Assembly (NCBI GenBank): GCA_021778035.1
Contig: JAJYCY010000008.1
Coordinates: 612 to 64,611 of the forward strand
DNA from: Pseudomonadota bacterium
GTDB lineage: Bacteria; Pseudomonadota; Gammaproteobacteria; Acidiferrobacterales; UBA6901
Direction: 5' to 3'
DNA: 64,000 bases
Positions within the stretch are counted from its first letter, which is position 1. Each line of letters starts with the position of its first letter. The notes under the pieces were generated by a model. It did no database searches. It saw nothing but the letters and a program-made list of their open reading frames with translations, and had not been told where the DNA came from. The translations under genes were made by a program, and so were the position numbers. Positions 1 to 64,000 of the stretch are shown one piece after another.

Positions 1-38
1 GGGGCGTCATTAAAACGGAAGTGTGGAAAAGCCGACGC

Positions 39-1028
39 TTACTGGCTAGTAATGCGCAGTTCCACGCGCCGGTTTTTGGCACGCCCTGCTGCGGTCCGGT
101 TCGATGCGACCGGATCTTTATCGCCGTAGCCCTTGGCCGTCAGACGGCTGCCCTGGACGCCGTGGTCCACCAGGTATTTCCTCACCGCCTCGGCACGCCG
201 TTGTGACAGGACTTTATTGTAGGCCGCGTTGCCAGTGTTGTCGGTGTAGCCGGCCACCTCGGCATCAATCCCGGGATTATCCTTGAGCGTCTGTACCGCA
301 TGATCAAGGGTTGTCCGTGACACCGGAAGCAGATGCGCCGAGTTAATGGCAAACTCCACGCCCGGCAGTGCGATGACCTTCTGTGCCACAGGTGCCGGCG
401 GAGGTGGTGGCGCCGGCTGCGGCGCGGCTGCAGGTACCGGCGGGGGCGGGGGCGGAGGTGGTGGCGCCGCCTCTGGTACCGGTCCTAGCGGAATCTGCAG
501 TCCGATGTTCGCAATGGTGTCGTTGAAGTTGCCGTTTCCGAAGGTGTGCAGTTCCTGCACTCCGACGCGGATGGCGCCACCCCAGTTCCAGGGTGAGGAC
601 ATGAATCCGATCCCCACGGTGCCATAACCGTTTGTGTTGCTGCTGATGCCTGTGCCGCGCTGGTTGTTCGCGCCCACGCCCAGCAGGACAAAGGGTGAAA
701 ACTCCTTGGGCCGGTCATTGAAAAACCACAGTCCATTTACGCCATAGGCTGTCTGGTGGAACGAACCGGGAACGCCATTCTTGAAATCCAGCTTGTAGTC
801 GATGACTCCGGCTTCCAGATTCCAGTGTTTGGTGACCGGTTTGCCTACGTCGAACTGCCAGCCGCTTCCGTTACTGGTGTTTTCCTTGTTGTCCGGCCAT
901 ACATAACTGTATTGCGGCGCGATGTACCAGCGGCTGTCAAAAGTCTGATCCTGGGCACTGGCAATTGCCGATGAAGCAGCCAATCCCAGCGTTGTGATAG
1001 CCAATAAGTACTGGATTTTTCGTTTCAT
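39..1028 (-). CDS. OmpA-family outer-membrane protein (N-terminal beta-barrel, Pro-rich hinge, C-terminal OmpA/peptidoglycan-binding domain)
   Basis: 329-aa ORF. Signal peptide MKRKIQYLLAITTLGLAASSAIASA. Hinge PPPPPPPPPVPAAAPQPAPPPPPAP. C-terminal OmpA-domain motifs GYTDNTGNAAYNKVLSQRRAEAVRKYL and AKNRRVEL. Confidence 0.9.
   Translation of the reverse strand: MKRKIQYLLAITTLGLAASSAIASAQDQTFDSRWYIAPQYSYVWPDNKENTSNGSGWQFDVGKPVTKHWNLEAGVIDYKLDFKNGVPGSFHQTAYGVNGLWFFNDRPKEFSPFVLLGVGANNQRGTGISSNTNGYGTVGIGFMSSPWNWGGAIRVGVQELHTFGNGNFNDTIANIGLQIPLGPVPEAAPPPPPPPPPVPAAAPQPAPPPPPAPVAQKVIALPGVEFAINSAHLLPVSRTTLDHAVQTLKDNPGIDAEVAGYTDNTGNAAYNKVLSQRRAEAVRKYLVDHGVQGSRLTAKGYGDKDPVASNRTAAGRAKNRRVELRITSQ
397..469. 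repeat. 19-bp perfect direct repeat (ggcggaggtggtggcgccg at 397-415 and 451-469) inside the Pro-rich hinge coding region of the OmpA-like gene
   Basis: Both copies read directly from the sequence. The offset is 54 bp (18 codons), so the copies are in frame with each other. Confidence 0.6.
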
Positions 1029-1306
1029 GATTGTCTGTACTCCTTATCCGTTAGACTCAAATCTGCCCTTGCGGGGCCGAGAAATCAGACCGCTATTGTA
1101 GGTCCGCTCCACCTGCGAGGGCCACTGCGATGTCATGTCCGACGTGCTGGACGAATGATGGCTGCTTCGTTTCAGGAGGCTGGGAGGACGCTTTCAGGCG
1201 TAAGAGAACCTGTGCCGGAGTGAGGCGCGGGTTGGGTGCCGGCTGGTCCGCCAATCGTTATTACCGGTTCTGTGGCCTGGAACACCGGGTCCATCCTCAG
1301 GCCGGA

Positions 1307-2569
1307 TCATAATCCCGGAATGCTCGTGATGCCACCGTAGAGACTGAGGCACGCGCTGACGGTCGAGACTGCGGCCACGATCCAGAAATAGCTGCCTTGC
1401 AGCCGATGTCCGGCAGGCAGTGCCTTGACCGCCAGGGCAACAAGAAATCCGAGCACCAGGGGCAGAAGCAGGGCGTTCATGACTTCGACCGCGATATCAA
1501 GATCAACCAGATTGGGAATCAGAATCACGGCCAGGGCGCTGGCCACGATGATTAACGTGTAGATGCCATAAAACCAGGGAGCTTCCCGCGGATGGTGTTC
1601 CAGCGAGTGCCGGAAGCCGGTGACCTCTCCCCAGCCCCAGGCCCCCGCAAGAGAAGCCACGATGGCTGCAACCATTCCTGCCCCGGTAATGCCTACAGAA
1701 AAGATGATTTTTCCCCAGGTGCTGCCAAGAAAAGGTGTAATGGCTCCGGAGAGCTGTTGCACCGTGTCGAGTGGTGCATGGCGATGGGTCATGCCAATGG
1801 TCGCCGCCGCAGCGACCAGAATTGAAGCCATGATTGCCTGCGTCAGCACTGCACCGATGCCCGTATCCCAGCGCGCTTGTCGGTACTGCTCCGGGCGCAG
1901 TCCTTTATCAGCCACTGCGGACTGCTGGTAAAATATCATCCATGGCATGATGACAGCACCGATGTTGGCTGCCACCAATGTCATGTAGTTTCCGCTGGCA
2001 AAGGGAATTTCGGAGAGCCCCTTGGCCATGGCGGCCGGGTTGGGATGGCTGATCCACGCAATGGCAATGAACACCACTTCGAAAAGACCCATGACAAGGG
2101 CGGCGCGTTCTACGCGCCGGTAAGAACCAGTGGTGACGATGACGAGCAGGGTCAGCGCCGCCAGGATAACCCCGACAAAACGCGGCATGCCATAAAGCTG
2201 GCTCACGCCGGCCACTCCTGAAAACTCGGTCAGCAGAGCACCTGCCGTGGCAATGCTGAGGCCTGTCACCGAGAGATAGGCCCATCCCTTACCAAACGTG
2301 TCCCGGATGAGCTCGCCGTGTCCCTTGCCCGTGAAAATCCCGAGGCGGACAGTCAGTTCCTGCACAAAATACAGGACCGGGATCAATGCAAACTGCAGCA
2401 ACAGCAGCCGGTAACCCCACTCAGCTCCGCTCTGTGCCGCAGTAATGACGCTGCCGACGTCCGTGTCGGCCAGCATGACCACGAGGCCGGGTCCGAGCAC
2501 GGCTAGAAAAGCAGAGTTTCGCAGGAAGAGAGTTCGGCGGGATTGTGCCGCGGCGGCTTCTGTGTTCAT
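1307..2569 (-). CDS. mntH: Nramp-family (MntH-like) divalent metal transporter, divergent metal-site motifs
   Basis: The ORF-track start at 2629 is a TTG that is really the TTGACA -35 box. The first ATG in GC-rich coding context is 2569 (MNTEAAAAQSRRTLFLRNSAFLAVLGPGLVVMLADTDVGS...). The protein is a polytopic membrane protein. It has an Nramp-like TM1 (ADTDVGS) and TM6 (GAVIMPWMIFYQQS). Confidence 0.8.
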   Translation of the reverse strand: MNTEAAAAQSRRTLFLRNSAFLAVLGPGLVVMLADTDVGSVITAAQSGAEWGYRLLLLQFALIPVLYFVQELTVRLGIFTGKGHGELIRDTFGKGWAYLSVTGLSIATAGALLTEFSGVAGVSQLYGMPRFVGVILAALTLLVIVTTGSYRRVERAALVMGLFEVVFIAIAWISHPNPAAMAKGLSEIPFASGNYMTLVAANIGAVIMPWMIFYQQSAVADKGLRPEQYRQARWDTGIGAVLTQAIMASILVAAAATIGMTHRHAPLDTVQQLSGAITPFLGSTWGKIIFSVGITGAGMVAAIVASLAGAWGWGEVTGFRHSLEHHPREAPWFYGIYTLIIVASALAVILIPNLVDLDIAVEVMNALLLPLVLGFLVALAVKALPAGHRLQGSYFWIVAAVSTVSACLSLYGGITSIPGL

Positions 2570-2598
2570 GGGGCTTGCATAGATTAAGTGTAAATGAG

Positions 2599-2629
2599 AA
2601 TTATTACTAATAATTGTACTTTCTGTCAA
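2599..2629 (-). promoter_or_regulatory. Predicted sigma70 promoter of the Nramp gene with overlapping 17-bp perfect palindrome operator
   Basis: On the minus strand the sequence reads TTGACA (2629-2624), a 17-nt spacer, then TAATAA (2606-2601), 31 nt before ATG 2569. The palindrome AATTATTA-G-TAATAATT (2599-2615) covers the -10 box. This AT-rich island sits in an otherwise GC-rich region and resembles Fur/Mur-type GATAAT repeats. Confidence 0.5.
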
Positions 2630-2699
2630 GGATTAAGCGGAGGTGCCTGGCCGCAAGGGAATTTCAGGCCTGAACTGGCCCCCGGTTTGTTGAGGTTCC

Positions 2700-3384
2700 C
2701 TGTGCGGCCGTCATGTTGACCGGGACGATCTGCCGGGCCGGGTGAGTGCGGACCCGAATCCTGACTTCCCGCCAACAGCGGTCCGTCCGCGGTGTCTCGC
2801 CGGCGGCAGCAAAGCCATGGATGACTGGTTGATCCTTATGGGCAATGGCTGCGGGCGTTCGCCAGTACATCTGGCTCGCGCGGCGCGCTCAGGAATGATG
2901 CGCTTCAGACCCATGACTCGCACATCTACGCTGTGGGCGAATGCGTGCAGCACCGTGGCCGGGCAGCGCCGTTGTTGAGACAGGCCAGGGCCTGCATCGC
3001 TAACGGCTGACCGTCTCGCAACGATCGGAATCGCAGGTTACAAGGAGTCTGTTGTGGGCCCGAATCTCAAGGTTATCGGCATCAGCCCATATTCGGCTGG
3101 TGATATCCATGGGGCGGGGAAGCTGGCATCCCGGGACGCCGGGTGCCGCGTGCACAAGAAGCGGGTTGTGCACGATAACCGGATCACGGGCGCGGCGCTT
3201 TATGGCGATACCATGGATGGCGCCCGGCACTTCCAAATTGATATGCGACGCCAGCGAAATCGCCGAATTCCGCGCACATCCGCTGTCCGGTCAGCCACAT
3301 GCCAGCGGTGCCCGACACAGTGCCGGGGCCAGCGTCACAGACCTGACTGACGATACCGAGATCCGCGGCTGCAGCGGAGTATGA
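2700..3384 (+). pseudogene. Decayed fragment of a NirB-type NAD(P)H nitrite reductase large-subunit gene
   Basis: There is no intact ORF. Consecutive pieces in different frames match NirB by eye. The pieces are LAGGSKAMDDWLILMGNGCGRSPVHLARAA; then NDALQTHDSHIYAVGECVQHRG... ending at stop 3008-3010; then NLKVIGISPYSAGDIHG...VHKKRVVHDNRITGAALYGDTMDGARHFQ; then LTDDTEIRGCSGV ending at stop 3382-3384. That implies at least 2 frameshifts and 2 premature stops. The N-terminal ~230 aa and the entire sirohaem/Fe-S half are missing. Confidence 0.6.
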
Positions 3385-3453
3385 GTGAGCGGCCAGCTGT
3401 CCGGCACTCTGCCGATACGCCGGCAGCTGGCTGGGTAACGGAAGCTGAATTGC

Positions 3454-4626
3454 TCAGGCGCGCCGCGATGCCAGTTCTGCCCCTGTCCGGCCAGCAGTTC
3501 CACGGAGACGCTCGATGGTTTCCTTGAGCGCGCTGACAAGCAGCGATACGTTCTTCATCCGGCACGTCTGACCCATCAGTCCGATGCGGAAAATGCGTCC
3601 GGCCAGAGCGCCGAGACCCGCTCCGATCTCGATGTCGTAGTCGGACAGGAGAATCTGCCGGATCTGTGCCTCGTCGACGCCATCAGGAACCGTGATCGCA
3701 TTGAGGTGCGGCAGACGTGATTCCTCGCGCACCAGGAACCGCAGCCCCAGGGACTCGATGCCGGCCCGCAGAGCCAGATGCGTGTGCTGATGCCGATTCC
3801 ACGCGTTTTCCAGCCCTTCTTCCTGCAGCATGACAAGCGCTTCGTGCAGGCCATACAGCGCGTTGACCGGGGCAGTGTGATGATAGGTGCGCTTGCTCGA
3901 TCCGCCCCAGTATCCCATCACCAGGGTGAGGTCGAGGAACCAGCTGGGTACGGGCGACTTGCGGTGCCGGATCTTCTCGATCGCACGCTCGTTGAAGCTC
4001 ACCGGTGACAGGCCCGGAGTGCAGGAGAGGCATTTCTGCGAACCCGAATAGATCGCATCTATGTTCCATTCATCGACCTTCAGCGGAATTCCGCCGAGTG
4101 AAGTGACGGCATCCACGATCGCGAGGCAGTCGTGGCGATGGGCAATCTCGACCAGGGTCTTGGCATCCGAACGTACGCCGGTGGAGGTTTCGGCGTGCAC
4201 AAACGCGACCAGCTTCGCATCGCGGTGTTTGCCAAGGGTATCCTCCAGCCTGTCGGGATCCACCGGATCGCCCCAGGCATTCTCCACGATGACCGGAACG
4301 CCACCCACGCGCACTACGTTTTCCTTCATGCGCCCGCCGAATACCCCGTTGACGCACACCACCACCTTGTCCCCCGGTTCAACCAGGTTGACGAAGCAGG
4401 TTTCCATTCCGGCCGAGCCGGGCGCGGAAACGGGCATTGTCAGCTCGTTGCGGGTCTGGAAGGCGTACTGCAGCATGGCCTTCACCTCATCCATCATTTC
4501 GACGAATGCCGGGTCCAGATGGCCGATTGTCGGGCGCGCCATGGCAGCGAGCACGCGCGGGTGTACGTCGGACGGGCCTGGTCCCATAAGGGTGCGCACC
4601 GGGGGATTGAAGGATTTCGTGGTCAT
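3454..4626 (-). CDS. Class-V aminotransferase, serine-glyoxylate / alanine-glyoxylate aminotransferase family
   Basis: ORF 3454..4812 trimmed to ATG 4626 (MTTKSFNPPVRTLMGPGPSDVHPRVLAAM...). PLP-lysine motif YSGSQKCL. The gene lies next to glcDEF. Confidence 0.85.
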   Translation of the reverse strand: MTTKSFNPPVRTLMGPGPSDVHPRVLAAMARPTIGHLDPAFVEMMDEVKAMLQYAFQTRNELTMPVSAPGSAGMETCFVNLVEPGDKVVVCVNGVFGGRMKENVVRVGGVPVIVENAWGDPVDPDRLEDTLGKHRDAKLVAFVHAETSTGVRSDAKTLVEIAHRHDCLAIVDAVTSLGGIPLKVDEWNIDAIYSGSQKCLSCTPGLSPVSFNERAIEKIRHRKSPVPSWFLDLTLVMGYWGGSSKRTYHHTAPVNALYGLHEALVMLQEEGLENAWNRHQHTHLALRAGIESLGLRFLVREESRLPHLNAITVPDGVDEAQIRQILLSDYDIEIGAGLGALAGRIFRIGLMGQTCRMKNVSLLVSALKETIERLRGTAGRTGAELASRRA

Positions 4627-4700
4627 GATCTGTCCTGGGTTGGCCGTGTTCGGAGGATGGCAATATTTAGAATTATTATAATATTTTATCCCTTTCTGAC

Positions 4701-5954
4701 TCAACGAGTAATAAATTGACCGTCTTGTTCGTGGCCGGGCAGACAGGCATCCAGCAGTTCTATCCAGTGGCGCACAGGCACCGAGGCACGCGACTGCAGA
4801 TGTACCAGGCAACCAATGTTGGCTGTGCCGATCGCAAGCGGCTGGCCCGACTCAAGCGCGGCGAGTTTCTGGGTTAAGAGCTGGCGCGAAATCTGCGGTT
4901 GCAGCAGCGAGTAGGTACCGGCCGACCCGCAGCACAGGTGCATGTCGGCAACCGGAGCAAGCTCGAATCCCGCATCCGTCAGTATGCCTTCGACCACGCC
5001 GCCAAGCTTCTGTCCGTGCTGCAGTGTGCACGGGCAGTGAAAGGCGATGCGTGCGGTTCCGCTGCCCGTCCGGCCCAGAACGGACCGATCCTCCCTGGCC
5101 AGAACCTCGCTGAGGTCCCGGGACAGTTCCGATATGCGCGCGGCGCGCGCAGCGTACACCGGGTCACCGGCCAGCAGCTTGCCATATTCCTTGACCATCA
5201 CCCCGCAACCGCTTGCGTTCAGCACCACGGCTTCGGCCCCGGCCTCGATGTGCGGCCACCAGGCATCAATGTTGCGCCGGGCAAAATCCAGCCCCTCCTG
5301 GTGGGCGCCGAGGTGATAGCTCATGGCTCCGCAGCAGCCGCTGCCGGAGACGCGCAGAAGACTGATGCCGAGATGGTCGAGCACGCGCGCGGTAGCTGCA
5401 TCGATGTTCGGCGAAATCGACGGCTGCACGCATCCCCCGAGTGCCAGCATCTTCCGGCGGTGGGAAGAGCTTGGCCAGCTGCCAGCCGTCCGCAACGGAG
5501 GAATGGCGCTGCTCCAGGCCGCCGGAAGGATGCCTCGGACCGATCTGGCGGTCCGGAGCAGAATGCCGAAGCGGCGTCTGTGCGGGATCACCGCCCGCAG
5601 CAGCCGGCGTTTGAACCGGTCCACGATGTTCCGCCGCACCTGCCGTTCAACCAGACTCCTGCCGATATCCAGCAGCCGTCCGTAATGTACGCCCGACGGG
5701 CAGGTCGTCTCGCAGGCGCGGCAGCTGAGGCAGCGGTCCAGATGCAGCTGTGTGCGCCGCGTGGCCACCGCTCCCTCCAGGACCTGTTTGACCAGGTATA
5801 TGCGTCCGCGGGGCCCGTCCAGTTCATCGCGGAACACGCCGTAGGTGGGGCAGGTCGCAGTGCAGAAGCCGCAGTGCACGCAGGCACGAAGTATCGATTC
5901 GGCCTCGCGGCCGTCAGCACTATGGCGCAGATCTTCAGTCAGGGTTGTCTGCAT
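4701..5954 (-). CDS. glcF: Glycolate oxidase iron-sulfur subunit
   Basis: Two ferredoxin-type clusters, CVHCGFCTATCP and CLSCRACETTCP, plus C-terminal Cys-rich CCG-type repeats (CCGAMS, CCGSAG). It follows glcD-glcE on the same strand. Confidence 0.9.
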   Translation of the reverse strand: MQTTLTEDLRHSADGREAESILRACVHCGFCTATCPTYGVFRDELDGPRGRIYLVKQVLEGAVATRRTQLHLDRCLSCRACETTCPSGVHYGRLLDIGRSLVERQVRRNIVDRFKRRLLRAVIPHRRRFGILLRTARSVRGILPAAWSSAIPPLRTAGSWPSSSHRRKMLALGGCVQPSISPNIDAATARVLDHLGISLLRVSGSGCCGAMSYHLGAHQEGLDFARRNIDAWWPHIEAGAEAVVLNASGCGVMVKEYGKLLAGDPVYAARAARISELSRDLSEVLAREDRSVLGRTGSGTARIAFHCPCTLQHGQKLGGVVEGILTDAGFELAPVADMHLCCGSAGTYSLLQPQISRQLLTQKLAALESGQPLAIGTANIGCLVHLQSRASVPVRHWIELLDACLPGHEQDGQFITR

Positions 5955-6002
5955 GAAAACGCCGAGCCGGTGACAGGCGGCGGTAGCGCCTGCACCGGGG
6001 GT

Positions 6003-7094
6003 TCAAAATCCCGCATACATCCTGCCGGGGTTGAATACCTGTTCCGGATCCATCGCTGCCTTGATCCGGCGATGCAGCTCCATGAGATCCGGCACCAGTG
6101 GATGAAAAACATCCCCGCTGCGGTCACCGCCGCGGAACAGCGTGACATGTCCGCCGGCCCGGGACGCGTGCCGGTGTATGGCCGGCGCATCGGCATCGCT
6201 TCTCAGCCAGCGCTGCGAACCGCCCCAGTCCAGCAGCCATTTGCCAGGAATGTCCAGCGGTGGCGTGGCCGGCGGCACGGCAACGCGCCACAGCGGCAGC
6301 GGACCATCGAAAAAGGCATGTTGCTGGTCACGGACAGACAGCCAGAAACTGCGGTCATCCTTCAGGATCTCGCCCCCGATCCGGTCATGGGCAGCCCGCA
6401 CCGCCGGCTCGGCCCCGCTGAGCCGCACGTACAGCCGGTCACCATCGAAGCAGCAGCCGGACAGGGGCAGCGGCCGGCGCGCCCATATATTCATGACATC
6501 AATTGCTTCAGCCGGCGTGCGATGCTGTACCAGCGTCAGCTCTGCTGCCGGGCGTGGCAGCACCTTGAGCGATACTTCAAGCAACACCCCGAGCGTGCCA
6601 AGCGCTCCGGTCATGAGACGGGCCACATCATAGCCGGCGACATTTTTCATGACCTGGCCGCCGAAAGCGAGCACTTCAGCCTGCCCGTTGATGATTTTTG
6701 CCCCCAGTACAAAGTCGCGTGCCGAGCCGGCATAGGGACGTCGCGGCCCGGACAGCCCGGTGGCAATGGCCCCTCCGAGCGTGGCTGCTCCGCCGAAATG
6801 GGGAGGTTCAAATGCGAGCATCTGGTTTCTCTCCGCCAGCGCTGCCTCGATCTCGCTCAGCGGTGTCCCGCAGCGGGCCGTGAGCACAAGCTCGCTCGGA
6901 TCGTAGCCGACGATGCCACGATGGGCGGCAGTGGACAGCGTTACGCCGGAAACCCTGCGCCCATAGAACGACTTGCTCCCTCCGCCGGAGATCTGCAGCC
7001 CGGTTCCGGATCGCAGTGCGGCCCGGACCTGTTCCTGAAGCAGCTCGCTGCTGTCGAGGGTGTCGGTCGCCACGCGTTCCGTCTGGTTGCCCAT
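6003..7094 (-). CDS. glcE: Glycolate oxidase FAD-binding subunit
   Basis: ORF 6003..7307 trimmed to ATG 7094 (MGNQTERVATDTLDSSELLQEQV...), 4 nt after the glcD stop. FAD-binding PCMH-type domain. Conserved glcD-E-F order. Confidence 0.85.
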   Translation of the reverse strand: MGNQTERVATDTLDSSELLQEQVRAALRSGTGLQISGGGSKSFYGRRVSGVTLSTAAHRGIVGYDPSELVLTARCGTPLSEIEAALAERNQMLAFEPPHFGGAATLGGAIATGLSGPRRPYAGSARDFVLGAKIINGQAEVLAFGGQVMKNVAGYDVARLMTGALGTLGVLLEVSLKVLPRPAAELTLVQHRTPAEAIDVMNIWARRPLPLSGCCFDGDRLYVRLSGAEPAVRAAHDRIGGEILKDDRSFWLSVRDQQHAFFDGPLPLWRVAVPPATPPLDIPGKWLLDWGGSQRWLRSDADAPAIHRHASRAGGHVTLFRGGDRSGDVFHPLVPDLMELHRRIKAAMDPEQVFNPGRMYAGF

Positions 7095-7098
7095 TGCC

Positions 7099-8577
7099 TC
7101 AGAAGCGCTCGATTTCCGGAAAGTGGAGTTTGCCGCCGTGTACATGCATGGCCCCGTACTCGGCGCACCGCCGCAGCGTGGGTATCGCCTTGCCTGGATT
7201 GAGCAGGCCCTGCGGGTCAAATGCGTGTTTGAGTGCATGAAACTGGGTAAGCGCCGGCGCGGAAAACTGCAGACACATCTGGTCGATTTTTTCCACCCCG
7301 ACGCCATGTTCCCCGGTAATGGTTCCGCCTACCTCGACACAGAGCTCGAGAATCCTGGCGCCAAGCTGCTCGGCACGCTCGAGATCGCCCGGCCGGCTGG
7401 CATCATACAGAATCAGCGGGTGCAGATTGCCGTCACCGGCATGGAACACATTGGCCACCCGCAGACCGGCGCTGGCAGACATTTCGCTGATGCGCACCAG
7501 TACGCGCGCGAGATTGCGGCGCGGAATCGTGCCGTCCATGCAGTAGTAGTCTGGCGCCAGCCGGCCCACTGCCGGAAATGCGGCTTTGCGGCCAGCCCAG
7601 AACAGCAGCCGCTCCCGCTCATCCTGGGCCGTGCGCACGCTGGCCGCACCGCACTGCGTGAGAATCCGTCGTACCTGCAGAATCTGTTCCGACACCTCTT
7701 CGTTCATGCCGTCGAGTTCGCACAGCAGAATGGCCGCGGCGTCCACCGGGTAGCCGGCATGCACGTACTCCTCGGCCGCGCGGATGGCGAGATTGTCCAT
7801 CATCTCGAGGCCGGCGGGTACGATTCCGGCTGCAATGATGGCGGCCACCGCGGCGCCTGCCTTCTCGGCGTCATCAAAGGCCGCCAGTGCCACCTGCGCC
7901 CGCTCGGGGCGTGGCAGCAGTTTCACAACGATTTCGACAATGATCCCCAGCAGTCCTTCGGACCCGGTCAGGAGAGCCAGCAGATCGTAGCCGGGCGAGT
8001 CCGGGGCGCCGCCGCCGACAGCGAGCAACCTCCCGTCCGGGGTCAGAAAGGTGAGTGCCTGGATGTTGTGGACCGTGAGGCCGTATTTGAGGCAGTGGAT
8101 GCCCCCGGCATTCTCGGCAACATTGCCGCCGATACTGCATGCGATCTGGGAAGAGGGGTCCGGAGCGTAATACAGCCCGAGTGGAGCCACTGCCTCGGAG
8201 ATTGCCAGATTGCGGACTCCGGGCTGCACGCGGGCAATGCGGTTGTGTTCGTCGATTTCGAGGATGCGGTTGAGTTTCGCGAGCGACAGCAGCACGCCGT
8301 CTGCGTTCGGCAGCGCGCCGCCGGACAGGCCGGTGCCGGCGCCGCGCGCCACAACCGGGATGCCGCGCTCACTGCAGGCTGCAAGCACGGCACGCACCTG
8401 TTCCACGGTTTCCGGGAGCACGACCAGCATCGGCAGTTCCCGGTATGCCGAGAGGCCATCACATTCATAGGCACGCAGTGCTTCCGGGTCGTGCAGAATC
8501 GCCGCCGCCGGCAGCGAACGCCGCAGTGTACGGATGAGCTCGCGCCGCATGTGCGGATTCAAATCACGGGTAACCAT
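7099..8577 (-). CDS. glcD: Glycolate oxidase subunit GlcD (FAD-linked oxidase)
   Basis: ~492-aa FAD-linked oxidase with VVARGAGTGLSGGA. ATG 8577 is preferred over the GTG at 8583 used by the ORF track; the start is uncertain by 2 codons. Confidence 0.9.
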   Translation of the reverse strand: MVTRDLNPHMRRELIRTLRRSLPAAAILHDPEALRAYECDGLSAYRELPMLVVLPETVEQVRAVLAACSERGIPVVARGAGTGLSGGALPNADGVLLSLAKLNRILEIDEHNRIARVQPGVRNLAISEAVAPLGLYYAPDPSSQIACSIGGNVAENAGGIHCLKYGLTVHNIQALTFLTPDGRLLAVGGGAPDSPGYDLLALLTGSEGLLGIIVEIVVKLLPRPERAQVALAAFDDAEKAGAAVAAIIAAGIVPAGLEMMDNLAIRAAEEYVHAGYPVDAAAILLCELDGMNEEVSEQILQVRRILTQCGAASVRTAQDERERLLFWAGRKAAFPAVGRLAPDYYCMDGTIPRRNLARVLVRISEMSASAGLRVANVFHAGDGNLHPLILYDASRPGDLERAEQLGARILELCVEVGGTITGEHGVGVEKIDQMCLQFSAPALTQFHALKHAFDPQGLLNPGKAIPTLRRCAEYGAMHVHGGKLHFPEIERF

Positions 8578-8707
8578 GGACACCGAAACCTGTCGGCTGA
8601 ACCGGATGCCAGTTAATCATGGCCGTGCCTGCAGGCCAATAGGCCGGTGGACGTGTCATCCGGCCGGCCCGTGCGGATGCCCGGGCCGGACCGGTAATGT
8701 AAATAGC

Positions 8708-8762
8708 AATGATTGACAATTGCGTTAGCGGGCAGCTATCATAGTAAATAACAATCATTCGC
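8708..8762 (+). promoter_or_regulatory. Predicted sigma70 promoter with Fur-box-like sequences upstream of the cupredoxin-FTR1 operon
   Basis: TTGACA (8713-8718), an 18-nt spacer, then TATCAT (8737-8742). GTAAATAACAATCATTCGC (8744-8762) matches 13/19 positions of the classical Fur box GATAATGATAATCATTATC. AATGATTG (8708-8715) is the reverse complement of CAATCATT (8752-8759). Confidence 0.5.
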
Positions 8763-8786
8763 ATTTATAGCGGGGCCGGAAAAACC

Positions 8787-9137
8787 ATGAAATGGTCGTA
8801 CATGAGGGCGCTTCCACTGGCGTTCATCGGGCTGGCGGTGTGCCACAGCGCACTGGCGGATGCACCAAAGGTGCTTCTTTCCATCCGCCACCGGCACTTT
8901 GTGCCGCAGCAGCTCCAGGTGCCGGCAAAGACCCGGGTCGAGGTTCTGGTCAAAAACGAAGACAGCATCCCCGCGGAATTCGAAAGCGCCGACCTGTCCC
9001 GGGAAGTGGTGGTGCCCGGGAAAAGCACGGTGAGCGTGTATGTTGGCCCGCTGTCTGCGGGCCGGTACCGCTTTTTCAATGACTTCAATCCTGCGGCAAA
9101 GGGATGGGTAGTGAGTGTGCCGCAGCGTTCCGACTAA
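8787..9137 (+). CDS. Periplasmic cupredoxin-like protein (FtrB-like partner of FTR1 permeases)
   Basis: Signal peptide MKWSYMRALPLAFIGLAVCHSALA. Beta-sandwich-like sequence ...RVEVLVKNEDSIPAEFESADLSREVVVPGKSTVSVYVGPLSAGRYRFFNDF. Lies immediately upstream of FTR1. Confidence 0.7.
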   Translation: MKWSYMRALPLAFIGLAVCHSALADAPKVLLSIRHRHFVPQQLQVPAKTRVEVLVKNEDSIPAEFESADLSREVVVPGKSTVSVYVGPLSAGRYRFFNDFNPAAKGWVVSVPQRSD

Positions 9138-9155
9138 TCACGCGGGGGAACCCTG

Positions 9156-10013
9156 ATGTTTGCAGCTGCCATCATCGTATTTCGGGAGGTCCTGGAGGCC
9201 GCCCTGATCATTTCCATCGTCCTTGGCGCAAGCAGGGGCATTGCGGCGCGTGGCCGCTGGGTTGCCGCCGGGGTTGCCGCGGGCATCGCCGGCGCATCGA
9301 TCGTGGCCGCATCGGCCGGAGTGATTGCACAGTCGTTTTCCAGCACAGGCCAGCCGTTGCTCGATGCCACCATTCTCCTGATCGCCGTGGCAATGCTGTC
9401 CTGGCATAACATCTGGATGGCAAGTCATGGCCGTTCACTTGCCGCTGAAATGAAGGCGCTGGGTAACGACGTGAAGACCGGCAACAGGCCCCTGACGGCG
9501 CTCATGGTGATCACGATGATGGCGGTCATGCGTGAGGGCTCGGAAGTGGTGCTGTTTCTCTGGGCCATCGCGGCTGATGGCGCCACGCGTCTCGGCATGC
9601 TTACCGGCGGCTTCGTCGGTCTGCTGGCCGGCAGCCTTGCGGGAGTGCTGCTTTACCGCGGGCTGCTGTTCATCCCCGTGCGTCATTTTTTCTCGGTAAC
9701 CAGCTGGCTGATACTTCTGCTTACCGCCGGACTGGCGTCGGAGGCTGCCGGTTTCCTGAACCAGGCCGGATTGCTGCCGGCCCTGGGCCAGGGACTATGG
9801 AACAGTTCGGCGATCCTGAGTCAGGAGAGCGCGGCGGGGCGGCTGCTGCACGTGCTGATCGGTTACACAGCCAGGCCGTCCGGACTGCAGCTGCTGTTCT
9901 ACTTTGTGACACTTTTCGGCGTGTATGCGCTGATGCGCCAGGTCGGCCGGACTGCACGCTACGCGCAGTCCGGACCCGCCGCCAAGGCTGCCGGCGCCAT
10001 TCCTCAACGATAG
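9156..10013 (+). CDS. FTR1-family high-affinity iron permease
   Basis: Seven-TM protein with two REXXE motifs (REVLEA and REGSEV). Confidence 0.9.
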   Translation: MFAAAIIVFREVLEAALIISIVLGASRGIAARGRWVAAGVAAGIAGASIVAASAGVIAQSFSSTGQPLLDATILLIAVAMLSWHNIWMASHGRSLAAEMKALGNDVKTGNRPLTALMVITMMAVMREGSEVVLFLWAIAADGATRLGMLTGGFVGLLAGSLAGVLLYRGLLFIPVRHFFSVTSWLILLLTAGLASEAAGFLNQAGLLPALGQGLWNSSAILSQESAAGRLLHVLIGYTARPSGLQLLFYFVTLFGVYALMRQVGRTARYAQSGPAAKAAGAIPQR

Positions 10014-10024
10014 GGCCAACCGCC

Positions 10025-10852
10025 ATGTGCCTATTTCCGGGTCTGATGCCGGAGGCTGGCCTTTTGCCAGTCACCGGTGGTGGCCAGTCTCCGGCGCCGC
10101 CGGCCGCCGGAATTGTCCGTGCGGGAGCGATCAGGCTTCGCAACCTCGTTGCCGCTGCCCTGATTCCGTGTTCTGTCCTGATCGGTACCGCGGCACATGC
10201 CGATGACATCATCGTGTATTCGCCGCAGGTCGTGCAGGGCCAGTCGGAAATCGAATTCCGCGGGGATGTGCTGCAGGACAGTTCGGCGGCGGTCAATGGC
10301 ACCAGTAATTACCAGCTGTCGGTGGCCCATGCGTTCACCGGCTGGTGGCGCCCGGAGCTCTATGTGGCGGAGTACCGCAATATCCCCGGTTCGGGTCAGC
10401 AGTCGCAGGGGTATGAATTTGAAAATGTGTTCCAGCTTGCGCCAGCCGGAAAGTACTGGGCCGATCCAGGTCTGCTCGTATCCTGGCACCACAGTCCGGG
10501 CACACAGCCGGACAGTGTGGAATTCGGGCCGCTGTTCGAGCACCGCGACAGGCGCCTGGTCCATGACCTGAATCTCATCTGGGAGAAGCAGGTGGGGCCG
10601 GGGGCTGACCGGAAATACGCCTTCCGTGCTGCCTACAGCCTGCGCTACCAGTGGAAATCCGCGGTCCAGCCGGGGTTCGAGACGTATCTGCGACCTGCCA
10701 ACAGCGCCTATCAGGTGGGTCCCGTGCTGTACGGCGAGATCGCGAGTCGTGAAGGCAGCGAGCTTGAGTACAGTACCGGTGCGGTATTCGGCATCAATCG
10801 CGACGCACCGGACGCGACCTGGGTGCTGCGGCTGGAGTACGAATTTTTCTGA
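10025..10852 (+). CDS. Putative outer-membrane beta-barrel protein co-operonic with FTR1
   Basis: ORF 9797..10852 trimmed to ATG 10025, because the 5' part overlaps FTR1; the start is approximate. Signal-like LVAAALIPCSVLIGTAAHA. Alternating beta-strand pattern. C-terminus ...WVLRLEYEFF ends in an aromatic residue, as in OMPs. Confidence 0.6.
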   Translation: MCLFPGLMPEAGLLPVTGGGQSPAPPAAGIVRAGAIRLRNLVAAALIPCSVLIGTAAHADDIIVYSPQVVQGQSEIEFRGDVLQDSSAAVNGTSNYQLSVAHAFTGWWRPELYVAEYRNIPGSGQQSQGYEFENVFQLAPAGKYWADPGLLVSWHHSPGTQPDSVEFGPLFEHRDRRLVHDLNLIWEKQVGPGADRKYAFRAAYSLRYQWKSAVQPGFETYLRPANSAYQVGPVLYGEIASREGSELEYSTGAVFGINRDAPDATWVLRLEYEFF

Positions 10853-10922
10853 CGGTGCGCCGCCCGCCACGCTGTGTCGCATCGCAGGGGCACGCGGTCC
10901 GGCTGGCCACCACCCGTGGTGC

Positions 10923-11900
10923 TCACGGGGCGGGAGTCGAATAGCGCGCGTGTATGTCGTCAATGGCCGCCAGCGTGCCGGCATCGAGCTCGATGCCGGT
11001 GCTGTCGATGTTGCGTCTGAGCTGTTCCATGCTGGTGGCCCCGATGATCGTTGCGCGAACGAACCAGCGCTGGCGCACAAAGCTTAACGCCATCTGGTCG
11101 AGCGCAAGGCCGCGTGCGGCGGCGAGGACGGAATATTCGGCGGCGGCAAGCGCTACCGACGGCCGGCGGTTTCTCGGCTGGAATTCGGGAAACAGCGTGA
11201 AGCGGGCTCCCGCCGGATGTGCATCGCCGAGGTATTTCCCGGAGAGCACCCCGCCGGCCAGCGGACTGTAGGCAAGCAGCGGCACATTTTCGCGGAAACT
11301 CACCTCGGCCATGTCCAGGTCGAACTGACGGCTCACCAGGCTGTACACATTCTGGATCGACACCGGTGACGGCAGCCCGTGCTGGCGCGCCAGGGCCGTG
11401 AACTGGCAGACACCCCAGCTGCTTTCGTTCGACAGCCCGTAGTGGCGGATCTTGCCGGCGCCGATGAGCTCGGCCATGGTTTCGATCTGCTCCAGCACCG
11501 GAACAGTGGGGTGCTCTGCGTGCGGATCGAACGCGCTCGCACCGAACATCTGCACGTTGCGATCCGGCCAGTGTATCTGGTAGAGATCGATATAGTCGGT
11601 CTGCAGGCGCTGCAGGCTGTCATGCACCGCTTCGCGGATGTTTTCCGCCGAAACTGCTGTGCGTCCGCCGCGCAGCCAGTCGCGGCGTCCGGGGCCGGTA
11701 ATCTTGGTGGCAATGACGAGCCTGTCACGCGCCTGCCCGCGCAGCCAGGATCCCAGGTAGCGCTCGGTGCGGCAGGCGGTCTCCGCGCGTGGCGGAACCG
11801 GGTACATCTCGGCAGTGTCAATGTAGTTCACACCCCGGCTGACCGCATAATCGAGCTGGCTGTGGGCGTCGGCTTCAGTGTTCTGTTCGCCCCAGGTCAT
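10923..11900 (-). CDS. Aldo/keto reductase (Tas-like NADP(H)-dependent oxidoreductase); true start probably upstream near 11960
   Basis: MTWGEQNTEADAHSQLDYAVSRGVNYIDTAEMYPVPP... matches the Tas-type AKR. Homology continues upstream of the first ATG (IRYNQIGDTDLRVSEICLGT), but that in-frame stretch contains no ATG, GTG or TTG. Confidence 0.85.
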   Translation of the reverse strand: MTWGEQNTEADAHSQLDYAVSRGVNYIDTAEMYPVPPRAETACRTERYLGSWLRGQARDRLVIATKITGPGRRDWLRGGRTAVSAENIREAVHDSLQRLQTDYIDLYQIHWPDRNVQMFGASAFDPHAEHPTVPVLEQIETMAELIGAGKIRHYGLSNESSWGVCQFTALARQHGLPSPVSIQNVYSLVSRQFDLDMAEVSFRENVPLLAYSPLAGGVLSGKYLGDAHPAGARFTLFPEFQPRNRRPSVALAAAEYSVLAAARGLALDQMALSFVRQRWFVRATIIGATSMEQLRRNIDSTGIELDAGTLAAIDDIHARYSTPAP

Positions 11901-12223
11901 GGTGCCGAGGCAGATCTCGGAAACCCGCAGGTCTGTGTCGCCAATCTGGTTGTAGCGTATGACTGAATCCTCATCGGTTACGGAACATCCGCGGATGGCC
12001 AGGGAACGGTGGCATGCCGTACATCAGATGTGACGAGCTTAGCGAAGCGGCGCCGAAGTGAAAAGGCCTGGCGACCTCCGGATATAAGGCTGGCGGACCG
12101 GCGGTCTGTGGAACATCGTGCGGTCGAGCATTGTCGAACCGCTGTGATCCATCATAAGATGATGGACTGTCTCAGCCATGATGTACCCGACACTGCCCGC
12201 AGAGGGCCCGCAGAGGCCAAGTC

Positions 12224-13033
12224 ATGCCGAACGCACCGAAGACAAATCGTGCATTCCCCGTTGTGATCGTTCTGATTCTTGCCGTCCTTGCCGGCGGTGT
12301 CTATTACTGGCGCCAGCAGCATGTGCCGCCAGTTGCCGTGCCGGCAGCGCCGCCTCCGCCCGTTGTTGCGGCAAAGCCGCCTGCGCCAAGCATCCAGTAT
12401 CCGGTTCCTGCCCCAGCAGCGCCGCCGGTGAAACCGCTGCCGCCGCTGACCAAGAGCGATCCCGAGATGCGGCAGTTGCTCGAGCGGTTCTTTGGACATG
12501 GATCTGTCCAGGAACTGTTCGTTCCCCGGGACATCATCCACCGCTTCGTGGTTCTGGTGGACAGCCTGACGGAAAAGAAACTGCCCATGCGGTTCCGGCT
12601 CTTCAAACCAGTAGCCGGACGGTTCATCGTGACCGGTGCCGAAGACAGTCCCGTGCTTGGCCCGGAAAATTACCGGCGGTACACACCATACGTCCTCATG
12701 GCCCAGGCTGTCAGTACCAGGACGCTGGTAAACACGTATATCCGCTTCTATCCGTTGCTGCAGCAGGAATACAGAAGGCTCGGTTACCGCAAGGGATACT
12801 TCAACGACCGTGTGGTGAAGGCAATCGACAACATGCTGGCGACGCCGGCGGTTACAGGACCGGTCAGGCTTGTCCGCCCGAACGTTCTGTATGAATTCGC
12901 CGATCCGAAGCTGGAGGCGCTTTCTGCTGGCCAGAAGGTCCTGCTGCGCATGGGGCCGGAAAACGCTGCCCGCATCCGGGCAAAGCTCGAACGCATCCGC
13001 AGCGACCTGACCGGACAGGCGCCGGCGCGCTAG
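12224..13033 (+). CDS. DUF3014-like membrane-anchored protein
   Basis: N-terminal TM anchor FPVVIVLILAVLAGGVYYW, a Pro-rich spacer, then a conserved-looking domain ...LTKSDPEMRQLLERFFGHGSVQELFVPRDIIHRFVVLVDSL. The family name is from memory. Confidence 0.65.
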   Translation: MPNAPKTNRAFPVVIVLILAVLAGGVYYWRQQHVPPVAVPAAPPPPVVAAKPPAPSIQYPVPAPAAPPVKPLPPLTKSDPEMRQLLERFFGHGSVQELFVPRDIIHRFVVLVDSLTEKKLPMRFRLFKPVAGRFIVTGAEDSPVLGPENYRRYTPYVLMAQAVSTRTLVNTYIRFYPLLQQEYRRLGYRKGYFNDRVVKAIDNMLATPAVTGPVRLVRPNVLYEFADPKLEALSAGQKVLLRMGPENAARIRAKLERIRSDLTGQAPAR

Positions 13034-13096
13034 GTCATCCCGGTCCGGACGCGGTGATCGCAGCCGGATGCTCACCGCCGGGGGAAAAGCGCGCCA

Positions 13097-13681
13097 ATGG
13101 GAAAAACCCGTCTCGAGGCCTTCAGCGACGGCGTCCTCGCCATCATCATCACGATCATGGTCCTGGACCTGAAGGTGCCACACGGCGAAAACCTGTCTGC
13201 GCTGGGCCCGCTGCTGCCGGTGTTTCTGAGCTATGTGCTGAGTTTTCTCTACATCGGCATCTACTGGAACAACCATCACCACCTTCTGCATACAGTGGCG
13301 CGGGTCAGAGGCGGGATGCTGTGGGCGAACCTGCATCTTCTGTTCTGGTTGTCGCTGTTTCCCTTCGCCACCGGCTGGATGGGTGAAAACCATTTCGCAT
13401 CGCTGCCGACCGCGCTGTATGGTGTCGTGCTGCTCATGGCGGCGCTGGCGTGGATGATCCTGCAGCGCTCGATTGTGGCCAGCCACGGGAAGGATTCGCT
13501 GCTAGCCCGGGCGATCGGCAAGGACCTCAAAGGAAAATCCTCTCCGTTTTTGTATGCCGCCGCGGTTCCGGCGGCATTTTTTAGTCCGTGGATTTCGCAG
13601 GCCCTGTATGCGGCGGTAGCGCTGATGTGGCTCATCCCCGACCGTCGTATCGAGATGGCGGTGGCAGAAAAAAGGGACTGA
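13097..13681 (+). CDS. TMEM175/DUF1211-family potassium channel homologue
   Basis: N-terminal signature KTRLEAFSDGVLAIIITIMVL and six predicted TM helices. Confidence 0.8.
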   Translation: MGKTRLEAFSDGVLAIIITIMVLDLKVPHGENLSALGPLLPVFLSYVLSFLYIGIYWNNHHHLLHTVARVRGGMLWANLHLLFWLSLFPFATGWMGENHFASLPTALYGVVLLMAALAWMILQRSIVASHGKDSLLARAIGKDLKGKSSPFLYAAAVPAAFFSPWISQALYAAVALMWLIPDRRIEMAVAEKRD

Positions 13682-13996
13682 GCGCACGCGGTGGGACCGG
13701 ATCATGCCACCCGCACGGATGGCGCTGTCATTCCGCACCGCGGCAGCAGCGTGATACGACCATCGCAACCTGGAACCGTCTGCCTGGGTGCGGGAAAAGC
13801 AAGATCCGGATTGTAGGCAGTCATGTCCGGTGCCGATAATGTGCTGCAGCAGACAGGACCCCGGGCGGCGGGCTGAACGAATCGCCCGTCCCGTGATTGC
13901 CCTGCCCGGACGTGTCCGCTGCCCCGGTACTGCACTTGATCCGGCAGGGTTTCCACGACGGGAGCCGCGGATTCCAGGCTGACAGGCACGTATGAA

Positions 13997-14824
13997 ATGA
14001 CCGACTACGAACGCATTACTGAAGCGATATCCTTCATATCCAGTCACGTTACTGCGCAACCACGACTGGAAGAAATCGCCGACCACGTTCATCTGAGCCC
14101 GTTTCATTTCCAGCGCCTGTTCAGCCGCTGGGCCGGGATCACGCCCAAACGATTTCTCGAGGTACTGACGGTGGAGCATGCGAAGGCACTGCTGGACGGA
14201 TCCGGATCGCTGCTGGAGGTCTCCGAAGAGATCGGATTGAGCAGCAGTTCGCGCCTGCACGAACACTTTGTCCACCTGGAAGCGGTTACGCCGGGGGAAT
14301 ACCGGTCGAGGGGGGACGGCCTGGTGATCGAATATGGCGTGCATGACACGCCGTTCGGTGCAGCGCTCGTGGCGGTTACCGCGCGCGGCATCTGCGATCT
14401 CGCATTCCTGCCGGGACAGGAGACCGGTGATCACCTTGCCCGCATCCGTGCGCGCTGGCCGGGTGCAGAGATCCGTGCACATCAGGCCCGCACCCGGTCC
14501 CCCATTGATGCACTTTTTGGCAAGCCGAGAATTTGGGACCGGCCCCTGTCGCTGTATGTGTCGGGTACAAATTTCCAGACCCGGGTCTGGGGCGCCCTGC
14601 TGTCCATTCCGCCTGGCAGCGTTGTCAGCTATGCCCAGGTCGCTACGGCGATCGGCCATCCCGGAGCAGCGAGAGCGGTAGGTGCGGCGGTCGGTGCCAA
14701 TACAGTCGCCTTTCTCATACCCTGCCACCGCGTGATCTGCCAGGACGGAACGCTCGGGGGTTATCGGTGGGGAGTCATGCGCAAACGCGCCATGCTTGCG
14801 TGGGAAGCGGCACGTTGCCGGTGA
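13997..14824 (+). CDS. AraC-type HTH domain fused to methylated-DNA-protein-cysteine methyltransferase (Ada/Ogt-like)
   Basis: The N-terminal half has the AraC HTH (LEEIADHVHLSPFHFQRLFSRWAGITPKRFL). The C-terminal half has the MGMT active site LIPCHRV. Confidence 0.85.
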   Translation: MTDYERITEAISFISSHVTAQPRLEEIADHVHLSPFHFQRLFSRWAGITPKRFLEVLTVEHAKALLDGSGSLLEVSEEIGLSSSSRLHEHFVHLEAVTPGEYRSRGDGLVIEYGVHDTPFGAALVAVTARGICDLAFLPGQETGDHLARIRARWPGAEIRAHQARTRSPIDALFGKPRIWDRPLSLYVSGTNFQTRVWGALLSIPPGSVVSYAQVATAIGHPGAARAVGAAVGANTVAFLIPCHRVICQDGTLGGYRWGVMRKRAMLAWEAARCR

Positions 14825-14925
14825 GGCCACGCAGGCAGGTTTCCCGGGCAGGCGGGGTCCTCCGTTGCGGGTAAAACAATTGTTTGATACATTCGTTTGA
14901 CTGCTTTATTCCCCAACCTTCCGAG

Positions 14926-15624
14926 ATGACAACACCCATGAACGGTCTGCCGGATCGACCGCAACCGGATACCCGCCAGCGGCTGCTCGAAGCTGCCTCG
15001 CGGATGTTCGTCGAGCAGGGGTTTGGCGCCACCAAGGTGCGCGATATCGTTGCGCGCGCCGGTGCCAACATCGCGGCCGTCAATTACCATTTCGGTACCA
15101 AGGAAGGACTGTATGCGGCGGTGATCCGGCACCATTCGGCACAAGCCATTGAAGAGTTATCCCTCCAGGACCGTGCCGCCGCCGGACGCACGCCCGCGGC
15201 GCGTCTGAGGGACCATGTCCGCACCTTTCTGCAACGGCTGCTCGTGGATACTCCCCAGTTCACCCTGAGCAAGCTCATCGCCCGGGAAATAGTCGAACCG
15301 ACAGCGGCGTTCGAGCTGATCATCGAGAGGTTCGTGTGGCCGCAGTACCGCGCACTGCATGCAATCGTCCGCATGGTGGCGGGAGACGGAGCGAGCGAGG
15401 AGACTGTGCGCCGCTGTTGCCTGAGCGTCGTCGGACAGTGCATCTACTACCAGTTCGCGCGCCAGGTCGTGGCGCACCTCGATCCCGGTTTTGGGTACGC
15501 ATCGGCTGACATCGAACGCCTGGCCGACCATATCGTTGCATTCTCCCTTGGCGGCATACAGCAGTCGGCGCAGGCGTGTGCCGCAGCGCGGAAATCACGT
15601 TCAGAGAGCGGTGACGCGTCATGA
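14926..15624 (+). CDS. TetR-family transcriptional regulator
   Basis: TetR HTH: RQRLLEAASRMFVEQGFGATKVRDIVARAGANIAAVNYHFGTKEGLY. ATG 14926 is preferred to the TTG at 14884. The stop overlaps the next gene's start (ATGA at 15621-15624). Confidence 0.85.
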   Translation: MTTPMNGLPDRPQPDTRQRLLEAASRMFVEQGFGATKVRDIVARAGANIAAVNYHFGTKEGLYAAVIRHHSAQAIEELSLQDRAAAGRTPAARLRDHVRTFLQRLLVDTPQFTLSKLIAREIVEPTAAFELIIERFVWPQYRALHAIVRMVAGDGASEETVRRCCLSVVGQCIYYQFARQVVAHLDPGFGYASADIERLADHIVAFSLGGIQQSAQACAAARKSRSESGDAS

Positions 15625-17117
15625 CCGGCGCCGTCGCCGCGCGCCGCCGGATTGCGGGCCTGGCACTTGTGGCCGTGGTTGCCGTTTCCGCCGGGTGCGC
15701 GCTGGCTCCCTACCACAGGCTCAAACGGCTGCCGGGCGCTGCGTCCTATCCAGTGGGCCGGAGCGTGAAGCAGGCGCTGGCATCGGACGGGTTCCGCCGC
15801 GGCGGATGGCCCGAGCGGGACTGGTGGAAGGAGTTCGGGGATGCGCAGCTCGATTCCCTGGTCGCTCAGGCGCTTGCGCATAATCCGGGTATTGATATCG
15901 CGCGGTCGCGGCTGCGGCTGGCGCGTGACGAGGTCGCGGTGGCCCGCGCCGGGCTGTATCCCGATATCGGTGCCAGCGCCTCGGTGATCCGGGAGAAGTT
16001 CAGCGCCAACGGCCTGTATCCGCCGCCGTTCGGCGGCGCTACCTATAACCAGGGCCAGCTTTCCCTCGACTTCGGATACGACCTGGACCTGTGGGGCAGG
16101 GTGCGCGATGAAATGCGCGCCCGCGTGGGCGAGGCGAAAGCAGCCGCGGCACAGGCCGCGGAAGCCCGGCTGGTCATCACAACCGGCGTGGCGAGCGCCT
16201 ACTTTGCGCTTCAGGGAGACCTTGCGCGGCTTCATGTCACGCAGCAAAGCCTCGCCCAGCACCAGGCTTTCGAGCACCTCGTCAGGTTGCGCGCCGCAGG
16301 CGGGCTTGAGACGCAGCTGGCTGTCAGGCAGGCGCAGGCGGATGTGGCGTCCGTGGAAGCGGATCTCATCAGGCTGCGCAATGTCGTTGCGGGCGACCGG
16401 CGTGCGCTTGCTGCGCTGATTGGCGAGGGACCCGATGCGGCGACCGCGATCCAGCCCCCATCCAGCCATTTTGACCGGCCATTTCCGGTTCCGGCCGGAC
16501 TGCCGGTTGATCTGCTGGCGCGCCGTCCCGACATCATGGTGCGCAAATGGCAGGTCGAGGCGGCCGCCGAAGAGGTGGGAGCCGCCCGTGCCGGGTTCTA
16601 TCCGAACATCAGTCTCACCGGACAGATCGGCAAGCAGAGCCTGTACCTCGGCAAGCTGCTCGATCCGGCCAGCGATTTTGCGCTTTTCGGACCGGCGATA
16701 CACCTGCCGATTTTCGAGGGCGGACGTCTGCGTGCCACGCTCCGCGCACGCTACGTGCAGTATGACATTGCCGTCGCCAGATACCGCCAAACGCTGATCG
16801 CTGCATCGCGCAGCGTGGCTGATGGGCTGGCTGCGCTGGAATCCGTCACGCAGGAGCTCCGGAAACAGGGCCAGGCACTCCAGGCAAGCGAGGATGCACG
16901 CCGCATCGCAATGCTTCGCTACCGGTCTGGCCTGACCGACTACCTTACGGTGCTGCTGGTGCAGCAGGAAGTGTTGCAGCAGCGCGACATCGAGGCCTCG
17001 CTGCGCACACAGCGTATGCAGGCGGTGCTGAATCTGATCCGGGCATTGGGCGGAGGCTACGGGGATGGACGCAGGATGCCGCTTCCTTCGCAGAAAACGG
17101 GAGACAGTCATGAGTGA
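15621..17117 (+). CDS. Efflux outer-membrane factor lipoprotein (NodT/OprM family)
   Basis: Lipobox AVSAGC. Two OEP repeats. First structural gene of the efflux operon. Confidence 0.9.
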   Translation: MTGAVAARRRIAGLALVAVVAVSAGCALAPYHRLKRLPGAASYPVGRSVKQALASDGFRRGGWPERDWWKEFGDAQLDSLVAQALAHNPGIDIARSRLRLARDEVAVARAGLYPDIGASASVIREKFSANGLYPPPFGGATYNQGQLSLDFGYDLDLWGRVRDEMRARVGEAKAAAAQAAEARLVITTGVASAYFALQGDLARLHVTQQSLAQHQAFEHLVRLRAAGGLETQLAVRQAQADVASVEADLIRLRNVVAGDRRALAALIGEGPDAATAIQPPSSHFDRPFPVPAGLPVDLLARRPDIMVRKWQVEAAAEEVGAARAGFYPNISLTGQIGKQSLYLGKLLDPASDFALFGPAIHLPIFEGGRLRATLRARYVQYDIAVARYRQTLIAASRSVADGLAALESVTQELRKQGQALQASEDARRIAMLRYRSGLTDYLTVLLVQQEVLQQRDIEASLRTQRMQAVLNLIRALGGGYGDGRRMPLPSQKTGDSHE

Positions 17118-18315
17118 ACGTGCCGACGGTAATCCGCAGCCGGCCTCCGCGGCCGCAGGCAATGGCCGGCGCCGGCGCCTGCTTCTGCGGCTCGCGGCGG
17201 TATTCATCCTGCTGGCGGCCGGCTATGCGGCATACTGGCTGCTGATCGGCCAGTATGCGGAAACGACCGATGATGCCTACGTTTCCGGCAATGTTATCGG
17301 TGTCAGTCCGCAGGTGGCGGGTACAGTGGTGGCGATCGACGCTGACGCCACGGATCTGGTGCGGCGCGGCCAGCCGCTGGTGGAACTGGACGATACCGAC
17401 ACGCGCATCGCGCTGCGGCAGGCGGAGGCAAATCTTGCCCAGACCGTGCGCGAGGTGCGTCAGATGTTCGACAACGTCGCGCGCCTGAGGGCGGTGGTCA
17501 CCCTGCGCGAGGCCGATCTTGCGCGTGCCCGGGATGACCTGGCGCGGCGGCGCACGCTCATCGCCGCCGATGCCGTGTCACGGGAGGATTACGAACATGC
17601 CAGCACCGCCTATCAGGCGGCGCAGGCGGCGCTGCGTGTTTCACGCCAGGAGCTGAAGGCGGCGCGTGCCCTGGTGGCGGGTTCCACGGTCGAGCATCAT
17701 CCGCTGGTCGAGGAAGCCGAGGCCAGGCTGCGCCAGGCCTATGTCGCATGGAGGCGGCACGTGGTACCTGCGCCGGTGACGGGCTACGTAGCCAAGCGCG
17801 GCGTGCAGCTCGGCGAGCGTGTCGCGCCAGGCATGTTTCTGATGGCGGTCGTGCCGCTCGATGAGCTGTGGGTCAATGCCAATTTCAAGGAAAATCAGCT
17901 GTCGGACATACGCCTGGGCCAGCCGGTAACGATGACGTCCGATCTTTATGGCAATTCGGTAACGTATCGCGGCAGGGTGCTCGGAATTGGTGCGGGAACC
18001 GGCAGCGCATTCGAGCTTCTGCCCCCCCAGAACGCGAGCGGCAACTGGATTAAGATCATCCAGCGCGTACCTGTGCGCATCAGCATCAGACCAAAGGAGC
18101 TCTCGGGACATCCGCTGCGCGTCGGGCTGTCGATGCGGGTATCGGTAGATACCCACAACCGCTCCGGAAAGGTGCTTGCGCGCACGTCGACCGATCAGGT
18201 GCTCTACCATACCCCGGTCTACACCGGTTCCACCGCCGGTGCTGCAGCGCTGATCCGCCGCATCATTCTGGCCAACGACCCGGCCGCCCGTGCGGCCGGA
18301 ACGCTGCTGCACTGA
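17110..18315 (+). CDS. emrA: HlyD/EmrA-family membrane fusion protein
   Basis: Trimmed to ATG 17110 (MSERADGNPQ...), an 8-nt overlap with the upstream gene, with SD GGGAGA. Single TM anchor, coiled-coil region, and EmrA-like motif YAETTDDAYVSGNV. Confidence 0.9.
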   Translation: MSERADGNPQPASAAAGNGRRRRLLLRLAAVFILLAAGYAAYWLLIGQYAETTDDAYVSGNVIGVSPQVAGTVVAIDADATDLVRRGQPLVELDDTDTRIALRQAEANLAQTVREVRQMFDNVARLRAVVTLREADLARARDDLARRRTLIAADAVSREDYEHASTAYQAAQAALRVSRQELKAARALVAGSTVEHHPLVEEAEARLRQAYVAWRRHVVPAPVTGYVAKRGVQLGERVAPGMFLMAVVPLDELWVNANFKENQLSDIRLGQPVTMTSDLYGNSVTYRGRVLGIGAGTGSAFELLPPQNASGNWIKIIQRVPVRISIRPKELSGHPLRVGLSMRVSVDTHNRSGKVLARTSTDQVLYHTPVYTGSTAGAAALIRRIILANDPAARAAGTLLH

Positions 18316-18321
18316 CCGGTC

Positions 18322-19869
18322 ATGGCCACGCCGCCCGGACAGACACCACCGCCTCAGGGAGCCGCGCTGGCACTCATGACGCTGGCTCTGTCCCTCGGGA
18401 CGTTCATGCAGGTGCTGGATACCTCGATTGCCAACGTGTCGATCCCTGCCATCGCCGGCGACCTGGGGTCGAGCCCGACCCAGGGGGCCTGGGTTATCAC
18501 TTCGTTTGCCGTCAGCAACGCAATCATGCTTCCGCTGACCGGCTGGCTGGCCAGGCGGATGGGAGAAGTGAAGCTGTTCGTCTCGGCGACGTTGCTTTTC
18601 ACCGTCGCTTCCTGGGCCTGCGGGCTGGCGCCCAACCTGCCCATGCTGATTGCCTTCCGTGTCTGCCAGGGTGCAGTAGCGGGCCCCATGATTCCGCTCT
18701 CGCAGAGTCTGCTGCTTGCCAATTATCCCGACCGGAAGAAAGGGATGGCCCTGGCGCTGTGGTCCACGACCGTGGTGATCGCTCCAATCTTCGGCCCGAT
18801 CATGGGCGGATGGATCACGGACAACATCAGCTGGCCGTGGATCTTCTACATCAATATTCCGATCGGCATCTTCTCGAGCTTCGTGACGTGGCAGATCCTG
18901 CGCAGACGCGAGACTCCGACGCAGCAGCGTCCGATCGACGCCGTCGGTCTCGGGCTGCTTGCAGTCGGCGTCGGATCGCTCCAGGTCATGCTCGACAAGG
19001 GCAATGATCTCGGGTGGTTCGGATCGTCTTTCATCGTTTCCCTGGCCGCCATTTCCGTGGTTGCTGTGAGCTTCTTTATCGCCTGGGAGCTGACGGAGGA
19101 ACACCCGGTGGTGGATCTGCACCTGTTTCTCAATCGCAATTTCACGGTCGGTGCAGTCGCGACCAGTCTCGGCTACCTGACCTTTTTCGGAAACGTGGTC
19201 ATCTTTCCGCTGTGGCTGCAGACGCAGATGAACTACACCGCTACCTGGGCCGGGCTTGCCGCTGCCCCCATCGGGCTGCTGTCCGTGGTGTTATCCCCGG
19301 TCGTCGGACGCATACTGCACCGTGTCGACCTGCGGGTGCTCGCGACCTTCAGTTTTCTGGTTTTTGCCGGAGTGTCCTTCTGGACCAGCCACTTCAATAC
19401 CAGTGTCAGCTATTTCCAGCTGTTCATGCCGCGGCTCATCCAGGGAATCGGAATGGCGTGCTTTTTCATACCGCTCGCCAGCATGACCCTGTCGGGCCTG
19501 AGCGCCGAGCAGTTCGCGAGCGCTGCCGGGCTGTCGAATTTCCTGCGGATTCTGGCTGGCAGCTTCGGCACCTCCCTGAGTATTACCCTGTGGCAGCGCC
19601 GCAGCATTCTCCACTACAGTCAGCTGATCGCGCACCTTTCGGCTTTTAGCGCGCTCAGCGAGCATGCGCTCAGGCATCTCAGGCACCTCGGCCTGACCAC
19701 GCCCGGCGCGCTAACGTTGCTGGAAGGCACCGTCACCAAGCAGGCGGTCATGATCGCAACCGACGAGCTGTTCTGGCTTTCCGGGGTGATTTTCCTCAGC
19801 CTGATCATAGTGGTATGGTTCGCCCGCCCGCCGTTTGCCGTTGCCGGCAAATCAGGCGGAGAGCACTGA
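18322..19869 (+). CDS. emrB: DHA2-family MFS efflux pump (EmrB/QacA subfamily, 14 TM)
   Basis: 515-aa polytopic protein. Typical motifs LDTSIANVSIPAIAGDLG and GWLARRMG. Confidence 0.9.
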   Translation: MATPPGQTPPPQGAALALMTLALSLGTFMQVLDTSIANVSIPAIAGDLGSSPTQGAWVITSFAVSNAIMLPLTGWLARRMGEVKLFVSATLLFTVASWACGLAPNLPMLIAFRVCQGAVAGPMIPLSQSLLLANYPDRKKGMALALWSTTVVIAPIFGPIMGGWITDNISWPWIFYINIPIGIFSSFVTWQILRRRETPTQQRPIDAVGLGLLAVGVGSLQVMLDKGNDLGWFGSSFIVSLAAISVVAVSFFIAWELTEEHPVVDLHLFLNRNFTVGAVATSLGYLTFFGNVVIFPLWLQTQMNYTATWAGLAAAPIGLLSVVLSPVVGRILHRVDLRVLATFSFLVFAGVSFWTSHFNTSVSYFQLFMPRLIQGIGMACFFIPLASMTLSGLSAEQFASAAGLSNFLRILAGSFGTSLSITLWQRRSILHYSQLIAHLSAFSALSEHALRHLRHLGLTTPGALTLLEGTVTKQAVMIATDELFWLSGVIFLSLIIVVWFARPPFAVAGKSGGEH

Positions 19870-19951
19870 CGGCTTTTGCGCTGCCGGAGTGAAACACCGC
19901 GGCCACGGCATGGTCTATAGAACGGCAGCCCACAAAACGGGACAGGCGGAG

Positions 19952-20416
19952 ATGATCAGGGCCATAAGGCAGTTCCTCGATGAAAACCGGCCCGCCGGCG
20001 GGCCGCGGCGGGAGCAGGATGACCTTCAGGTAGCGGCTGCGGCACTGCTCATAGAGGTCATGGCGGCGGATTACCATGAAGAGCCGTCCGAGCGCGAAGC
20101 CATAGGGTGTTCGCTCGCACGCCTGTTCGGCCTTTCGGCGCAGGACGGAACGCGGCTTGTGGCCCGGGCGCAGGAGGAACTGCGCTGCGCCACCGATGAC
20201 TATGAGTTTGTATCCAGCATCAACCGCGGATTTTCCGCCGAACAGAAAGAGGAACTGATGGAGGCGCTCTGGCGCGTTGCCTATGCCGATGGCAACATCG
20301 ATATGTACGAGCGGCACTATCTGAGCAAACTTGCCGAGCTCCTCTATATTCCGCAGTCGGTGTTCGTCGCGGCCAAGCTCCGTGCCTGTGCGGCCGGCGA
20401 AGGACTGTCCGGCTGA
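19952..20416 (+). CDS. TerB-family (tellurite-resistance-like) protein
   Basis: Trimmed to ATG 19952 with SD AGGCGGAG. TerB-like helical repeats, ...ALWRVAYADGNIDMYERHYLSKLAELLYIP. Confidence 0.7.
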   Translation: MIRAIRQFLDENRPAGGPRREQDDLQVAAAALLIEVMAADYHEEPSEREAIGCSLARLFGLSAQDGTRLVARAQEELRCATDDYEFVSSINRGFSAEQKEELMEALWRVAYADGNIDMYERHYLSKLAELLYIPQSVFVAAKLRACAAGEGLSG

Positions 20417-20627
20417 CCGCGTGTCTGCCCGCCCTGTCCGGCAGCGGACCGGAATCGTCGGGCTTGACCGCGTTTTGCGGGCTGGGCTACCGTATGCGCG
20501 CACCGGGCAGCGTCAGTGGTGCTTCTGCCGAACCGGCTGCAGCATGCCGGTCCTAGACGTCCAGCTGTGGAGCCCAGGGCGGGCCCTTGCGGCTGATGCC
20601 GCAAATTCTCTCCGCGGGGATTGACTG

Positions 20628-22148
20628 TTGTCGCATATCGCATGGATTGGCGGTTCTCGGTCCGGGCCGGTTGCCCGTCCGGGCCGGTTGCCGGAACGTG
20701 CTGGCGGACACCGCCTGGCTGCGGCCCTGCTTGTTCTCGCTGTTATCTTGCCAGGGATGCAGGCTACCGCTGATGCGGCCGACCGCACACAGCTCCCGCG
20801 GACGGTAGCCGCCACACTGCGGCGCTACGGCATGCCGGCGCGCAGTCTCAGCGTCGTGGTTCGCCCGGTGGACGGTTCCGGTGCGGTACTCGACTTCAAC
20901 GCCGACGTGCCCCGCAGTCCGGCTTCAACGCTCAAGATTCTCACCACGCTGGTGTCGCTCGAGAAACTCGGGCCGGCATACACCTGGAAAACCGAGGCCT
21001 TCGGCGATGGCCCGGTGCGCGATGGGCGGTTGCAGGGCAACCTTTACATAAAGGGTTACGGGGATCCGGATCTGGTCATCGAGGATTTCTGGCGTTTTCT
21101 GCACGGCCTGCAGGAACGCGGGGTCCGGAGCATCAGCGGAAACCTGGTTCTTGACCAGGATTACTTTGCCCAGTCGGATACGACGCGCGCCGGATTCGAC
21201 GGGCATCCGCTGCGGCCGTACAACGTGCTGCCGAGCGCGCTGCTGGTCAATTTCCAGGCAGTCAGATTCCGTTTTTTCCCGGACCCCAGCCATGCACGGG
21301 TACATGTTGTCGCCGATCCGCTGCCGGCCGGTTTCACGCTCATCAGCCATGTGCGTCTGGTCGATGGCCCCTGTCTCGGCGGCGCGCACGCCGTGGACAT
21401 GCAGGTGGAGCGCTCCGGCCGGGAGAGGCGGGTGATCCTGACCGGCAACTATGCGTCCGCCTGCGGACAGGATGACCGCTACCGGGTGCTGTCCGGTTCC
21501 AGGGACTATATGGACGGCATATTCCGTGAACTCTGGCGCGGAATGGGCGGAAAATTCCACGGACATGTCGTCTACGGCCGCGTTCCGCCATCGGCGCAGC
21601 TGCTGTATACCGGACATTCTCCGCCGCTGGCGGAAGTGATCCGGTCCATCAACAAGTACAGCAACAACGTCATGGCGCGACAGCTCCTGCTGACGCTCGC
21701 GGCCCGGTTTGTGGGGGTTCCCGGCACCGTTGCGGACGGAGACCGGGTGGTGCGCGGATGGCTGGCCGCTCACGGCATGCATTTTCCGGAGCTTTTTGTC
21801 GGCAACGGCTCGGGGCTGTCGCGGCGCGCGCGGATTTCTGCGCGTCATCTGGCGGATGTGCTGGACGCCGCCTATCAGGGCCCGTACATGCCCGAGTTCT
21901 TTGCATCGCTTCCGGTCCTGTCTGTTGACGGGACCATGAAGTACAGACTTGACGGCAGTGCGCTGGCCGGACGCGCACACCTCAAGACCGGCAGTCTCGA
22001 TGGTGTCCTCGCTGCTGCCGGGATGATGCTGGACAGCAAGGGCCGTCGCATGCTGGTGGTGTGCCTGCAGAATGATCCAGACGCTGATTCCGGCGCTGGG
22101 CAGGCGGTGCAGAATGCCCTGTTCGAGTGGGTCTACCACCGGCCCTGA
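20628..22148 (+). CDS. dacB: D-alanyl-D-alanine carboxypeptidase/endopeptidase (PBP4, peptidase S13)
   Basis: Active-site SxxK in PASTLKILTT. PBP4-length protein with an N-terminal signal/anchor. TTG start as given by the ORF track. Confidence 0.85.
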   Translation: MSHIAWIGGSRSGPVARPGRLPERAGGHRLAAALLVLAVILPGMQATADAADRTQLPRTVAATLRRYGMPARSLSVVVRPVDGSGAVLDFNADVPRSPASTLKILTTLVSLEKLGPAYTWKTEAFGDGPVRDGRLQGNLYIKGYGDPDLVIEDFWRFLHGLQERGVRSISGNLVLDQDYFAQSDTTRAGFDGHPLRPYNVLPSALLVNFQAVRFRFFPDPSHARVHVVADPLPAGFTLISHVRLVDGPCLGGAHAVDMQVERSGRERRVILTGNYASACGQDDRYRVLSGSRDYMDGIFRELWRGMGGKFHGHVVYGRVPPSAQLLYTGHSPPLAEVIRSINKYSNNVMARQLLLTLAARFVGVPGTVADGDRVVRGWLAAHGMHFPELFVGNGSGLSRRARISARHLADVLDAAYQGPYMPEFFASLPVLSVDGTMKYRLDGSALAGRAHLKTGSLDGVLAAAGMMLDSKGRRMLVVCLQNDPDADSGAGQAVQNALFEWVYHRP

Positions 22149-22190
22149 TGGGGTGACGCATCCCCTTGCCGGTCCGGCGGAGATTGGAGC

Positions 22191-22568
22191 ATGACGCGAT
22201 ACATACTTGAGGAGTCCCGCCTGCATCCCGCGATCCGGGAGACGGTCGCGTCCAATCATCGCGATCTTGTCGAAGAGGTGATGGCGGCAGTGGCGCGCAA
22301 TCCGGTGGTGGTGGTAGGTATGGCGCGCAATCCCTTCTGCCGTCGTGCCCGGCGCATGCTTGATGCACACGGCGTTACCTACGCGTACCTCGAGTACGGT
22401 GGCTATTTCCGGCTCTGGCGGCGGCGCAACGCCCTGAAGATGTGGACCGGCTGGCCGACTTTCCCGATGGTGTTCGTACAAGGCCAGCTCATCGGCGGGG
22501 CGCAGGACCTGGGCGCGCTTCTCGGGAGCGGCGAGTTCCGGCAGTTGCTCGAGAAAAACGTCTCCTGA
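22191..22568 (+). CDS. Glutaredoxin-fold protein related to monothiol (Grx4-type) glutaredoxins, variant active site
   Basis: NPVVVVGMARNPFCRRARRML ... WPTFPMVFVQGQLIGGAQDL parallels the Grx4 layout, but CGFS is replaced by FCRR. Confidence 0.7.
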   Translation: MTRYILEESRLHPAIRETVASNHRDLVEEVMAAVARNPVVVVGMARNPFCRRARRMLDAHGVTYAYLEYGGYFRLWRRRNALKMWTGWPTFPMVFVQGQLIGGAQDLGALLGSGEFRQLLEKNVS

Positions 22569-22591
22569 CGCCGCGGTGCAGGGCGCGGCAT

Positions 22592-23458
22592 TCAGCGCAC
22601 CCTGTTCCGCAGCCGGCCGATGCCTTCCACCTCGCATTCGACCAGATCCCCCGGCCTGAGAAACTCGGGAGGCGTGCGCGCGAAGCCGACGCCACCCGGT
22701 GTACCGGTCGAAATGATGTCGCCCGGTTCGAGTGGCATGCCGCGCGACAGGATCGACAGCACCGTGGCGACGTCGAAGACCTGCATGCGTGTATTTGCGG
22801 ACTGTTTGAGCTCGCCGTTTACCCACGTACGCAGATCCAGTGCCTGCGGGTCTGTGATCTCGTCGGCGGTGACGATCACCGGGCCCATGGGACAGGCGCC
22901 GTCCAGGCTCTTGCCGAGGAAGAACTGCTTGTGACGGAACTGCAGATCGCGTGCCGATATGTCATTGATTACCGTGTATCCGAACACATGCTGCAGTGCA
23001 TCTGCAGCCGCAATCCTGCATCCGCCGGTGCCGATGATCACCGCCAGCTCGACCTCCCAGTCGAGCTGGGTGGTGAGGTCCGGTACCCACGGAATATCGC
23101 CGTATGGGCTGTTTACGCTGGTGGTGTTCTTGGTAAATACCACGGGATGTTCGGGGATCTCGGCAGCACGGGTGGCCGCGCTCTCGCGGACATGTTCGGC
23201 ATAGTTCCAGCCGAGGCAGATGATATTCTTGCGCGGCTGCGGGATGGGCGCACGCAGCTCCACCTGCGAGAGCGGCACTTGCTCGCTGATCGCCCGCTGC
23301 GGATCAGCGGCCAGGGCCGACCACAGTCCAGGACCGGCATCGATGAGGGCCAGCATCGACTGTGGCCATCCGCCGTGAGGATCGATCAGGCCGGCGGTAT
23401 CGCCTGTCACGACCCCGATCCGCTCTGCCCGCCTGTAACGACAGCTGATCAGCCGCAT
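22592..23458 (-). CDS. Fumarylacetoacetate hydrolase family protein
   Basis: Trimmed to ATG 23458 (MRLISCRYRRAERIGVVTGD...). FAH-domain C-terminal sequence ...GDIISTGTPGGVGFARTPPEFLRPGDLVECEVEGIG. Confidence 0.85.
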   Translation of the reverse strand: MRLISCRYRRAERIGVVTGDTAGLIDPHGGWPQSMLALIDAGPGLWSALAADPQRAISEQVPLSQVELRAPIPQPRKNIICLGWNYAEHVRESAATRAAEIPEHPVVFTKNTTSVNSPYGDIPWVPDLTTQLDWEVELAVIIGTGGCRIAAADALQHVFGYTVINDISARDLQFRHKQFFLGKSLDGACPMGPVIVTADEITDPQALDLRTWVNGELKQSANTRMQVFDVATVLSILSRGMPLEPGDIISTGTPGGVGFARTPPEFLRPGDLVECEVEGIGRLRNRVR

Positions 23459-23607
23459 AGGAATGGTTATCCGTGTGGGGTCAGTGATGATACCAAGCGC
23501 GCAGATACCGGTCAGCGCCGGGGTGCGATGGGACGGAGTCCGGCACAACCTTATAATAATGCGCCAATGGCGGGCCGGAGGCCCGCGGCCGCCCGGGTAC
23601 CTTCAGC

Positions 23608-24117
23608 ATGACACGTCAGCGCCCAGCACGGGAACCGAGATCCAACTATATTACGGCCGAGGGATGGAAGCGGCTGAACGACGAGCTGGCGCATCTGTGG
23701 CGGGTGCAGCGACCGCAGGTCACCCAGGCTGTTGCCGATGCTGCGGCCCTCGGCGACCGTTCGGAGAATGCCGAGTACATCTACGGCAAGAAACAGCTGC
23801 GGGAGCTGGACCGGCGCATCCGTTTCATTGCCAAACGCCTGGACCAGCTCGTTGTCGTCGGGCGCAAGCCCGATGACCGCAGCCGGGTCTACTTCGGCGC
23901 GTGGGTCCGGATCGAGGATGAGGCCGGTGATGCGTACACCTATCGTATCGTAGGACCGGATGAATCTGATACGGACCTGGGCATGATCAGCATGGATTCG
24001 CCGCTTGCCCGCGCGCTCATGAACAGAACCGAAGGTGATGAGGTCGCGGTTGTGCTGCCGGAGGGAAGCGCGGTGTACTGGATTGCCGAAATCCGCTATG
24101 AGCCGCCCGGCACGTGA
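23608..24117 (+). CDS. greB: Transcription elongation factor GreB
   Basis: NYITAEGWKRLNDELAHLW...GDRSENAEYIYGKKQLRELDRRIRFI, 169 aa. Confidence 0.9.
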   Translation: MTRQRPAREPRSNYITAEGWKRLNDELAHLWRVQRPQVTQAVADAAALGDRSENAEYIYGKKQLRELDRRIRFIAKRLDQLVVVGRKPDDRSRVYFGAWVRIEDEAGDAYTYRIVGPDESDTDLGMISMDSPLARALMNRTEGDEVAVVLPEGSAVYWIAEIRYEPPGT

Positions 24118-24150
24118 ACGCCCGCGGCCGTCCGTGCCGGACACCTCCCG

Positions 24151-26472
24151 TCATGTGCCCGGCCGGTGCCCGAACAGGGTCCTGAACCAGTTCTTGATCA
24201 CTCTCACCGGCGAGCGCGCAGCGCACGGGGCGCGATGCACCGGAACCGAGCCGCGGATGAACGGAATCCGGATTGCGCCCGTGCATTCCGGGTCGGCCCG
24301 CAGCCCGCTCTGCGGGTCTATCCACGCCATGCGGATATCGGCTGGACGCGGCGGTTTGAGCGGTTGCTGGCGCAGCCGGGACATGGCACTACCCCAGACA
24401 GACATGGCGCCCATGGCGCCGGTCAGTCCCGTGGGCCCGTCATTGTCGCGGCCGATCCACGCGACGGCCACGTGATTGCCCGTGAAACCGGCAAACCAGC
24501 TGTCCCGCAGATCCTGGGAGGTCCCGGTCTTGCCGGCCACATGCAGATCGGCGGGCAGGTAAGCTGAAAGTCCGGCGGCTGTTCCCTGTGCCACGACCTG
24601 CTGCAGCGCATAGATGAGCAGGTAGACCGGACCGGCTGGCGCGGCCTCGGTGACCTTCGGTGCAAAGCGCTGGAGCGGATGGCCGGAGGCATCCAGCACA
24701 TCCCGTACTGCCCGCAGCGGTACCCGCAGCCCGCCGTTAGCGAGGGTCTGGTACATCTGTGCCACTTCGAACGGCGACAGGCTGTCGGCGCCGAGGAGGC
24801 TTGCCTGGTACTGTGGAAGGGGGTGCTTGATCCCGAGCGCGTGTACGGTGTCCATCACCGCGGGCAGCCCCAGGCCGAGTCCCAGGCGCACGGTGGCCAC
24901 GTTGTAGGAATTGGCCAGCGCCAGAGGCAGCGGAACGAGGCCATGGAAGCGGCGATCATAGTTGCGGGGTGCCCACACCACGTTTCTGCTCTCGCGGACC
25001 TCAAGCGGGGTGTCCTTGAGGAGTGTGGCGAGCGTGTAGTGGTCCGGTTGCTCCAGTGCCGTCAGATAGATAGCTGGCTTGATGAGGGAGCCGACGGGGC
25101 GGAACGCATCGAGCGCACGATCGAACCCGTCGAACCGCGGGTTGCGTCCGCCGACGATCGCTTGCACGCTTCCGGTGCGTGAATTGGTGATGACCACCGC
25201 CCCTTCCAGCGCCTGCCGCGGAAGATGCTGTGCTGCTTCCAGCTGTGTGATGCGGTTTTCCAGTGCGTGCTCGGCGGCTGCCTGTGTTTCAAGATCAAGG
25301 GTCGTGATGATGCGCAGTCCGGCACCGCGCAGTTCATCCTCGGGATAATCGCGCAGCAGTTCGCGGCGGACGAGATCGAGAAATGCCGGATAGCGTGATG
25401 CGGTCAGCGGTGGCATGGCCGCGACGCCAAGCGGCTCGGCCATGGCCCGTATGTACTGCTGTCGGGTGATGTGGCGCTGCTGCAGGAGTTCCTTCAGCAC
25501 CAGGTCGCGGCGCGCAAGCGCCCGACGCGGATGCTGCCGCGGGTCATAGTAGGAAGGGCCCCGGACGAGAGCGACGAGCAGGGCCGATTTCGCCAGGCCG
25601 ATGTGTGACAGGGATTCATCGAAGTAGAACTTGCTTGCTTCCCCGAATCCGCGGATCGCATGCCGGCCTTCCTGGCCAAGGTAGACCTCGTTGAGGTAGG
25701 CATTCAGGACCTGCTGCTTGCTGTAGTGAAGATTGAGCAGCAGGGCCATGATGATTTCGGTGAATTTCCGGCTGACCGTGCGCTGCGGACCGAGGAACAC
25801 GTTCTTGACGAGCTGCTGGGTCAGGGTGCTTCCACCCTGGATCCCGTGCCCGCGCAGCGTCGTCCAGAGCGCGCGTGCCATGCCGCGGGGGTCTATGCCC
25901 CAGTTGGTATAGAAGGTCCGGTCTTCAACGCTGACAAGACCGTTCACGATGTCCGGCGGTGTCTGGGCGAGCGTGACAAGTTCGCGGTCAGAACGATCGG
26001 CAGGATAGATCCTGCCGATCAGTACCGGATCCAGGCGGACTTCTGCTGCGGCTGAGCCGGTCGTCAGGCTGTTGATCGCTGCCAGCCGGCCATCCGAGAA
26101 ATGCAGAGCCACTGGCTGCGCGGACTGCCTGCCATCCCAGAAGGTGAACGGACGCGTCACCAGGTCTATGTCGTCCCCGTTGCGCGTATAGGTTCCTGGA
26201 GCAGAGGGATCATCGACCTGGCGGTAGGCAAGAAACCGCAGTTCCTGCAGCAGCTGCCGGGGCGCAAGCTTTTCTCCGGAATGGAGTTCCATGGGGCGCG
26301 CATACACCCGCGCCGGGATCTCCCATGATCGGGTCTCGAACTGGGTGCGCACGACATGATTCAGGTACAGGACGTACCCCGAAAACAGCAGCAGCGCGAT
26401 CCATAGACCCTGGAAAAATTTCCTGGAAGCCGGTTGCTTTCGCGGGCGTTTGCGTGCGGACCTGGATGTCAT
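24151..26472 (-). CDS. mrcB: Penicillin-binding protein 1B (bifunctional glycosyltransferase/transpeptidase)
   Basis: N-terminal TM anchor. GT51 motif VEDRTFYTNWGIDP. Transpeptidase SxxK in VGSLIKPAIY. 773 aa. Confidence 0.9.
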   Translation of the reverse strand: MTSRSARKRPRKQPASRKFFQGLWIALLLFSGYVLYLNHVVRTQFETRSWEIPARVYARPMELHSGEKLAPRQLLQELRFLAYRQVDDPSAPGTYTRNGDDIDLVTRPFTFWDGRQSAQPVALHFSDGRLAAINSLTTGSAAAEVRLDPVLIGRIYPADRSDRELVTLAQTPPDIVNGLVSVEDRTFYTNWGIDPRGMARALWTTLRGHGIQGGSTLTQQLVKNVFLGPQRTVSRKFTEIIMALLLNLHYSKQQVLNAYLNEVYLGQEGRHAIRGFGEASKFYFDESLSHIGLAKSALLVALVRGPSYYDPRQHPRRALARRDLVLKELLQQRHITRQQYIRAMAEPLGVAAMPPLTASRYPAFLDLVRRELLRDYPEDELRGAGLRIITTLDLETQAAAEHALENRITQLEAAQHLPRQALEGAVVITNSRTGSVQAIVGGRNPRFDGFDRALDAFRPVGSLIKPAIYLTALEQPDHYTLATLLKDTPLEVRESRNVVWAPRNYDRRFHGLVPLPLALANSYNVATVRLGLGLGLPAVMDTVHALGIKHPLPQYQASLLGADSLSPFEVAQMYQTLANGGLRVPLRAVRDVLDASGHPLQRFAPKVTEAAPAGPVYLLIYALQQVVAQGTAAGLSAYLPADLHVAGKTGTSQDLRDSWFAGFTGNHVAVAWIGRDNDGPTGLTGAMGAMSVWGSAMSRLRQQPLKPPRPADIRMAWIDPQSGLRADPECTGAIRIPFIRGSVPVHRAPCAARSPVRVIKNWFRTLFGHRPGT

Positions 26473-26815
26473 GCTGCCTTCACGGGGTCTGTGTATATGC
26501 AGCCGGTTGTCGAAACCGGAGTCAGGCGCCAGCCGTAACCGGGCGCCGGTCGCAGAGATGCCGGGCAGTCATTATAACGTCGCGCCGCAGTCCATGCGCG
26601 GCATACCCGATGACCGGCACCGCCGGCAAAATAGCCGAGCGGGTGGTGGAACCCGTCCGGACACTACCCTTCGGCATGCCCGGGAGCGAGGCGCCACCCA
26701 ACCGGTGGCTGGCCCGCGGGTCGCAAGCCGGGACGGTGGTTGATAGAATGCCCTGCCCAATCGGGGTGGATGCAGATCGCGGATGTGCCGGAACCCTCCG
26801 CATTACGGGAAGAAC

Positions 26816-27466
26816 ATGAAGCTACTACGCATATTTCTGGAATTTCTTGTCGTTGTGCTGCTCATCGTGACCAGCTACTTCTGGTTCGATGTGCCGGTAG
26901 CGGTGTATTTTCAGCACCTGGTCGCGTCGCACGCCCTGCTGCACAAGTATACATCGCACATACCCGACCTCCTGTTTCCCTTCGTACTTGCAGTTACCGT
27001 TTTCTGCTGGACTGCGCGGTTCCTGGGTCTGTCCGAAGGTAGCCGCAGCGGCTGGTTCCTGCAACTGTGCGGGATCAGCGTGCCGCTTGCGTATGCGGCA
27101 AAATCCGTGCTGCAGTCCGCGTTCGGACGTCCTGATCCGAGGGTCTGGCTGAGCCACCCGCAGCTTTTCGGATTCCACTGGCTCCAGTGCTGTATAGACT
27201 ACCGCAGCTTTCCATCCGGCCACATGACGGTGATTGCCGCTCTCGCGACGGTACTCTGGCAGGCATATCCGCGGTACCGGGCGGTGTATGTCTGTGGCAC
27301 AGCCCTGCTCGGCCTCGCGCTGGTGGCAACGAACTACCACTATGTCAGCGATGCGATTGCCGGTGCTTACCTGGGGATCTCGGTATCCCGCGCGTGCAGC
27401 TACGCGCTGACGGCGATACATGGATCAGTCCGCAGGCCGAAGCCGGAGCTGTCGGCGCACGACTGA
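26816..27466 (+). CDS. PAP2-family phosphatase (membrane)
   Basis: Trimmed to ATG 26816 (MKLLRIFLEFLVVVLLIV) with SD GGGAAG. PAP2 motif SFPSGH. Confidence 0.8.
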   Translation: MKLLRIFLEFLVVVLLIVTSYFWFDVPVAVYFQHLVASHALLHKYTSHIPDLLFPFVLAVTVFCWTARFLGLSEGSRSGWFLQLCGISVPLAYAAKSVLQSAFGRPDPRVWLSHPQLFGFHWLQCCIDYRSFPSGHMTVIAALATVLWQAYPRYRAVYVCGTALLGLALVATNYHYVSDAIAGAYLGISVSRACSYALTAIHGSVRRPKPELSAHD

Positions 27467-27607
27467 AGGCGCTGTCCCGGCAGCCACTTCCGGGTGGAGC
27501 GGCGCGACGCAAGGCGCATCATCGCCGCGTGCGCTATGATAGATGATGAGACATGTTGACTGATACGCGGGCGGCGGTTGCCGGCATGCCGCAGGTCTAG
27601 GCACTTC

Positions 27608-28138
27608 ATGAAGAAATATCTGGTCATATCAGCTGTCGGTGAAGATCGTCCCGGAATCGTGAACGAGCTGTCACGCTCGATCCTCGAGGGGGGCTGCAAT
27701 GTCGAGGACAGCCGCATGACCGTTCTCGGCGGGGAGTTCGCGCTGGTCCTGATGATCTCGGGAAGCTGGAATGCCATCGGCAAGATGGAGGCGATGGTAC
27801 CCGCCCTGGGCAAGAAGCTCGATCTCACCATTGTTGCGCGGCCGACGGACGAGCGCGCAGCGCGTCCAGGCATGGTTCCCTATACCGTGGACGTGGTTTC
27901 CATTGACCAGCCAGGTATTGTGCATAAGGTTGCCGAGTTCTTTTCGTCGCGCGGTATCAACATTGAAGATCTCAGTACCCAGACTTACCCTGCCGCGCAT
28001 ACCGGTACACCGATGTTCTCGCTCAACATCACGGTCAGTGTGCCGGCGGATCTCCACATTGGGCGGCTGCGTGACGAATTCACCGACTTTTGTGACGAGC
28101 TCAATGTCGATGCTTCGCTGGAGCCGGCGCGATCCTAG
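27608..28138 (+). CDS. gcvR: Glycine cleavage system transcriptional repressor-like ACT-domain protein
   Basis: Trimmed to ATG 27608. MKKYLVISAVGEDRPGIVNELSRSILEGGCNVEDSRMTVLGGEFALVLMISGSWNAI closely parallels E. coli GcvR. Confidence 0.8.
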   Translation: MKKYLVISAVGEDRPGIVNELSRSILEGGCNVEDSRMTVLGGEFALVLMISGSWNAIGKMEAMVPALGKKLDLTIVARPTDERAARPGMVPYTVDVVSIDQPGIVHKVAEFFSSRGINIEDLSTQTYPAAHTGTPMFSLNITVSVPADLHIGRLRDEFTDFCDELNVDASLEPARS

Positions 28139-28385
28139 GGGTTGCGGCTGCATTCAACGCCCCTCGGGGGCGATAGCGCCGACACCGCTGGTGTCTTATG
28201 ATCAGTGATGGGGTGCAGGCATATCCGGGTGCACGTCGGCCCGGGTGGCCGGTAACGGAACAGGGCGGAACTCCGTCACGTGCGGCAGAGGCAGCAAGAC
28301 CGCACGGCAGCCGGGATCGGAGCCGGTGGTGTGGGCAGGAGCCGGCAGGTCGCCACGGAAGCATGCGATAAGCGGATGGACGGTA

Positions 28386-31271
28386 ATGGATGACTCCCAT
28401 GAGAACCCCGGTTTCAGAGACTGGCTGATGACCTCGGCGCTGGCCAGCGCCAATGCGCCCTACCTCGAGGAACTGTACGACGCTTTTCTCCGCGGTTCCG
28501 AGTCCGTTGATCCTGTCTGGCGGCAGTTTTTCGAGAACCTTCCCCGCATCAACGGTGCGGAGGTGGATATGCCCCATGCCGCCATCCGCGAACACTTCCG
28601 TGGCCCGACGCGCGGGCAGCCACTGGCGCCTGCCCTGCCGGCCGCACCGGTGCTGCCGGCAGACTACCGGGAAAAGCAGGTCCGGGTGCTGCAGCTTATC
28701 AATGCGTACCGGTTCCGCGGCCACCAGTGTGCCAGGCTGGATCCGCTGGAGATGACGCCGATGCCGGATGTGCCCGAGCTTTACCCGGCACACCACGGTC
28801 TCACCGAAGCAGACATGGAGACCGAATTCGATACCGGCTCGCTCGTCGGGCCGGGCAAGGCGCGCCTGCGGGACATCCTGGACGTTTTGCAGCGCACCTA
28901 TTGCCGCGCCGTCGGTGCCGAGTACATGTACATCACCGACACGGCCGAGAAGCGCTGGATCCAGCATCGTCTGGAAAGCGCGCAGGGTGCTGTCACATTT
29001 TCGGGAGAGGTCAGACAGCGCCTGTTCGACCGTGTTACCGCGGCGGAGGGGCTGGAGCATTTCCTGCACACCAAGTACGTGGGTCAGAAGCGTTTCTCGC
29101 TCGAGGGGGCCGAGAGCCTGATTCCGCTGCTCGATGGTCTGGTGCAGCGCGGTGGAGGTCACGGTATCAGGGAAATCGTCATTGGCATGGCGCACCGCGG
29201 CCGGCTCAACGTGCTGGTCAACATCATGGGCAAGACCCCGGCGGAGCTGTTTGAGGAATTCGAGGGCAGGGCGCACGGAAACGTCGATCGTTCGGGTGAC
29301 GTGAAGTACCATCTCGGTTTTTCATCCAACATCAGTACTCCGGCCGGCCCCGTGCATCTGGCGCTGGCGTTCAACCCCTCCCACCTCGAGATCGTGGATC
29401 CGGTGGTCGAGGGTTCCGTGCGTGCGCGGCAGGACCGGCGTAACGACCATGACGGTACACAGGTGGTGCCGATACTTATCCACGGCGACGCGGCCTTTTC
29501 CGGGCAGGGCGTGGTCATGGAGACCTTCAATATGTCCCAGTCGCGGAGCTTTACCACGCGTGGCACGGTCCACATCGTGGTGAACAACCAGATCGGATTC
29601 ACGACGAGTGCGAGACGGGATGCACGGTCGACGTGGTACAGCACCGATGTGGCGAAAATGGTCGGCGCCCCGATATTCCACGTTAATGGCGATGACCCGG
29701 AGGCGGTCCTGTTTGTCGGCCAGATCGCGCTTGATTACCGCATGACGTTCCGCAAGGATGTGGTGATCGACATCGTATGCTACCGCCGCCACGGCCACAG
29801 CGAGGCGGACGAGCCATCTGTAACCCAGCCGCTGATGTACAGAAAGATCAGGGAGATGCCATCGACGCGTGCGCTTTACGCCCGCAGGCTCGTGGATGAA
29901 GGGTTCATGGGGCCGGACCTGCCGCAGCAGAGCGCCGAATCGTACCGCGTAGCGCTCGAATCGGGGGCGCGCGTCACCCTGGATTTCATTCCCGACGAGG
30001 AAGCCCGTTATCCGTATGCCTCGAACTGGAAGCCCTTTATCGGCCAGGGGTGCCAGTCCGGAGCCGATACGGGGGTAGCCATGCAGATGTTGCGGGACTT
30101 GTCGTCGCGCCTGGGAAAGATTCCGGATGGATTCGAGCTGCATCCGAACGTCATGAAGATTTACGACAACCGTCGCAGGATGGCCGCCGGTGCTATGCCT
30201 GTCGACTGGGGCTATGCGGAAACCCTCGCCTATGCAACGCTGCTTGTGCAGGGCCACAGCGTGCGGCTGTCCGGCCAGGACAGCGCCCGCGGCACTTTTT
30301 TTCATCGGCATGCAGCGGTTTACAGCGTCCGGGACGGCAGCGCTTATGTTCCGCTGGCTCACCTGGAGGGTGGGACATCGTTTGCAGTCATCAATTCCCC
30401 GCTGTCGGAAGAGGCGGTGCTCGCATTCGAGTACGGATATGCGACCACTGACCCCGAAACACTGGTCATCTGGGAAGCGCAGTTCGGTGATTTCGTCAAT
30501 AACGCCCAGGTGGTGGTCGACCAGTTCATCAGCGGCGGCGAGCAGAAATGGGGAAGATTGTGTGGCCTGACCCTGTTTTTGCCGCACGGCTACGAGGGTC
30601 AGGGTCCGGAGCACTCTTCGGGCCGTCCGGAGCGGTACCTGCAGCTGGCGGCGCAGCAGAATCTGCAGATTTGCATTCCGACGACTCCCGGGCAGATGTT
30701 CCACCTGCTGCGCCGCCAGATGCTGCAGGCCTGCCGCAAGCCGCTGATCGTGATGACGCCGAAGAGCCTGCTGCGCCACCGGCTGGCGACGAGTTCTATC
30801 GACGAGCTGTGCACCGGCAGCTTCCGTACCGTGCTTCCGGAATCCGACCCGCTTGTGCCTGCCGAGGTGCGCCGTGTGGTGCTGTGCAGCGGCAAGGTAT
30901 ATTACGATCTGCTGGAGAGGCGGCGCGAGCAGAAGCGTGGCGATACGGCGATCCTGCGCATGGAACAGCTTTATCCGTTTCCGGAAGAGAGACTGAAAGA
31001 GGAGCTTGCGCGCTATTCCGGCGCCAGCACCGTCGTCTGGTGCCAGGAGGAGCCCCGCAACCAGGGCGCCTGGTATGCCAGCCAGCACCATGTGCGCAAC
31101 GTGATGCCACCGCACATGCAGCTGGAATATGCCGGCCGCGCGGCATCCGCCGCGCCGGCCGCGGGTTATCCGCAGCTGCATATGCAGCAGCAGCGTGCGC
31201 TGGTGGCCGAGGCGCTGGGGGACGGAACGCAGACCGGCCGCCTGTCCGGGGGTGGTGCGCCAGCGGTCTGA
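28386..31271 (+). CDS. sucA: 2-oxoglutarate dehydrogenase E1 component
   Basis: Trimmed to ATG 28386 ([35 protein letters not shown]). Typical E1o sequence throughout, e.g. [12 protein letters not shown] and [15 protein letters not shown]. Confidence 0.95.
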
Positions 31272-31302
31272 CGGGCAGGCGGAGGCGAAGGAGGAGCACA
31301 TC

Positions 31303-32505
31303 ATGCCGATAGACGTACAGGTACCCGATTTTCCTGAGTCCGTTGCAGACGGTACGATCGTAAGCTGGCGCAAGCATCCGGGCGATCCGGTAGCGCGATC
31401 CGAGATCCTTGCGGACATAGAGACCGACAAGGTCGTATTTGAAATCCCGGCGCCGGCCGACGGAGTGCTGCAGGAGATTCTCCAGAACGAGGGCGCAACG
31501 GTGGCGGCTCGGCAGGTCATCGCCCGTCTTGAGGCGCTGCCGGCCGGTTCTGGCAGACCGGCGTTGCTGGCTGCACGTCCTGCCATCCGGACCGCAGACA
31601 CCGCGCGCGCACCGGCATCACAGGCCGTCCTCAGTCCATCGGCCCAGAAACTGGTTGCTGACCACGGGCTTGAGCAGGAGCAGATATCCGGGACCGGCAG
31701 GGGCGGACGCGTGCTGAAGGAAGATGTGCTGCGCTTCATGGATGGACGCGGGACCGTGCCGGCAGCCGAAGCACCGGAACCGGCTGGAACCGGAGATGAA
31801 GGTGCCCGCCCGGAAAAGCGCGTGACCATGACCCGGCTGCGCGCGCGCATCGCGGAACGGCTGGTTGCCGCGCAGCACACCGCGGCCATCCTGACAACCT
31901 TCAATGAAGTCAACATGCGCCCGGTGATGGATCTGCGGCAGCGCTACCGCGAGCGTTTCGAGAAGGAGCACGGAGTACGGCTCGGTTACATGTCGTTCTT
32001 CGTGAAGGCCGCAGTCGAGGCGCTCAGGCGGTTTCCCGAGATCAACGCCTCGCTGGACGGTAATGACATTGTCTATCACGGCTACTACGACATCGGCATT
32101 GCCGTCAGTTCTCCGCGCGGTCTCGTGGTTCCGATCCTGCGCGACGCCGACCGGCTCGGCATGGCGGGAGTGGAGTCACAGATCGCGGCGCTTGGACGCA
32201 AATCCCAGGACGGCACGCTCAGCATGGAGGAGATCACGGGAGGGACGTTCACGATAACGAATGGCGGTGTTTTCGGATCGCTGCTTTCCACGCCGATCCT
32301 GAATCCGCCCCAGTGCGCCATTCTCGGCATGCACAAGATCGAGGATCGCCCGGTGGCGGAGAACGGCCAGGTGGTGATCCGGCCCATGATGTACGTGGCG
32401 CTGTCGTACGATCACCGCATCATCGACGGCCGCGAGGCGGTGCAGTTTCTGGTCGCGGTCAAGGAAATGATCGAGGATCCGGCGCGGATTCTGCTCGAGG
32501 TCTAG
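31303..32505 (+). CDS. sucB: Dihydrolipoyllysine-residue succinyltransferase (E2o)
   Basis: Trimmed to ATG 31303 with SD AAGGAGGAG. Lipoyl domain [17 protein letters not shown]. Catalytic motif SYDHRIIDG. Confidence 0.95.
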
Positions 32506-32569
32506 CACGGGCCGTGCCGGCGGCGATGCGGGAGTGGCCAATACGGAATCGGACAAGGGGGTTCGGCCC

Positions 32570-34012
32570 ATGACAAGACATTTCGACGTGGCCGTGATCG
32601 GGGGTGGACCCGCAGGGTATGTCGCGGCCATCCGCTGCGCCCAGCTTGGAATGAACACCGCCTGCATAGATGAATGGCGCGACCGCGAGGGCCAGCCGGT
32701 TCTCGGTGGTACCTGCCTCAACAGCGGCTGTATTCCTTCCAAGGCGCTGCTTGATTCCTCCGAGCTGTACGAACAGGCAAAGAGCCGGTTTGCCCTGCAT
32801 GGCGTCCGCTGCGGCGATGTTGTTCTGGACCTGCGGACAATGATGGACCGCAAGGACCGGGTTGTCGCCAGTCTGGGGCAAGGCATTGCCAGCCTTTTCA
32901 GGGCGCACCGGATCACCTGGCTGCCGGGGCACGGGAAGCTGCTGCCGCAGAAGACCATCGAGGTGCGGGAGACGGGCGGTGGGCCGGTGACCGCAATGAT
33001 CGAGGCCAGCAGCATCATCCTGGCGCCAGGCTCGGTGCCGGTGGAACTCGGTGCGGCGCCGCTTCAGGGCGATCTGATCGTGGACTCCTCGGGCGCGTTG
33101 CGGTTTGCGGAAGTGCCACCCCGCGTGGGGATCATCGGTGCCGGTGTGATCGGACTGGAGCTCGGCAGCGTATGGCGGCGTCTGGGGTCGCAGGTTGTAT
33201 TGCTCGAGGCGCAGACGGAATTTCTGACAATGGCTGATGCGCAGATTGCCGCGGAGGCCCTGCGCGCGTTTACCGCGCAGGGCCTCGACATCCGGCTGGG
33301 CGCACGTGTACTCGGGTGCCGGGTGAGGGAAAACCAGGTCGAACTGTCGTATCAGGACCGCACCGGAGACCACAGTGAGACCGTCGACAGGCTTATCGTG
33401 GCGGTGGGACGCAGGCCGAACACCCGCGGCCTGTTCGCCCCGGAAAGCGAGCTGTTGCTCGACGAATGGGGAGAAATCCATGTTGACGAGCATTGCCTGA
33501 CGAATATCCCCGGCGTCTATGCCGTCGGCGATGTCGTTCGCGGACCAATGCTGGCGCACAAGGGTTCGGAGGAAGGGATCATGGTCGCCGAGCGCATTGC
33601 GGGCCAGCAGAGCAGCGTGAATTACGCGACCGTACCGTCGGTCATCTATACCCTGCCCGAAATCGCATGGGTGGGGAAAAGCGAGGCGGCGCTGCGTGCG
33701 GAAGGGAAGGAGTGCAAGGTGGGCATTTTCCCGTTCGCGGCCAATGCCCGTGCGCTTACCCTGGGTGAAACCGCGGGGATGGTCAAGATGGTTGCCGATG
33801 CAGCGACCGACAGGCTGCTCGCCGTGCACATGCTCGGACCGCATTGCTCGGAGCTCGTGGCGCAGGCAGCCATAGCCATGCAGTTTGCGGCGAGCAGCGA
33901 AGATCTGGCCATGACGATGTTTGCTCACCCGGCGCTGTCGGAGGCGCTGCACGAGGCAGCCCTTGCTGTGGACGGCAGGCCGATCCATATCGCGCGTACC
34001 CGCCGCACCTGA
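32570..34012 (+). CDS. lpdA: Dihydrolipoyl dehydrogenase (E3)
   Basis: Trimmed to ATG 32570 (MTRHFDVAVIGGGPAGY). Redox disulfide GGTCLNSGCIPSK. Confidence 0.95.
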   Translation: MTRHFDVAVIGGGPAGYVAAIRCAQLGMNTACIDEWRDREGQPVLGGTCLNSGCIPSKALLDSSELYEQAKSRFALHGVRCGDVVLDLRTMMDRKDRVVASLGQGIASLFRAHRITWLPGHGKLLPQKTIEVRETGGGPVTAMIEASSIILAPGSVPVELGAAPLQGDLIVDSSGALRFAEVPPRVGIIGAGVIGLELGSVWRRLGSQVVLLEAQTEFLTMADAQIAAEALRAFTAQGLDIRLGARVLGCRVRENQVELSYQDRTGDHSETVDRLIVAVGRRPNTRGLFAPESELLLDEWGEIHVDEHCLTNIPGVYAVGDVVRGPMLAHKGSEEGIMVAERIAGQQSSVNYATVPSVIYTLPEIAWVGKSEAALRAEGKECKVGIFPFAANARALTLGETAGMVKMVADAATDRLLAVHMLGPHCSELVAQAAIAMQFAASSEDLAMTMFAHPALSEALHEAALAVDGRPIHIARTRRT

Positions 34013-34104
34013 TCATTGCTGCTGCCGCTCGCTGCCAGGACATCCACGGCGGCAGTGGGGTAGAATGACGCCCTGTACGTCCAATCACCCGCGGTCGAAC
34101 CGGT

Positions 34105-35271
34105 ATGAATCTGCACGAATTTCAGGCAAAAGAACTGCTCGCCGGTTATGGCATTGCCGTGCCCGAACACCGGGTCGTAGACAGCGCAGCAGCAGCGCGT
34201 GCCGCTATTGCGGAGCTCGGCGGCAGCCGCTGGGTAATCAAGGCGCAGGTGCACGCCGGAGGCCGCGGCAAGGCCGGTGGCGTGAAGATCGTTTCCGACC
34301 CGGAGGACGCCCTCGCGGCTGTAGCCGCAATGCTGGGTACGCGTCTTGTGACAGCCCAGACCGGACGTCGCGGACAACCGGTGAGCCAGGTGCTGATCGA
34401 GACCGCATCGGACATTGCCCGCGAGCTTTATGCGGGCGTTGTGGTAGACCGGTCGCGCCGGCGTGTTGTGGTCATGGTTTCGACGGAAGGTGGCGTGGAA
34501 ATCGAGAAAGTGGCTCACGACACACCCGAAAAGATTCTGCAGGCGGTCGTGCATCCACTGGTCGGATTGCAGCCTTTCCAGTGCCGTGGGCTCGGATTTG
34601 CGCTTGGACTGGATGCTGCCCAGCTGCCGCAGTTCACCCGCATCCTGACCGGCATGACGCGGCTGTTCGTCGACAGGGATCTCAGTCTGCTCGAGGTCAA
34701 TCCCCTGGTTGTGGCGCGGGACGGCAGCCTCCTGTGTCTGGATGCCAAGGCAAATGTGGATGACAGCGCGCTTTACCGCCAGCCAGCGCTTGAAGCGTTG
34801 CGCGATACGAGCCAGGAGGACGAGCGCGAGATGCGAGCCCGCAAGTGGGACCTGAACTACATCGCGCTCGACGGCAATATCGGCTGCATGGTGAATGGCG
34901 CCGGACTGGCCATGGCTACCATGGATTTGATCAAGCTGCACGGCGGCAGTCCGGCCAACTTCCTTGACGTGGGCGGGTCCACGACGCGGGAGCGCGTCGC
35001 GGAGGCCTTCAAGATCATTCTGGCGGATGCGAGTGTGCGTGGGGTGCTGGTCAACATATTCGGCGGAATCGTGCGCTGCGACATGATTGCCGAGGGCATT
35101 GTCGGTGCGGTTTCCGAGGTGGGAATCAGCGTGCCGGTAGTGGTTCGGCTGGCGGGTAACCGCGCCGACCTCGGGCGGGAGATCCTCGGAAAGAGTGGAC
35201 TGCGGTTGACCGCGGCGGCCGGGTTGTCGGAAGCCGCGCATGAAATCGTCTCGCTGGTGGCGGCGGCATGA
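34105..35271 (+). CDS. sucC: Succinyl-CoA synthetase beta subunit
   Basis: [20 protein letters not shown]..., ATP-grasp domain. The stop overlaps the sucD start (ATGA at 35268-35271). Confidence 0.95.
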
Positions 35272-36152
35272 GCGTACTGGTCAACAGGGACACAAGGGTG
35301 ATCTGCCAGGGTTTTACCGGGAAGCAGGGCACATTCCATTCGGAGCAGGCGATCGCCTACGGTACACGCATGGTTGGAGGGGTGACGCCCGGCAAAGGCG
35401 GCGGCACCCATCTGGGGCTGCCGGTTTTCAATACCGTCAGGGATGCGGTGGCCAGCACGGGCGTGGATGCCAGCGTGATCTATGTGCCGGCTGCATTCTG
35501 CAAGGATGCCATCATCGAGGCGGCCGACGCCGGTATTGCGCTGATCGTGTGTATCACGGAGGGCGTGCCGGTGCGGGACATGATCGAGGCGCGCATCGTG
35601 GTACGGGAGACCGGCGCGCGGCTGATCGGACCGAACTGTCCTGGCATCATCACGCCCGGAGAGTGCAAGATCGGCATTATGCCGGGATCGATCCACCTGC
35701 CCGGCAAGGTGGGCATTGTTTCGCGGTCGGGAACGCTTACTTACGAAGCCGTGCAGCAGACAACGGACCTCGGCCTCGGCCAGAGCACCTGCATAGGCAT
35801 CGGCGGGGACCCTGTTCCCGGTACCGGATTTATCGAATGCCTGGAGCTTTTCCAGCATGATCCGCAGACTGAAGCGATCCTGATGGTGGGCGAGATCGGC
35901 GGTAGTGCCGAGGAAGAGGCGGCTGCCTATATCGCTGCCAGCGTGTCGAAGCCGGTTGCTGCCTATATCGCCGGCGTGACTGCTCCGGCCGGACGGCGGA
36001 TGGGTCATGCGGGGGCAGTCATCAGCGGCGGACACGGTACCGCGTCAGAAAAATACTCCGCGCTGGAGCAGGCCGGGGTCGTCACGGCCCGTTCTCCGGC
36101 GGAGATGGGCAATGCACTTCTTGCGGCACTGGCGGCGACCCGCGGCTCCTGA
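35268..36152 (+). CDS. sucD: Succinyl-CoA synthetase alpha subunit
   Basis: [24 protein letters not shown], and phosphohistidine loop [11 protein letters not shown]. Confidence 0.95.
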
Positions 36153-36219
36153 CGCCGGAGCGGGCGCGCGCCGTCCTGCGGCGGCAGGCGCAGGCCGCGC
36201 CGTGTCCTGAGGTCGCCCC

Positions 36220-37215
36220 ATGCCGATCATCGAACAGGATTCATGGCGTACGCAGTACTTCGAGGGAGTCGACTGTCCGGACGACATCGTCATTCCGACC
36301 GATGACGAATATGCCTACCGGCTGTATCCGCACTTCCGCTGGATCTACAACAAGCTGCTCATCTGCGAGACGCAGAACCTGGAGCACGCGCCGCACGGGG
36401 TCGCTCCGCAGCGGTTTCCGGTATTCAGCAAGCCAGTGTACAACCTGCGTGGAATGGGCGTGGGCAGCCGCGTCATCGCCTCGCGCGAGGAATACGAACA
36501 CGTGCAGCAGCCTGGGCACATGTGGATGCCGTTGCTTGATGGCGAGCATGTAAGCAGCGACGTCGCACTCGTTGACGGCGAGCCGGTGTGGTGGCGCCAC
36601 GTGCTGGGGCAGGCGCTTGGCGATGGCGTGTTCGATTACTGGACTGTCCTTGCCGAACGCCGCCCCGGCATCGAGCTATACTGCGGCAACTGGCTGCGCC
36701 GTCACCTCCCAGGGTACAGCGGATGCGTCAATCTCGAGACCATCGGTGGAACGATCATCGAGGCCCACCTGCGGTTTGCTGACCAGTGGCCTGACCTCTA
36801 CGGCAACGGCTGGATCGAAGCGGTGGTCAGTCTGTACGCGCAGGGCGTTTGGAGTTTTGCCGGGCGCGGCTGCCGGACCGGCTACAGCGTAGTCCTGTCC
36901 GGACCGCCCGGCCTGACGCTTCCGCGGTTCGACCGCGGTGCGGTGCCTGGACTGCTTGCCGGTCCGGAAATCTCGAGTATCCAGATAACGTTTGATGAAG
37001 GCCGTCTGGCAGCCGGTCATGCCATGCCTCCCGGAGGTCCGCGGCTGGCGGTCGTGAACTGTTGGGATCTCGGCGCGGGCTTTGCCGTCCGTGAGCGGCT
37101 TGCCGAGATGATGGCCCTTCCGCCTTCGACCAGGAAAGGTACGCCGCTGTGCGCGCCTGGTGCGGATGCGGATCGTGGCCGTGTTCCTGGGTCCGCCGTA
37201 TCAGGGAGGGACTGA
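36220..37215 (+). CDS. Conserved hypothetical protein, possible ATP-grasp fold
   Basis: 331-aa ORF with GC3-rich codons and a GAGG SD 8 nt upstream. Segments FPVFSKPVYNLRGMGVGSRVI, GHMWMPLLDGEHVSSD and VNLETIGGTIIEAHLRF resemble ATP-grasp lysine/Gly-rich/Mg-site elements. The stop at 37213-37215 abuts the next gene's ATG at 37217. Confidence 0.55.
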   Translation: MPIIEQDSWRTQYFEGVDCPDDIVIPTDDEYAYRLYPHFRWIYNKLLICETQNLEHAPHGVAPQRFPVFSKPVYNLRGMGVGSRVIASREEYEHVQQPGHMWMPLLDGEHVSSDVALVDGEPVWWRHVLGQALGDGVFDYWTVLAERRPGIELYCGNWLRRHLPGYSGCVNLETIGGTIIEAHLRFADQWPDLYGNGWIEAVVSLYAQGVWSFAGRGCRTGYSVVLSGPPGLTLPRFDRGAVPGLLAGPEISSIQITFDEGRLAAGHAMPPGGPRLAVVNCWDLGAGFAVRERLAEMMALPPSTRKGTPLCAPGADADRGRVPGSAVSGRD

Positions 37216-37216
37216 C

Positions 37217-38275
37217 ATGCGCAGTACGCCGGACATGATGCGGGCCGTGGTCATCCCGAACCCTGGCGGACCCGAGATGCTGGTGGTGGGCCAGCGGCCG
37301 GTTCCGCAACCCGGGCCGGGAGAAGTGCTGATCAGGGTGGTGGCCGCCGGCGTGAACCGGCCTGACATCCTGCAGCGCCGGGGTGTCTATCCGCCCCCGG
37401 CGGGTGTGACCGATGTTCCGGGGCTAGAGGTCGCCGGCACCGTTGCATCAGTCGGGTCTGGTGGGGGTGCCTGGAGAGTCGGTGATCCGGTCTGTGCGCT
37501 CGTTTCCGGCGGCGGCTATGCGGAATACTGCGTGGCTCCTGCCGGGCAGTGTCTGCCGGTTCCACGCGGTGTCGATATGGTCGGTGCGGCATCTCTGCCC
37601 GAGACGTACTTCACGGTATGGAGCAACGTATTCGACCGGGCAGCCATCCGGCCCGGCGAAACCTTGCTCGTCCAAGGTGGCTCCAGCGGCATCGGGGTGT
37701 GTGCGATCCAGCTGGCGCGGGCATTCGGACACAGGGTTTTTGCGACTGCCGGCAGTCCGGAGAAGTGCCTTGCCTGCGAGAGCCTCGGCGCGGAGCGGTC
37801 GATCAATTACAGGACCGAGGATTTCGCCGTCGTGATCCGGGATCTTGCCGGCAGCCGCGGAGTGGATGTCATTCTCGACATGGTCGGTGGCGAGCATGTC
37901 GGCCGCGAACTGGACATACTTGCTGACGACGGTCGTCTGGTCTTCATCTCGTATCTGGGCGGGCGCTATGCCACGATCGACATTGACCAGCTGCTGCGGC
38001 GGCGGCTGGTGCTCACGGGGTCGGCATTGCGTGCGCGGCCGCAGGCATTTAAGGCTGCGATCGCACAGTCGCTTCGCGATCGGGTCTGGCCGCTGCTCGA
38101 GGCGCAACAGGTTCGTCCCGTAGTGCACGCGACATTTCCGCTGGAGCAGGCGTCGCGTGCCCATGTGCTGATGGAGGGCGGCACGCATATCGGCAAGATC
38201 GTGCTGCGTGTCATGGCGGGTCATGAACCCGAAGCGGGTAGCCGGCAGATGGCGTCGGTTCCGGAGCGGCATTGA
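37217..38275 (+). CDS. NAD(P)H:quinone oxidoreductase (medium-chain dehydrogenase/reductase, PIG3/Qor-like)
   Basis: Trimmed to ATG 37217 with SD GGGAGGG. GEVLIRVVAAGVNRPDILQRRGVYPPP; NAD(P) fold LVQGGSSGIGVCAIQLA. Confidence 0.85.
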   Translation: MRSTPDMMRAVVIPNPGGPEMLVVGQRPVPQPGPGEVLIRVVAAGVNRPDILQRRGVYPPPAGVTDVPGLEVAGTVASVGSGGGAWRVGDPVCALVSGGGYAEYCVAPAGQCLPVPRGVDMVGAASLPETYFTVWSNVFDRAAIRPGETLLVQGGSSGIGVCAIQLARAFGHRVFATAGSPEKCLACESLGAERSINYRTEDFAVVIRDLAGSRGVDVILDMVGGEHVGRELDILADDGRLVFISYLGGRYATIDIDQLLRRRLVLTGSALRARPQAFKAAIAQSLRDRVWPLLEAQQVRPVVHATFPLEQASRAHVLMEGGTHIGKIVLRVMAGHEPEAGSRQMASVPERH

Positions 38276-38292
38276 GAGTTCGAACGGCCAGG

Positions 38293-39048
38293 ATGACGGA
38301 TGGGGCGGGTCGTAGCGCCGAGCGGGCGCGCCTCGGCATCGCCGCGCTTGTGCTTGCGGCTGTCTCTGCGGTTGCCGCCGTGCTGTCGGGTTTCGGGCAC
38401 CGGTTGGGCTGGTGGTCGTTTTCCATCGGCTTTTCGGTTCTGGCCGGAGCTGCAGTCCTGGCCGTGATCGCCGGCATCCTGGGACTTACCACCCTGATGT
38501 GGACCGGTGCCACCGCAGGACGCAGTACCGTGATGGCCGCCGCCGCAGGTCTGGCGCTGAGTCTGCTGGTTGTCGCGGTGCCGCTTCACTGGCTCTACCT
38601 GGCGCGTGTATTTCCACCGATCCACGATATTACGACCGACACTGCGGATCCCCCGCAGTTTGTGGCGATCCTGCCGCTGCGCCGCGGCGCTCCCGATTCC
38701 GCCGTCTACGGGGGGCCGCGGGTAGCCGCTCTGCAGAAGCGCGCCTTTCCGGATATCCGGCCCGCGATCCTTCCGGTAGCGCCGGCCGACGCCTTCCGGG
38801 AGGCGCTGCGCGTGGCGCGCGACCTCGGGTGGCACGTCGTGGCGGCGGTGCCACAGGCCGGCCGTATCGAGGCCACCGACACCACCTTCTGGTTCGGATT
38901 TACCGACGATATCGTGATACGGGTACGCGCGGTGCCCGGGGGTGCGCGCGTCGACCTGCGCTCGGAATCGCGCGTCGGCGTCAGCGATCTGGGCACCAAT
39001 GCCCGACGCATCGAAGCGTTCCTGAAGGCGCTGCGGGCCCGTCCCTGA
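38293..39048 (+). CDS. DUF1499-family protein with N-terminal TM segments
   Basis: ATG 38293 is preferred to the TTG at 38272. Three hydrophobic helices, then ...ITTDTADPPQF...FGFTDDIVIRV...RSESRVGVSDLGTNARRIEAF. The family name is from memory. Confidence 0.7.
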   Translation: MTDGAGRSAERARLGIAALVLAAVSAVAAVLSGFGHRLGWWSFSIGFSVLAGAAVLAVIAGILGLTTLMWTGATAGRSTVMAAAAGLALSLLVVAVPLHWLYLARVFPPIHDITTDTADPPQFVAILPLRRGAPDSAVYGGPRVAALQKRAFPDIRPAILPVAPADAFREALRVARDLGWHVVAAVPQAGRIEATDTTFWFGFTDDIVIRVRAVPGGARVDLRSESRVGVSDLGTNARRIEAFLKALRARP

Positions 39049-39176
39049 GTGTCCGCGCCCGGGCCGCCGGTGTCACGGGCCACGTAAGACCTGTTCAAGC
39101 CCGGTTCCGCGGCACCGAAGGCTGGCACAATTTCTGCATGATTTGATAAGGCGCAACTGGCGCAAGGGGAGGGTTC

Positions 39177-39593
39177 ATGCAGAACGGTGATCCGGACTGC
39201 GTCGGACCGCTGCTGCGGCTCGGGTCGGTGGCAGTCGATGGCAATTATCTGTGTGATATCGGACCGACCGGGCTCGTGTTTGCCGCCCGGTCTCCGCTCG
39301 AGCCTGGTACCGCCATTTTGCTGCGTGTTCCGGATGTCCGGCCCGCTCTCGAGATCACTGGCCGGGTGCTCTGGTGCAGGCCGGACGGAAACCGTCATGT
39401 TGTGCGGGCCGGATTTGTGCGCAGACTTGATCCTTTCCGGGTACGGATGATCTGGCAGGTGTACTGCATTGAACGTTATCGGGAGTCAATGCGCGAACGT
39501 GAAGGGCGCGACCTGACCCGCGAGCAGGCTGCTGGCGAGTGGATCAGCCTGTACGCCAGCGGTTTCCGGAAAATCGAGGATTTTCCGGGCTGA
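39177..39593 (+). CDS. Small PilZ-like beta-barrel domain protein (tentative)
   Basis: 138 aa. DIGPTGLVFAARSPLEPGTAILLRV...EITGRVLWCR resembles the PilZ DxSxxG/beta-barrel core, but no RxxxR motif is visible. The helical C-terminus is ...LTREQAAGEWISLYASGF. Confidence 0.45.
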   Translation: MQNGDPDCVGPLLRLGSVAVDGNYLCDIGPTGLVFAARSPLEPGTAILLRVPDVRPALEITGRVLWCRPDGNRHVVRAGFVRRLDPFRVRMIWQVYCIERYRESMREREGRDLTREQAAGEWISLYASGFRKIEDFPG

Positions 39594-39719
39594 CAGCCAC
39601 CCGCCACCGGTGATGCCCGTCCGGCTTCCCGCCGTCCGCAGCAACCGCTTTCCATCAGCCGGATCCCGCCATCCGGACCCTGTTCCGGCATCAGGGCTTC
39701 GCCTGGCCGGCATCCAGTT

Positions 39720-39748
39720 TTGCCCCGGATCGGCACTGATTCTATACT
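39720..39748 (+). promoter_or_regulatory. Predicted sigma70-type promoter for the AAA+/VWA/orphan operon
   Basis: TTGCCC (39720-39725), a 17-nt spacer, then TATACT (39743-39748), about 60 nt upstream of ATG 39810. Confidence 0.4.
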
Positions 39749-39809
39749 GGACCAGTTTCGTAGGCCCGGCGGCATCTCGCGGGCACAGTCATGGAATCAC
39801 GGGGTAGGC

Positions 39810-40856
39810 ATGCGTCCTTTGCACTTGTTTTCCATTCTGGACCGGGAATTTACCAGCACGCGGGAAGGTCACCATACACCAGTAATGCTATGGGGTCCTC
39901 CAGGTGTCGGAAAATCCCAGATCGTTGCGCAGGTTGCCCAGCGCCACCGCATTCCGGTGGTCGATATCCGGCTATCGCAGATGGAGCCAACCGATCTGCG
40001 CGGCATACCGTTCCGGGTCAATGATCTGGTTGAGTGGGCGGTGCCCGCGATGCTGCCGGACGCCACGCGCCATGGCAGTGCGGGCATCCTGTTTCTCGAC
40101 GAGATCACGTCAGCTGCGCCGACTGTTTCGGCAGCCGCATACCAGCTTATTCTCGACAGGCGCCTCGGCGCCTACCGGGTTCCCGACGGCTGGGCGATAT
40201 TCGCGGCCGGCAATCGCCAGGGAGACCGGGGCGTCACTTACAGCATGCCGGCGCCGCTTGCGAACCGCTTCTCGCATTTCGAAGTGGAGTCGCATCTGGA
40301 CGACTGGGTGACGTGGGCTTACGCCAGCGGAATCGATGAACGCGTGATTGCGTTCCTGCGGTTCCGGCCGGAGCTGTTGTTCGATTTCGACCCGGCTCAT
40401 AACCCGGTTGCATTTCCGAGCCCCCGTTCCTGGGAGTTTGCGCACCGTGCATTGCACAAGTTCGGGGACCGGCCGGAGCTGCTGCGCGGCGCGCTGCAGG
40501 CATGCATTGGTCCGGCAGCGGCCATCGAGCTTCAGGCGTTCATCGACAACCTGGATAATCTGCCTGACATCGATGCCATCATCGGCGGGGAAACCGTTCA
40601 GGTACCGCGCGAGACGGATCTCCAGTATGCAGTCGCCAGCGCTCTCGTTGGCCGGGCACTGCGTGTCCGCAACAGCGCCGACGAGAGCCGGGTCTACGGC
40701 CACATCCTCGACTACGCATCGCGCTTTCCACAGCGTGAAATGGGCGTGATGCTCGTGTCGGACATGCAGCGGGCGGTGGGACGCAAACTGTTTGCGCTGC
40801 CGCAGTTCGGCAGCTGGGCGAAGCAGATCGCGGATGTCATGCTGTTTGACATGTGA
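39810..40856 (+). CDS. MoxR/CobS-like AAA+ ATPase
   Basis: Trimmed to ATG 39810. Walker A GPPGVGKS (39894-39917). Walker B ILFLDEIT. Also AAGNRQGDRG and PLANRF. About 348 aa. Confidence 0.85.
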   Translation: MRPLHLFSILDREFTSTREGHHTPVMLWGPPGVGKSQIVAQVAQRHRIPVVDIRLSQMEPTDLRGIPFRVNDLVEWAVPAMLPDATRHGSAGILFLDEITSAAPTVSAAAYQLILDRRLGAYRVPDGWAIFAAGNRQGDRGVTYSMPAPLANRFSHFEVESHLDDWVTWAYASGIDERVIAFLRFRPELLFDFDPAHNPVAFPSPRSWEFAHRALHKFGDRPELLRGALQACIGPAAAIELQAFIDNLDNLPDIDAIIGGETVQVPRETDLQYAVASALVGRALRVRNSADESRVYGHILDYASRFPQREMGVMLVSDMQRAVGRKLFALPQFGSWAKQIADVMLFDM

Positions 40857-42100
40857 CTGCGATGCCGGCGGCAAATGACATTGAAACCAAGCTGGCTGCG
40901 GCGCGTGCGCGGCTTATCCTCGACAAGCCATTTCTCGGGGCGCTGGTACTGCGCCTGCCGGTCATTGCTGCTGATTCGGGGTGGTGCAGGACCACGGCGA
41001 CTGATGCCCGGGCCTTCTATTACAACAGCGAATATATCCGCGCCCTGAGCCTGGAGCAGACCCAGTTCGTGCTTGCGCACGAAGCGCTGCACTGTGCCCT
41101 TTCCCATTTCGTGCGCCGGCAGCACCGGGTAAAGCACCGCTGGGATCTTGCCTGTGACTACGCCGTGAATCCGCTGCTTGTGAAAGACGGTCTGACGCCA
41201 CCGCCCGGCGCCATGTCGTTTGACTGTTACGAAGGGATGACGGCCGAAGAGATCTATCCCTGCATTGAGGGAAATGATGAACAGGAGCCGATCGACCAGC
41301 ATATCTATGATGAGCCCGACAGTCGCGGCGATGGCAGATCCGCCGACGGACGCGCGGATCAGGGAGAAGGGAGCAGCCGGTCCGGTGACGCTCCGACTGA
41401 CGGCGGCAGCGCAAGCGAGTCCGGGGCCGGCAGCGACGGGGCTTCGATGCCCGAGCCCCTGAGCGAGGCGGAACGCGAAAAGATGGGTGTGCAGTGGCGC
41501 CAGCGTCTGGCCGGTGCTGCACAGCAGGCGATGCAGGCCGGAAAACTCACCGCATCGATGGCGCGCGTTGTTGACCACCTGCTTCAGCCGCAGCTTCCCT
41601 GGCGCATGATGCTCGCAAGGTACATGACCGCCACGGCCCGGGATGACTACAGCTTCACCAGGCCGTCGCGGCGGGAGGGGGCGGCAATCCTTCCGAGCCT
41701 GCGCAGCACCCAGATCGAACTCGCGGTCGTGCTCGATACCAGCGGATCGATCAGCGACAGCGAGATGCGCGAATTTCTGGCGGAGGTCAATTCGATAAAG
41801 GGGCAGATGCGCGCGCGAGTCGCGCTGCTCGCCTGCGACGACGCGCTCAATCCGCAATGCCCGTGGCGCTACGAGCCGTGGGAGGAGCTGGTATTGCCGC
41901 AGTCTCTGGAGGGTGGTGGCGGAACAAGCTTCGTCCCGCCTTTTGACTGGCTGAAGCTGCAGGATCGCCAGCCGGACCTGGTTCTCTATTTTACCGATGC
42001 CGAGGGAAAGTTTCCTGGCGAGATGCCGGTGTTTCCGGTGATCTGGCTGGTCAAGGGGAAAGCCCCGGTACCCTGGGGACAGAGGATCCAGCTCAACTAG
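40853..42100 (+). CDS. VWA-domain protein with N-terminal HExxH metallopeptidase-like domain (DUF2201-like)
   Basis: The GTG at 40853 overlaps the upstream stop (ATGTGA); an alternative ATG lies at 40862. HEALH at 41078-41092. Acidic D/G/S-rich linker (DEPDSRGDGRSADGRADQGEGSSRSGDAPTDGGSASESGAGSDG). MIDAS DTSGS at 41735-41749. Confidence 0.8.
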   Translation: MTAMPAANDIETKLAAARARLILDKPFLGALVLRLPVIAADSGWCRTTATDARAFYYNSEYIRALSLEQTQFVLAHEALHCALSHFVRRQHRVKHRWDLACDYAVNPLLVKDGLTPPPGAMSFDCYEGMTAEEIYPCIEGNDEQEPIDQHIYDEPDSRGDGRSADGRADQGEGSSRSGDAPTDGGSASESGAGSDGASMPEPLSEAEREKMGVQWRQRLAGAAQQAMQAGKLTASMARVVDHLLQPQLPWRMMLARYMTATARDDYSFTRPSRREGAAILPSLRSTQIELAVVLDTSGSISDSEMREFLAEVNSIKGQMRARVALLACDDALNPQCPWRYEPWEELVLPQSLEGGGGTSFVPPFDWLKLQDRQPDLVLYFTDAEGKFPGEMPVFPVIWLVKGKAPVPWGQRIQLN

Positions 42101-42138
42101 GAGTTCCGGCGGGTCGGTCTGCACCGCCGGGCAACGTC

Positions 42139-43266
42139 ATGCAACTGAGTGATGAAGACCACCTGCGCCTGAGTGTACTGCTCGCCAACCCGATCGAAGC
42201 AATCCGCGTTGACGAGCAGAACATGACCGTATACGGGCTTTATGGCCAGCAGGAAGCGAAGGTCAGGCTGAACCCGACGGGGCGCCCCGAGCAGTACCTG
42301 CGCTGCGTGCGCGAGCTGCTGTCCGGACATGCGCTTGGATCGCCGGGCGGTTACCCGGCGTTCCTGCAGCGCTGGACACGGATGGGCCAGGCCCGGGACG
42401 CGCGGCTGGCAGAACTTCTCATGCTGGGAGAACCGGAGGCGGTGGTGGCCGTTGCCGCTGCCAGCGGTCTGACCGATGAACTTGCCCGCCGCGCCTGGTG
42501 GGTTCTGCCTACCCCGGAAATTGCCCGCTGCATGCTGGCGCGCGAATGCGTGGTGCAGGGTGCCATGGGAAAGGTGCTCGCCGAGTATCTGGTGGAATAT
42601 CTGCCATTCGAGACCGAGCCATCGGCGATCGTTGCAACGGTGCGTCTGGTGCTGCAGCCCGGCCTGGTTGACGATGTGACGCGACGCAGGATCTGGGCGA
42701 GGGGTCATGGCAAGAACGTCTATTACCTCGGTTTCCTGGAAGCCACTCCCGATGTGCTTCCCGAACAGGCGCCAGCGCGTGGCGACATCGGACAGATACG
42801 GGAAATGCTGGATCCGCTGGCACAGGACGGCAATCCGTACGCATTGCATCTGCTGCGGGTGTTCAGTCAGCCCGGACAGAGTTTCATGGTTGTCTCGGAA
42901 CGCATCCTGCGCAGGCCTGCCAGCCAGGAAGCCGCGATCGCTGTCATGAACGTCATCGGCAGCTACTTCAGGGATTCGCAGCAGATCGATGAGCTGCCGC
43001 GCGAGATGGCCGTGGCCATCGACCGTGCACAGATGCAATACCGGCATGCGGCCGGCGGGCCGCTCGCGGAACTTGTGGTGGCGGCGCCGGCACTCGAACG
43101 GGAAATCATCGCGCTGCTGGTACTGTCGCAGGTGAGCGAAACCCTGCTGAATCCGATATTTTCGCACACTACCGCGGTCGGTTCCGTCATGGCTAAAAAG
43201 CTGCAGCCGGTAGTTGGCCCCATTCTCGATCAGTACGCGGTCCTGTGCGCGAGCTCCGGGGCCTAG
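42139..43266 (+). CDS. Hypothetical 375-aa soluble, predicted all-alpha protein (orphan; third gene of the AAA+/VWA operon)
   Basis: Uninterrupted ORF with GC3-rich codons, on the same strand 38 nt after the VWA gene. No TM segment, signal peptide or catalytic motif recognised (MQLSDEDHLRLSVLLANPIEAIRVDEQNMTVYGLYG...). Confidence 0.6.
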   Translation: MQLSDEDHLRLSVLLANPIEAIRVDEQNMTVYGLYGQQEAKVRLNPTGRPEQYLRCVRELLSGHALGSPGGYPAFLQRWTRMGQARDARLAELLMLGEPEAVVAVAAASGLTDELARRAWWVLPTPEIARCMLARECVVQGAMGKVLAEYLVEYLPFETEPSAIVATVRLVLQPGLVDDVTRRRIWARGHGKNVYYLGFLEATPDVLPEQAPARGDIGQIREMLDPLAQDGNPYALHLLRVFSQPGQSFMVVSERILRRPASQEAAIAVMNVIGSYFRDSQQIDELPREMAVAIDRAQMQYRHAAGGPLAELVVAAPALEREIIALLVLSQVSETLLNPIFSHTTAVGSVMAKKLQPVVGPILDQYAVLCASSGA

Positions 43267-43268
43267 GC

Positions 43269-44162
43269 CTAGCTGCCGCTTTCTTTGCCTGGGCTGGCCA
43301 GGCAGGCGGCCAGACCCGTCCGCAGGTCCGGATATAGCAGTTGCACACCCAGTTCCTCGATCATCCTGCGGTTGCTGATGCGCCGGGACTCATCGATATA
43401 GGAAAGCAGATCGGCGCTGAGAAAGCGCCCGGCCTCGCTGCGGTTCACCACCGGGGGACGCTGCAGACCCAGGCAGTCCGCCACGCTGTTGAAGTATTCC
43501 GTCATGGTCCCTGGCCTTCCGTCGCTCGCATTATATATGGTATCCGCCTGTCCACGCTCGCCTGCTGCCACGCAGGCGCGGGCCAGATCGTCGGCATGGA
43601 TGCGGTTTGAAAAGCCGCACTCGGATTCCCGCACCACCGGACGGCGTGCGCGGACGGCATCGAGCGGAAGACGTCCCGGTCCGTATATGCCGGGAACGCG
43701 CAGGATGATGACTGCAACACCATACCTCCTGCCCCATGCACGCAGCGCGTTTTCTGCATCCAGCCGTCGCCGGCCCCTGGGGGTCTTCGGGTCAACCGCG
43801 GCGTGCTCGTCGACCCAGGCTCCGTGGCAGTCACCGTAGACGCCCGTGGTGCTGAGATACACAGTCGTCCCGGGAGCCGGTTTTCGCGATAAAGCATCCA
43901 GGAAGGCGTGCATGCGGGGATCGGTCTGCCCTGCCGGGGGAGGCGGGGCAAGGTAGTAGACCAGCTGGCCGGCAACATCCAGACCGGCCAGAGACTCTGG
44001 CTGGTCCAGATCGCCGGATACCGGCTCGATGCCCGCCGCCCGCAGACGCGCTGCGGCTGCGGCGCTCCGTGCCAGCGCGGTCACCGTTAACCCCCGGGCC
44101 TGCCACAGCGCGGCAACCCGCAGACCGATGTCTCCGCACCCGATGACTGTCACGCCGTTCAT
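43269..44162 (-). CDS. NAD(P)-dependent epimerase/dehydratase-family (SDR) oxidoreductase
   Basis: N-terminal Rossmann motif VTVIGCGDIGLRVA. 297 aa. Convergent with the orphan gene, with stops 2 nt apart. Confidence 0.8.
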   Translation of the reverse strand: MNGVTVIGCGDIGLRVAALWQARGLTVTALARSAAAAARLRAAGIEPVSGDLDQPESLAGLDVAGQLVYYLAPPPPAGQTDPRMHAFLDALSRKPAPGTTVYLSTTGVYGDCHGAWVDEHAAVDPKTPRGRRRLDAENALRAWGRRYGVAVIILRVPGIYGPGRLPLDAVRARRPVVRESECGFSNRIHADDLARACVAAGERGQADTIYNASDGRPGTMTEYFNSVADCLGLQRPPVVNRSEAGRFLSADLLSYIDESRRISNRRMIEELGVQLLYPDLRTGLAACLASPGKESGS

Positions 44163-44309
44163 GCAATCGCTGTCTGTCGTCGCCGAAGCCGCTGCAATAG
44201 GGTGAGCGTATCATCAAGCGGCCCGCAGGCGGAATGGCGCGCCGCTGAGTCCCGGTTCCGGGAATGTGGCATCATTACCGCTGCACACGCGCAGTCGCCG
44301 GGGGGAGAC

Positions 44310-46862
44310 ATGCCGCAGATCGAAGAGCCTACTCGCCCGACCGGGCTACCCCTGGAGGAGGCGGTGGCGCGGCTCGCCGCGGATGGTTACAACGAGTTGC
44401 CATCGGCGCGCCGTCGTAGCGTCCTTCAGATTTCCCTCGGTGTGGCGCGCGAACCGATGTTCGTGCTGCTGCTTGCCTGCGGCACCACCTATCTGGTGCT
44501 CGGTGATGTACGTGAAGCGGTCATGCTCCTGTTTTTCGTCGGAGTCGTGATCGGCATAACGCTCTACCAGGAGGATAAAACAGAACACGCGCTCGACGCG
44601 CTGCGCAACCTGTCGAGTCCGCGCGCCGTCGTCATCCGCGCCGGCGAGGCGCAGCGTATACCGGGCCGCGAGGTCGTGCGCGGAGACATTCTGGTGCTCG
44701 CGGAAGGCGATCGTATCGCGGCCGACGCGTGCCTGCTCTCCGCCATCAGCTTCGAGACTGATGAATCCCTGCTTACCGGAGAGTCGCTTCCGGTACGCAA
44801 GCGCGAACCGGATCCGGCTGCCGCCCGGCCCGCCTGCTCCGGCGCGAACGATGATTCCTGTGTCTATGCGGGCACCATGGTCGTGCGCGGCAATGCCATC
44901 GCCGAAGTGCAGGCGGTAGGAACGGGCACGCGGGTCGGCCGCATCGGCCGGGCCATGCAGACGCTTGAGCAGCAGGACACCCCGCTGCAGCGAGAAATGG
45001 CACGGCTGGTGCGGATCGTTGCCGTGCTGGGCGCAGTCCTCTGCGTCACGGTGGTCGTCGCATACGGACTAAGCCGCGGAGACTGGTTGCACGGGCTGCT
45101 CTCCGGTCTCGCGATGGCGATGGCGGTTCTTCCGGAAGAATTTCCGGTGGTGCTCGCCGTATTTTTGGCTCTGGGTGCCTGGCGTATTTCCCGCCGCGGG
45201 GTCCTTACGCGCCGGATGGCGGCTGTGGAACTGCTCGGGGCCGCAACGGTGCTGTGTGTCGACAAGACCGGCACGCTTACCCAGAACCGCATGTCGGTCA
45301 GAAAGCTCTGGACCGCGAGCGGCAGCTGCGAACTGGACACCCCGCATGCGGCCCTGGCAGAGCCGTTTCATGAACTGGTCGAGTACGCGATCCTTGCAAG
45401 CCAGCGTGACCCGTTTGATCCGATGGAACAGGCGATGCGGGGACTGGGAACTGCGATGCTGGGCGGAACCGAACATCTGCATGATGACTGGGAACTGGTG
45501 CGCGAGTACCCCCTCTCGAAGGAACTGCTGGCCCTGTCACACGTCTGGCGTGCGCGTGACGACAGCCGCTACACGGTCGCGGCCAAGGGTGCACCGGAAG
45601 CGATTGCAGATCTCTGTCATCTTGGCGAAGCGCGCACGCGCAGGCTCATGGATGACGTGATCGGGCTGGCAGCGGAGGGCCTGCGGGTGATCGCGGTGGC
45701 GAAAGCCCAGTTCCGGAGGCCGGATCTTCCCAGTGGGCAGCACGATTATGAATTCCAGCTGGTTGGGCTGGTCGGCCTCGCAGACCCGGTGCGTGCGTCC
45801 GTACCGGCGGCGGTAGCTGCGTGCCGCGAGGCCGGCATACGCATCATCATGATCACCGGTGACTATCCGGTAACGGCCCGCAGTGTCGCCCGGCAGATCG
45901 GTCTCGTTCCGGCGGACAGGGTCATCAGTGGAACGGAGCTTGACCGGATGGGGGATCCGGACCTCGAGACGCAGGTCCGCAACGTCGGCGTGTTCGCGCG
46001 TGTGTCTCCGGAACAGAAGCTGCGCCTGGTGCAGGCGCTCAGGGCGAACGGCGAAATCGTTGCGATGACCGGAGACGGAGTCAATGACGGTCCGGCGCTC
46101 AAGGCTGCACACATCGGCGTGGCGATGGGCGGGCACGGCACCGATGTGGCGCGCGAGGCGGCGGGTCTGGTGCTGGTGGATGATGACTTTTCCTCTCTCG
46201 TCCACGCGGTAGGTACCGGTCGCCGTATTTCGGACAACCTGCGCAAGGCGATGGCGTACATCATCGCAGTGCACGTGCCGATCGCCGGTCTGTCCCTGAT
46301 CCCGGTCCTGCTCGGATGGTCACCGCTGCTGATGCCGGTGCACATCGTGTTTCTGCAGCTTGTGATCGATCCTACCTGTTCCGTGGTATTTGAAGCCCAG
46401 GATGCCGAAGCCGACGTGATGCGGCGACCGCCGCGCGATCCCGGTGCAGGGCTGTTCGGCCGCCGGGCAATCGCGCTCAGTGTACTCCAGGGATCAGTGG
46501 TGCTGGCAGTGGTGGTCGGCATGACCGGGTTCGCGAGGCATCAGGGGTTGGGTGAAGAGCAGATACGTACACTGGGTTTTGTCACGCTGGTCATATCGAA
46601 TCTGGCGCTGATTCTTGCCAATCTCTCCTGGTCGCGGCCGGCACTCGCCGCTCTGCGGTCATCCGGCGCCGCGCTCCGGGGCGTCACCGCCGGGACCCTG
46701 GCCATCCTCGCCGCCGTAGTCTACGTTCCGGAGCTGAACAGCCTGTTCCGGCTCGGGCCGCTCGGAGGCCCTTATCTGCTGGCGGCGGCCGCCGCCGGCG
46801 TAGCCAGCGTGCTCTGGTTCGAGCTTTACAAGTGGTGGCGCCGGCCAAAACCTGTCTCCTAG
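44310..46862 (+). CDS. Cation-transporting P-type ATPase (type II-like)
   Basis: Trimmed to ATG 44310 with SD GGGGGGAG. N-terminal cation-ATPase domain LEEAVARLAADGYNELP. Phosphorylation site DKTGTLT. Hinge TGDGVNDGPALK. Confidence 0.9.
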   Translation: MPQIEEPTRPTGLPLEEAVARLAADGYNELPSARRRSVLQISLGVAREPMFVLLLACGTTYLVLGDVREAVMLLFFVGVVIGITLYQEDKTEHALDALRNLSSPRAVVIRAGEAQRIPGREVVRGDILVLAEGDRIAADACLLSAISFETDESLLTGESLPVRKREPDPAAARPACSGANDDSCVYAGTMVVRGNAIAEVQAVGTGTRVGRIGRAMQTLEQQDTPLQREMARLVRIVAVLGAVLCVTVVVAYGLSRGDWLHGLLSGLAMAMAVLPEEFPVVLAVFLALGAWRISRRGVLTRRMAAVELLGAATVLCVDKTGTLTQNRMSVRKLWTASGSCELDTPHAALAEPFHELVEYAILASQRDPFDPMEQAMRGLGTAMLGGTEHLHDDWELVREYPLSKELLALSHVWRARDDSRYTVAAKGAPEAIADLCHLGEARTRRLMDDVIGLAAEGLRVIAVAKAQFRRPDLPSGQHDYEFQLVGLVGLADPVRASVPAAVAACREAGIRIIMITGDYPVTARSVARQIGLVPADRVISGTELDRMGDPDLETQVRNVGVFARVSPEQKLRLVQALRANGEIVAMTGDGVNDGPALKAAHIGVAMGGHGTDVAREAAGLVLVDDDFSSLVHAVGTGRRISDNLRKAMAYIIAVHVPIAGLSLIPVLLGWSPLLMPVHIVFLQLVIDPTCSVVFEAQDAEADVMRRPPRDPGAGLFGRRAIALSVLQGSVVLAVVVGMTGFARHQGLGEEQIRTLGFVTLVISNLALILANLSWSRPALAALRSSGAALRGVTAGTLAILAAVVYVPELNSLFRLGPLGGPYLLAAAAAGVASVLWFELYKWWRRPKPVS

Positions 46863-47091
46863 GCGCTGACGCCCGGGCAGGCCGGTAATGCCCCCGCACA
46901 AAGCATCGGCCGGTCCTTGCACTCAGTCCCGCCTTCATCTGCGGGGCGTGGCAGGGCTTGTGCGGCACAGGCCCGTCCGGCCGGAATGCGGCAGACGGTC
47001 AGGCATTTGGAGTGTTCAGCAGTTCCGCGGAATCTGCCTATAATCGCCCCTCAGGCCCCGAGGGGGCCACCGGAGATACCGGCACCGTACC

Positions 47092-48129
47092 ATGTCATTT
47101 CTGGACAGCTGGAACGAAGAACAGCAGTCATCGTATCTGTACCGGGTGATGGCCCAGGTCGAAGCCAATCCGGCCAGGTCGGCGCTTTTTGAAAACCTTG
47201 CGCGCGCGGCGGATGCCCAGGCGCAGATCTGGATGGAGCGGATACGGGGCAGTGGTGGTTCTCCACCCCCGGCCTTCCGGCCTTCGTTCAGGGCCCGTCT
47301 GACAGCGTATCTGGTCCGTCGCATAGGACCACGCCGGCTGCGTCCGGTGCTGGCGGCGCTCAAGGTGCGCGGGATGTCGATCTACACTTCATCAGCGCCG
47401 GTTTCCGGTCATCCCATGCCGGTTTCCGTCGAGGATATCGGGCACCGGCATAAAGGCGTCAGCGGCGGCAAGCTCCGGGCAGCAGTATTCGGGATCAATG
47501 ACGGACTGGTTTCGAACACCAGCCTGATTATGGGCGTGGCCGGCGCTGCCGCCAGTGGCAGATTCATTCTTCTGTCCGGCATTGCCGGGCTGCTCGCCGG
47601 CGCGTTCTCTATGGCCGCGGGGGAATATGTCTCGATGCGCTCCCAGCGCGAGATGTACGAATACCAGATCGGTCTCGAACGCGAGGAGCTGGAGGAGTAT
47701 CCGGAAGAAGAGGCCGAAGAGCTGGCGCTGATCTACAGCGCCCGCGGCCTGTCGCTTGATGAAGCGCGCCGCGTAGCGCGCGAAATGGTCAGCAACCGCG
47801 AGCATGCCATCGATGCGCTGGCGCGCGAGGAGCTCGGACTGAATCCCGATGACCTCGGTTCTCCGGTGGGAGCAGCTGTATGGTCATTTGCGGCGTTTGC
47901 CGTCGGCAGCGTGGTACCCCTGGTGCCGTTCCTGCTCGGGGCCGGCAGCCATGCCCTGTGGACCAGCGCCGCGCTGGCGGCAGTGTCTCTGTTCGCCGTC
48001 GGCACGCTGCTCAGCCTGTTTACCGGGCGCCATGCCTGGCGAAGCGGGCTGCGCATGGTGATCCTGGGCGCGGCCGCTGCTGCCAGCACTTTCGTGATCG
48101 GAAAAGCACTGGGGGTGGCCCTGTCGTGA
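47092..48129 (+). CDS. VIT1/CCC1-family iron/manganese transporter with N-terminal ferritin-like helical domain
   Basis: The C-terminal VIT domain begins LRAAVFGINDGLVSNTSLIMGVAGA. The N-terminal ~100 aa are helical (EEQQSSYLYRVMAQVE...ADAQAQIWMERI). A TATAAT lies at 47039-47044 upstream. Confidence 0.8.
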   Translation: MSFLDSWNEEQQSSYLYRVMAQVEANPARSALFENLARAADAQAQIWMERIRGSGGSPPPAFRPSFRARLTAYLVRRIGPRRLRPVLAALKVRGMSIYTSSAPVSGHPMPVSVEDIGHRHKGVSGGKLRAAVFGINDGLVSNTSLIMGVAGAAASGRFILLSGIAGLLAGAFSMAAGEYVSMRSQREMYEYQIGLEREELEEYPEEEAEELALIYSARGLSLDEARRVAREMVSNREHAIDALAREELGLNPDDLGSPVGAAVWSFAAFAVGSVVPLVPFLLGAGSHALWTSAALAAVSLFAVGTLLSLFTGRHAWRSGLRMVILGAAAAASTFVIGKALGVALS

Positions 48130-48240
48130 CAGTCCGTGGCGCGGGGTCGCGACGGCAAGCCGGGGTCGCGCGGGAGCAGGGAACCATGCCAGTCATGGAC
48201 CGGGATGAATGTTGTCGGGCTCGTTTCGCGGGAGAAAACA

Positions 48241-48648
48241 GTGATCAGAAAGCTGAGCATCGCAACCGGCAGACAGGGACTGCACGAAATCACTCCGGCG
48301 GTCGAAAGCGTGGTGCGCCAGGAAGGTGTGAGAGAAGGGCTGTGCACGATCTTCGTCCAGCATACGTCAGCGAGCCTGCTGGTGCAGGAAAACGCCGACC
48401 CGGCCGTCTGCTATGATCTCGAGCAGTGGCTGAACCGCCTTGTGCCCGAGGATGTCGGGCTTTACACCCACGGCTCGGAGGGTCCGGAGGACATGCCGGC
48501 ACACATCAAATCCACCCTGACCGCGAACAGCGTCTGCGTGCCGATCATCGATGGCAGTCTTGGTCTTGGAAAGTGGCAGGGAATTTTTCTGTGGGAGCAC
48601 CGCAATCACCGGGACTCGCGGCAGATCATCGTGCACATCCAGGCCTAG
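48241..48648 (+). CDS. yjbQ: YjbQ/UPF0047-family protein (secondary thiamine-phosphate synthase-like)
   Basis: ORF 48136..48648 trimmed to GTG 48241 with SD GGGAG 6 nt upstream, giving the usual ~135 aa. ...CTIFVQHTSASLLVQENADP...MPAHIKSTL...GKWQGIFLWEHR. Confidence 0.8.
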   Translation: MIRKLSIATGRQGLHEITPAVESVVRQEGVREGLCTIFVQHTSASLLVQENADPAVCYDLEQWLNRLVPEDVGLYTHGSEGPEDMPAHIKSTLTANSVCVPIIDGSLGLGKWQGIFLWEHRNHRDSRQIIVHIQA

Positions 48649-48775
48649 TGCGGACACAGCGGTGCCCGCGGGAATTGTCAACGGTCGATAGAGCGATATA
48701 GGATAACGGCTTTCCTGAAAGAAGGTTTGCCGATGGAAGCGCCGCCCCAAAGCGCATGGGGACAAAGGTGGCAAT

Positions 48776-50098
48776 ATGAACAAGAACAACGCAGATTTGT
48801 ACCAGATATCATCAGCTTATGACGGTCTTGAGTCTCCGGGCTATGGCGCCCGTCCAGACTACTTCCGTGAACGCGCATTTTCAGGACGTCCCGCTTCGCG
48901 GGCAGACCGGCAGATCCTGCGGTGGTTGTTGAAGGCTGCGGGAAATCCACCAGTCCGGTTTCTCCTCTGGAACGGCGAGGAAGTGGGGGACGATGCCGTG
49001 ACGCCGGTAGCGCGGATATTCCTGGCCGACCGCGCGGCACTGCTGCGTCTGGCCATCAATCCCGATCTGAATTTCGGCGACTGCTACAGTTCGGGGCGCA
49101 TCGAGATCGATGGCCACCTCGTGCAGTTCCTTGAGACCATCTACAGGGCATCGGCGTGCCTGCCGGCAGGCAGCCTGAAGCAGCGCCTGATGTCGCGCAG
49201 CGGGCATGCACGTTCCAACTCGCTTGTGGGGTCGCGCGACAACATCCACAGCCACTATGACATCGGCAACGAGTTCTACCGCCTGTGGCTTGATGAGCAA
49301 ATGGTGTATACCTGTGCCTATTTTGGCGATGCCTCCATGACACTCGAGCAGGCGCAGGTCGCCAAGATGGATCATGTTTGCCGCAAGCTGCGCCTGAAGC
49401 CGGGCGAGACCGTGGTCGAAGCGGGCTGTGGCTGGGGGTCGCTCGCCCGCCACATGGCGCGGCATTACGGCGTGAAGGTCAGGGCCTACAATATTTCCCA
49501 CGAACAGGTCATCTATGCACGGGAGCGGGCGAAAGCCGAGGGCCTTGACGGATCTGTGGAGTACATCGAGGACGATTATCGCAACATCGCGGGCGACTTC
49601 GATGCGTTTGTGTCGGTGGGTATGCTGGAGCACGTGGGTGTCGACCATTACCCGGAGCTGGGCGAGGTGATTCACCGCTGCCTGAAGGACAGTGGTCGCG
49701 GGCTCATTCATTCGATCGGCCGCAATCGCGCGAAACCCATGAATGCCTGGATTGAAAAACGCATCTTTCCGGGCGCCTATCCGCCGACCCTTGCCGAAAT
49801 GATGCAGATCCTGGAACCCCAGGAATTCTCGGTGCTGGACGTGGAGAACCTCCGTCTGCATTACGCACGCACCCTCGAGCACTGGCTGTGGAGATTCGAG
49901 AAGGCCTCCGACCGCATTATGGCGATGTTTGACATGGACTTCGTGCGTGCGTGGCGGCTTTATCTTGCGGGATCCATGGCGGCATTCCGGGCAAGTGACA
50001 TGCAGTTGTTCCAGCTGGTTTTTGCCCTTCGGAACAATAATGACGTTCCCTGGACCCGGGATCACATCTATCTCTGGCAGGGACAGCCGGAGGCCTGA
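48776..50098 (+). CDS. Cyclopropane-fatty-acyl-phospholipid synthase-family SAM-dependent methyltransferase
   Basis: SAM motif VVEAGCGWGSLARHMA. CFA/mycolic-acid-synthase-like core HYDIGNEFYRLWLDEQMVYTCAYF. 440 aa. Confidence 0.85.
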   Translation: MNKNNADLYQISSAYDGLESPGYGARPDYFRERAFSGRPASRADRQILRWLLKAAGNPPVRFLLWNGEEVGDDAVTPVARIFLADRAALLRLAINPDLNFGDCYSSGRIEIDGHLVQFLETIYRASACLPAGSLKQRLMSRSGHARSNSLVGSRDNIHSHYDIGNEFYRLWLDEQMVYTCAYFGDASMTLEQAQVAKMDHVCRKLRLKPGETVVEAGCGWGSLARHMARHYGVKVRAYNISHEQVIYARERAKAEGLDGSVEYIEDDYRNIAGDFDAFVSVGMLEHVGVDHYPELGEVIHRCLKDSGRGLIHSIGRNRAKPMNAWIEKRIFPGAYPPTLAEMMQILEPQEFSVLDVENLRLHYARTLEHWLWRFEKASDRIMAMFDMDFVRAWRLYLAGSMAAFRASDMQLFQLVFALRNNNDVPWTRDHIYLWQGQPEA

Positions 50099-50101
50099 AA
50101 T

Positions 50102-51118
50102 TTGGAAACCTGCGAAGTGCTGATTGTCGGTGGCGGGCCCGCCGGCTCCAGCTGTGGCTGGAAGCTGGCGCGTCACGGGGTGGACTGCCGGCTGCTCGAT
50201 GCCCAGAGTTTTCCGCGCACCAAGCTGTGCGCCGGCTGGATCACTCCTGAAGTGGTGCGTGATCTGGAAATCGACATCGACGCCTACCCGCACCGGTTTC
50301 TTACCTTCGACGGCCTTTACATCGGTCTCCTCGGTCTGCAGTTCCGTCTGGATGGCGTACAGCACTCGATCCGCCGTTACGAGTTCGATGACTGGCTGCT
50401 CAGCCGTTCAGGGGTGGCGGTGGAGACCCATAACGTGCGCGACATCCGGAAAGACGGAAGCTGGTACGTGATCGACGACCGCTACCGGGCCCGCTATCTG
50501 GTCGGTGCCGGCGGGACCAAGTGTCCGGTGTACCGGAATCTGTTCCGCGCGGCGAACCCGCGTGCCAAGGAACTGCAGACGGTAACTCTCGAGCAGGAGT
50601 TTCCGTATGAGTACCGCGATGGTGCCTGTCACCTCTGGTTTTTCGAACGCGGTTTCCCCGGATACTCCTGGTATGTCCCGAAAGCCAAGGGATACCTTAA
50701 CGTCGGTATCGGAGGGATGGCGAGCCGTCTGAAGTTCCGTGGCGAGGACATCTGGAGCCACTGGGAGCATCTCGTGCAGCGCCTGAAGCGCCAGGGCATG
50801 CTCCATGATGGCGGCCTCGAGCCGAGGGGCTACAGCTATTACCTGCGCTCGGATGTGCGTGTTGGTCGCGTGGACAACGCGTTCATTGTCGGCGATTCGG
50901 CCGGACTGGCAACCCGCGATCTCTGCGAGGGCATCGGGCCTGCGGTGCGCAGCGGGCTGATGGCCGCAGACGCGATTCTTACAGGTGCGGACTACGTCCT
51001 GGACACCCTGCCCCGGTTTACCAGCGACAATGGTCTCGTGCGCCGGGGGCTGGAATTCATGTTCATCGAACGCGAGCGCAAGCGGCTCGCCCGCCTGGAT
51101 CCTGCTGCGGTACCCTGA
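50102..51118 (+). CDS. FAD-dependent oxidoreductase (geranylgeranyl-reductase-like)
   Basis: Dinucleotide fold [24 protein letters not shown] start 3 nt after the methyltransferase stop. Second flavin motif [19 protein letters not shown]. Confidence 0.75.
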
Positions 51119-51176
51119 CCGCGATGCCGGGCGGGACGGGAGATCAGAGGGCACGGAATCCCGTGGAACACGGCAA

Positions 51177-51497
51177 TCAGGGCGCCGGAAAGACGGCGAA
51201 AGCGCCTGCCGCAGGTCCCGGGATCTGGGAATCCCGCACCGTGCTCGGGGTGTGTCCGATGTGGGCGCGGCAACGGTCCTCGTCACAGACCGTGTCCCGC
51301 ATGGGGTGCAGGCGGTTCTCGATGGGCCCGTGTTCCCGGTTCCGGGCGAGGAACGGTGCGGGACAGGCCTGTGCCCGCAACTGGCTGGCGATGAGCAGAT
51401 CTGCCCGAGCATTCTTTATCTGCTGCCGGACCTCGAAGACCTCCCGCTTCGTGCAAGCGACCCGGGCCCCATAGGCAACAGCCGTCGGACAGGACAT
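51177..51497 (-). CDS. Possible small Cys-containing hypothetical protein (106 aa)
   Basis: Lies in an otherwise empty 434-bp gap. In this frame GC3 is about 78% by my count. Translation: [82 protein letters not shown].... No convincing SD, and the start overlaps the predicted ygiQ -35 box. Confidence 0.3.
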
Positions 51498-51520
51498 GGC
51501 CGCGCCGGGCGCGCTATAAT
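51491..51520 (+). promoter_or_regulatory. Predicted sigma70 promoter of ygiQ
   Basis: AGGACA (51491-51496), an 18-nt spacer, then a perfect TATAAT (51515-51520), 31 nt before ATG 51552. Confidence 0.4.
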
Positions 51521-51551
51521 TACCTGTTCCACCAGCAGGTTTACGCATGTC

Positions 51552-53825
51552 ATGTCTTCCGCTCCTGACCTGTTTTCATACCGCAAGTACTGGGCCGCAC
51601 GCTTCGGCGCGGCGACAGTGCTTCCGATGTCGCGTGCTGAAATGGACCAGCTCGGGTGGGACTGCTGCGACATTATCATCGTCACCGGGGATGCCTATGT
51701 CGATCATCCCAGTTTCGGCATGGCGATCATCGGGCGCCTGCTCGAGGCGCAGGGTTTCCGGGTCGGGATAATCTCGCAGCCGGACTGGCGCAACCGGGAT
51801 GCCTTTGCGTCCCTCGGCGAGCCCAGGCTGTTTTTCGGAATTACCGCCGGCAACATGGATTCAATGGTGAACCGCTACACGGCGGACCGCCGGCTGCGTT
51901 CCGATGATGCCTATTCACCGGGCGGCCAGGGAGGACGGCGGCCGGATCGTGCCGTCATTGCGTACACCCAGCGGGTACGAGAGGCATTCGCTGGAGTGCC
52001 GGTCATCATCGGGGGCATAGAGGCCAGCCTGCGCCGGGTGGCGCATTACGATTACTGGTCAGACAAGGTGCGCCGGTCGATACTCCTCGACTCGAAGGCG
52101 GACATGCTGGTTTATGGAAACGGTGAACGGCAGATTGTCGAGATCGCGCACCGGATCGCGGCTGGAGAGCGGATCGGCGACATTACCGATGTCCGGGGTA
52201 CCGCATTCCTGCGCAAGGGCACACCTGACGGCTGGACCGAGATCGATTCACGCCGCATTGATGTGCCCGGTACTGCGGATGCCCTGCCGAATCCCTACGC
52301 CGCGGAGGTCCCGCAAGGTCCTTCCTCCCCGAATTGCGCACCGGTAGCGCCCGTTGTGGTGCACCCGCGGCGCGATCCCGTTCCGCCGGACAGACTTCAC
52401 AGCGTGATCAGGTTGCCCGGGTTCGAAGAGGTTGCTGACGACCCGGTCCTCTATGCGCATGCGTCGCGGGTGGTGCATGTCGAATCCAATCCTGGCAATG
52501 CACGGCCACTGGTGCAGCGTCATGGAGACCGCGATCTGTGGCTCAATCCGCCAGCGCTGCCGCTTTCGACGCGCGAAATGGATCGTGTGTACGAACTTCC
52601 GTATGTGCGGCGGCCCCACCCGGACTACGTGGATCAGCGGATTCCGGCCTACGAGATGATCCGTTTCTCCATCACCATACAGCGCGGCTGTTTCGGCGGG
52701 TGCACCTTCTGCTCGATCACCGAGCATGAAGGCCGGGTGATCCAGAGCCGCTCGGAGGCATCGGTGATCCGCGAGATCGAAACAGTGCGTGACGTGGTAC
52801 CGGGATTCACCGGCATCATCTCCGATCTCGGAGGCCCGACTGCCAACATGTACCGCCTGCATTGCCGCAGCCATGAAATAGAATCCGCGTGCCGCAGACC
52901 GTCGTGCGTATACCCCGCGATCTGCAGCAATCTGGAAACGGATCATTCGGCGCTTATCCGTCTCTACCGGCGGGCGCGCGCCGTCGCCGGAGTCAAGAAG
53001 GTTCTGATCGCATCGGGTGTGCGTTACGACCTGGCGATAGAGTCTCCGGAATATGTAAAGGAACTGGTGAGCCATCATGTAGGGGGTTATCTGAAGATTG
53101 CCCCAGAGCATCTGTGCGAAGGACCGCTCAGCAAGATGATGAAGCCGGGCATGGGATCCTATGACCGGTTCAAGGAACTGTTCGACCGGTTTTCGAAAGA
53201 AGCGGGGAAGGAACAGTACCTCATTCCCTATTTCATTGCGGCTCATCCCGGGACGACAGACCAGGACATGCTGGAGCTTGCGCTCTGGCTCAAGCGCAAT
53301 GGCTTCCGCGCAGACCAGGTGCAGGCCTTTCTCCCGTCGCCGATGGCCACCGCCACGGCCATGTATCATTCGGGCAGGAACCCGCTGCGCAAGGTGACGC
53401 GCACGAGCGAGACGGTGGTGGTACCGAAAGGACTGAGGGCACGCCGCCTGCACAAGGCGTTTCTGCGCTACCATGATCCGGCAAACTGGCCGCTGCTGCG
53501 CGAGGCATTGCGGCGCATGCAGCGTACCGACCTCATCGGCAGCGGCAAGCACCAGCTGGTTCCTGCGTTCCAGCCGCCGGCTGCCGTGCCGGAAACCGCG
53601 GTATCGAGGCAGCACAACCGGACGCCTCGCCGTTCGGGTCCGGACGCCAGAGGACTCGAAAACCGGCCGGCTGGGGGCGGGCAGAGGCGCCGCGCCGGCA
53701 AGGGCGGCCAGTTTTCGACCCTGCATGTGCGGACCATGCCGCGGACCGCCCGCGGTCCCGCGGGAAAGCCGCTTACCGGTCTTAATCCGGGCAGCCCCAC
53801 CGGGCGTGGCAAGCGCAGATCCTGA
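51552..53825 (+). CDS. ygiQ: YgiQ-family radical SAM protein (UPF0313)
   Basis: ORF 50985..53825 trimmed to ATG 51552 ([19 protein letters not shown]...[25 protein letters not shown]). Radical-SAM cluster CFGGCTFCS. Long basic C-terminal tail. Confidence 0.9.
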
Positions 53826-53884
53826 CGCATCGGCCCGGAACGGGTTGCGCCGGAATCGGGCGCAGACCCCATAGCTGGCCGACC

Positions 53885-53898
53885 GGTGGGCGGAATCA
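53885..53898 (+). promoter_or_regulatory. 14-nt motif GGTGGGCGGAATCA upstream of the XRE gene (copy 1 of 2)
   Basis: 12/14 identical to GGCGGGCGGATTCA, read on the minus strand at 54921-54908 upstream of the small acidic ORF. The orientation relative to each downstream gene is the same. Confidence 0.3.
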
Positions 53899-53970
53899 CC
53901 TCAGCAAGGGTGCAATCCGTTCCATATGCTGTGTCGACGGACTCCCGGGTTCCCCGATACAGTGTCCTGC

Positions 53971-54240
53971 ATGGAACGAGGGACCAGGAAACTGCTGGCC
54001 AGGCGAGTTCGCCTGCTGCGTGTCGGACGCGGCTGGTCGCAGGAGGCGCTGGCCGCAGCGAGCGGTCTGCACCGCAATTATATCGGCCACGTCGAGCGTT
54101 CGGAACTGAACGTGGGTCTTGATAATCTTGAAAAAATCGCTTTGGCGCTGGGCGTGTCGCTGTGCACGCTACTTGAGCCCGACGAGGCCAGTCTCGGTGA
54201 TTTTATGGCGGATGCGGGGGGAGAGGGGCATGGCCAGTAA
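53971..54240 (+). CDS. XRE-family helix-turn-helix transcriptional regulator
   Basis: Trimmed to ATG 53971. HTH_3-type sequence LLARRVRLLRVGRGWSQEALAAASGLHRNYIGHVERSELNVGLDNLEKIALALGVSLCTLL. Confidence 0.8.
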   Translation: MERGTRKLLARRVRLLRVGRGWSQEALAAASGLHRNYIGHVERSELNVGLDNLEKIALALGVSLCTLLEPDEASLGDFMADAGGEGHGQ

Positions 54241-54252
54241 GGGAGCAGCGTA

Positions 54253-54462
54253 GTGCTGATTCTTTCCCGCCGGCCGGGGGAGGCCGTGCATATCCTGCCC
54301 GGGCCCCGTTTAAGTCCGGACATGCCGGTCAGTGTGCTATTCGGACCCGTGCCGATAGAAATCATCGTGACCCGGGTGCTCGGGAAGGAAGTCCGCCTGG
54401 GAATCAGCGCCCATCCGGAGCTGGTTGTGCTGCGGCGTGAGCTGGTGCGGTCCGGAACGTAA
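54253..54462 (+). CDS. CsrA/RsmA-family RNA-binding protein with ~18-20-aa Pro-rich internal insertion
   Basis: GTG start 12 nt after the XRE stop, with SD AAGGGAG 7 nt upstream. MLILSRRPGEAVHI ... IEIIVTRVLGKEVRLGISAHPELVVLRRELV aligns by eye with E. coli CsrA MLILTRRVGETLMI / [31 protein letters not shown]. Confidence 0.75.
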   Translation: MLILSRRPGEAVHILPGPRLSPDMPVSVLFGPVPIEIIVTRVLGKEVRLGISAHPELVVLRRELVRSGT

Positions 54463-54561
54463 TGTGGCGGCGCATCCGGCTTCTCTGGCCGGGCTGAAGC
54501 CTGACCCTGTCCGCAAGCGTGGCCCGGACACGCCCAGCCTCCTGTCTGGTTGACGTTGATG

Positions 54562-54610
54562 TGCGGCGCCGGGACCAGGTTCCTGGGTGGTTACTCCCGA
54601 CGCCGCATTT
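54562..54610 (+). terminator. Long GC-rich hairpin between the convergent CsrA-like and small-ORF genes (possible intrinsic terminator)
   Basis: TGCGGCGCCGGG (54562-54573) pairs with CCCGACGCCGCA (54596-54607) in 11 of 12 positions. The loop holds an inner palindrome CCAGGTTCCTGG. The hairpin is followed by TTTGTG on the plus strand. Confidence 0.4.
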
Positions 54611-54649
54611 GTGACACCTTGAATTTCCTGTGCCGGTGCGGACCGGCAG

Positions 54650-54877
54650 CTACTGGAGCAGTCTGGTGGTGGCTGGCTGCACCTGTTCCAGGGTCATCTT
54701 GGCGAGCTGTTCCAGCGTAGCCGTATCGGGGATTTCCTGGATATTGGTGAACCAGACATTTTCAACGTGGCAGTCATCATCATCCGATTCCGCGATGACC
54801 AGAGGGCGCCCGATGAAGACGCCCCGTTGTCCGTTTTCCAGATCGATGATGACCATCTGCAGCGGCAACATTTTCAT
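54650..54877 (-). CDS. Small acidic hypothetical protein (75 aa)
   Basis: Strong SD GGAGG 7 nt upstream of ATG 54877. Translation: MKMLPLQMVIIDLENGQRGVFIGRPLVIAESDDDDCHVENVWFTNIQEIPDTATLEQLAKMTLEQVQPATTRLLQ. Codons are visibly more A/T-rich than in neighbouring genes. Confidence 0.6.
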   Translation of the reverse strand: MKMLPLQMVIIDLENGQRGVFIGRPLVIAESDDDDCHVENVWFTNIQEIPDTATLEQLAKMTLEQVQPATTRLLQ

Positions 54878-54907
54878 GGCACGACCTCCGGATCAGGGTG
54901 CACGTTA

Positions 54908-54921
54908 TGAATCCGCCCGCC
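54908..54921 (-). promoter_or_regulatory. 14-nt motif GGCGGGCGGATTCA upstream of the small acidic ORF (copy 2 of 2)
   Basis: Minus-strand reading of tgaatccgcccgcc (54908-54921), 31-44 nt upstream of ATG 54877. It is the partner of the site at 53885-53898. Confidence 0.3.
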
Positions 54922-55091
54922 GCGGACCGCAAGACCAATGTCCGCCGGAAAACGGTGGTCCTGAATTCAATTAAAGCACAATTTGCGCCAGTGGCCAGTG
55001 AACACTGCCAGAGCCTCTGCACACCGACGGCGTTCCACGCTATGCTCGTTCACGTGATTCCGGACAGGACACCGATGCCGAACCAGATCCT

Positions 55092-56000
55092 TTGCGGCTG
55101 TCAGCCCCGCGGACCGGGCTGGTGGCTCACGCCCTGAAAAGCGCCAGCCGGCGCCTGCCTGCTGTCCAGGTGCATGGCGGCGCCGGCTGGCGTTTGCGTG
55201 CAATCCCGAAGGCTCTGCCCGGATGCCGCGATGCCGTGATGGCTGCGTGGGAAATCCTGCGGCATGGAGGCAGTGCGCTCGATGCAGCCGAAGCGGCCGT
55301 GATTGTTCTGGAAGATAATCCAGTGTTCAACGCCGGGACCGGATCGGTGCTCAATGCGGACGGCAGGATAGAGCTCGATGCGTCGATTATGGATGGCACC
55401 GGCATGCGGGCCGGTGCGGTCGCTGCCGTCCAACGCATCCGCAATCCGGTGTCTCTCGCACGCCGCCTGCTGGAGGACGGCCATCCCCTCATGTTGGTCG
55501 GCGATGGTGCAGTCCGCTACGCCAGGGATGTGGGGATTGCGCGCTGCAGCGAAGCATCGCTGGTCGTGCCACGGCAGCTCCGGCGATGGCAGCACGCGGC
55601 AGGGACGGTCGGTGCAGTCGCGGTGGATCTGCAGGGGCGGGTGGCAGCAGCGACCTCGACAGGCGGAAGCTCCGGCAAACTGCCCGGACGCGTCGGCGAT
55701 TCGCCGCTGATTGGCTGCGGCACATACGCGGCGCCGCCGGGCGCCGCATCCTGCACCGGTGCTGGCGAGGCAATCATACGTGTCGTGATGGGCAAGTCCG
55801 CCGTGGACCTGCTGCAGGGTGGGGCCAGTCCGCAGACAGCGGCTGCACGGGTGATTGCGCAGCTAGCGCGCGTCACCGGCGCGCAGGCCGGAGTGATTGT
55901 GGCCGACCGGTACGGCCGGCTCGGGCATGCGCACAATTCGCAAGCCATGCCAGTGTGCCTGGTAAGCGGCGTGCGCGGCCGGTTCGTTACGGATAGCTGA
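55092..56000 (+). CDS. iaaA: Isoaspartyl peptidase / L-asparaginase (Ntn hydrolase)
   Basis: VHGGAGW near the N-terminus. Autoproteolytic nucleophile context GTVGAVAVD. The start is uncertain (TTG 55092 or GTG 55122). Confidence 0.85.
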
Positions 56001-56179
56001 TGGCCGGTGACCCGCCGGATTGTGCGGCGGCCCGCGCGTTACTGCCAGATGCCGGCATGAAGCGATCCACGCCCCCCGACCTGCACAGACTCCCGGCCCG
56101 GGCAGCGGTGGCGCGGGGCCTGCCGTGCCCCCTCCCGCCTTTTGCGCTACACTCGAAATCCCGGTTACCGGCACAGACC

Positions 56180-57556
56180 ATGGCCAGCAAGCTCTACATC
56201 AAGACATTCGGTTGCCAGATGAATGATTACGATTCTGCACGCATCGCCGATCTGCTGCGTGTGAGTCACGGCATGGAAATGGTCAGCGAACCTGAGCAGG
56301 CCGATGTGCTGCTGCTCAACACCTGCTCGGTCAGGGAAAAGGCCCAGGAAAAGGTTTTTACCCAGCTAGGATTCTGGAAGACACTCAAGCAGTCGCGGCC
56401 CGGGATCCTGATCGGAGTCGGCGGCTGTGTCGCCAGCCAGGAAGGGGAAGCGCTGCGTCGTCGTGCCCCCCAGGTGGATATCGTATTCGGACCTCAGACT
56501 CTGCACCGTCTGCCCGAGATGATCAGCACCGCATTGCACGGTGGTGCTCCGGCAGTGGATACATCCTTTCCGGAGATCGAGAAATTCGACCGTCTTCCGG
56601 AGCCGCGCCCTGACGGTGTGCGGGCGTTCGTCTCTGTCATGGAGGGCTGCAGCAAGTACTGCAGCTTCTGCGTGGTACCGTACACGCGCGGGGAGGAATT
56701 CAGCCGGCCCTTCGACGACGTGATCGCAGAAGTCGTGACACTGGCCGAGCAGGGGGTTCGGGAAGTCACCCTGCTCGGCCAGAACGTGAACGCCTACCGC
56801 GGGGCCCGGCACGATGGCGGTACGGTCGATCTGGCAGACCTGATCCGCTACGTTGCCGATATCGATGGCATCGAGCGTATCCGTTACATGACATCCCATC
56901 CGCTGGAGTTCGGCATGGAGCTTGTCCGGGCCCATGCCGAGGTGCCGCAGCTTGCCGCGCACGTGCACTTGCCGGTGCAGTGCGGTTCGGACCGCATCCT
57001 CGCGCTCATGAAGCGGGGCCATACCGTCGATGACTATCGCTCCCGGGTCGGGCGTCTGCGTGATGCCCGGGCGGACATCAGCATTACGAGTGACTTCATT
57101 GTCGGTTTTCCGGGAGAAACCGATGACGATTTCCGGCGCACGATGGATCTCATTGAAGAACTCGGGTTTGACCAGTCTTTCAGTTTTCTCTACAGTCCGC
57201 GGCCCGGCACTCCGGCCGCATTGCTGGATGACAATACGCCGGAATGGGTCAAGGCAGAACGTCTGCGCATCCTGCAGCAGCGCAATGAGGGGATGGCAGC
57301 GGCAATCAGCCGCGGGATGGTAGGGACGGTGCAGCGCATTCTCGTTGAAGGACCGGCGCGGCGCGACCCCGGCCAGCTGTGTGGTCGTACCGAAAACAAC
57401 CGTGTGGTGAATTTCAGGTCTGCAGACTCCGGCCTTGTCGGGCGTCTCGTCGACATGGAAATTACCGAGGCGATGCACTTTTCGCTGCGTGGCCGGATTG
57501 CCGGCAGCGCAGCCGCTGACCGAGCCGCTGCAGGCGGCCGGCGGACCGTGAATTGA
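56180..57556 (+). CDS. miaB: tRNA-2-methylthio-N6-dimethylallyladenosine synthase
   Basis: ORF 56000..57556 trimmed to ATG 56180 ([26 protein letters not shown]). Radical-SAM [11 protein letters not shown]. Confidence 0.95.
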
Positions 57557-58518
57557 TCGCGAAACCCAAGCACATCGAGTTCAGCCTCACACCGGCAGAC
57601 AACACGCGGCTGGCCAGTCTCTGCGGCCAGTTCGACGAGAACATCCGCCAGATCGAGGGCCATCTGGGCATCGACATTGCCAACCGCGGCAATGTCTTTC
57701 GCCTGACCGGAAACGCCGGTGCCGTGCGTCACGGCGAACGCCTGCTGCGGGAACTTTACGAGGCGACCACCGGGTCCAGTCATCTGACTTCTGCCGCCGT
57801 GCAGCTGGCGCTGCAGGAAATCGATACCCGCGGATCGGGAGACGACAGCGAGGACGTCGTCCTGCGGACACCGAAAGCGGTCATCAGGGCGCGCGGCGTG
57901 CATCAACGCGAATACATCCGCAGCATTCTCACGCACGATATCAATTTCGGCATCGGTCCGGCAGGAACCGGAAAGACGTTCCTTGCCGTTGCCTGTGCGG
58001 TCGATGCGCTTGAGCGGGACCAGGTCGGACGCATCGTGCTTGTGCGACCGGCGGTAGAGGCCGGCGAGCGACTCGGTTTTCTGCCTGGCGACCTCGAGCA
58101 GAAGGTCGACCCCTACTTGCGTCCGCTCTACGATGCGCTGTACGAGATGCTGGGATTCGAACGCGTAGCGAGGCTGCTCGAGAAGAACGTGATCGAGCTC
58201 GCACCGCTTGCCTATATGCGTGGCCGCACTCTCAACGAGTCGTTCATCATCCTGGACGAGGCCCAGAACACGACCACGGAACAGATGAAAATGTTTCTCA
58301 CGCGCATCGGTTTCGATGCCAGAGCGGTGATTACCGGGGACATCACACAGACCGATCTTCCGCGCGCACAGAAATCAGGGCTGCGTGAGGCGATGGAAGT
58401 CCTGGATGGTGTGGGGGGGATCAGTTTCATGCATTTCACGCCCCAGGATGTGGTGCGCAATCCGCTGGTCCAGAAAATCGTCGAGGCCTATGAGTCGCAG
58501 CGCAATATCGAAAACTGA
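57553..58518 (+). CDS. ybeZ: PhoH-family ATPase (YbeZ-like)
   Basis: The TTG start overlaps the miaB stop. [29 protein letters not shown] parallels YbeZ. Walker A GPAGTGKT. Confidence 0.9.
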
Positions 58519-58984
58519 GCCGCGCACCCCCCCGAAACCGCGTGTCGAAGTGCAGTACGTGTTTCGGCGGGATGGAGTTCCGGCGAAGGCGGTGATCACA
58601 AAGTGGGCACGTGCGGCGCTGGAGCACGGCGGGAACATGGAACTGGTGGTGCGCATTGTCGGCGAGGGCGAGAGCGCAGACCTTAACCGGCGGTACCGGC
58701 GCAGGACCGGACCGACCAACGTGCTGTCATTTTCCTATGCCGGCGCGGAGGAAAGGCAGATGGCCCCAGGCCTGCTCGGCGATATTGTCATCTGCGCACC
58801 GGTGGTCGCTCGCGAGGCGCGCGAACGCGGTGTGGATCCGCGTGCCCATTGGGCGCATATGGTGGTTCACGGTATAATGCATCTGCGAGGCTATGACCAC
58901 ATTCACGCGCGCGATGCCAGGATCATGGAACAGATGGAATCACGGATTATGGGGCGGCTGGGTTTTGCGGACCCATACGCCTGA
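58490..58984 (+). CDS. ybeY: rRNA maturation endoribonuclease YbeY
   Basis: Zinc motif HGIMHLRGYDH. ATG 58490 (SD GAGG) is chosen; a GTG at 58550 is an alternative start. Confidence 0.9.
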   Translation: MSRSAISKTEPRTPPKPRVEVQYVFRRDGVPAKAVITKWARAALEHGGNMELVVRIVGEGESADLNRRYRRRTGPTNVLSFSYAGAEERQMAPGLLGDIVICAPVVAREARERGVDPRAHWAHMVVHGIMHLRGYDHIHARDARIMEQMESRIMGRLGFADPYA

Positions 58985-59002
58985 TATCTGCGTGGTCGCG
59001 CG

Positions 59003-59890
59003 ATGAGCCAGAACAGCGGTGAACATGGTGGCGACGGCCAGGCGCGCTCCTTCCTGGAGCGTCTGGCTACGGCGCTGCTGCGCGAACCTGGCACGCGCCA
59101 GCAGCTCGTCGAGATATTGCGCGAAGCGCAGGCCCGGGACCTGATGGACCGGGATGCGCTCGACATGATCGAGGGCGTGCTTCAGGTTTCGGAAATGCAG
59201 GTGCGCGACATCATGGTGCCGCGCGCGCAGATGTATGTCGTCGACAAGAATTCGGCGCCCGAGGAGTATCTTCCGCGGGTTATCGAGACCGGCCATTCGC
59301 GCTTCCCGGTGATAGACGGCGACAAGGACAAAGTGGCCGGGATTCTTCTTGCCAAGGATCTGCTGCGATATTTCCATGGCGGCAAGCGGCGGAAATCCGG
59401 GTTCAGTCTGAATGACTACCTGCGTCCGGCGGTGTTTGTGCCCGAAAGCAAACGCCTGAACGTGCTGCTGCGGGATTTCCGCGCGAACCGCAATCATATG
59501 GCGGTCGTTGTGGATGAGTACGGAGGGGTGTCGGGTCTGGTCACGATCGAGGATGTGCTCGAGCAGATCGTCGGCGAAATCAAGGACGAATATGATATCG
59601 ACGCCGATGACGCCATGATCATTGACCGGGGCCCGGACGAGTATGTCGTCAAGGCGCTGGCTACGCTGGATGAGGCGAACGCCCGCCTGGGCACGAGCTT
59701 CACGAGCGAAGGCATTGATACGGTCGGCGGTCTTGTGGTCACGACACTGGGTCATCTCCCGCGGCGCGGCGAGAAGATCGATATCGGCGGGCTGCGGTTC
59801 GAGGTACTGCGTGCGGACAGCCGCCAGGTGCACCTGCTGAAGGTGACCCGGACAGGTGCGCGGCAGGGCGCCGACGCATCCGGTTTCTAG
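59003..59890 (+). CDS. corC: CorC/HlyC-family magnesium/cobalt efflux-associated protein (CBS pair + CorC_HlyC domain)
   Basis: ...MIEGVLQVSEMQVRDIMVPRAQM...HMAVVVDEYGGVSGLVTIEDVLEQIVGEI. Confidence 0.9.
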   Translation: MSQNSGEHGGDGQARSFLERLATALLREPGTRQQLVEILREAQARDLMDRDALDMIEGVLQVSEMQVRDIMVPRAQMYVVDKNSAPEEYLPRVIETGHSRFPVIDGDKDKVAGILLAKDLLRYFHGGKRRKSGFSLNDYLRPAVFVPESKRLNVLLRDFRANRNHMAVVVDEYGGVSGLVTIEDVLEQIVGEIKDEYDIDADDAMIIDRGPDEYVVKALATLDEANARLGTSFTSEGIDTVGGLVVTTLGHLPRRGEKIDIGGLRFEVLRADSRQVHLLKVTRTGARQGADASGF

Positions 59891-59920
59891 CGCAGGTTAC
59901 CGGCCCGGACGGACCACCCG

Positions 59921-61444
59921 ATGCCATTGCAGGCCACACCCGCGCGGCTGGACGCTGTTGCATTCGTTTCCGGCTGTCTGATGCCGCTCGCATTTTCGCC
60001 GGTGTCATTCTATCCGGTTGCAATCCTGTCGCTTGCCATCCTGTTTTCGCTGTGGCGGGATTCCGCGCCGGGGCGCGCCGCGTGGCGCGGTTTTCTTTTC
60101 GGGCTCGGCCAGTTCGGGGTCGGCGTTTCCTGGCTGTATGTGGCACTGCACACCTACGGGCAGATGTCGCCCGTGTTGACGGTAGTCGTGCTGGTACTGT
60201 TTTTTTCCTTTCTTGCCTGCTATCTGGCACTGGTCGGATGGATCCAGGCGCGGTTGTTCAGCGACGTGCGGTCCTGGGCATGGGTCCTCGGGCTGTGCGG
60301 ACTTTGGACGCTCGGGGAATGGACGCGTGCGCGGTTTCTGACGGGATTCCCCTGGCTTGCTGTCGGCTACAGCCAGATAGACGGCCCTCTGGCCGGACTG
60401 GGGCCATGGCTGGGGGTCTATGGCGTCAGCCTGGCGGCTACGGCCAGCGCCGGCCTGGTGGCGCTTGGCTGGCAAAGCCGTCACCGCAGGGGTGTGTGGG
60501 CCTGTGCCGGGGCGGTGGTGGTGCTGTGGACTGTTTCCTGGCTGGCCGGCCGGGTGGACTGGGTGAGGCCGGCGGGGCCCCCGCTGCGGGTCGCGCTGGT
60601 GCAGGGAGATGTGCCGCTGGCGGAGAAATGGTCGCCAGGCTACGGCAGCCGCATTCTGCGCCGGTACACCCGGCTTACCCTGGAGCAGCGCGGGATTGAT
60701 CTTGCGATCTGGCCCGAAGCCGCGGTGCCGTATTATCTGGATGACGTCGAGGCCGGCTTTCTCAGACCGCTTGCCCGGACAGCGGAAGCCAGGAACCTTG
60801 AGATCGTGCTCGGAATTCTCGAACGCCGGCAGGTTGACGGAGTCACCCGCTACTACAACAGCGCGGTCAGCGTTGGGCGCTATCGGGGGGTCTACCGCAA
60901 GCATCATCTGGTTCCGTTCGGCGAATACCTCCCGCTTGCGGGAACACTGCAGTGGCTTCTCGACGACCTGCGCATCCCGATGTCGGACCTGAGTGCCGGC
61001 CCGGCCCGGCAGCCGCCGCTGCGCATCGATGGCCAGTCCATAGGCATGTCCATCTGCTACGAAGACGCATTCGGACGCGAGGTCGTGCGCGCGCTCCCGC
61101 AGGCGACGCTTCTGGCGAACATCACCGAGGACGCGTGGTATGGCCATTCTCTGGCGTCCTACCAGCAGCTGGAGATGGCGCGCATGCGGGCGCTCGAGAC
61201 CGGCCGCGAGATGATGCTGGCGACCAATACGGGCCTCACCGCCATCATCGGCAGCCACGGTCGCATCGTGGCGCAGGCTCCGCAGTTCCGTCGCTGGGTG
61301 CTTACCGGCAGTGTGACGCCGCTCCGGGGTTCAACCCCGTATGTGCGCTACGGCAGCCGGCTGATCGTATGGCTGCTCGCGGGTCTGGTAACGGTCGCAT
61401 TCATGCTGCGTCGCGGCCACAGACCGGCATCCCGGCTGGGCTAG
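59921..61444 (+). CDS. lnt: Apolipoprotein N-acyltransferase
   Basis: Eight N-terminal TM helices. Nitrilase-like domain with catalytic Cys context MSICYEDAF. Conserved position after corC. Confidence 0.9.
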   Translation: MPLQATPARLDAVAFVSGCLMPLAFSPVSFYPVAILSLAILFSLWRDSAPGRAAWRGFLFGLGQFGVGVSWLYVALHTYGQMSPVLTVVVLVLFFSFLACYLALVGWIQARLFSDVRSWAWVLGLCGLWTLGEWTRARFLTGFPWLAVGYSQIDGPLAGLGPWLGVYGVSLAATASAGLVALGWQSRHRRGVWACAGAVVVLWTVSWLAGRVDWVRPAGPPLRVALVQGDVPLAEKWSPGYGSRILRRYTRLTLEQRGIDLAIWPEAAVPYYLDDVEAGFLRPLARTAEARNLEIVLGILERRQVDGVTRYYNSAVSVGRYRGVYRKHHLVPFGEYLPLAGTLQWLLDDLRIPMSDLSAGPARQPPLRIDGQSIGMSICYEDAFGREVVRALPQATLLANITEDAWYGHSLASYQQLEMARMRALETGREMMLATNTGLTAIIGSHGRIVAQAPQFRRWVLTGSVTPLRGSTPYVRYGSRLIVWLLAGLVTVAFMLRRGHRPASRLG

Positions 61445-61593
61445 CGGCCGGCGCACCGTGTGTTGCCGCCGCGCCGCTCGGACGGCAATCCGCCCCTTAC
61501 GCTTGCCGGAACGCTGTGGAATAATCGTGCTCCCGTAAGCGGCTGGACGTGGCGACCGGCCGGCGGAAACAAGCGACGCAGGAGCGCAATTTC

Positions 61594-62130
61594 ATGAACA
61601 GAAAGGCATTGGCTGCCATCCTGGCGGCAGCAGGCATTGCTATGGTTTCGCCTGCCCATGCAGCCGGCAGCCTGAAGATCGGGTTTGTCGACATGCGGCA
61701 GGTGATCCTCGAGAGCAAGGCGGGGAAGGTACACCAGGCCGAGATGGAGAAGCTCATCAACGAGCGGCAGGGTCCGCTCGATCAGGAAAAGAAGAAGTTG
61801 CAGGCGCTGCGCGCGGATTTCCTGAAGGAGCGTCTTACCCTCACGGATGCCCAGAAGGCGGCAAAGCAGAAACAGTTCCAGGCCGAACTGCAGAAATACC
61901 AGGCCATGGCTGGTGAGGCCCAGAATGCGCTGCGTGCGAAGGACAACCAATTCATGCAGCAGTCAATCGGGCTGATCAAGACGATCATTGCCAAGGTGGC
62001 GCGCACGGATCATCTGGGCCTGGTATTCGAGAAATCACAGCTGCTGGTGCTGTATTCCGAACCCGGCATGGACATCACGCAGCAGGTGATGCAGCAGTAC
62101 AATGCAAGGGGTCTGCCCGCTGCGAAGTGA
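61594..62130 (+). CDS. OmpH/Skp-family periplasmic chaperone
   Basis: Trimmed to ATG 61594. Signal peptide MNRKALAAILAAAGIAMVSPAHA. KIGFVDMRQVILESKAGK, followed by a long Lys/Gln/Glu-rich coiled region. Confidence 0.8.
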   Translation: MNRKALAAILAAAGIAMVSPAHAAGSLKIGFVDMRQVILESKAGKVHQAEMEKLINERQGPLDQEKKKLQALRADFLKERLTLTDAQKAAKQKQFQAELQKYQAMAGEAQNALRAKDNQFMQQSIGLIKTIIAKVARTDHLGLVFEKSQLLVLYSEPGMDITQQVMQQYNARGLPAAK

Positions 62131-62142
62131 CCGGAAGCTGAT

Positions 62143-62171
62143 GGCTGCTGCGGGCTTTAGCCGCAGCAGCC
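62143..62171 (+). terminator. Perfect 11-bp stem hairpin after the OmpH-like gene (terminator-like, no U-tract)
   Basis: GGCTGCTGCGG (62143-62153), a 7-nt loop, then CCGCAGCAGCC (62161-62171), 13 nt after the stop. It lacks a downstream T-run. Confidence 0.35.
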
Positions 62172-62253
62172 GGCCCGTCGACCGCAGGGGCATATTCGCA
62201 GCCGCGCGGTTCTGCCGGCCTGCTTTCCTGTCCCGTGGTCCTGTGTCCCGTGA

Positions 62254-64000
<1,747 letters not shown>

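Follow-up and report, generated by a model that had tools for sequence, protein, structure and literature searches.

The locus characterised in the current study consists of three closely spaced genes on the forward strand, located within a 64-kb window, i.e. the whole stretch of 64,000 nucleotides that was analysed. An earlier note on this DNA had described three same-strand genes together with Walker A, Walker B, HEALH and DTSGS motifs, and all of these were confirmed in the sequence at the positions listed in Table 1.

Table 1. Coordinates of the genes, motifs and other features of the locus (positions in the window).
Feature	Position	Strand	Evidence
Promoter-like site TTGCCC-17-TATACT	39720..39748	+	motif scan, 9/12 matches
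Gene 1, MoxR-class AAA+ ATPase (AAA_5), 348 aa	39810..40856	+	Pfam AAA_5 7e-11, phrog_1297 1e-95
Walker A GPPGVGKS, residues 29-36	39894..39917	+	sequence; at least 95% conserved in orthologues
Walker B ILFLDEIT	40086..40109	+	sequence; LFLDEI at least 95% conserved in orthologues
ATGTGA overlap of genes 1 and 2	40851..40856		
Gene 2, DUF2201 protein, 415 aa (zincin-like domain, acidic linker, VWA)	40853..42100	+	Pfam, PHROGs, AF2
HEALH motif of gene 2	41078..41092		
HEALHCALSH, HExxH + downstream His, putative zinc site	41078..41107	+	invariant residues in alignment
Asp/Gly/Ser-rich disordered linker	41312..41434	+	pLDDT <50, residues 154-194
MIDAS DxSGS (DTSGS)	41735..41749	+	D295, S297, G298, S299 invariant
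Further MIDAS residue T358	41924..41926		invariant
Further MIDAS residue D382	41996..41998		invariant
Gene 2/gene 3 spacer, 38 nt, with GC hairpin	42101..42138	+	sequence
Gene 3, DsrS, 375 aa	42139..43266	+	homology to proteins named DsrS
DsrS signature loop GSPGGYPxFLxRWTRMGQ, residues 67-84	42337..42390	+	family's most conserved stretch

The first gene product had been interpreted as a MoxR/CobS-like ATPase. Its assignment to the MoxR class of AAA+ ATPases is supported by the AAA_5 profile, for which a score of 42.7 bits was obtained against a Pfam cut-off of 22, and by the intact Walker motifs, all catalytic motifs being at least 95% conserved among 43–45 orthologues. The protein shares a mean identity of 79% with 42 orthologues, and its ATG start codon at 39810 was confirmed by the conserved MRP N-terminus. 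The nearest sequences of solved structure (PDB) are NorQ, CbbQ and the AAA domains of midasin.

Judged by its profile scores, the second gene product is a member of the DUF2201 family, as both DUF2201_N (PF13203; 2.7e-48, 165.4 bits versus a cut-off of 23.2) and the VWA-like DUF2201 profile (PF09967; 5e-24, 85.2 bits versus 26.4) exceeded the gathering score; it also matches phrog_1314 (4e-80). The proposal that this VWA partner combines an N-terminal HExxH motif, an acidic linker and a C-terminal MIDAS was upheld by Pfam, residue conservation, an AF2 model (pLDDT 73) and fold searches. The C-terminal half retrieved VWA domains (ArnB VWA2 at 7e-4, integrin I-domains, the CLCA1 VWA and NorD), and this domain is predicted to carry a complete and intact MIDAS, both in its sequence motif and in its modelled VWA fold. 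The N-terminal half retrieved selecase with a probability of 0.92–0.95 but an E-value of 0.06–0.09, while no variation occurs at residues H76, E77, H80 and H85, either in alignment A2 or in 45 locus orthologues; this zincin-like domain is a putative peptidase. The acidic linker is unconserved and differs in length between orthologues.

Gene 3 had been regarded as an orphan in which no motif could be recognised. The latter observation was a fair one, as no match was found in Pfam, NCBIfam, PADLOC, PHROGs or PDB, but the former proved to be wrong: 4377 homologues were retrieved, and full-length homology to the annotated DsrS proteins of Dsr-type sulfur oxidisers identifies the gene product as DsrS. 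Its closest named relative is DsrS of Sulfurifustis variabilis (55% identity over 98% of the length, 5e-117), and the same name has been given by genome authors or NCBI in Sulfuricella sp. T08, Beggiatoa sp. PS and Thioploca ingrica. The family is narrow, comprising 522 clusters at 50% identity among 1.84 billion representatives, all of them single-domain and of about 345–395 aa, and its named members occur in known sulfur oxidisers (Sulfuricella, Sulfuricaulis, Sulfurifustis, Thiohalomonas, Thiohalobacter, Thioploca, Beggiatoa and Ca. Thioglobus). The AF2 model (pLDDT 90.7) presents an N-terminal three-stranded sheet followed by an all-alpha repeat, for which no fold match was found in PDB or BFVD, and the family alignment contains no conserved Cys or His cluster. 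Since the most conserved stretch of the family, its signature loop, is also where the model is least certain (pLDDT 64–77), these data suggest that it may serve as a flexible interaction loop.

DsrS has an accessory role in bacterial sulfur oxidation that is poorly understood. In Allochromatium vinosum, dsrS (Alvin_1265) is the final gene of the dsr operon (dsrABEFHCMKLJOPNRS), where it follows dsrN and dsrR, whereas in the present case it is located outside a dsr cluster and after an AAA+/VWA pair. The A. vinosum protein belongs to the same family as gene 3 by the author or NCBI naming of close relatives rather than by alignment, and is reportedly of similar size (41 kDa, compared to 375 aa here). 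Deletion of dsrS is said to slow the oxidation of stored sulfur and, reportedly, to alter the post-transcriptional control of dsr expression. No further dsr gene was found in the 64-kb window, an absence which is compatible with DsrS membership because dsrS has often been reported to lie elsewhere in the genome, apart from the dsr cluster.

Concerning the organisation of the locus, the promoter predicted upstream of gene 1 does exist as a promoter-like site, but the scan returned one site against 1.0 ± 1.0 in shuffles of the region, and since the shuffled region yields as many, the site constitutes no evidence for a promoter. The GTG start of gene 2 (40853) overlaps the stop codon of gene 1, but the translational coupling proposed from this ATGTGA arrangement was seen only in the four closest relatives; in other orthologous loci the AAA and VWA genes are spaced by anything between 5 and about 800 nt. 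Gene 2 has an alternative in-frame start, the ATG at 40862, and its first 10 residues are without conservation. The hairpin in the spacer between genes 2 and 3 (CCGGCGG...CCGCCGG) is no more stable than shuffled sequences (z = −0.65), and no terminator was called in this spacer.

The operon is surrounded by housekeeping genes in the 64-kb window, where no mobile-element or defence-island genes were found, and the statement that no known client gene lies nearby holds. That absence, along with the lack of a Pfam, NCBIfam or PDB match for gene 3, would be consistent with a self-contained module whose orphan client is unrelated to known systems, as had originally been proposed. This reading is largely refuted, and we consider it very unlikely, because gene 3 is DsrS, which according to the literature forms part of the Chromatiaceae dsr operon; the module is not free-standing, as its third gene belongs to the dsr sulfur-oxidation system.

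The association between gene 3 and the pair was found to recur when approached from either side. The AAA+/VWA pair is located directly upstream and on the same strand in 50 of the 76 informative dsrS loci of GTDB genomes, while dsrS lies directly downstream in 44 of the 74 informative metagenome loci of the pair (found with the VWA protein), which bears out the suggestion that gene 3, given how closely and how often it accompanies the pair, is the most promising candidate for a partner, adaptor or client. In the cultured Sulfurifustis variabilis, the AAA, DUF2201 and dsrS (SVA_2921) genes are consecutive. Across 48 loci, the flanking contexts in which the triad stays intact number between 5 and 19 (at least 5 of these contexts being unrelated), with no other conserved gene around the triad, and about half of the VWA-to-dsrS spacers measure 50 nt or less. 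The linkage is strong, yet not obligatory, because pair-only and dsrS-only loci occur: the pair is missing at 26 of the 76 dsrS loci and dsrS at about 30 of the 74 pair loci. Thioploca ingrica, which carries dsrS without the pair beside it, and, according to the literature, the Chromatiaceae, where dsrS closes the dsr operon, are further instances of such separation. The earlier note had named gene-3 homologues that normally occur away from any AAA/VWA pair as grounds for rejecting its proposal, and this is borne out in part, separation being the minority state. In neighbour-joining trees the unlinked pairs form 3–4 clades nested among linked ones, which points to a single orthogroup in which the linkage was lost several times.

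It may be argued that such synteny arises without cooperation, the pair being a general quality-control/stress or domesticated mobile-element module and DsrS working independently. One and the same syntenic frame was indeed seen as triad, pair only or dsrS only, pair-only neighbours are often Hsp15, HtpG, thioredoxin, NUDIX and Lon, and homologous pairs in N4-like phages and conjugative plasmids act without DsrS, a point which was counted against the interpretation preferred below. On the other hand, Beta- and Gammaproteobacteria alike retain the adjacency across 5–19 changing contexts, the linkage amounts to about 60–65% from both directions, same-strand spacers are often shorter than 50 nt and stress-gene neighbours are limited to a few related lineages, leaving independent action unlikely, though by no means negligible. 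Examples of the frames encountered are Hsp15-AAA-VWA-[DsrS]-YbaK/HDOD and p190-Sel1-[AAA-VWA]-DsrS-Grx-CysG.

The combination of a MoxR-class AAA_5 ATPase with a VWA/MIDAS adaptor is likewise found in CbbQ-CbbO (RuBisCO activase) and NorQ-NorD (NO reductase maturation), each of which is dedicated to one enzyme system. The resemblance of gene 1 to NorQ and CbbQ is confined to the AAA core (E about 1e-3), the CbbQ_C domain of CbbQ is absent from gene 1, and NorD is a structural match of the gene 2 VWA domain at rank 32. CbbO and NorD are without a zincin-like domain, whereas gene 2 belongs to a different VWA family (DUF2201) which has one, and the linked third gene here is dsrS. No Pfam match typical of CbbQO, NorQD or CoxDE was obtained, nor were cbbLS, norCB or cox neighbours found in the window, and the pair is not a member of these systems. 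A single chain with an HExxH metalloprotease followed by VWA/MIDAS, as predicted for gene 2, is also encountered in CLCA1-type proteins; the CLCA1 VWA is among the best structural matches of gene 2, but a sequence relationship is undetectable outside the VWA fold, and CLCA1 is a eukaryotic secreted protein without an AAA+ partner.

The same two families, in the same order, make up a cassette of N4-like phages (Schitoviridae), jumbo phages and conjugative plasmids (phrog_1297 / phrog_1314), where the genes for the ATPase and the metallopeptidase/VWA protein are adjacent and lie in replication or early regions of these mobile elements. The cassettes share at most 34% identity with the pair described here and have no DsrS-like third gene. 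As the DsrS-linked pair is at least 56% identical within its group and at most 34% identical to phage and plasmid DUF2201 proteins, it is, on sequence identity, a distinct lineage.

The ternary MoxR-vWA systems (MoxR-vWA-beta-propeller, VMAP), which reportedly function in biological conflict, likewise combine a MoxR ATPase and a vWA protein with a third component that provides specificity. By that analogy, and given that phages and plasmids carry many relatives of the pair, the triad might represent an anti-phage module with DsrS as sensor or effector. We regard this as scarcely credible, since the VMAP/beta-propeller domains and the conflict context of those systems are absent here, gene 1 scored 20 bits against Pfam bpMoxR (PF20030) and is thus not a member at the cut-off of 27 bits, and PADLOC returned P-loop-level matches for gene 1 (3.5e-4 at best) and no match for gene 2 or gene 3. 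The housekeeping character of the window and the confinement of DsrS, which has no effector domain, to sulfur oxidisers argue in the same direction.

Cofactor and redox maturation are suggested by the other neighbours of DsrS: glutaredoxin and siroheme synthase CysG are encoded downstream of dsrS in 15–19 loci, and in Chromatiaceae the gene is preceded by those for DsrR and the siroheme amidase DsrN. AAA+/VWA pairs drive class I chelatases, and the pair might accordingly work as Mg-chelatase I/D or CobS/CobT do, inserting or exchanging with DsrS the metal or cofactor (siroheme/siroamide) of DsrAB; the CysG and DsrN neighbours and a weak match of gene 1 to the CobS-type phage family phrog_249 (3e-10) would fit such a role. 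It is nevertheless improbable, as neither the window nor any of 167 related loci was found to contain a BchH/CobN-like large porphyrin-binding subunit, chelatase subunits are more distant from gene 1 than midasin, NorQ and CbbQ are, a chelatase has no use for a zincin domain, and DsrS presents neither a Cys/His cluster nor a fold relative.

The interpretation that we prefer, and which we consider likely, if only by a modest degree, is that this three-gene module, conserved in Gamma- and Betaproteobacteria with Dsr-type sulfur oxidation, is an AAA+/VWA remodelling device acting via DsrS on the reverse-Dsr system. The gene 1 ATPase would presumably form a hexameric ring, while gene 2 would act as its VWA partner, the MIDAS of which would be expected to hold an acidic residue of a target, like those of CbbO, NorD and midasin, and the zincin-like domain of which would contribute a probable peptidase activity. 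The pair would thereby use ATP to drive the remodelling or maturation of its target, perhaps including a proteolytic step, and the helical-repeat protein DsrS may be its dedicated adaptor or its substrate. Through DsrS, the pair could act on the reverse dissimilatory sulfite reductase system of the cytoplasm, perhaps by helping to assemble or activate the siro(heme)amide/Fe-S enzyme DsrAB, or by controlling the amount of a Dsr protein. The more specific proposal that DsrS is a specificity adaptor or regulated substrate, and that the triad matures, reactivates or proteolytically tunes the reverse dissimilatory sulfite reductase system, is put forward tentatively, as possible rather than probable.

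A literature search found no paper describing a link between the AAA+/VWA pair and DsrS. Through DsrS, the operon connects sulfur oxidation with an uncharacterised pair predicted to act in ATP-driven remodelling and probably proteolysis and, should the proposed function be correct, it would encode the fourth MoxR/VWA machine for a key chemolithotrophic enzyme, after those for RuBisCO, NO reductase and CO dehydrogenase, and the first such machine with a built-in peptidase. It would also give a first lead to the function of the large AAA_5/DUF2201 family found in N4-like phages and conjugative plasmids. The genes of these phage and plasmid cassettes are often mis-annotated as 'HNH endonuclease'.

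In the current study, the ORF listing and direct reading of the sequence confirmed three consecutive genes on the plus strand where the earlier note had placed them, encoding a MoxR-class AAA+ ATPase (gene 1), a DUF2201 zincin-VWA protein (gene 2) and DsrS (gene 3). The named motifs (GPPGVGKS, ILFLDEIT, HEALH and DTSGS) are all in place, as is the ATGTGA in which the stop of gene 1 overlaps the GTG start of gene 2. An in-frame ATG at 40862 represents an alternative start for gene 2, the first ten residues of which are not conserved, and a spacer of 38 nt separates genes 2 and 3. The predicted promoter exists as a string, but one such site in 4.6 kb, compared to 1.0 ± 1.0 in shuffles, is a chance-level count, and it was therefore discounted as evidence. 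The same applies to a GC hairpin in the spacer between genes 2 and 3, its stability being no higher than that of shuffled sequence (z = -0.65). The stop of dsrS lies 2 nt from that of a convergent SDR/epimerase gene, too close for an intrinsic terminator to fit between the two transcription units.

Positions of the three genes and of other features in the window
Feature	Position	Strand	Remarks
Gene 1 (AAA+ ATPase)	39810-40856	+	348 aa; ORF listing and direct reading
Gene 2 (zincin-VWA)	40853-42100	+	415 aa; ORF listing and direct reading
Gene 3 (dsrS)	42139-43266	+	375 aa; ORF listing and direct reading
Promoter-like string	39720-39748		TTGCCC-17-TATACT
Gene 1/gene 2 overlap	40851-40856		ATGTGA
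Zincin motif	41078-41092		HEALH
MIDAS motif	41735-41749		DTSGS
dsrS stop codon	43264-43266		TAG
SDR/epimerase gene	43269-44162	-	convergent
Nramp	1307-2629	-	metal transport
FTR1 iron permease	9156-10013	+	metal transport
P-type cation ATPase	44202-46862	+	metal transport
VIT1-family protein	47092-48129	+	metal transport
ORF directly after sucD	36220-37215	+	331 aa; GC3 0.74
Long ORF	7060-8616	+	no Pfam match
Long ORF	13502-14830	-	no Pfam match
Long ORF	15447-17207	-	no Pfam match
Long ORF	58940-59833	-	no Pfam match
Long ORF	62035-63918	-	no Pfam match

Concerning gene 3, the earlier note had described an orphan devoid of any recognisable motif. Searches of Pfam, NCBIfam, PADLOC, PHROGs and PDB sequences were indeed all empty, but the protein is no orphan: a search of 5.8 billion proteins returned 4377 homologues, several of them named DsrS by genome authors or NCBI, including those of Sulfurifustis variabilis (55% identity, 5e-117), Sulfuricella sp. 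T08 and Sulfuricaulis. A second DsrS query added the named DsrS of Beggiatoa sp. PS and Thioploca ingrica; this query and cluster look-ups found Beggiatoa, Thioploca and Ca. Thioglobus, and no entry for the Chromatiaceae (A. vinosum-type) protein. As a DsrS profile search of 1.84 billion cluster representatives retrieved only 522 clusters, all of them single-domain proteins of approximately 345-395 aa without fusions and one including Ca. Thioglobus, the family is a narrow one, bound to sulfur oxidisers. The confident AlphaFold2 model of DsrS (pLDDT 90.7) opens with a helix at the N terminus, followed by a three-stranded sheet and approximately sixteen helices, a fold for which neither the PDB (best E 0.39) nor the viral models (best E 0.43) offered a meaningful match. 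Its most conserved stretch, GSPGGYPxFLxRWTRMGQ (residues 67-84), falls in the least confident part of the model, which is probably flexible. Conservation does not extend to any Cys or His cluster.

When DsrS is lost, as reportedly observed by Grimm, Franz and Dahl, stored sulfur is oxidised more slowly and the post-transcriptional control of dsr expression is affected. Ever since the dsr operon was characterised, the literature has called the function of this cytoplasmic protein unresolved, and in genome papers its gene is noted only as "located elsewhere in the genome" or, for S. variabilis, as lying outside the dsr cluster. In most of the sulfur oxidisers sampled here, "elsewhere" is directly behind the genes for a MoxR-class ATPase and a zincin-VWA protein. 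A DsrS-based scan, with one genome per species, identified at least 556 relatives; among the best 80 loci, fetched to a reach of 10 kb, 50 of the 76 with enough upstream sequence have orthologues of genes 1 and 2 (the pair) immediately preceding dsrS in the same orientation. Identities in dsrS-linked loci are 72-92% for gene 1 and 57-77% for gene 2. When metagenome contigs were scanned with the VWA protein, dsrS was located directly downstream of the VWA gene in 44/74 informative loci (best 80 fetched). The complete genome of the cultured S. variabilis carries the AAA (358 aa), DUF2201 (431 aa, SVA_2920) and dsrS (SVA_2921) genes in a row.

Loci with this triad occur in both Betaproteobacteria (Sulfuricella, Gallionellaceae) and Gammaproteobacteria (Acidiferrobacterales, Thiohalomonas, Granulosicoccaceae), the spacer between the VWA gene and dsrS being at most 50 nt in about half of them, and no further conserved gene was found around the three. 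Since single-linkage tblastx clustering of flanks chained nearly all loci, stricter criteria were applied: 48 loci whose triad is flanked by 2.5 kb or more to either side represent 5 flanking contexts if loci sharing either flank are joined, and 19 if both flanks must match. The triad is real and conserved. Of the self-contained triad with an orphan client that had been envisaged previously, the three-gene linkage stands and the orphan client does not; a free-standing module of that kind is largely refuted by the identity of gene 3 and is highly improbable.

Linkage between the pair and dsrS is strong, yet not obligatory. One genomic frame exists in three states (p190-Sel1-AAA-VWA-DsrS-Grx-CysG, p190-Sel1-DsrS-Grx-CysG and p190-AAA-VWA) and a second in two (Hsp15-AAA-VWA-DsrS-YbaK/HDOD and Hsp15-AAA-VWA-YbaK/HDOD). 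Three close VWA orthologues on contigs of approximately 0.3-1 Mb have no adjoining dsrS, and T. ingrica has dsrS alone. Neighbour-joining trees of both the ATPase and the VWA protein place the unlinked copies in three or four clades within the diversity of the linked ones, which suggests that the pair is one orthogroup whose linkage to dsrS was lost several times. Mere synteny, without cooperation between the pair and DsrS, would accommodate the pair-only and dsrS-only states as well as the stress-gene neighbours at some pair-only loci; it is a possible though rather unlikely explanation, given that adjacency persists across unrelated contexts and classes. At the pair-only loci L083, L084, L085, L096, L137, L139, L150 and L161, genes for Hsp15 (S4 domain), NUDIX, thioredoxin and HtpG recur upstream, with Lon nearby in L083, and this proteostasis and redox-stress flavour is confined to a few related lineages.

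Where dsrS occurs without the pair (L020, L030, L032, L033, L041, L043, L051, L073 and others), the gene, at approximately 10001-11130 of each fetched locus, forms part of a conserved block in the order ~190-aa protein of unknown function (p190), Sel1-repeat protein (~150 aa), DsrS, glutaredoxin and siroheme synthase CysG, often with a TusE/DsrC-like gene about 6 kb upstream; in L045, L072, L075, L076 and L112 the pair is inserted between the Sel1 and DsrS genes of this block. The neighbours of dsrS in Chromatiaceae are described as the siroheme amidase DsrN and the IscA-like DsrR. The dsrS neighbours away from the pair, i.e. glutaredoxin and CysG, or DsrN and DsrR, all handle the siro(heme)amide/Fe-S cofactors of DsrAB. 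A chelatase-like role of the pair in siroheme handling, to which CysG and DsrN would point, is nevertheless improbable, as a large porphyrin-binding subunit is lacking and the zincin domain would be left unexplained.

The ATPase matches Pfam AAA_5 (7e-11) and, near end-to-end, the phage family phrog_1297 (1e-95), while scoring under the Pfam cut-off for the bpMoxR subfamily; the closest solved sequences are midasin AAA modules, NorQ and CbbQ, which places it in the MoxR/dynein-related AAA+ branch. Gene 2 matches DUF2201_N ("putative metallopeptidase", 2.7e-48), DUF2201 ("VWA-like", 5e-24) and phrog_1314 (4e-80). Its AlphaFold2 model (pLDDT 73) consists of a helical N-terminal domain, a disordered segment (154-194) and an alpha/beta C-terminal domain. 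The latter resembles VWA domains in the PDB (ArnB VWA2, 7e-4; integrin I-domains; CLCA1 VWA; NorD of the NorQD complex), and the former the minimal zincin selecase (probability 0.92-0.95, E 0.06-0.09). Walker A and B, HEALHCALSH and the full MIDAS (D295-x-S-G-S, T358, D382) are invariant or at least 95% conserved in 43-45 orthologues, and the predicted ATPase, MIDAS and zincin motifs are thus under strong conservation.

MoxR-class ATPases work with VWA partners, the MIDAS of which binds an acidic residue of the client and so couples ATP hydrolysis to remodelling or cofactor insertion, as for CbbQ-CbbO and RuBisCO, NorQ-NorD and NO reductase, CoxD-CoxE and CO dehydrogenase, and midasin in ribosome assembly. 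The sole recurrent partner gene of the pair studied here is dsrS. On balance we favour, with some reserve, a proposal that draws on this gene linkage: the pair would use ATP to remodel or mature its target, the reverse-Dsr system, with proteolysis as an option, and DsrS would serve the pair as adaptor or substrate. Cooperation within the triad, its direction and its target are what we infer under this proposal rather than results. DsrS would thereby gain a concrete hypothesis, rendering the old question of its role directly testable, and a pathway at the heart of the sulfur cycle would acquire a candidate factor for its maturation or regulation. Literature searches on DUF2201, and on dsrS with von Willebrand, returned nothing relevant. 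MoxR/VWA pairs that serve one particular enzyme system are already a known kind; new, in comparison with what searches of the available literature brought up, are the recurrent association of a pair with DsrS, the presence of a zincin domain in its VWA protein and the hypothesis for DsrS function that follows.

Homologues of the gene 2 protein occur in 683 records of phages, with identities of up to 33%, and in 131 of plasmids, with identities of up to 34%. In N4-like phages the ATPase and DUF2201 genes form a two-gene cassette in the replication region without a DsrS-like gene, while on conjugative plasmids the DUF2201 gene lies near transfer or methyltransferase genes. As members of the DsrS-linked pair are at least 56% identical to each other, compared to at most 34% to phage and plasmid homologues, they constitute a distinct chromosomal lineage of a large uncharacterised family otherwise found on mobile elements. 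Among AAA_5/DUF2201 pairs widespread on phages and plasmids, a chromosomal and physiologically anchored clade is thereby singled out, work on which could reveal the role of the whole family. In N4-like and jumbo phages (phage records H2, H4, H7, H10-H12; PHROG phrog_1314) the DUF2201 protein commonly bears the label "HNH endonuclease", which is probably a propagated annotation error, since the domain content (DUF2201_N and VWA-like) offers it no support.

Gene spacing within the triad varies at some loci. In S. variabilis AP014936.1 (L081, 7131-8000), 870 nt without a called gene or convincing ORF separate the DUF2201 gene from dsrS, and L082 has the same gap. A promoter of its own for dsrS, an RNA or the remains of a gene might lie in this stretch. 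In L049, a 108-aa ORF (8318-8644; MIIELLKLGFAVKQ...YFADILVENKIICELKAAQ...) sits between the ATPase and VWA genes, and similar gaps of approximately 550 nt break the tight AAA-VWA spacing in L016, L038, L065 and L022. We take this ORF to resemble small nuclease-like proteins of the GxxExxY type, which act as selfish insertions.

The triad lies in ordinary chromosome, downstream of sucAB-lpd-sucCD, a quinone oxidoreductase, DUF1499 and a PilZ protein, and upstream of an SDR epimerase, a P-type ATPase, VIT1, cyclopropane-fatty-acid synthase, MiaB, PhoH and Lnt; dsr, sox and mobile-element genes are absent from the 64-kb window. A role in defence or conflict was rejected as hardly credible, PADLOC support being absent and the context housekeeping. 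Five long ORFs in the window lack a Pfam match at 1e-5, and their true frames are ambiguous because several overlap equally long ORFs on the opposite strand at 63% GC. The ORF directly after sucD, also without a Pfam match, has good coding statistics. Several metal-transport genes are present, the VIT1-family protein bearing an N-terminal extension of approximately 125 aa.

Follow-up and report, generated by a model that had tools for sequence, protein, structure and literature searches.

A probable dsrS orthologue behind a MoxR-class AAA+/VWA gene pair in a putative sulfur-oxidising gammaproteobacterium

The open reading frame at positions 42139-43266 of a 64,000-nucleotide stretch of DNA from a Pseudomonadota bacterium (GCA_021778035.1 JAJYCY010000008.1:612-64611; the whole stretch is called the window below) is, judged from its sequence, very probably an orthologue of the DsrS family. 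It follows a gene for a MoxR-class AAA+ ATPase and a gene for a VWA protein on the same strand, and the linkage of dsrS to this gene pair looks both conserved and ancestral. We lean, by a narrow margin of confidence, towards the reading that this is the dsrS of a chemolithotroph and the third gene of an AAA+/VWA unit, and that its product acts as the client-specific partner in a remodelling machine. On its own the gene is an unremarkable orthologue in a known family; its value lies in the neighbourhood pattern. The unit and its 3' neighbour are as follows.

39720-40856, plus strand: MoxR-class AAA+ ATPase (Pfam AAA_5, 8.5e-11)
40853-42100, plus strand: VWA partner, with a DUF2201_N putative metallopeptidase domain (PF13203, 2.7e-48) and a VWA-like DUF2201 domain (PF09967, 5.1e-24)
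42139-43266, plus strand: dsrS orthologue, 375 codons from ATG to TAG; predicted product of 41.2 kDa, soluble and built of helical repeats, plus a small beta sheet near the N terminus
43269-44162, minus strand: NAD-dependent epimerase/dehydratase (PF01370), convergent with dsrS

Results

The dsrS reading frame

The computed product of the dsrS gene is acidic (pI 5.5) and has a mass of 41,180 Da, which agrees with the 41.1 kDa that Grimm and co-workers reportedly gave for A. vinosum DsrS in 2011. Its composition includes 12.5% Leu, 12.3% Ala, 9.3% Val, 8.0% Arg and 7.2% Glu. A motif scan of the 375-aa translation detected no P-loop, CxxC or HExxH, and the four Cys residues are dispersed, with none in the invariant or near-invariant columns of the family alignments. 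Neither a TM helix nor a signal peptide was found in the protein; a TM helix was discounted because the most hydrophobic stretch of 19 residues contains both Glu and Arg. In all these respects the original prediction, which was made from the sequence alone, proved accurate: it had described a genuinely coding frame of 375 aa and about 41 kDa at this position, lacking a TM helix, signal peptide, P-loop, Cys cluster or metal motif, and the frame is exact from start to stop and has conserved homologues.

One argument behind that prediction, that GC3-rich codon use speaks for coding, had to be qualified. The G + C content at codon positions 1, 2 and 3 of the frame is 0.72, 0.44 and 0.74, respectively, and that of the window is 0.63. 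An antisense ORF of 356 aa (42097-43167) has the same pattern of G + C by codon position, and therefore codon bias alone cannot choose the strand. The plus strand was chosen because its translation gave 4,377 matches at E<=1e-3 (among 8,000 candidates scored), aligned from the first to the last residue. The frame is thus real by homology, but composition by itself leaves the strand undecided. The antisense ORF was rejected as a gene and is regarded as a by-product of the high G + C content.

Extent and identity of the DsrS family

Members of the family are full-length proteins of approximately 370 aa, and when 1.84 billion cluster representatives were searched exhaustively with HMMER, 417 clusters at 50% identity were recovered. 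The protein had originally been called an orphan, which does not hold in view of the thousands of full-length relatives; the term applies only in that searches of Pfam, NCBIfam and the PDB sequence set gave no match. In NCBIfam no model, and no DsrS model in particular, matched even at E<=10, and the name given by PGAP therefore comes from outside that HMM library.

Three independent sources name relatives of the window protein DsrS. NCBI PGAP annotates close homologues as 'sulfur reduction protein DsrS', for example a protein from an Acidiferrobacterales MAG with 72% identity (P0008), and it gives the same name to divergent, non-core members (e.g. P0156 and P0146). The DsrS proteins named by the submitters of the Sulfurifustis variabilis genome (P0097; 55% identity, 98% coverage) and the Sulfuricella sp. 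T08 genome (55% identity over the full length) were also recovered, and members from hydrothermal-vent metagenomes carry the label 'DsrS' in UniRef. The S. variabilis gene is located at approximately 2.966 Mb of AP014936.1; in the S. variabilis genome paper, dsrS is SVA_2921 and lies outside the dsrABEFHCMKLJOPNR cluster. In Thiocapsa bogorovii a gene next to dsrR has the PGAP name 'sulfur reduction protein DsrS', and a table in the literature matches it to Alvin_1265 of A. vinosum. The link between the window protein and Alvin_1265 runs through the name shared with this T. bogorovii gene, and the sequence comparison is that with S. variabilis and Sulfuricella DsrS; no Chromatiaceae were present among the matches listed, which comprised the best 80 genome loci, the matches to a profile of 62 divergent members (this search settled on the core of the family) and the search from the divergent member P0161.

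The resemblance to DsrS, at first suggested by size and character only, is now borne out by these names and by the 55% identity to the published SVA_2921. The original prediction had also named the findings that would speak against it, namely a lack of similarity to DsrS, a lack of correlation with sulfur genes or a hit to a different characterised family. What was found is the reverse on each point: DsrS matches, an association with dsr genes (see below) and no match to any other characterised family.

Conservation within the family is highest in the motif LGSPGGYPxxLxRWTRMGQ (residues 66-84), in which G67, P69, G71, Y72, P73, R78, W79 and R81 are invariant; W120-W121 and F157-E158 are likewise strongly conserved. 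The conserved carboxylates include D7, E100 and E158.

Predicted structure of DsrS

An AlphaFold2 model based on a 100-sequence alignment reached a pLDDT of 93.2 and a pTM of 0.88. The model predicts a helix at the N terminus, a sheet of three strands at residues 21-43 and approximately 20 helices, which together would form a helical repeat or alpha-solenoid. The earlier assignment as all-alpha is therefore right for the bulk of the predicted fold, but not for the one small sheet. Within the chain, confidence drops only at residues 71-90 (pLDDT 66-68), a stretch that overlaps the motif of highest conservation; a loop that becomes ordered when a partner binds would fit this. Foldseek comparison of the model to the PDB and to viral models gave nothing better than E = 0.3 and a TM of about 0.3, with generic ARM/HEAT/TPR-like repeats only, and the family profile had no hit below E = 0.05 among PDB sequences. 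The modelled fold appears to be without a solved homologue and gives no functional pointer.

Association with sulfur oxidation

When one genome of each GTDB species was scanned, at least 570 stretches encoding DsrS relatives were found, and the taxa were read from the best 80. All of these best 80 of at least 570 loci come from Gamma- and Betaproteobacteria, in lineages that are known to oxidise sulfur: Sulfuricella, Sulfuricaulis, Sulfurifustaceae, Acidiferrobacterales, Thiohalomonas, Thiohalobacter, Thiogranum, Thioploca, Thiotrichaceae, Granulosicoccaceae, Ectothiorhodospiraceae and Gallionellaceae. The genes dsrA or dsrB were found within 10 kb of dsrS in at least nine of the loci fetched (L020, L041, L046, L047, L068, L071, L081, L085 and L091), and in these nine a conserved trio of TauD, Cas6-like and DsrC genes follows dsrA or dsrAB. 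A dsrC paralogue is present within 10 kb of dsrS in 14 loci, and genes for DsrE2, TusA and SoxYZAB lie nearby in two (L085 and L091). The complete genome of Ectothiorhodospiraceae bacterium 2226 (L092) has the end of its dsr operon approximately 7 kb from dsrS in convergent orientation, and the dsr genes near dsrS encode an NrfD-type DsrP, a CbiA-type DsrN and an IscA-like DsrR. The association with sulfur oxidation to which the original prediction had looked is thus present, phyletically in the lineages of the best 80 loci and physically in the nine loci with dsrA or dsrB close by.

The 64-kb window contains no dsr gene. The trio is surrounded by genes with housekeeping functions (sucAB-lpd-sucCD, glcDEF-like genes, miaB-phoH-corC-lnt, a P-type ATPase and others), and an Rfam scan and a tRNA scan of the window gave no hits. 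Genome papers place dsrS 'elsewhere in the genome' in Sulfurifustis variabilis, Sulfuricaulis limicola (SCL_0781) and Thioalkalivibrio spp.; related bacteria are thus already known to carry a dsrS that is detached from the dsr operon. The host of the window is probably a chemolithotrophic sulfur oxidiser and an Acidiferrobacterales-like gammaproteobacterium.

The AAA+/VWA pair in the window

The AAA+ protein has an intact Walker A (GPPGVGKS) and Walker B (LFLDE) motif, and its matches among PDB sequences are midasin, NorQ and CbbQ. The ORF as listed starts at a TTG (39720), but a promoter-like site at 39720-39748 makes an ATG at about 39810 (Met31) the probable true start. In the VWA partner both the HExxH motif of the N-terminal domain (HEALH) and the MIDAS motif DxSxS (DTSGS) are intact. 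With Walker A and B, MIDAS and HExxH all in place, the putative machine looks catalytically competent. The start of the VWA gene overlaps the stop of the AAA+ gene by 4 bases, and the VWA stop lies 38 bp before the dsrS start. Across the DsrS-linked loci the AAA+ proteins are 70-91% identical.

The window has the minimal form of the arrangement, which consists of AAA, VWA and dsrS alone and is preceded by a PilZ gene specific to the lineage. Conservation of the convergent epimerase gene is confined to the nearest relatives (L004-L006 and L009); it is the 3' boundary of the unit and lies outside the module.

Conservation of the gene order

The order AAA, VWA, DsrS on one strand was present in 55 of the 82 loci that had enough upstream DNA to be judged. 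The gap between AAA and VWA has a median of 5 bp and that between VWA and DsrS a median of 71.5 bp, with 26 of 58 gaps at 50 bp or less. The trio occurs in S. variabilis and in the betaproteobacterium Sulfuricella T08 although the remaining flanks are unrelated; in S. variabilis 870 bp precede dsrS, compared to 38 bp in the window. The deepest-branching members of the family (L086 and L087) also keep the trio, and the deep members include small genomes of 1.85 Mb. The linkage to a MoxR/VWA pair, which had been put forward as a possible clue to function on the basis of the window alone, is therefore a recurrent one that reaches into the deepest branches.

In approximately one third of the loci DsrS has no adjacent AAA/VWA pair, and therefore a partnership would not depend on linkage of the genes in cis. 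The loci without the pair, in the Thiohalobacter and Thiogranum clades, retain Sel1-DsrS-Grx-CysG. In a NJ tree they form derived clades beside a clade with the full string, which suggests that the pair was secondarily lost or relocated in them.

Several genomes contain a fuller string. It starts with a 2OG-Fe(II) oxygenase and a DUF6866 gene (divergent), followed by a protein of about 190 aa, a Sel1-repeat protein of about 140 aa, AAA, VWA and DsrS, and continues beyond DsrS with a protein of about 180 aa, a glutaredoxin and the siroheme synthase CysG. CysG follows DsrS, with or without the glutaredoxin, in approximately 29 loci, and CbiX is encoded near dsrS in one locus (L085). In a literature search of incomplete coverage, we found no work linking DsrS to MoxR/VWA or to the extended neighbourhood, and DUF2201 is barely mentioned; the linkage of DsrS to MoxR/VWA seems unreported so far.

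Discussion

A possible role for DsrS as third partner of a MoxR/VWA machine

Gene order, tight spacing and deep conservation together indicate that DsrS probably works with the AAA+/VWA pair. In such a machine the VWA protein would be driven by the AAA+ hexamer and would grip an acidic residue on the target with its MIDAS site, while the helical-repeat scaffold of DsrS would recruit or hold a Dsr component during remodelling. The most plausible target would be the siroheme-containing reverse sulfite reductase DsrAB, at the stage of cofactor insertion or repair. DsrAB is proposed as the likely beneficiary because genes for siroheme synthase, CbiX and glutaredoxin recur near dsrS, and because the order in A. 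vinosum is dsrN (siroheme amidase), dsrR (IscA-like) and dsrS. That DsrAB or its siroheme is the client is speculative, and we give this part of the proposal a modest chance.

The proposal of a pathway-specific adaptor, scaffold or carrier draws on analogy, since the known MoxR/VWA couples are dedicated maturases. CbbQ/CbbO reactivates Rubisco and CoxD/E/F matures CO dehydrogenase, and in the class I chelatases (BchI/BchD/BchH and CobS/CobT/CobN) the AAA+/VWA pair drives a third, tetrapyrrole-binding subunit. NorQ/NorD inserts FeB, a non-haem iron, into cNOR, for which ATP hydrolysis, the VWA domain and surface carboxylates on the target are needed (PMC9976466). By extension DsrS could be the specificity factor of a MoxR AAA+/VWA-metallopeptidase machine that matures or repairs DsrAB, e.g. 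by insertion of siroheme or siroheme amide; in this specific form the proposal is tentative and somewhat doubtful. If it is true, the string of Sel1, AAA+, VWA, DsrS, the protein of about 180 aa, glutaredoxin and CysG is an unrecognised 'Dsr maturation' gene set, and a new client is added to the few enzymes matured by MoxR/VWA couples (cNOR, Rubisco, CO dehydrogenase and the chelatases). A counter-point is that AAA + VWA is a generic module common in phages, and the pair itself is not specific for sulfur.

An unlikely alternative, though the best of those considered, is that DsrS regulates dsr expression post-transcriptionally by binding to dsr mRNA or to the translation apparatus, with the AAA+/VWA pair either regulating DsrS or simply co-located. 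We know of just one experimental hint on DsrS, and it points this way: Grimm and co-workers are said to have compared transcriptional and translational dsr fusions in A. vinosum in 2011, with results suggesting a part for DsrS in post-transcriptional control. The A. vinosum dsrS mutant reportedly oxidises stored sulfur more slowly, with the oxidation not abolished and with effects that arise after transcription. This phenotype would also suit a maturation factor that is not essential, but the data from the translational fusions fit a regulator better. The A. vinosum genome paper records a promoter of its own for dsrS, in line with regulation, and gives the function of DsrS as 'not resolved'. 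An alpha-solenoid as modelled is a fold able to bind RNA, and PUF and HAT-repeat proteins were among the Foldseek matches; none of these was significant (E>1), however, the structural matches are at noise level (TM<0.3), no RNA-binding domain was detected with Pfam or NCBIfam, and the protein is acidic. Moreover, tight ancestral coupling to an ATPase/VWA pair and to siroheme synthase would not be expected for an mRNA regulator of a distant operon.

It is rather improbable that DsrS is instead the substrate of the pair, either processed by the HExxH of the VWA protein, which is intact, or loaded with sirohydrochlorin or siroheme as a carrier to DsrAB. The class I chelatases, with their third, tetrapyrrole-binding subunit, provide an established precedent, and the neighbouring CysG, CbiX and glutaredoxin genes would suit such a carrier, yet DsrS has no similarity to CobN/BchH or any tetrapyrrole-binding family, and the family alignments contain no conserved His or Cys that could act as an axial ligand. 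The most conserved segment (66-84) coincides with the low-pLDDT loop of the model, as for a loop that becomes ordered on binding; the observations do not separate a client from an adaptor.

Finally, we regard it as highly improbable that the trio is a mobile, phage-derived or defence module unrelated to sulfur, with 'DsrS' an accident of the position of the A. vinosum gene: the AAA and VWA proteins do resemble phrog_1297 (1.7e-95) and phrog_1314 (4.2e-80), 364 phage genomes encode VWA homologues, ternary conflict systems of the MoxR-vWA kind exist (with a weak bpMoxR match of 19.7 bits here) and the flanking genes vary between genomes, but the bpMoxR score is below the cut-off of 27, DsrS has no match in PHROG, PADLOC, phage structures or a plasmid collection, no integrase or transposase adjoins the trio in the window, and DsrS is limited to sulfur oxidisers (in the best 80 of at least 570 loci) and recurs by dsrAB, dsrC, dsrPNR, tusA, dsrE2 and sox. 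A vWA-MoxR-VMAP ternary conflict or defence system was rejected for the window on the same bpMoxR score, with no significant PADLOC match for VWA or DsrS and a match for AAA at P-loop level only.

A role for DsrS as the third partner of the AAA+/VWA pair would bear on a major route of microbial sulfur oxidation, the reverse Dsr pathway. Apart from the parts of DsrN and possibly DsrR, nothing is to our knowledge established on the assembly of its siroheme/Fe-S enzyme. As far as we know, DsrS has been listed with its function 'not resolved' ever since completion of the dsr cluster in 2005. The apparently ancestral linkage to MoxR/VWA and the frequent siroheme synthase neighbour turn the vague label 'regulatory?' into a hypothesis that is genetically testable in Sulfuricella, Sulfurifustis or Thioalkalivibrio, all of which are in culture. 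No new kind of system is described here; rather, the old question of the role of DsrS is made directly testable.

Comparison with known systems

Like A. vinosum DsrS (Alvin_1265, encoded by the last gene of dsrABEFHCMKLJOPNRS), the window protein is of the 41 kDa class, soluble and without cofactor motifs. The genes differ in position: A. vinosum dsrS comes directly after dsrR, whereas the window dsrS comes after an AAA+/VWA pair and outside any dsr operon. For A. vinosum, dsrS alone was reported with the dsr operon, and no MoxR/VWA was reported. A position as last dsr gene after dsrR, absent in the window, is not family-wide either, as Sulfurifustis, Sulfuricaulis and Thioalkalivibrio show. 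S. variabilis dsrS shares with the window gene both the detached position and the order AAA_5, DUF2201, DsrS; the papers on Sulfurifustis, Sulfuricaulis and Thioalkalivibrio, in the portions available, record the detached position only and make no mention there of AAA/VWA neighbours.

The AAA_5 + DUF2201 pairs of phages and bacteria (phrog_1297 and phrog_1314) belong to the same families as the window pair and show the same pairing. In contrast, the phage VWA proteins are only 23-30% identical to the window VWA protein and have no DsrS-like partner by sequence or fold. With respect to the class I chelatases (BchI/D/H and CobS/T/N), DsrS did not resemble a CobN/BchH-like third subunit in Pfam, NCBIfam or PDB profile searches, and the AAA+ protein matches the phage 'porphyrin biosynthesis' family phrog_249 at 4e-10 only.

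The two genes upstream of dsrS are predicted to encode what defines a MoxR AAA+/VWA couple, a Walker A/B ATPase beside a MIDAS VWA protein. They have in common with NorQ/NorD and CbbQ/CbbO a MoxR-class ATPase gene that is followed by the gene for a VWA protein with an intact MIDAS, and NorQ/NorD is a gene pair dedicated to one pathway (PMC9976466). The window VWA protein, however, belongs to the DUF2201 type, in which the N-terminal domain has an HExxH motif, and not to the NorD/CbbO type, and the unit adds a third protein, DsrS.

The VWA protein encoded upstream of dsrS

The gene between those for the MoxR-class AAA+ protein (AAA) and DsrS encodes the following product:
40853-42100, + strand: DUF2201 VWA/metallopeptidase-like protein, matching the phage protein family phrog_1314 at 4e-80

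Both phrog_1314 and many phage records carry the annotation 'HNH endonuclease'. This label looks like a propagated misannotation, since the product of 40853-42100 carries an HExxH and a MIDAS motif and in Pfam matched only DUF2201_N and DUF2201 and no further family.

The distance from the VWA gene to dsrS is less than 100 bp in most loci. A minority (L001, L027, L034, L056 and L066) have a spacer of 450-870 bp without a called gene, such as that of Sulfurifustis variabilis (L001:9131-10000).

Other ORFs and gaps in the window

Three further stretches of the window are of note:
42097-43167, - strand: antisense ORF of 356 aa overlapping dsrS, GC by codon position 0.73/0.44/0.74
36220-37215, + strand: ORF of 331 aa between sucD and a quinone oxidoreductase gene, coding-like GC3 of 0.74
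53826-55091: stretch of approximately 1.3 kb following a radical-SAM gene

The codon-position GC pattern of the antisense ORF matches that of dsrS, and the ORF was rejected as a gene: it arises from the high GC content together with the third-position phase it shares with dsrS. The 331-aa ORF had no match in Pfam or NCBIfam. No ORF of at least 150 aa was present in the 1.3-kb stretch, where Rfam and tRNA scans were also without a match.

Gene context in other genomes

In nine of the fetched loci (L020, L041, L046, L047, L068, L071, L081, L085 and L091; example L091:1-3915) a conserved, divergent trio encoding a TauD-family dioxygenase, a Cas6-like protein (PF09559) and a DsrC paralogue lies immediately 5' of dsrAB. 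A Cas6-fold protein at a sulfur-oxidation locus without CRISPR context is odd.

A longer conserved string flanks dsrS in L043, L067, L070, L072, L077, L083, L087, L089 and L092 (example Ectothiorhodospiraceae bacterium 2226, L092:3070-13598). It starts with genes for a 2OG-Fe(II) oxygenase and DUF6866 (divergent), a protein of approximately 190 aa and a Sel1-repeat protein, and continues with AAA, VWA, DsrS, a protein of approximately 180 aa, glutaredoxin and the CysG siroheme synthase. None of these additional genes adjoins the AAA-VWA-DsrS trio of the window, where a different gene sits immediately 5' of the AAA gene:
39177-39593, + strand: small PilZ-domain protein, 138 aa (PF07238, 3.8e-5)

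This gene is kept at this place only in the closest relatives (L004-L007). The PilZ protein occupies the same slot as the Sel1-repeat protein of other lineages, but belongs to a separate family.

What the first reader, a model, noticed from the sequence alone, without database searches (positions are those of the whole stretch)
53885..54921. ~1-kb islet: XRE regulator co-transcribed with a CsrA-family protein, convergent with a small acidic orphan ORF
Three short genes sit between the housekeeping genes ygiQ and iaaA. The first is an XRE HTH protein (53971-54240). The second is a CsrA-like protein starting 12 nt later with its own SD (54253-54462). The third is a convergent 75-aa acidic ORF with a strong GGAGG SD (54877-54650). 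A long hairpin separates the convergent units. The small ORF uses visibly more A/T-rich codons than the surrounding genes. From memory, ICE-borne CsrA paralogues in Legionella (CsrT/LvrC) sit in regulatory cassettes next to XRE-like regulators, but here there is no integrase, relaxase or transposase. An XRE-CsrA bicistron combines transcriptional and post-transcriptional control in one cassette. It could be a remnant or a novel stand-alone regulatory (or toxin-antitoxin-like) module.
Basis: partly seen in the sequence, partly recalled or inferred. Interest (0 to 1): 0.6.

Follow-up and report, generated by a model that had tools for sequence, protein, structure and literature searches.

The report
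Controller-type repressor paired with RsmN-like regulator
Two of the three small genes form a conserved operon: a DNA-binding switch protein of the restriction-system "controller" type, followed by an RNA-binding translational regulator with the rare RsmN fold; this pairing recurs across bacteria, sometimes fused into one protein, while the third gene is an unrelated, highly conserved core gene.

Summary
All three ORFs exist at the stated coordinates and are under purifying selection. They are not one unit.

**The operon.** 53971-54240 encodes an 89-aa XRE protein. Its closest characterised relatives are restriction-modification controller (C) proteins. 54253-54462 encodes a 69-aa CsrA-family protein. 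It has the rearranged RsmN/RsmF fold, so far characterised only in Pseudomonas (AF2 pLDDT 91; best PDB matches 4KJI/4K59, TM up to 0.85). The RNA-contact residues are conserved.

**The pairing is systematic.** An XRE gene lies within 400 nt, or is fused, in 18 of 24 non-redundant long-form loci, against 2 of 102 canonical csrA loci. About 20 CsrA-HTH fusion proteins were found.

**Upstream of the XRE.** A ~70-nt block is conserved, with CTGTCGAC at -40..-33, no Shine-Dalgarno sequence and a -10-like element next to the ATG. This suggests a leaderless, autoregulated operon like C-R operons.

**orf75 (54650-54877, minus strand).**
- It is not an orphan: more than 120 homologue clusters, 92-96% identity where housekeeping genes show about 77%.
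- Its codon usage is normal.
- It keeps its place next to ygiQ in genomes that lack the pair.

**Verdict.** This is a lineage-specific but vertically inherited two-layer regulatory module, a new variant of known kinds. The mechanism is inferred, not shown. Interest is moderate.

The parts
53905..53970 (+). Conserved non-coding block upstream of the XRE gene: candidate promoter plus operator. GGTGCAATCCGTTCCATATGCTGTGTCGACG - 15 nt variable - CCCGATACAGT - 7 nt - ATG. CTGTGTCG / CGATACAG form an imperfect inverted repeat. GTCGAC lies at -38..-33 and a -10-like GATACA/TACAGT at -15..-8. There is no Shine-Dalgarno sequence.
   Evidence: Alignment of 10 loci, including two with a different upstream gene (A4). 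1-nt indels and loss of the upstream ATG in L001/L015/L005/L021 show the block is not coding. The same CTGTCGAC lies at -40..-33 from the XRE ATG in distant loci L249 and L250. No consensus sigma-70 promoter passes the scan, so any promoter here is weak.
53971..54240 (+). XRE-family HTH protein, 89 aa, of the controller (C-protein) type. It has a clade-specific ~20-aa acidic C-terminal tail with a conserved SLGDFM motif.
   Evidence: Pfam HTH_3 50.4 bits. PADLOC 'Control_protein' PDLC03665 69.1 bits, E 6.8e-20. Best PDB sequence matches are 3VK0, C.AhdI 1Y7Y, C.BclI 2B5A and C.Esp1396I. 77-88% identical in relatives. dN/dS 0.05-0.09. NCBI MDA8420907.1.
53971..53994 (+). Cluster of GGA motifs at the very 5' end of the XRE ORF: AUGGAACGAGGGACCAGGAAAC here, AUGGAAGGAAGGACCAGGAAG in relatives. 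Candidate CsrA-type binding site on the operon's own mRNA.
   Evidence: The statistics are weak. Under the window's codon usage, P(>=3 GGA) = 0.13 for the window peptide and P(4) = 0.03 for the relatives' peptide. This is inference only.
54241..54252 (+). 12-nt spacer carrying the Shine-Dalgarno sequence (AAGGGAG spans 54238-54244) of the CsrA-like gene. In several relatives the XRE stop abuts the start codon (TGAATG).
54253..54462 (+). CsrA-family RNA-binding protein with RsmN/RsmF topology, 69 aa, GTG start. Order of elements: beta1-beta2-short helix-beta3-beta4-beta5, with no long C-terminal helix.
   Evidence: Pfam CsrA 43.2 bits. Full-length sequence match only to RsmF 4K59 / RsmN 4KJI. 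AF2 pLDDT 91.3. Foldseek top four hits are all RsmN/RsmF, TM 0.68-0.85; canonical RsmE aligns over only 33 columns. M1, L2, R6 and R61 are invariant in 59 diverse homologues. dN/dS 0.13-0.20. NCBI MDA8420908.1.
54562..54607 (.). GC-rich hairpin (13-bp stem, 20-nt loop) followed by UUUGUG on the + strand. Probable terminator of the XRE-CsrA-like operon, possibly bidirectional.
   Evidence: The region is not conserved in relatives and its folding is not exceptional.
54650..54877 (-). orf75: an independent, highly conserved small acidic protein of unknown function. It is NOT part of the module and is listed because the finding included it.
   Evidence: >=122 homologue clusters, none with a Pfam domain. 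92-96% identity in relatives whose ygiQ and miaB are about 77% identical. dN/dS 0.015-0.04. Separated from the pair by 0.3-5 kb of variable inserts. Present next to ygiQ in genomes that lack the pair. AF2 pLDDT 62.7 and no fold match.

Best explanation
53971-54462 is a two-gene operon that couples a controller-type (C-protein-like) XRE repressor/activator to an RsmN/RsmF-fold member of the CsrA family.

Proposed working:
1. The XRE dimer binds the conserved operator block that overlaps its own weak promoter (GTCGAC at -38..-33). It thereby sets transcription of both genes.
2. The transcript starts at or within a few nucleotides of the XRE AUG. It is leaderless, as in C-R operons, so XRE is made inefficiently and expression is delayed or switch-like.
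3. The CsrA-like gene is translated from its own Shine-Dalgarno sequence, or by coupling to the XRE stop.
4. Its dimer binds A(N)GGA motifs in target mRNAs and represses, or occasionally activates, their translation.
5. One likely target is the GGA-rich 5' end of its own operon mRNA, which would close a feedback loop.

Shown here:
- the identities and folds of both proteins;
- conservation of the RNA-contact residues;
- the systematic XRE partnership, including fusions;
- the conserved upstream block and the lack of an SD.

Inferred: DNA binding at that block, leaderless transcription, RNA targets and the feedback loop.

The module is vertically inherited in an Acidiferrobacterales-like clade of MAGs. 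It is absent from more distant relatives that keep ygiQ and orf75.
For: Identity of the proteins:
- Family and fold matches.
- RsmN RNA-contact residues Leu4, Leu6, Ser7, Arg9, Arg49 and Arg62 (PMC3791407) correspond to L2, L4, S5, R7, R48 and R61 here (alignment). R6 and R61 are invariant across 59 diverse family members.

The pairing:
- Every close homologue has the XRE immediately upstream, 0-22 nt away.
- Non-redundant count: 18 of 24 long-form loci against 2 of 102 canonical csrA loci have an XRE within 400 nt or fused.
- The partner XRE is orthologous across arrangements, at 53-59% identity.
- Natural CsrA-HTH fusions are confirmed by Pfam. Two lie on contigs of 1.4 Mb and 178 kb.

Regulatory DNA:
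- The upstream block is conserved regardless of the upstream gene.
- CTGTCGAC keeps a fixed distance from the XRE ATG in distant loci.
- Divergent loci carry repeated GACTATA(A)GT-type boxes between the two genes.
- No SD precedes the XRE in any locus.
- C-protein genes are commonly leaderless, their promoters are weak, and many C homologues are not linked to R-M genes (PMC2632904).

Selection: dN/dS is well below 1 for both genes.
Against: - No transcript, DNA-binding or RNA-binding data exist.
- The promoter scan finds no consensus promoter.
- The operator lacks the clean double-palindrome-plus-GTG architecture of C.PvuII-type C-boxes in this clade.
- The GGA enrichment at the XRE 5' end is only marginally unusual (P 0.03-0.13). 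It could simply reflect the peptide MEGRTRK or a downstream non-ATG start.
- More distant long-form members lack an XRE neighbour (L095, L097, L099), so the partnership is not obligatory for the fold.
- The sample of loci is biased towards relatives of the window protein.
Confidence: 0.6

Rival explanations
1. Toxin-antitoxin-like or defence-associated growth-arrest module. The CsrA-like protein would be a translation-blocking 'toxin'. The XRE would both autorepress the operon and neutralise the toxin by direct binding through its conserved C-terminal tail.
For: - The gene order is antitoxin-like HTH first, then the small effector, with abutting or overlapping stop and start codons.
- Both proteins are small.
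- Fusion proteins imply close physical or functional coupling.
- The XRE tail carries a conserved SLGDFM motif.
- In other lineages the pair sits beside a type I R-M HsdR/YgjP (L014), a PDC-S01 candidate defence gene with a NERD protein (L022), and IS fragments (L250).
- Sorokin et al. speculated that C proteins not linked to R-M control other toxic genes.
Against: - The CsrA-like protein has no match in PADLOC, and nothing beyond CsrA in Pfam or NCBIfam.
- No CsrA-family protein is an established toxin (my knowledge), and heterologous RsmN expression did not affect growth in B. subtilis (PMC13443453).
- The pair is fixed at one chromosomal site across a clade.
- It is absent from plasmid and viral collections.
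- The 70-aa partner XREs in other lineages lack the tail.
- No protein-protein evidence exists.
Confidence: 0.15
2. The RsmN-like domain does not act on RNA here. It would serve as a dimerisation or co-regulator domain for the XRE DNA-binding protein, working in trans in the window and in cis in the fusions.
For: - In the CsrA-HTH fusions, an obligate-dimer fold sits N-terminal to an HTH.
- RsmN's inserted helices form an extra surface of unknown function (PMC3791407).
Against: - The residues that contact RNA in RsmN are the most conserved positions of the whole family, including in the fusions.
- Several family members occur without any XRE neighbour.
- The fusion loci also keep a separate divergent XRE.
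Confidence: 0.1
3. One reading: a three-gene accessory islet, the remnant of an ICE or mobile-element regulatory cassette of the Legionella CsrT/LvrC kind.
For: - The pair is absent from more distant relatives, where the ygiQ-orf75 slot holds a small membrane protein.
- The codon adaptation of XRE and CsrA-like is at the 4-6th percentile.
- The region downstream of the pair is an insertion hot spot, with IS elements, a globin gene and sulfur genes.
- Distant family members sit in island-like contexts with Phage_pRha and HTH_17.
Against: - orf75 is a core gene with normal codon usage.
- The pair is syntenic in about ten genomes and under purifying selection.
- No integrase, relaxase or T4SS gene lies nearby.
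- The XRE is not LexA/CI-like, and lvrA/lvrB equivalents are missing.
Confidence: 0.05

Closest known systems
RsmN / RsmF of Pseudomonas aeruginosa (PDB 4KJI, 4K59; Morris et al. 2013, PMC3791407)
   Same: - The topology is the same rearranged CsrA form: a helix inserted between beta2 and beta3 and no long C-terminal helix.
- TM-score is up to 0.85 and rmsd 1.7 A, with 33-35% identity.
- The ANGGA-contact residues are conserved, including the Arg62 equivalent.
   Different: - It is not an orthologue. It comes from an Acidiferrobacterales-like MAG.
- The inserted segment is proline-rich, with only a 4-residue predicted helix.
- The Arg56 equivalent is Pro.
- It is encoded downstream of a dedicated XRE gene. 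In the papers read here, rsmN lies between PA5183 and PA5184, and no XRE partner is mentioned.
Controller (C) proteins of type II restriction-modification systems (C.AhdI, C.BclI, C.Esp1396I, C.PvuII) and their C-R operons (PMC2632904)
   Same: - It is a small XRE HTH whose best family and structure matches are C proteins.
- It is the first gene of a bicistron, with the regulated gene immediately downstream or overlapping.
- There is no SD, and promoter-like elements lie so close to the ATG that the mRNA would be leaderless.
- A conserved operator block overlaps a weak promoter.
   Different: - The cargo is an RNA-binding regulator, not a nuclease.
- No methyltransferase or R-M gene is in the window.
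- The operator is not a textbook 35-bp double C-box in this clade.
- The protein carries an extra acidic tail.
Legionella lvrRABC / CsrT regulatory cassettes of ICEs (PMC3864950)
   Same: A CsrA paralogue is encoded in one regulatory operon with an HTH repressor.
   Different: - LvrR is LexA/CI-like, and the cassette has four genes and controls a T4SS or ICE excision.
- Here there are two genes, a C-type XRE and no mobile element.
- Methylophaga locus L024 (CI-like 233-aa repressor, canonical csrA and an RsmN-like gene) is closer to that layout than the window is.
Type II toxin-antitoxin operons with XRE antitoxins (HipBA, HigBA type)
   Same: The gene order, the small size, the tight coupling and the autoregulatory HTH first gene.
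   Different: The second gene belongs to no known toxin family. The distribution is vertical rather than patchy within the clade.

Membership tests
CsrA/RsmA family (Pfam PF02599) | Profile match above the curated threshold | tested here: met
   43.2 bits against a gathering score of 27. The NCBIfam csrA equivalog models score below their cut-offs (32 against 73), as expected for a divergent member.
CsrA/RsmA family (Pfam PF02599) | Conserved RNA-binding residues: beta1 LILTRR motif and the Arg44 equivalent | tested here: met
   MLILSRR at positions 1-7 and R61 in VLRRE. M1, L2, R6 and R61 are invariant in 59 diverse homologues.
CsrA/RsmA family (Pfam PF02599) | Homodimer that binds GGA motifs in RNA | not testable with these tools
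   Only a single-chain prediction was available, and there is no binding assay.
RsmN/RsmF structural subfamily | Helix inserted between beta2 and beta3, with the C-terminal helix of CsrA lost | tested here: met
   The AF2 model (pLDDT 91.3) gives E2-6, E12-16, H26-29, E36-43, E46-52, E57-61 and only a short terminal helix at 62-68.
RsmN/RsmF structural subfamily | Closest solved structures are RsmN/RsmF rather than canonical CsrA/RsmE | tested here: met
   Foldseek ranks 1-4 are 4KJI, 4K59 and 4KRW (TM 0.68-0.85). 2JPP aligns over only 33 columns, with E = 4.3. phmmer agrees.
RsmN/RsmF structural subfamily | Non-domain-swapped dimer; each monomer contacts one RNA hairpin through Arg9, Arg49, Arg56 and Arg62 | tested here: inconclusive
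   The equivalents of Arg9, Arg49 and Arg62 are present (R7, R48, R61). The Arg56 equivalent is P55 (PMC3791407). The dimer mode could not be modelled.
RsmN/RsmF structural subfamily | Orthology with Pseudomonas rsmN (same locus, Gac/Rsm sRNA partners) | not tested
   Identity is 33-35% and the taxon is different. No Rsm-type sRNA was found in 53000-56000 (Rfam). The rest of the genome is not available.
R-M controller (C) protein family | Small XRE HTH protein most similar to known C proteins | tested here: met
   PADLOC Control_protein scores 69.1 bits over 65 of 77 profile positions. C.AhdI, C.BclI and C.Esp1396I are among the top PDB matches.
R-M controller (C) protein family | Gene lies directly upstream of, and is co-oriented or overlapping with, the gene it controls | tested here: met
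   The gap is 12 nt here and 0-16 nt in relatives.
R-M controller (C) protein family | Leaderless mRNA, with the operator ending about 17-18 nt before the start codon | tested here: inconclusive
   There is no SD. A -10-like element lies at -15..-8, and the conserved block ends close to the ATG. The TSS is not mapped.
R-M controller (C) protein family | C-box operator: two palindromic boxes around a central GTG, flanked by complementary trinucleotides | tested here: inconclusive
   The window clade has TGTGTCGACG plus the imperfect inverted repeat CTGTGTCG/CGATACAG. Distant loci show clear repeated boxes: L101 has ACTATAGT three times, and L250 has GACTATAAGT(C/G)GACAGAC repeats.
R-M controller (C) protein family | Association with restriction endonuclease and methyltransferase genes | tested here: not met
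   No R-M gene lies within 51-57.5 kb. Only L014 lies next to a type I HsdR. The XRE therefore resembles a C protein in how it probably works, but it is not an R-M controller.
Type II toxin-antitoxin system | Second gene belongs to a known toxin family or is demonstrably toxic | tested here: not met
   There are no PADLOC, Pfam or NCBIfam toxin matches. Toxicity is untested.
Legionella lvrRABC / CsrT ICE cassette | LexA/CI-type LvrR, lvrA and lvrB genes, adjacent T4SS or integrase | tested here: not met
   The XRE is 89 aa with no peptidase domain. The module has two genes only, and no mobility genes are nearby.

The most novel reading that the evidence does not exclude
The XRE-1 / RsmN-fold pair, together with its fused CsrA-HTH form, could be an undescribed, widespread class of two-layer genetic switch. 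A leaderless, C-protein-type controller would gate a translational repressor. That repressor would in turn bind the GGA-rich 5' end of the controller's own mRNA. In mobile contexts, the same module might act as a defence-island or toxin-antitoxin-like growth-arrest device. It would also mean that the RsmN fold, thought to be a Pseudomonas peculiarity, is an ancient and broadly distributed branch of the CsrA family with its own dedicated transcription factor.
Probability: 0.2. Interest if true: 0.75.

Novelty: new variant of a known kind. Interest (0 to 1): 0.5.

Why it matters
CsrA-family proteins are usually studied as global regulators antagonised by sRNAs or by FliW/CesT.

**The fold.** The papers I could read treat the RsmN/RsmF fold as special to a few Pseudomonas species. 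Here the fold appears in about 2,700 protein clusters (90% identity) from uncultured Proteobacteria and others.

**The partner.** Its nearest subfamily is almost always encoded with, or fused to, one particular C-protein-like XRE regulator. This gives two testable ideas:
- A CsrA-type regulator can be placed under a controller-type, delay or bistable switch. That would answer Sorokin et al.'s open question of what C proteins outside R-M systems control.
- DNA-binding and RNA-binding regulation are coupled physically in the fusion proteins.

**The separate lead.** orf75 is a very strongly conserved small protein with no family assignment.

None of this is shown experimentally, and all source organisms are MAGs, which limits immediate impact.

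Tried and rejected
- **Rfam scan** of 53000-56000 at E <= 1 found nothing, so no Rsm/Csr-type sRNA or other known RNA is present.
- **Intergenic region 54463-54649 as a structured or decoy RNA.** Rejected: fold z = -0.36 and no conservation.
- **Consensus sigma-70 promoter scan** gave no hit. The two 'terminators' it called lie inside coding sequence and were ignored.
- **Inverted repeat CGTTCCAT/ATGGAACG (I11)** spanning the XRE start is not conserved in relatives and was dropped.
- **Longer XRE ORF from ATG 53926 (104 aa).** Some gene callers use it. Rejected because that ATG is missing in L005 and L021 and out of frame in L001 and L015.
- **GGA enrichment test.** My first impression of strong significance did not hold. 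CGG-A junctions also create GGA, giving P = 0.03-0.13.
- **Composition as evidence of foreign origin.** It is marginal for XRE and CsrA-like, and absent for orf75.
- **Plasmid collection** (tblastn) gave no match. **IMG/VR** returned only canonical short-form CsrA.
- **orf75 function.** No result from Pfam, NCBIfam, PHROGs, PADLOC, PDB sequence search, the AF2 model (pLDDT 62.7) or Foldseek. Weak Pectate_lyase hits (best E 0.003) were judged spurious.
- **Alignment A2** was too diverse for locus scans, so A3 was used instead.
- **P0170 'fusion'** looks frameshifted after about residue 125, so it counts only weakly.
Full report
**Observation**

- 53971-54240 encodes an 89-aa XRE helix-turn-helix protein (Pfam HTH_3, 50.4 bits).
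- 54253-54462 has a GTG start 12 nt after the XRE stop and is preceded by AAGGGAG. It encodes a 69-aa protein that passes the Pfam CsrA threshold (43.2 against 27 bits).
- 54877-54650 encodes a 75-aa acidic protein behind a GGAGG.
- The flanking genes are a YgiQ-type radical-SAM gene, an Asparaginase_2 (iaaA-like) gene and miaB.
- Exactly these three proteins are already in NCBI as consecutive entries of a Pseudomonadota MAG. They are annotated 'helix-turn-helix transcriptional regulator', 'carbon storage regulator' and 'hypothetical protein'.

**The CsrA-like protein has the RsmN/RsmF fold**

- Canonical CsrA aligns only to residues 1-14 and 35-65. About 17 residues are inserted after beta2, and the long C-terminal helix is missing.
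- The only full-length matches among solved structures are P. aeruginosa RsmF (4K59) and RsmN (4KJI).
- An AlphaFold2 model built on 96 homologues has pLDDT 91.3. Its order of elements is beta1, beta2, short helix, beta3, beta4, beta5.
- The top four Foldseek PDB hits are all RsmN/RsmF, with TM up to 0.85 and rmsd 1.7 A. Canonical RsmE aligns over 33 columns only.
- Morris et al. showed which RsmN residues contact the ANGGA motif: Leu4, Leu6, Ser7, Arg9, Arg49 and Arg62 (PMC3791407). They correspond to L2, L4, S5, R7, R48 and R61 here. Only the Arg56 equivalent is lost.
- Across 59 diverse homologues, M1, L2, R6 and R61 are invariant.

RNA binding of the CsrA/RsmN kind is therefore the most economical prediction. 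It is an inference.

**How common is this form?**

- A word-indexed search with the single protein found only 7 clusters.
- An exhaustive profile search of 1.84 billion representatives found 722 at E <= 1e-3, most with the same 65-69-aa architecture.
- A profile of diverse members then recovered 2,733 clusters (90% identity) at E <= 1e-6.
- The papers I could read describe RsmN as restricted to a few Pseudomonas lineages, or as uniquely shaped among the CsrAs tested.
- My literature searches found no description of an XRE partner or of CsrA-HTH fusions. Absence from this library is not proof of novelty.

**The XRE partnership**

- In every locus that encodes a close homologue, an XRE gene lies immediately upstream on the same strand, 0-22 nt away.
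- In more distant members the same XRE subfamily (53-59% identical to the window's) is divergently transcribed from a shared 83-132-nt intergenic region. This is seen in L022, L101, L103, L104, L249 and L250. In L105 and L014 it follows the CsrA-like gene.
- About 20 of the best 150 profile hits are single proteins of 141-182 aa, with the RsmN-like domain at the N-terminus and an XRE HTH at the C-terminus. Pfam confirms both domains.
- Two fusions lie on contigs of 1.4 Mb and 178 kb, each next to a separate divergent XRE.
- Counting one locus per 90% cluster, 18 of 24 long-form loci have an XRE within 400 nt or fused. A 19th, L023, is cut by the contig end. The figure for canonical short-form csrA loci fetched by the same scans is 2 of 102.
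- The sample is biased towards relatives of the window protein, and some distant long-form members have no XRE neighbour. The partnership therefore defines a subfamily, not the whole fold.

**What kind of XRE?**

- Its best family match in any library is the PADLOC 'control protein' model (69 bits).
- Among solved structures, C.AhdI, C.BclI and C.Esp1396I follow directly after 3VK0.
- A block of about 70 nt upstream of the ATG is conserved in ten loci. These include L005 and L021, where the upstream gene is different.
- That block is regulatory DNA, not coding. The in-frame ATG at 53926 used by some gene callers is lost in two loci and out of frame in two others.
- The block contains an invariant TGTGTCGACG and an imperfect inverted repeat CTGTGTCG/CGATACAG.
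- The motif CTGTCGAC sits at -40..-33 from the XRE start in the window and at the same distance in the distant loci L249 and L250. Variants occur in L022 and L104.
- A -10-like GATACA/TACAGT (TATAAG in L250, TATAAC in L021) lies at about -15..-6. No locus has a Shine-Dalgarno sequence before the XRE.
- Divergent loci carry obvious repeated boxes between the two genes, for example three copies of ACTATAGT in L101.
- This is the layout Sorokin et al. describe for controller proteins: weak promoters, operators close to the start codon, leaderless mRNAs. They also report many C homologues not linked to R-M genes, whose cargo is unknown (PMC2632904).
- The strict promoter scan finds nothing. This fits a weak, factor-dependent promoter but proves nothing.

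**A possible feedback loop**

- The XRE ORF begins AUGGAAGGAAGGACCAGGAAG in most relatives and AUGGAACGAGGGACCAGGAAAC in the window. That is three to four GGA motifs at the extreme 5' end of a probably leaderless mRNA.
- This would be an obvious binding site for a CsrA-type dimer.
- A codon-usage simulation shows the enrichment is modest, with P = 0.03 for the relatives and 0.13 for the window.
- I keep it as a hypothesis only.

**The third gene**

orf75 is not an orphan and not part of the module.
- It has at least 122 homologue clusters at 62-92% identity. All are unannotated, and none has a Pfam domain.
- It is 92-96% identical in relatives whose ygiQ, miaB, XRE and CsrA-like proteins are 76-78, 77, 77-88 and 67-74% identical. 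Its dN/dS is 0.015-0.04.
- Its GC3 and codon adaptation are typical. The local GC dip reflects amino-acid composition.
- It is separated from the pair by a globin gene (L005), by about 2.5 kb (L017, L018) or by about 5 kb with DsrE/TusA genes (L008).
- In more distant genomes it still lies next to ygiQ, while the slot in between holds a small membrane protein instead of the pair.
- Its structure model is poor (pLDDT 62.7) and matches nothing.

**Accessory or core?**

- Within the clade, which consists of MAGs labelled Proteobacteria, Gammaproteobacteria or Acidiferrobacterales, the pair is syntenic.
- It is under purifying selection, with dN/dS of 0.05-0.09 for XRE and 0.13-0.20 for CsrA-like. 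dS is saturated.
- It is only marginally atypical in codon usage, at the 4-6th percentile.
- It is absent from deeper relatives, so it was acquired once and then inherited.
- In other lineages the pair lies beside a type I HsdR/YgjP (L014), a PDC-S01 candidate defence gene and a NERD protein (L022), or IS fragments (L250). These are three anecdotes, enough to keep a conflict-system reading alive but no more.
- It was not found on plasmids or, in long form, in IMG/VR.

**Mechanism and rivals**

- *Best explanation (0.6).* A C-protein-style, probably leaderless, autoregulated operon whose cargo is an RsmN-fold translational regulator acting on GGA-containing mRNAs, possibly including its own.
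- *Toxin-antitoxin-like rival (0.15).* It rests on gene order, coupling, fusions and neighbours in other lineages. It lacks any toxin homology or evidence of toxicity.
- *'Protein partner, not RNA binder' rival (0.1).* It is disfavoured because the RNA-contact residues are the best conserved positions.
- *ICE-remnant reading (0.05).* It fails on synteny, selection and content.

**Verdict**

The module is a new variant of known kinds: an RsmN-type CsrA under a controller-type XRE. Interest is moderate (0.5). The generality of the pairing and the natural fusions are the surprising part. Everything about function remains to be tested, and the organisms are uncultured.

Noticed in passing
window 54650-54877 (-); L001 6534-6761, L005 7229-7456, L091 5001-5225, L094 5001-5222: orf75 is a 73-75-aa acidic protein family with no Pfam or PDB match. 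It is more conserved than the neighbouring housekeeping genes (92-96% against about 77% identity; dN/dS 0.015-0.04). It is found in Acidiferrobacterales, Ca. Muproteobacteria and other gammaproteobacterial MAGs, usually close to ygiQ and miaB.
   Followed up: partly
proteins P0131, P0140, P0143, P0147-P0149, P0156, P0168, P0176, P0177, P0189, P0192, P0196, P0198, P0201, P0252, P0255; loci L249 5001-5489, L250 5001-5549: These are natural fusion proteins with an N-terminal RsmN-like CsrA domain and a C-terminal XRE HTH (141-182 aa). In both loci examined, a separate 70-aa XRE gene is divergently transcribed next to the fusion.
   Followed up: partly
proteins P0229 (202 aa) and P0266 (154 aa): Two RsmN-like domains occur in tandem within one polypeptide. 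This may be a single-chain version of the dimer.
   Followed up: no
L024 4545-6225 (Methylophaga sp. 42_25_T18): A canonical 59-aa csrA (minus strand), a 233-aa CI-like HTH protein and an RsmN-like 74-aa gene lie within 1.7 kb. Of all the loci seen, this layout is the nearest to the Legionella lvr cassette.
   Followed up: no
L101 2919-3000; L250 4877-5000; L249 4896-5000: The intergenic regions between divergent XRE and CsrA-like genes carry conspicuous direct or palindromic repeats. L101 has ATACTATAGT three times. L250 has GACTATAAGT(C/G)GACAGAC-type repeats. These are likely operators, with a GTCGAC core shared with the window.
   Followed up: partly
L091 5648-6073 (-), L094 5775-6044 (-): In more distant genomes that lack the XRE-CsrA pair, the slot between ygiQ and orf75 encodes a small (87-141 aa by ORF) protein with one hydrophobic transmembrane-like segment followed by WWLRRK.
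   Followed up: no
downstream of the CsrA-like gene: L005 6573-6968, L008 6233-11478, L012 783-1960, L013 604-1869, L017/L018 6211-8700, L001 7239-8759: The stretch between the pair and orf75/iaaA is an insertion hot spot. It holds a bacterial globin in L005. L008 has GerE, DsrE-like and TusA genes. L012 and L013 have IS transposases (DDE, rve). In L001 an MCP fragment and a GGDEF gene replace iaaA.
   Followed up: no
window 53560-53825 (+), 3' end of the ygiQ-like ORF: The YgiQ homologue ends in an Arg/Gly/Pro-rich, low-complexity tail of about 90 aa (local GC 0.70-0.72). Its last residues, [12 protein letters not shown], are also present in the homologues of L091 and L094.
   Followed up: no
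L014 5-2116 and 2271-3074; L022 228-2067: In two other lineages the XRE-CsrA-like pair lies next to defence-type genes. L014 has a type I restriction HsdR C-terminal part plus a YgjP-like hydrolase. L022 has a PDC-S01 ATPase (PADLOC E 1e-169) plus a NERD-domain protein.
   Followed up: partly
L095 1-4225, L097 913-4204: Distant RsmN-fold members without an XRE partner sit at the end of island-like gene sets (HTH_17/AlpA-like, Phage_pRha, SNase) next to leuS/lptE.
   Followed up: no
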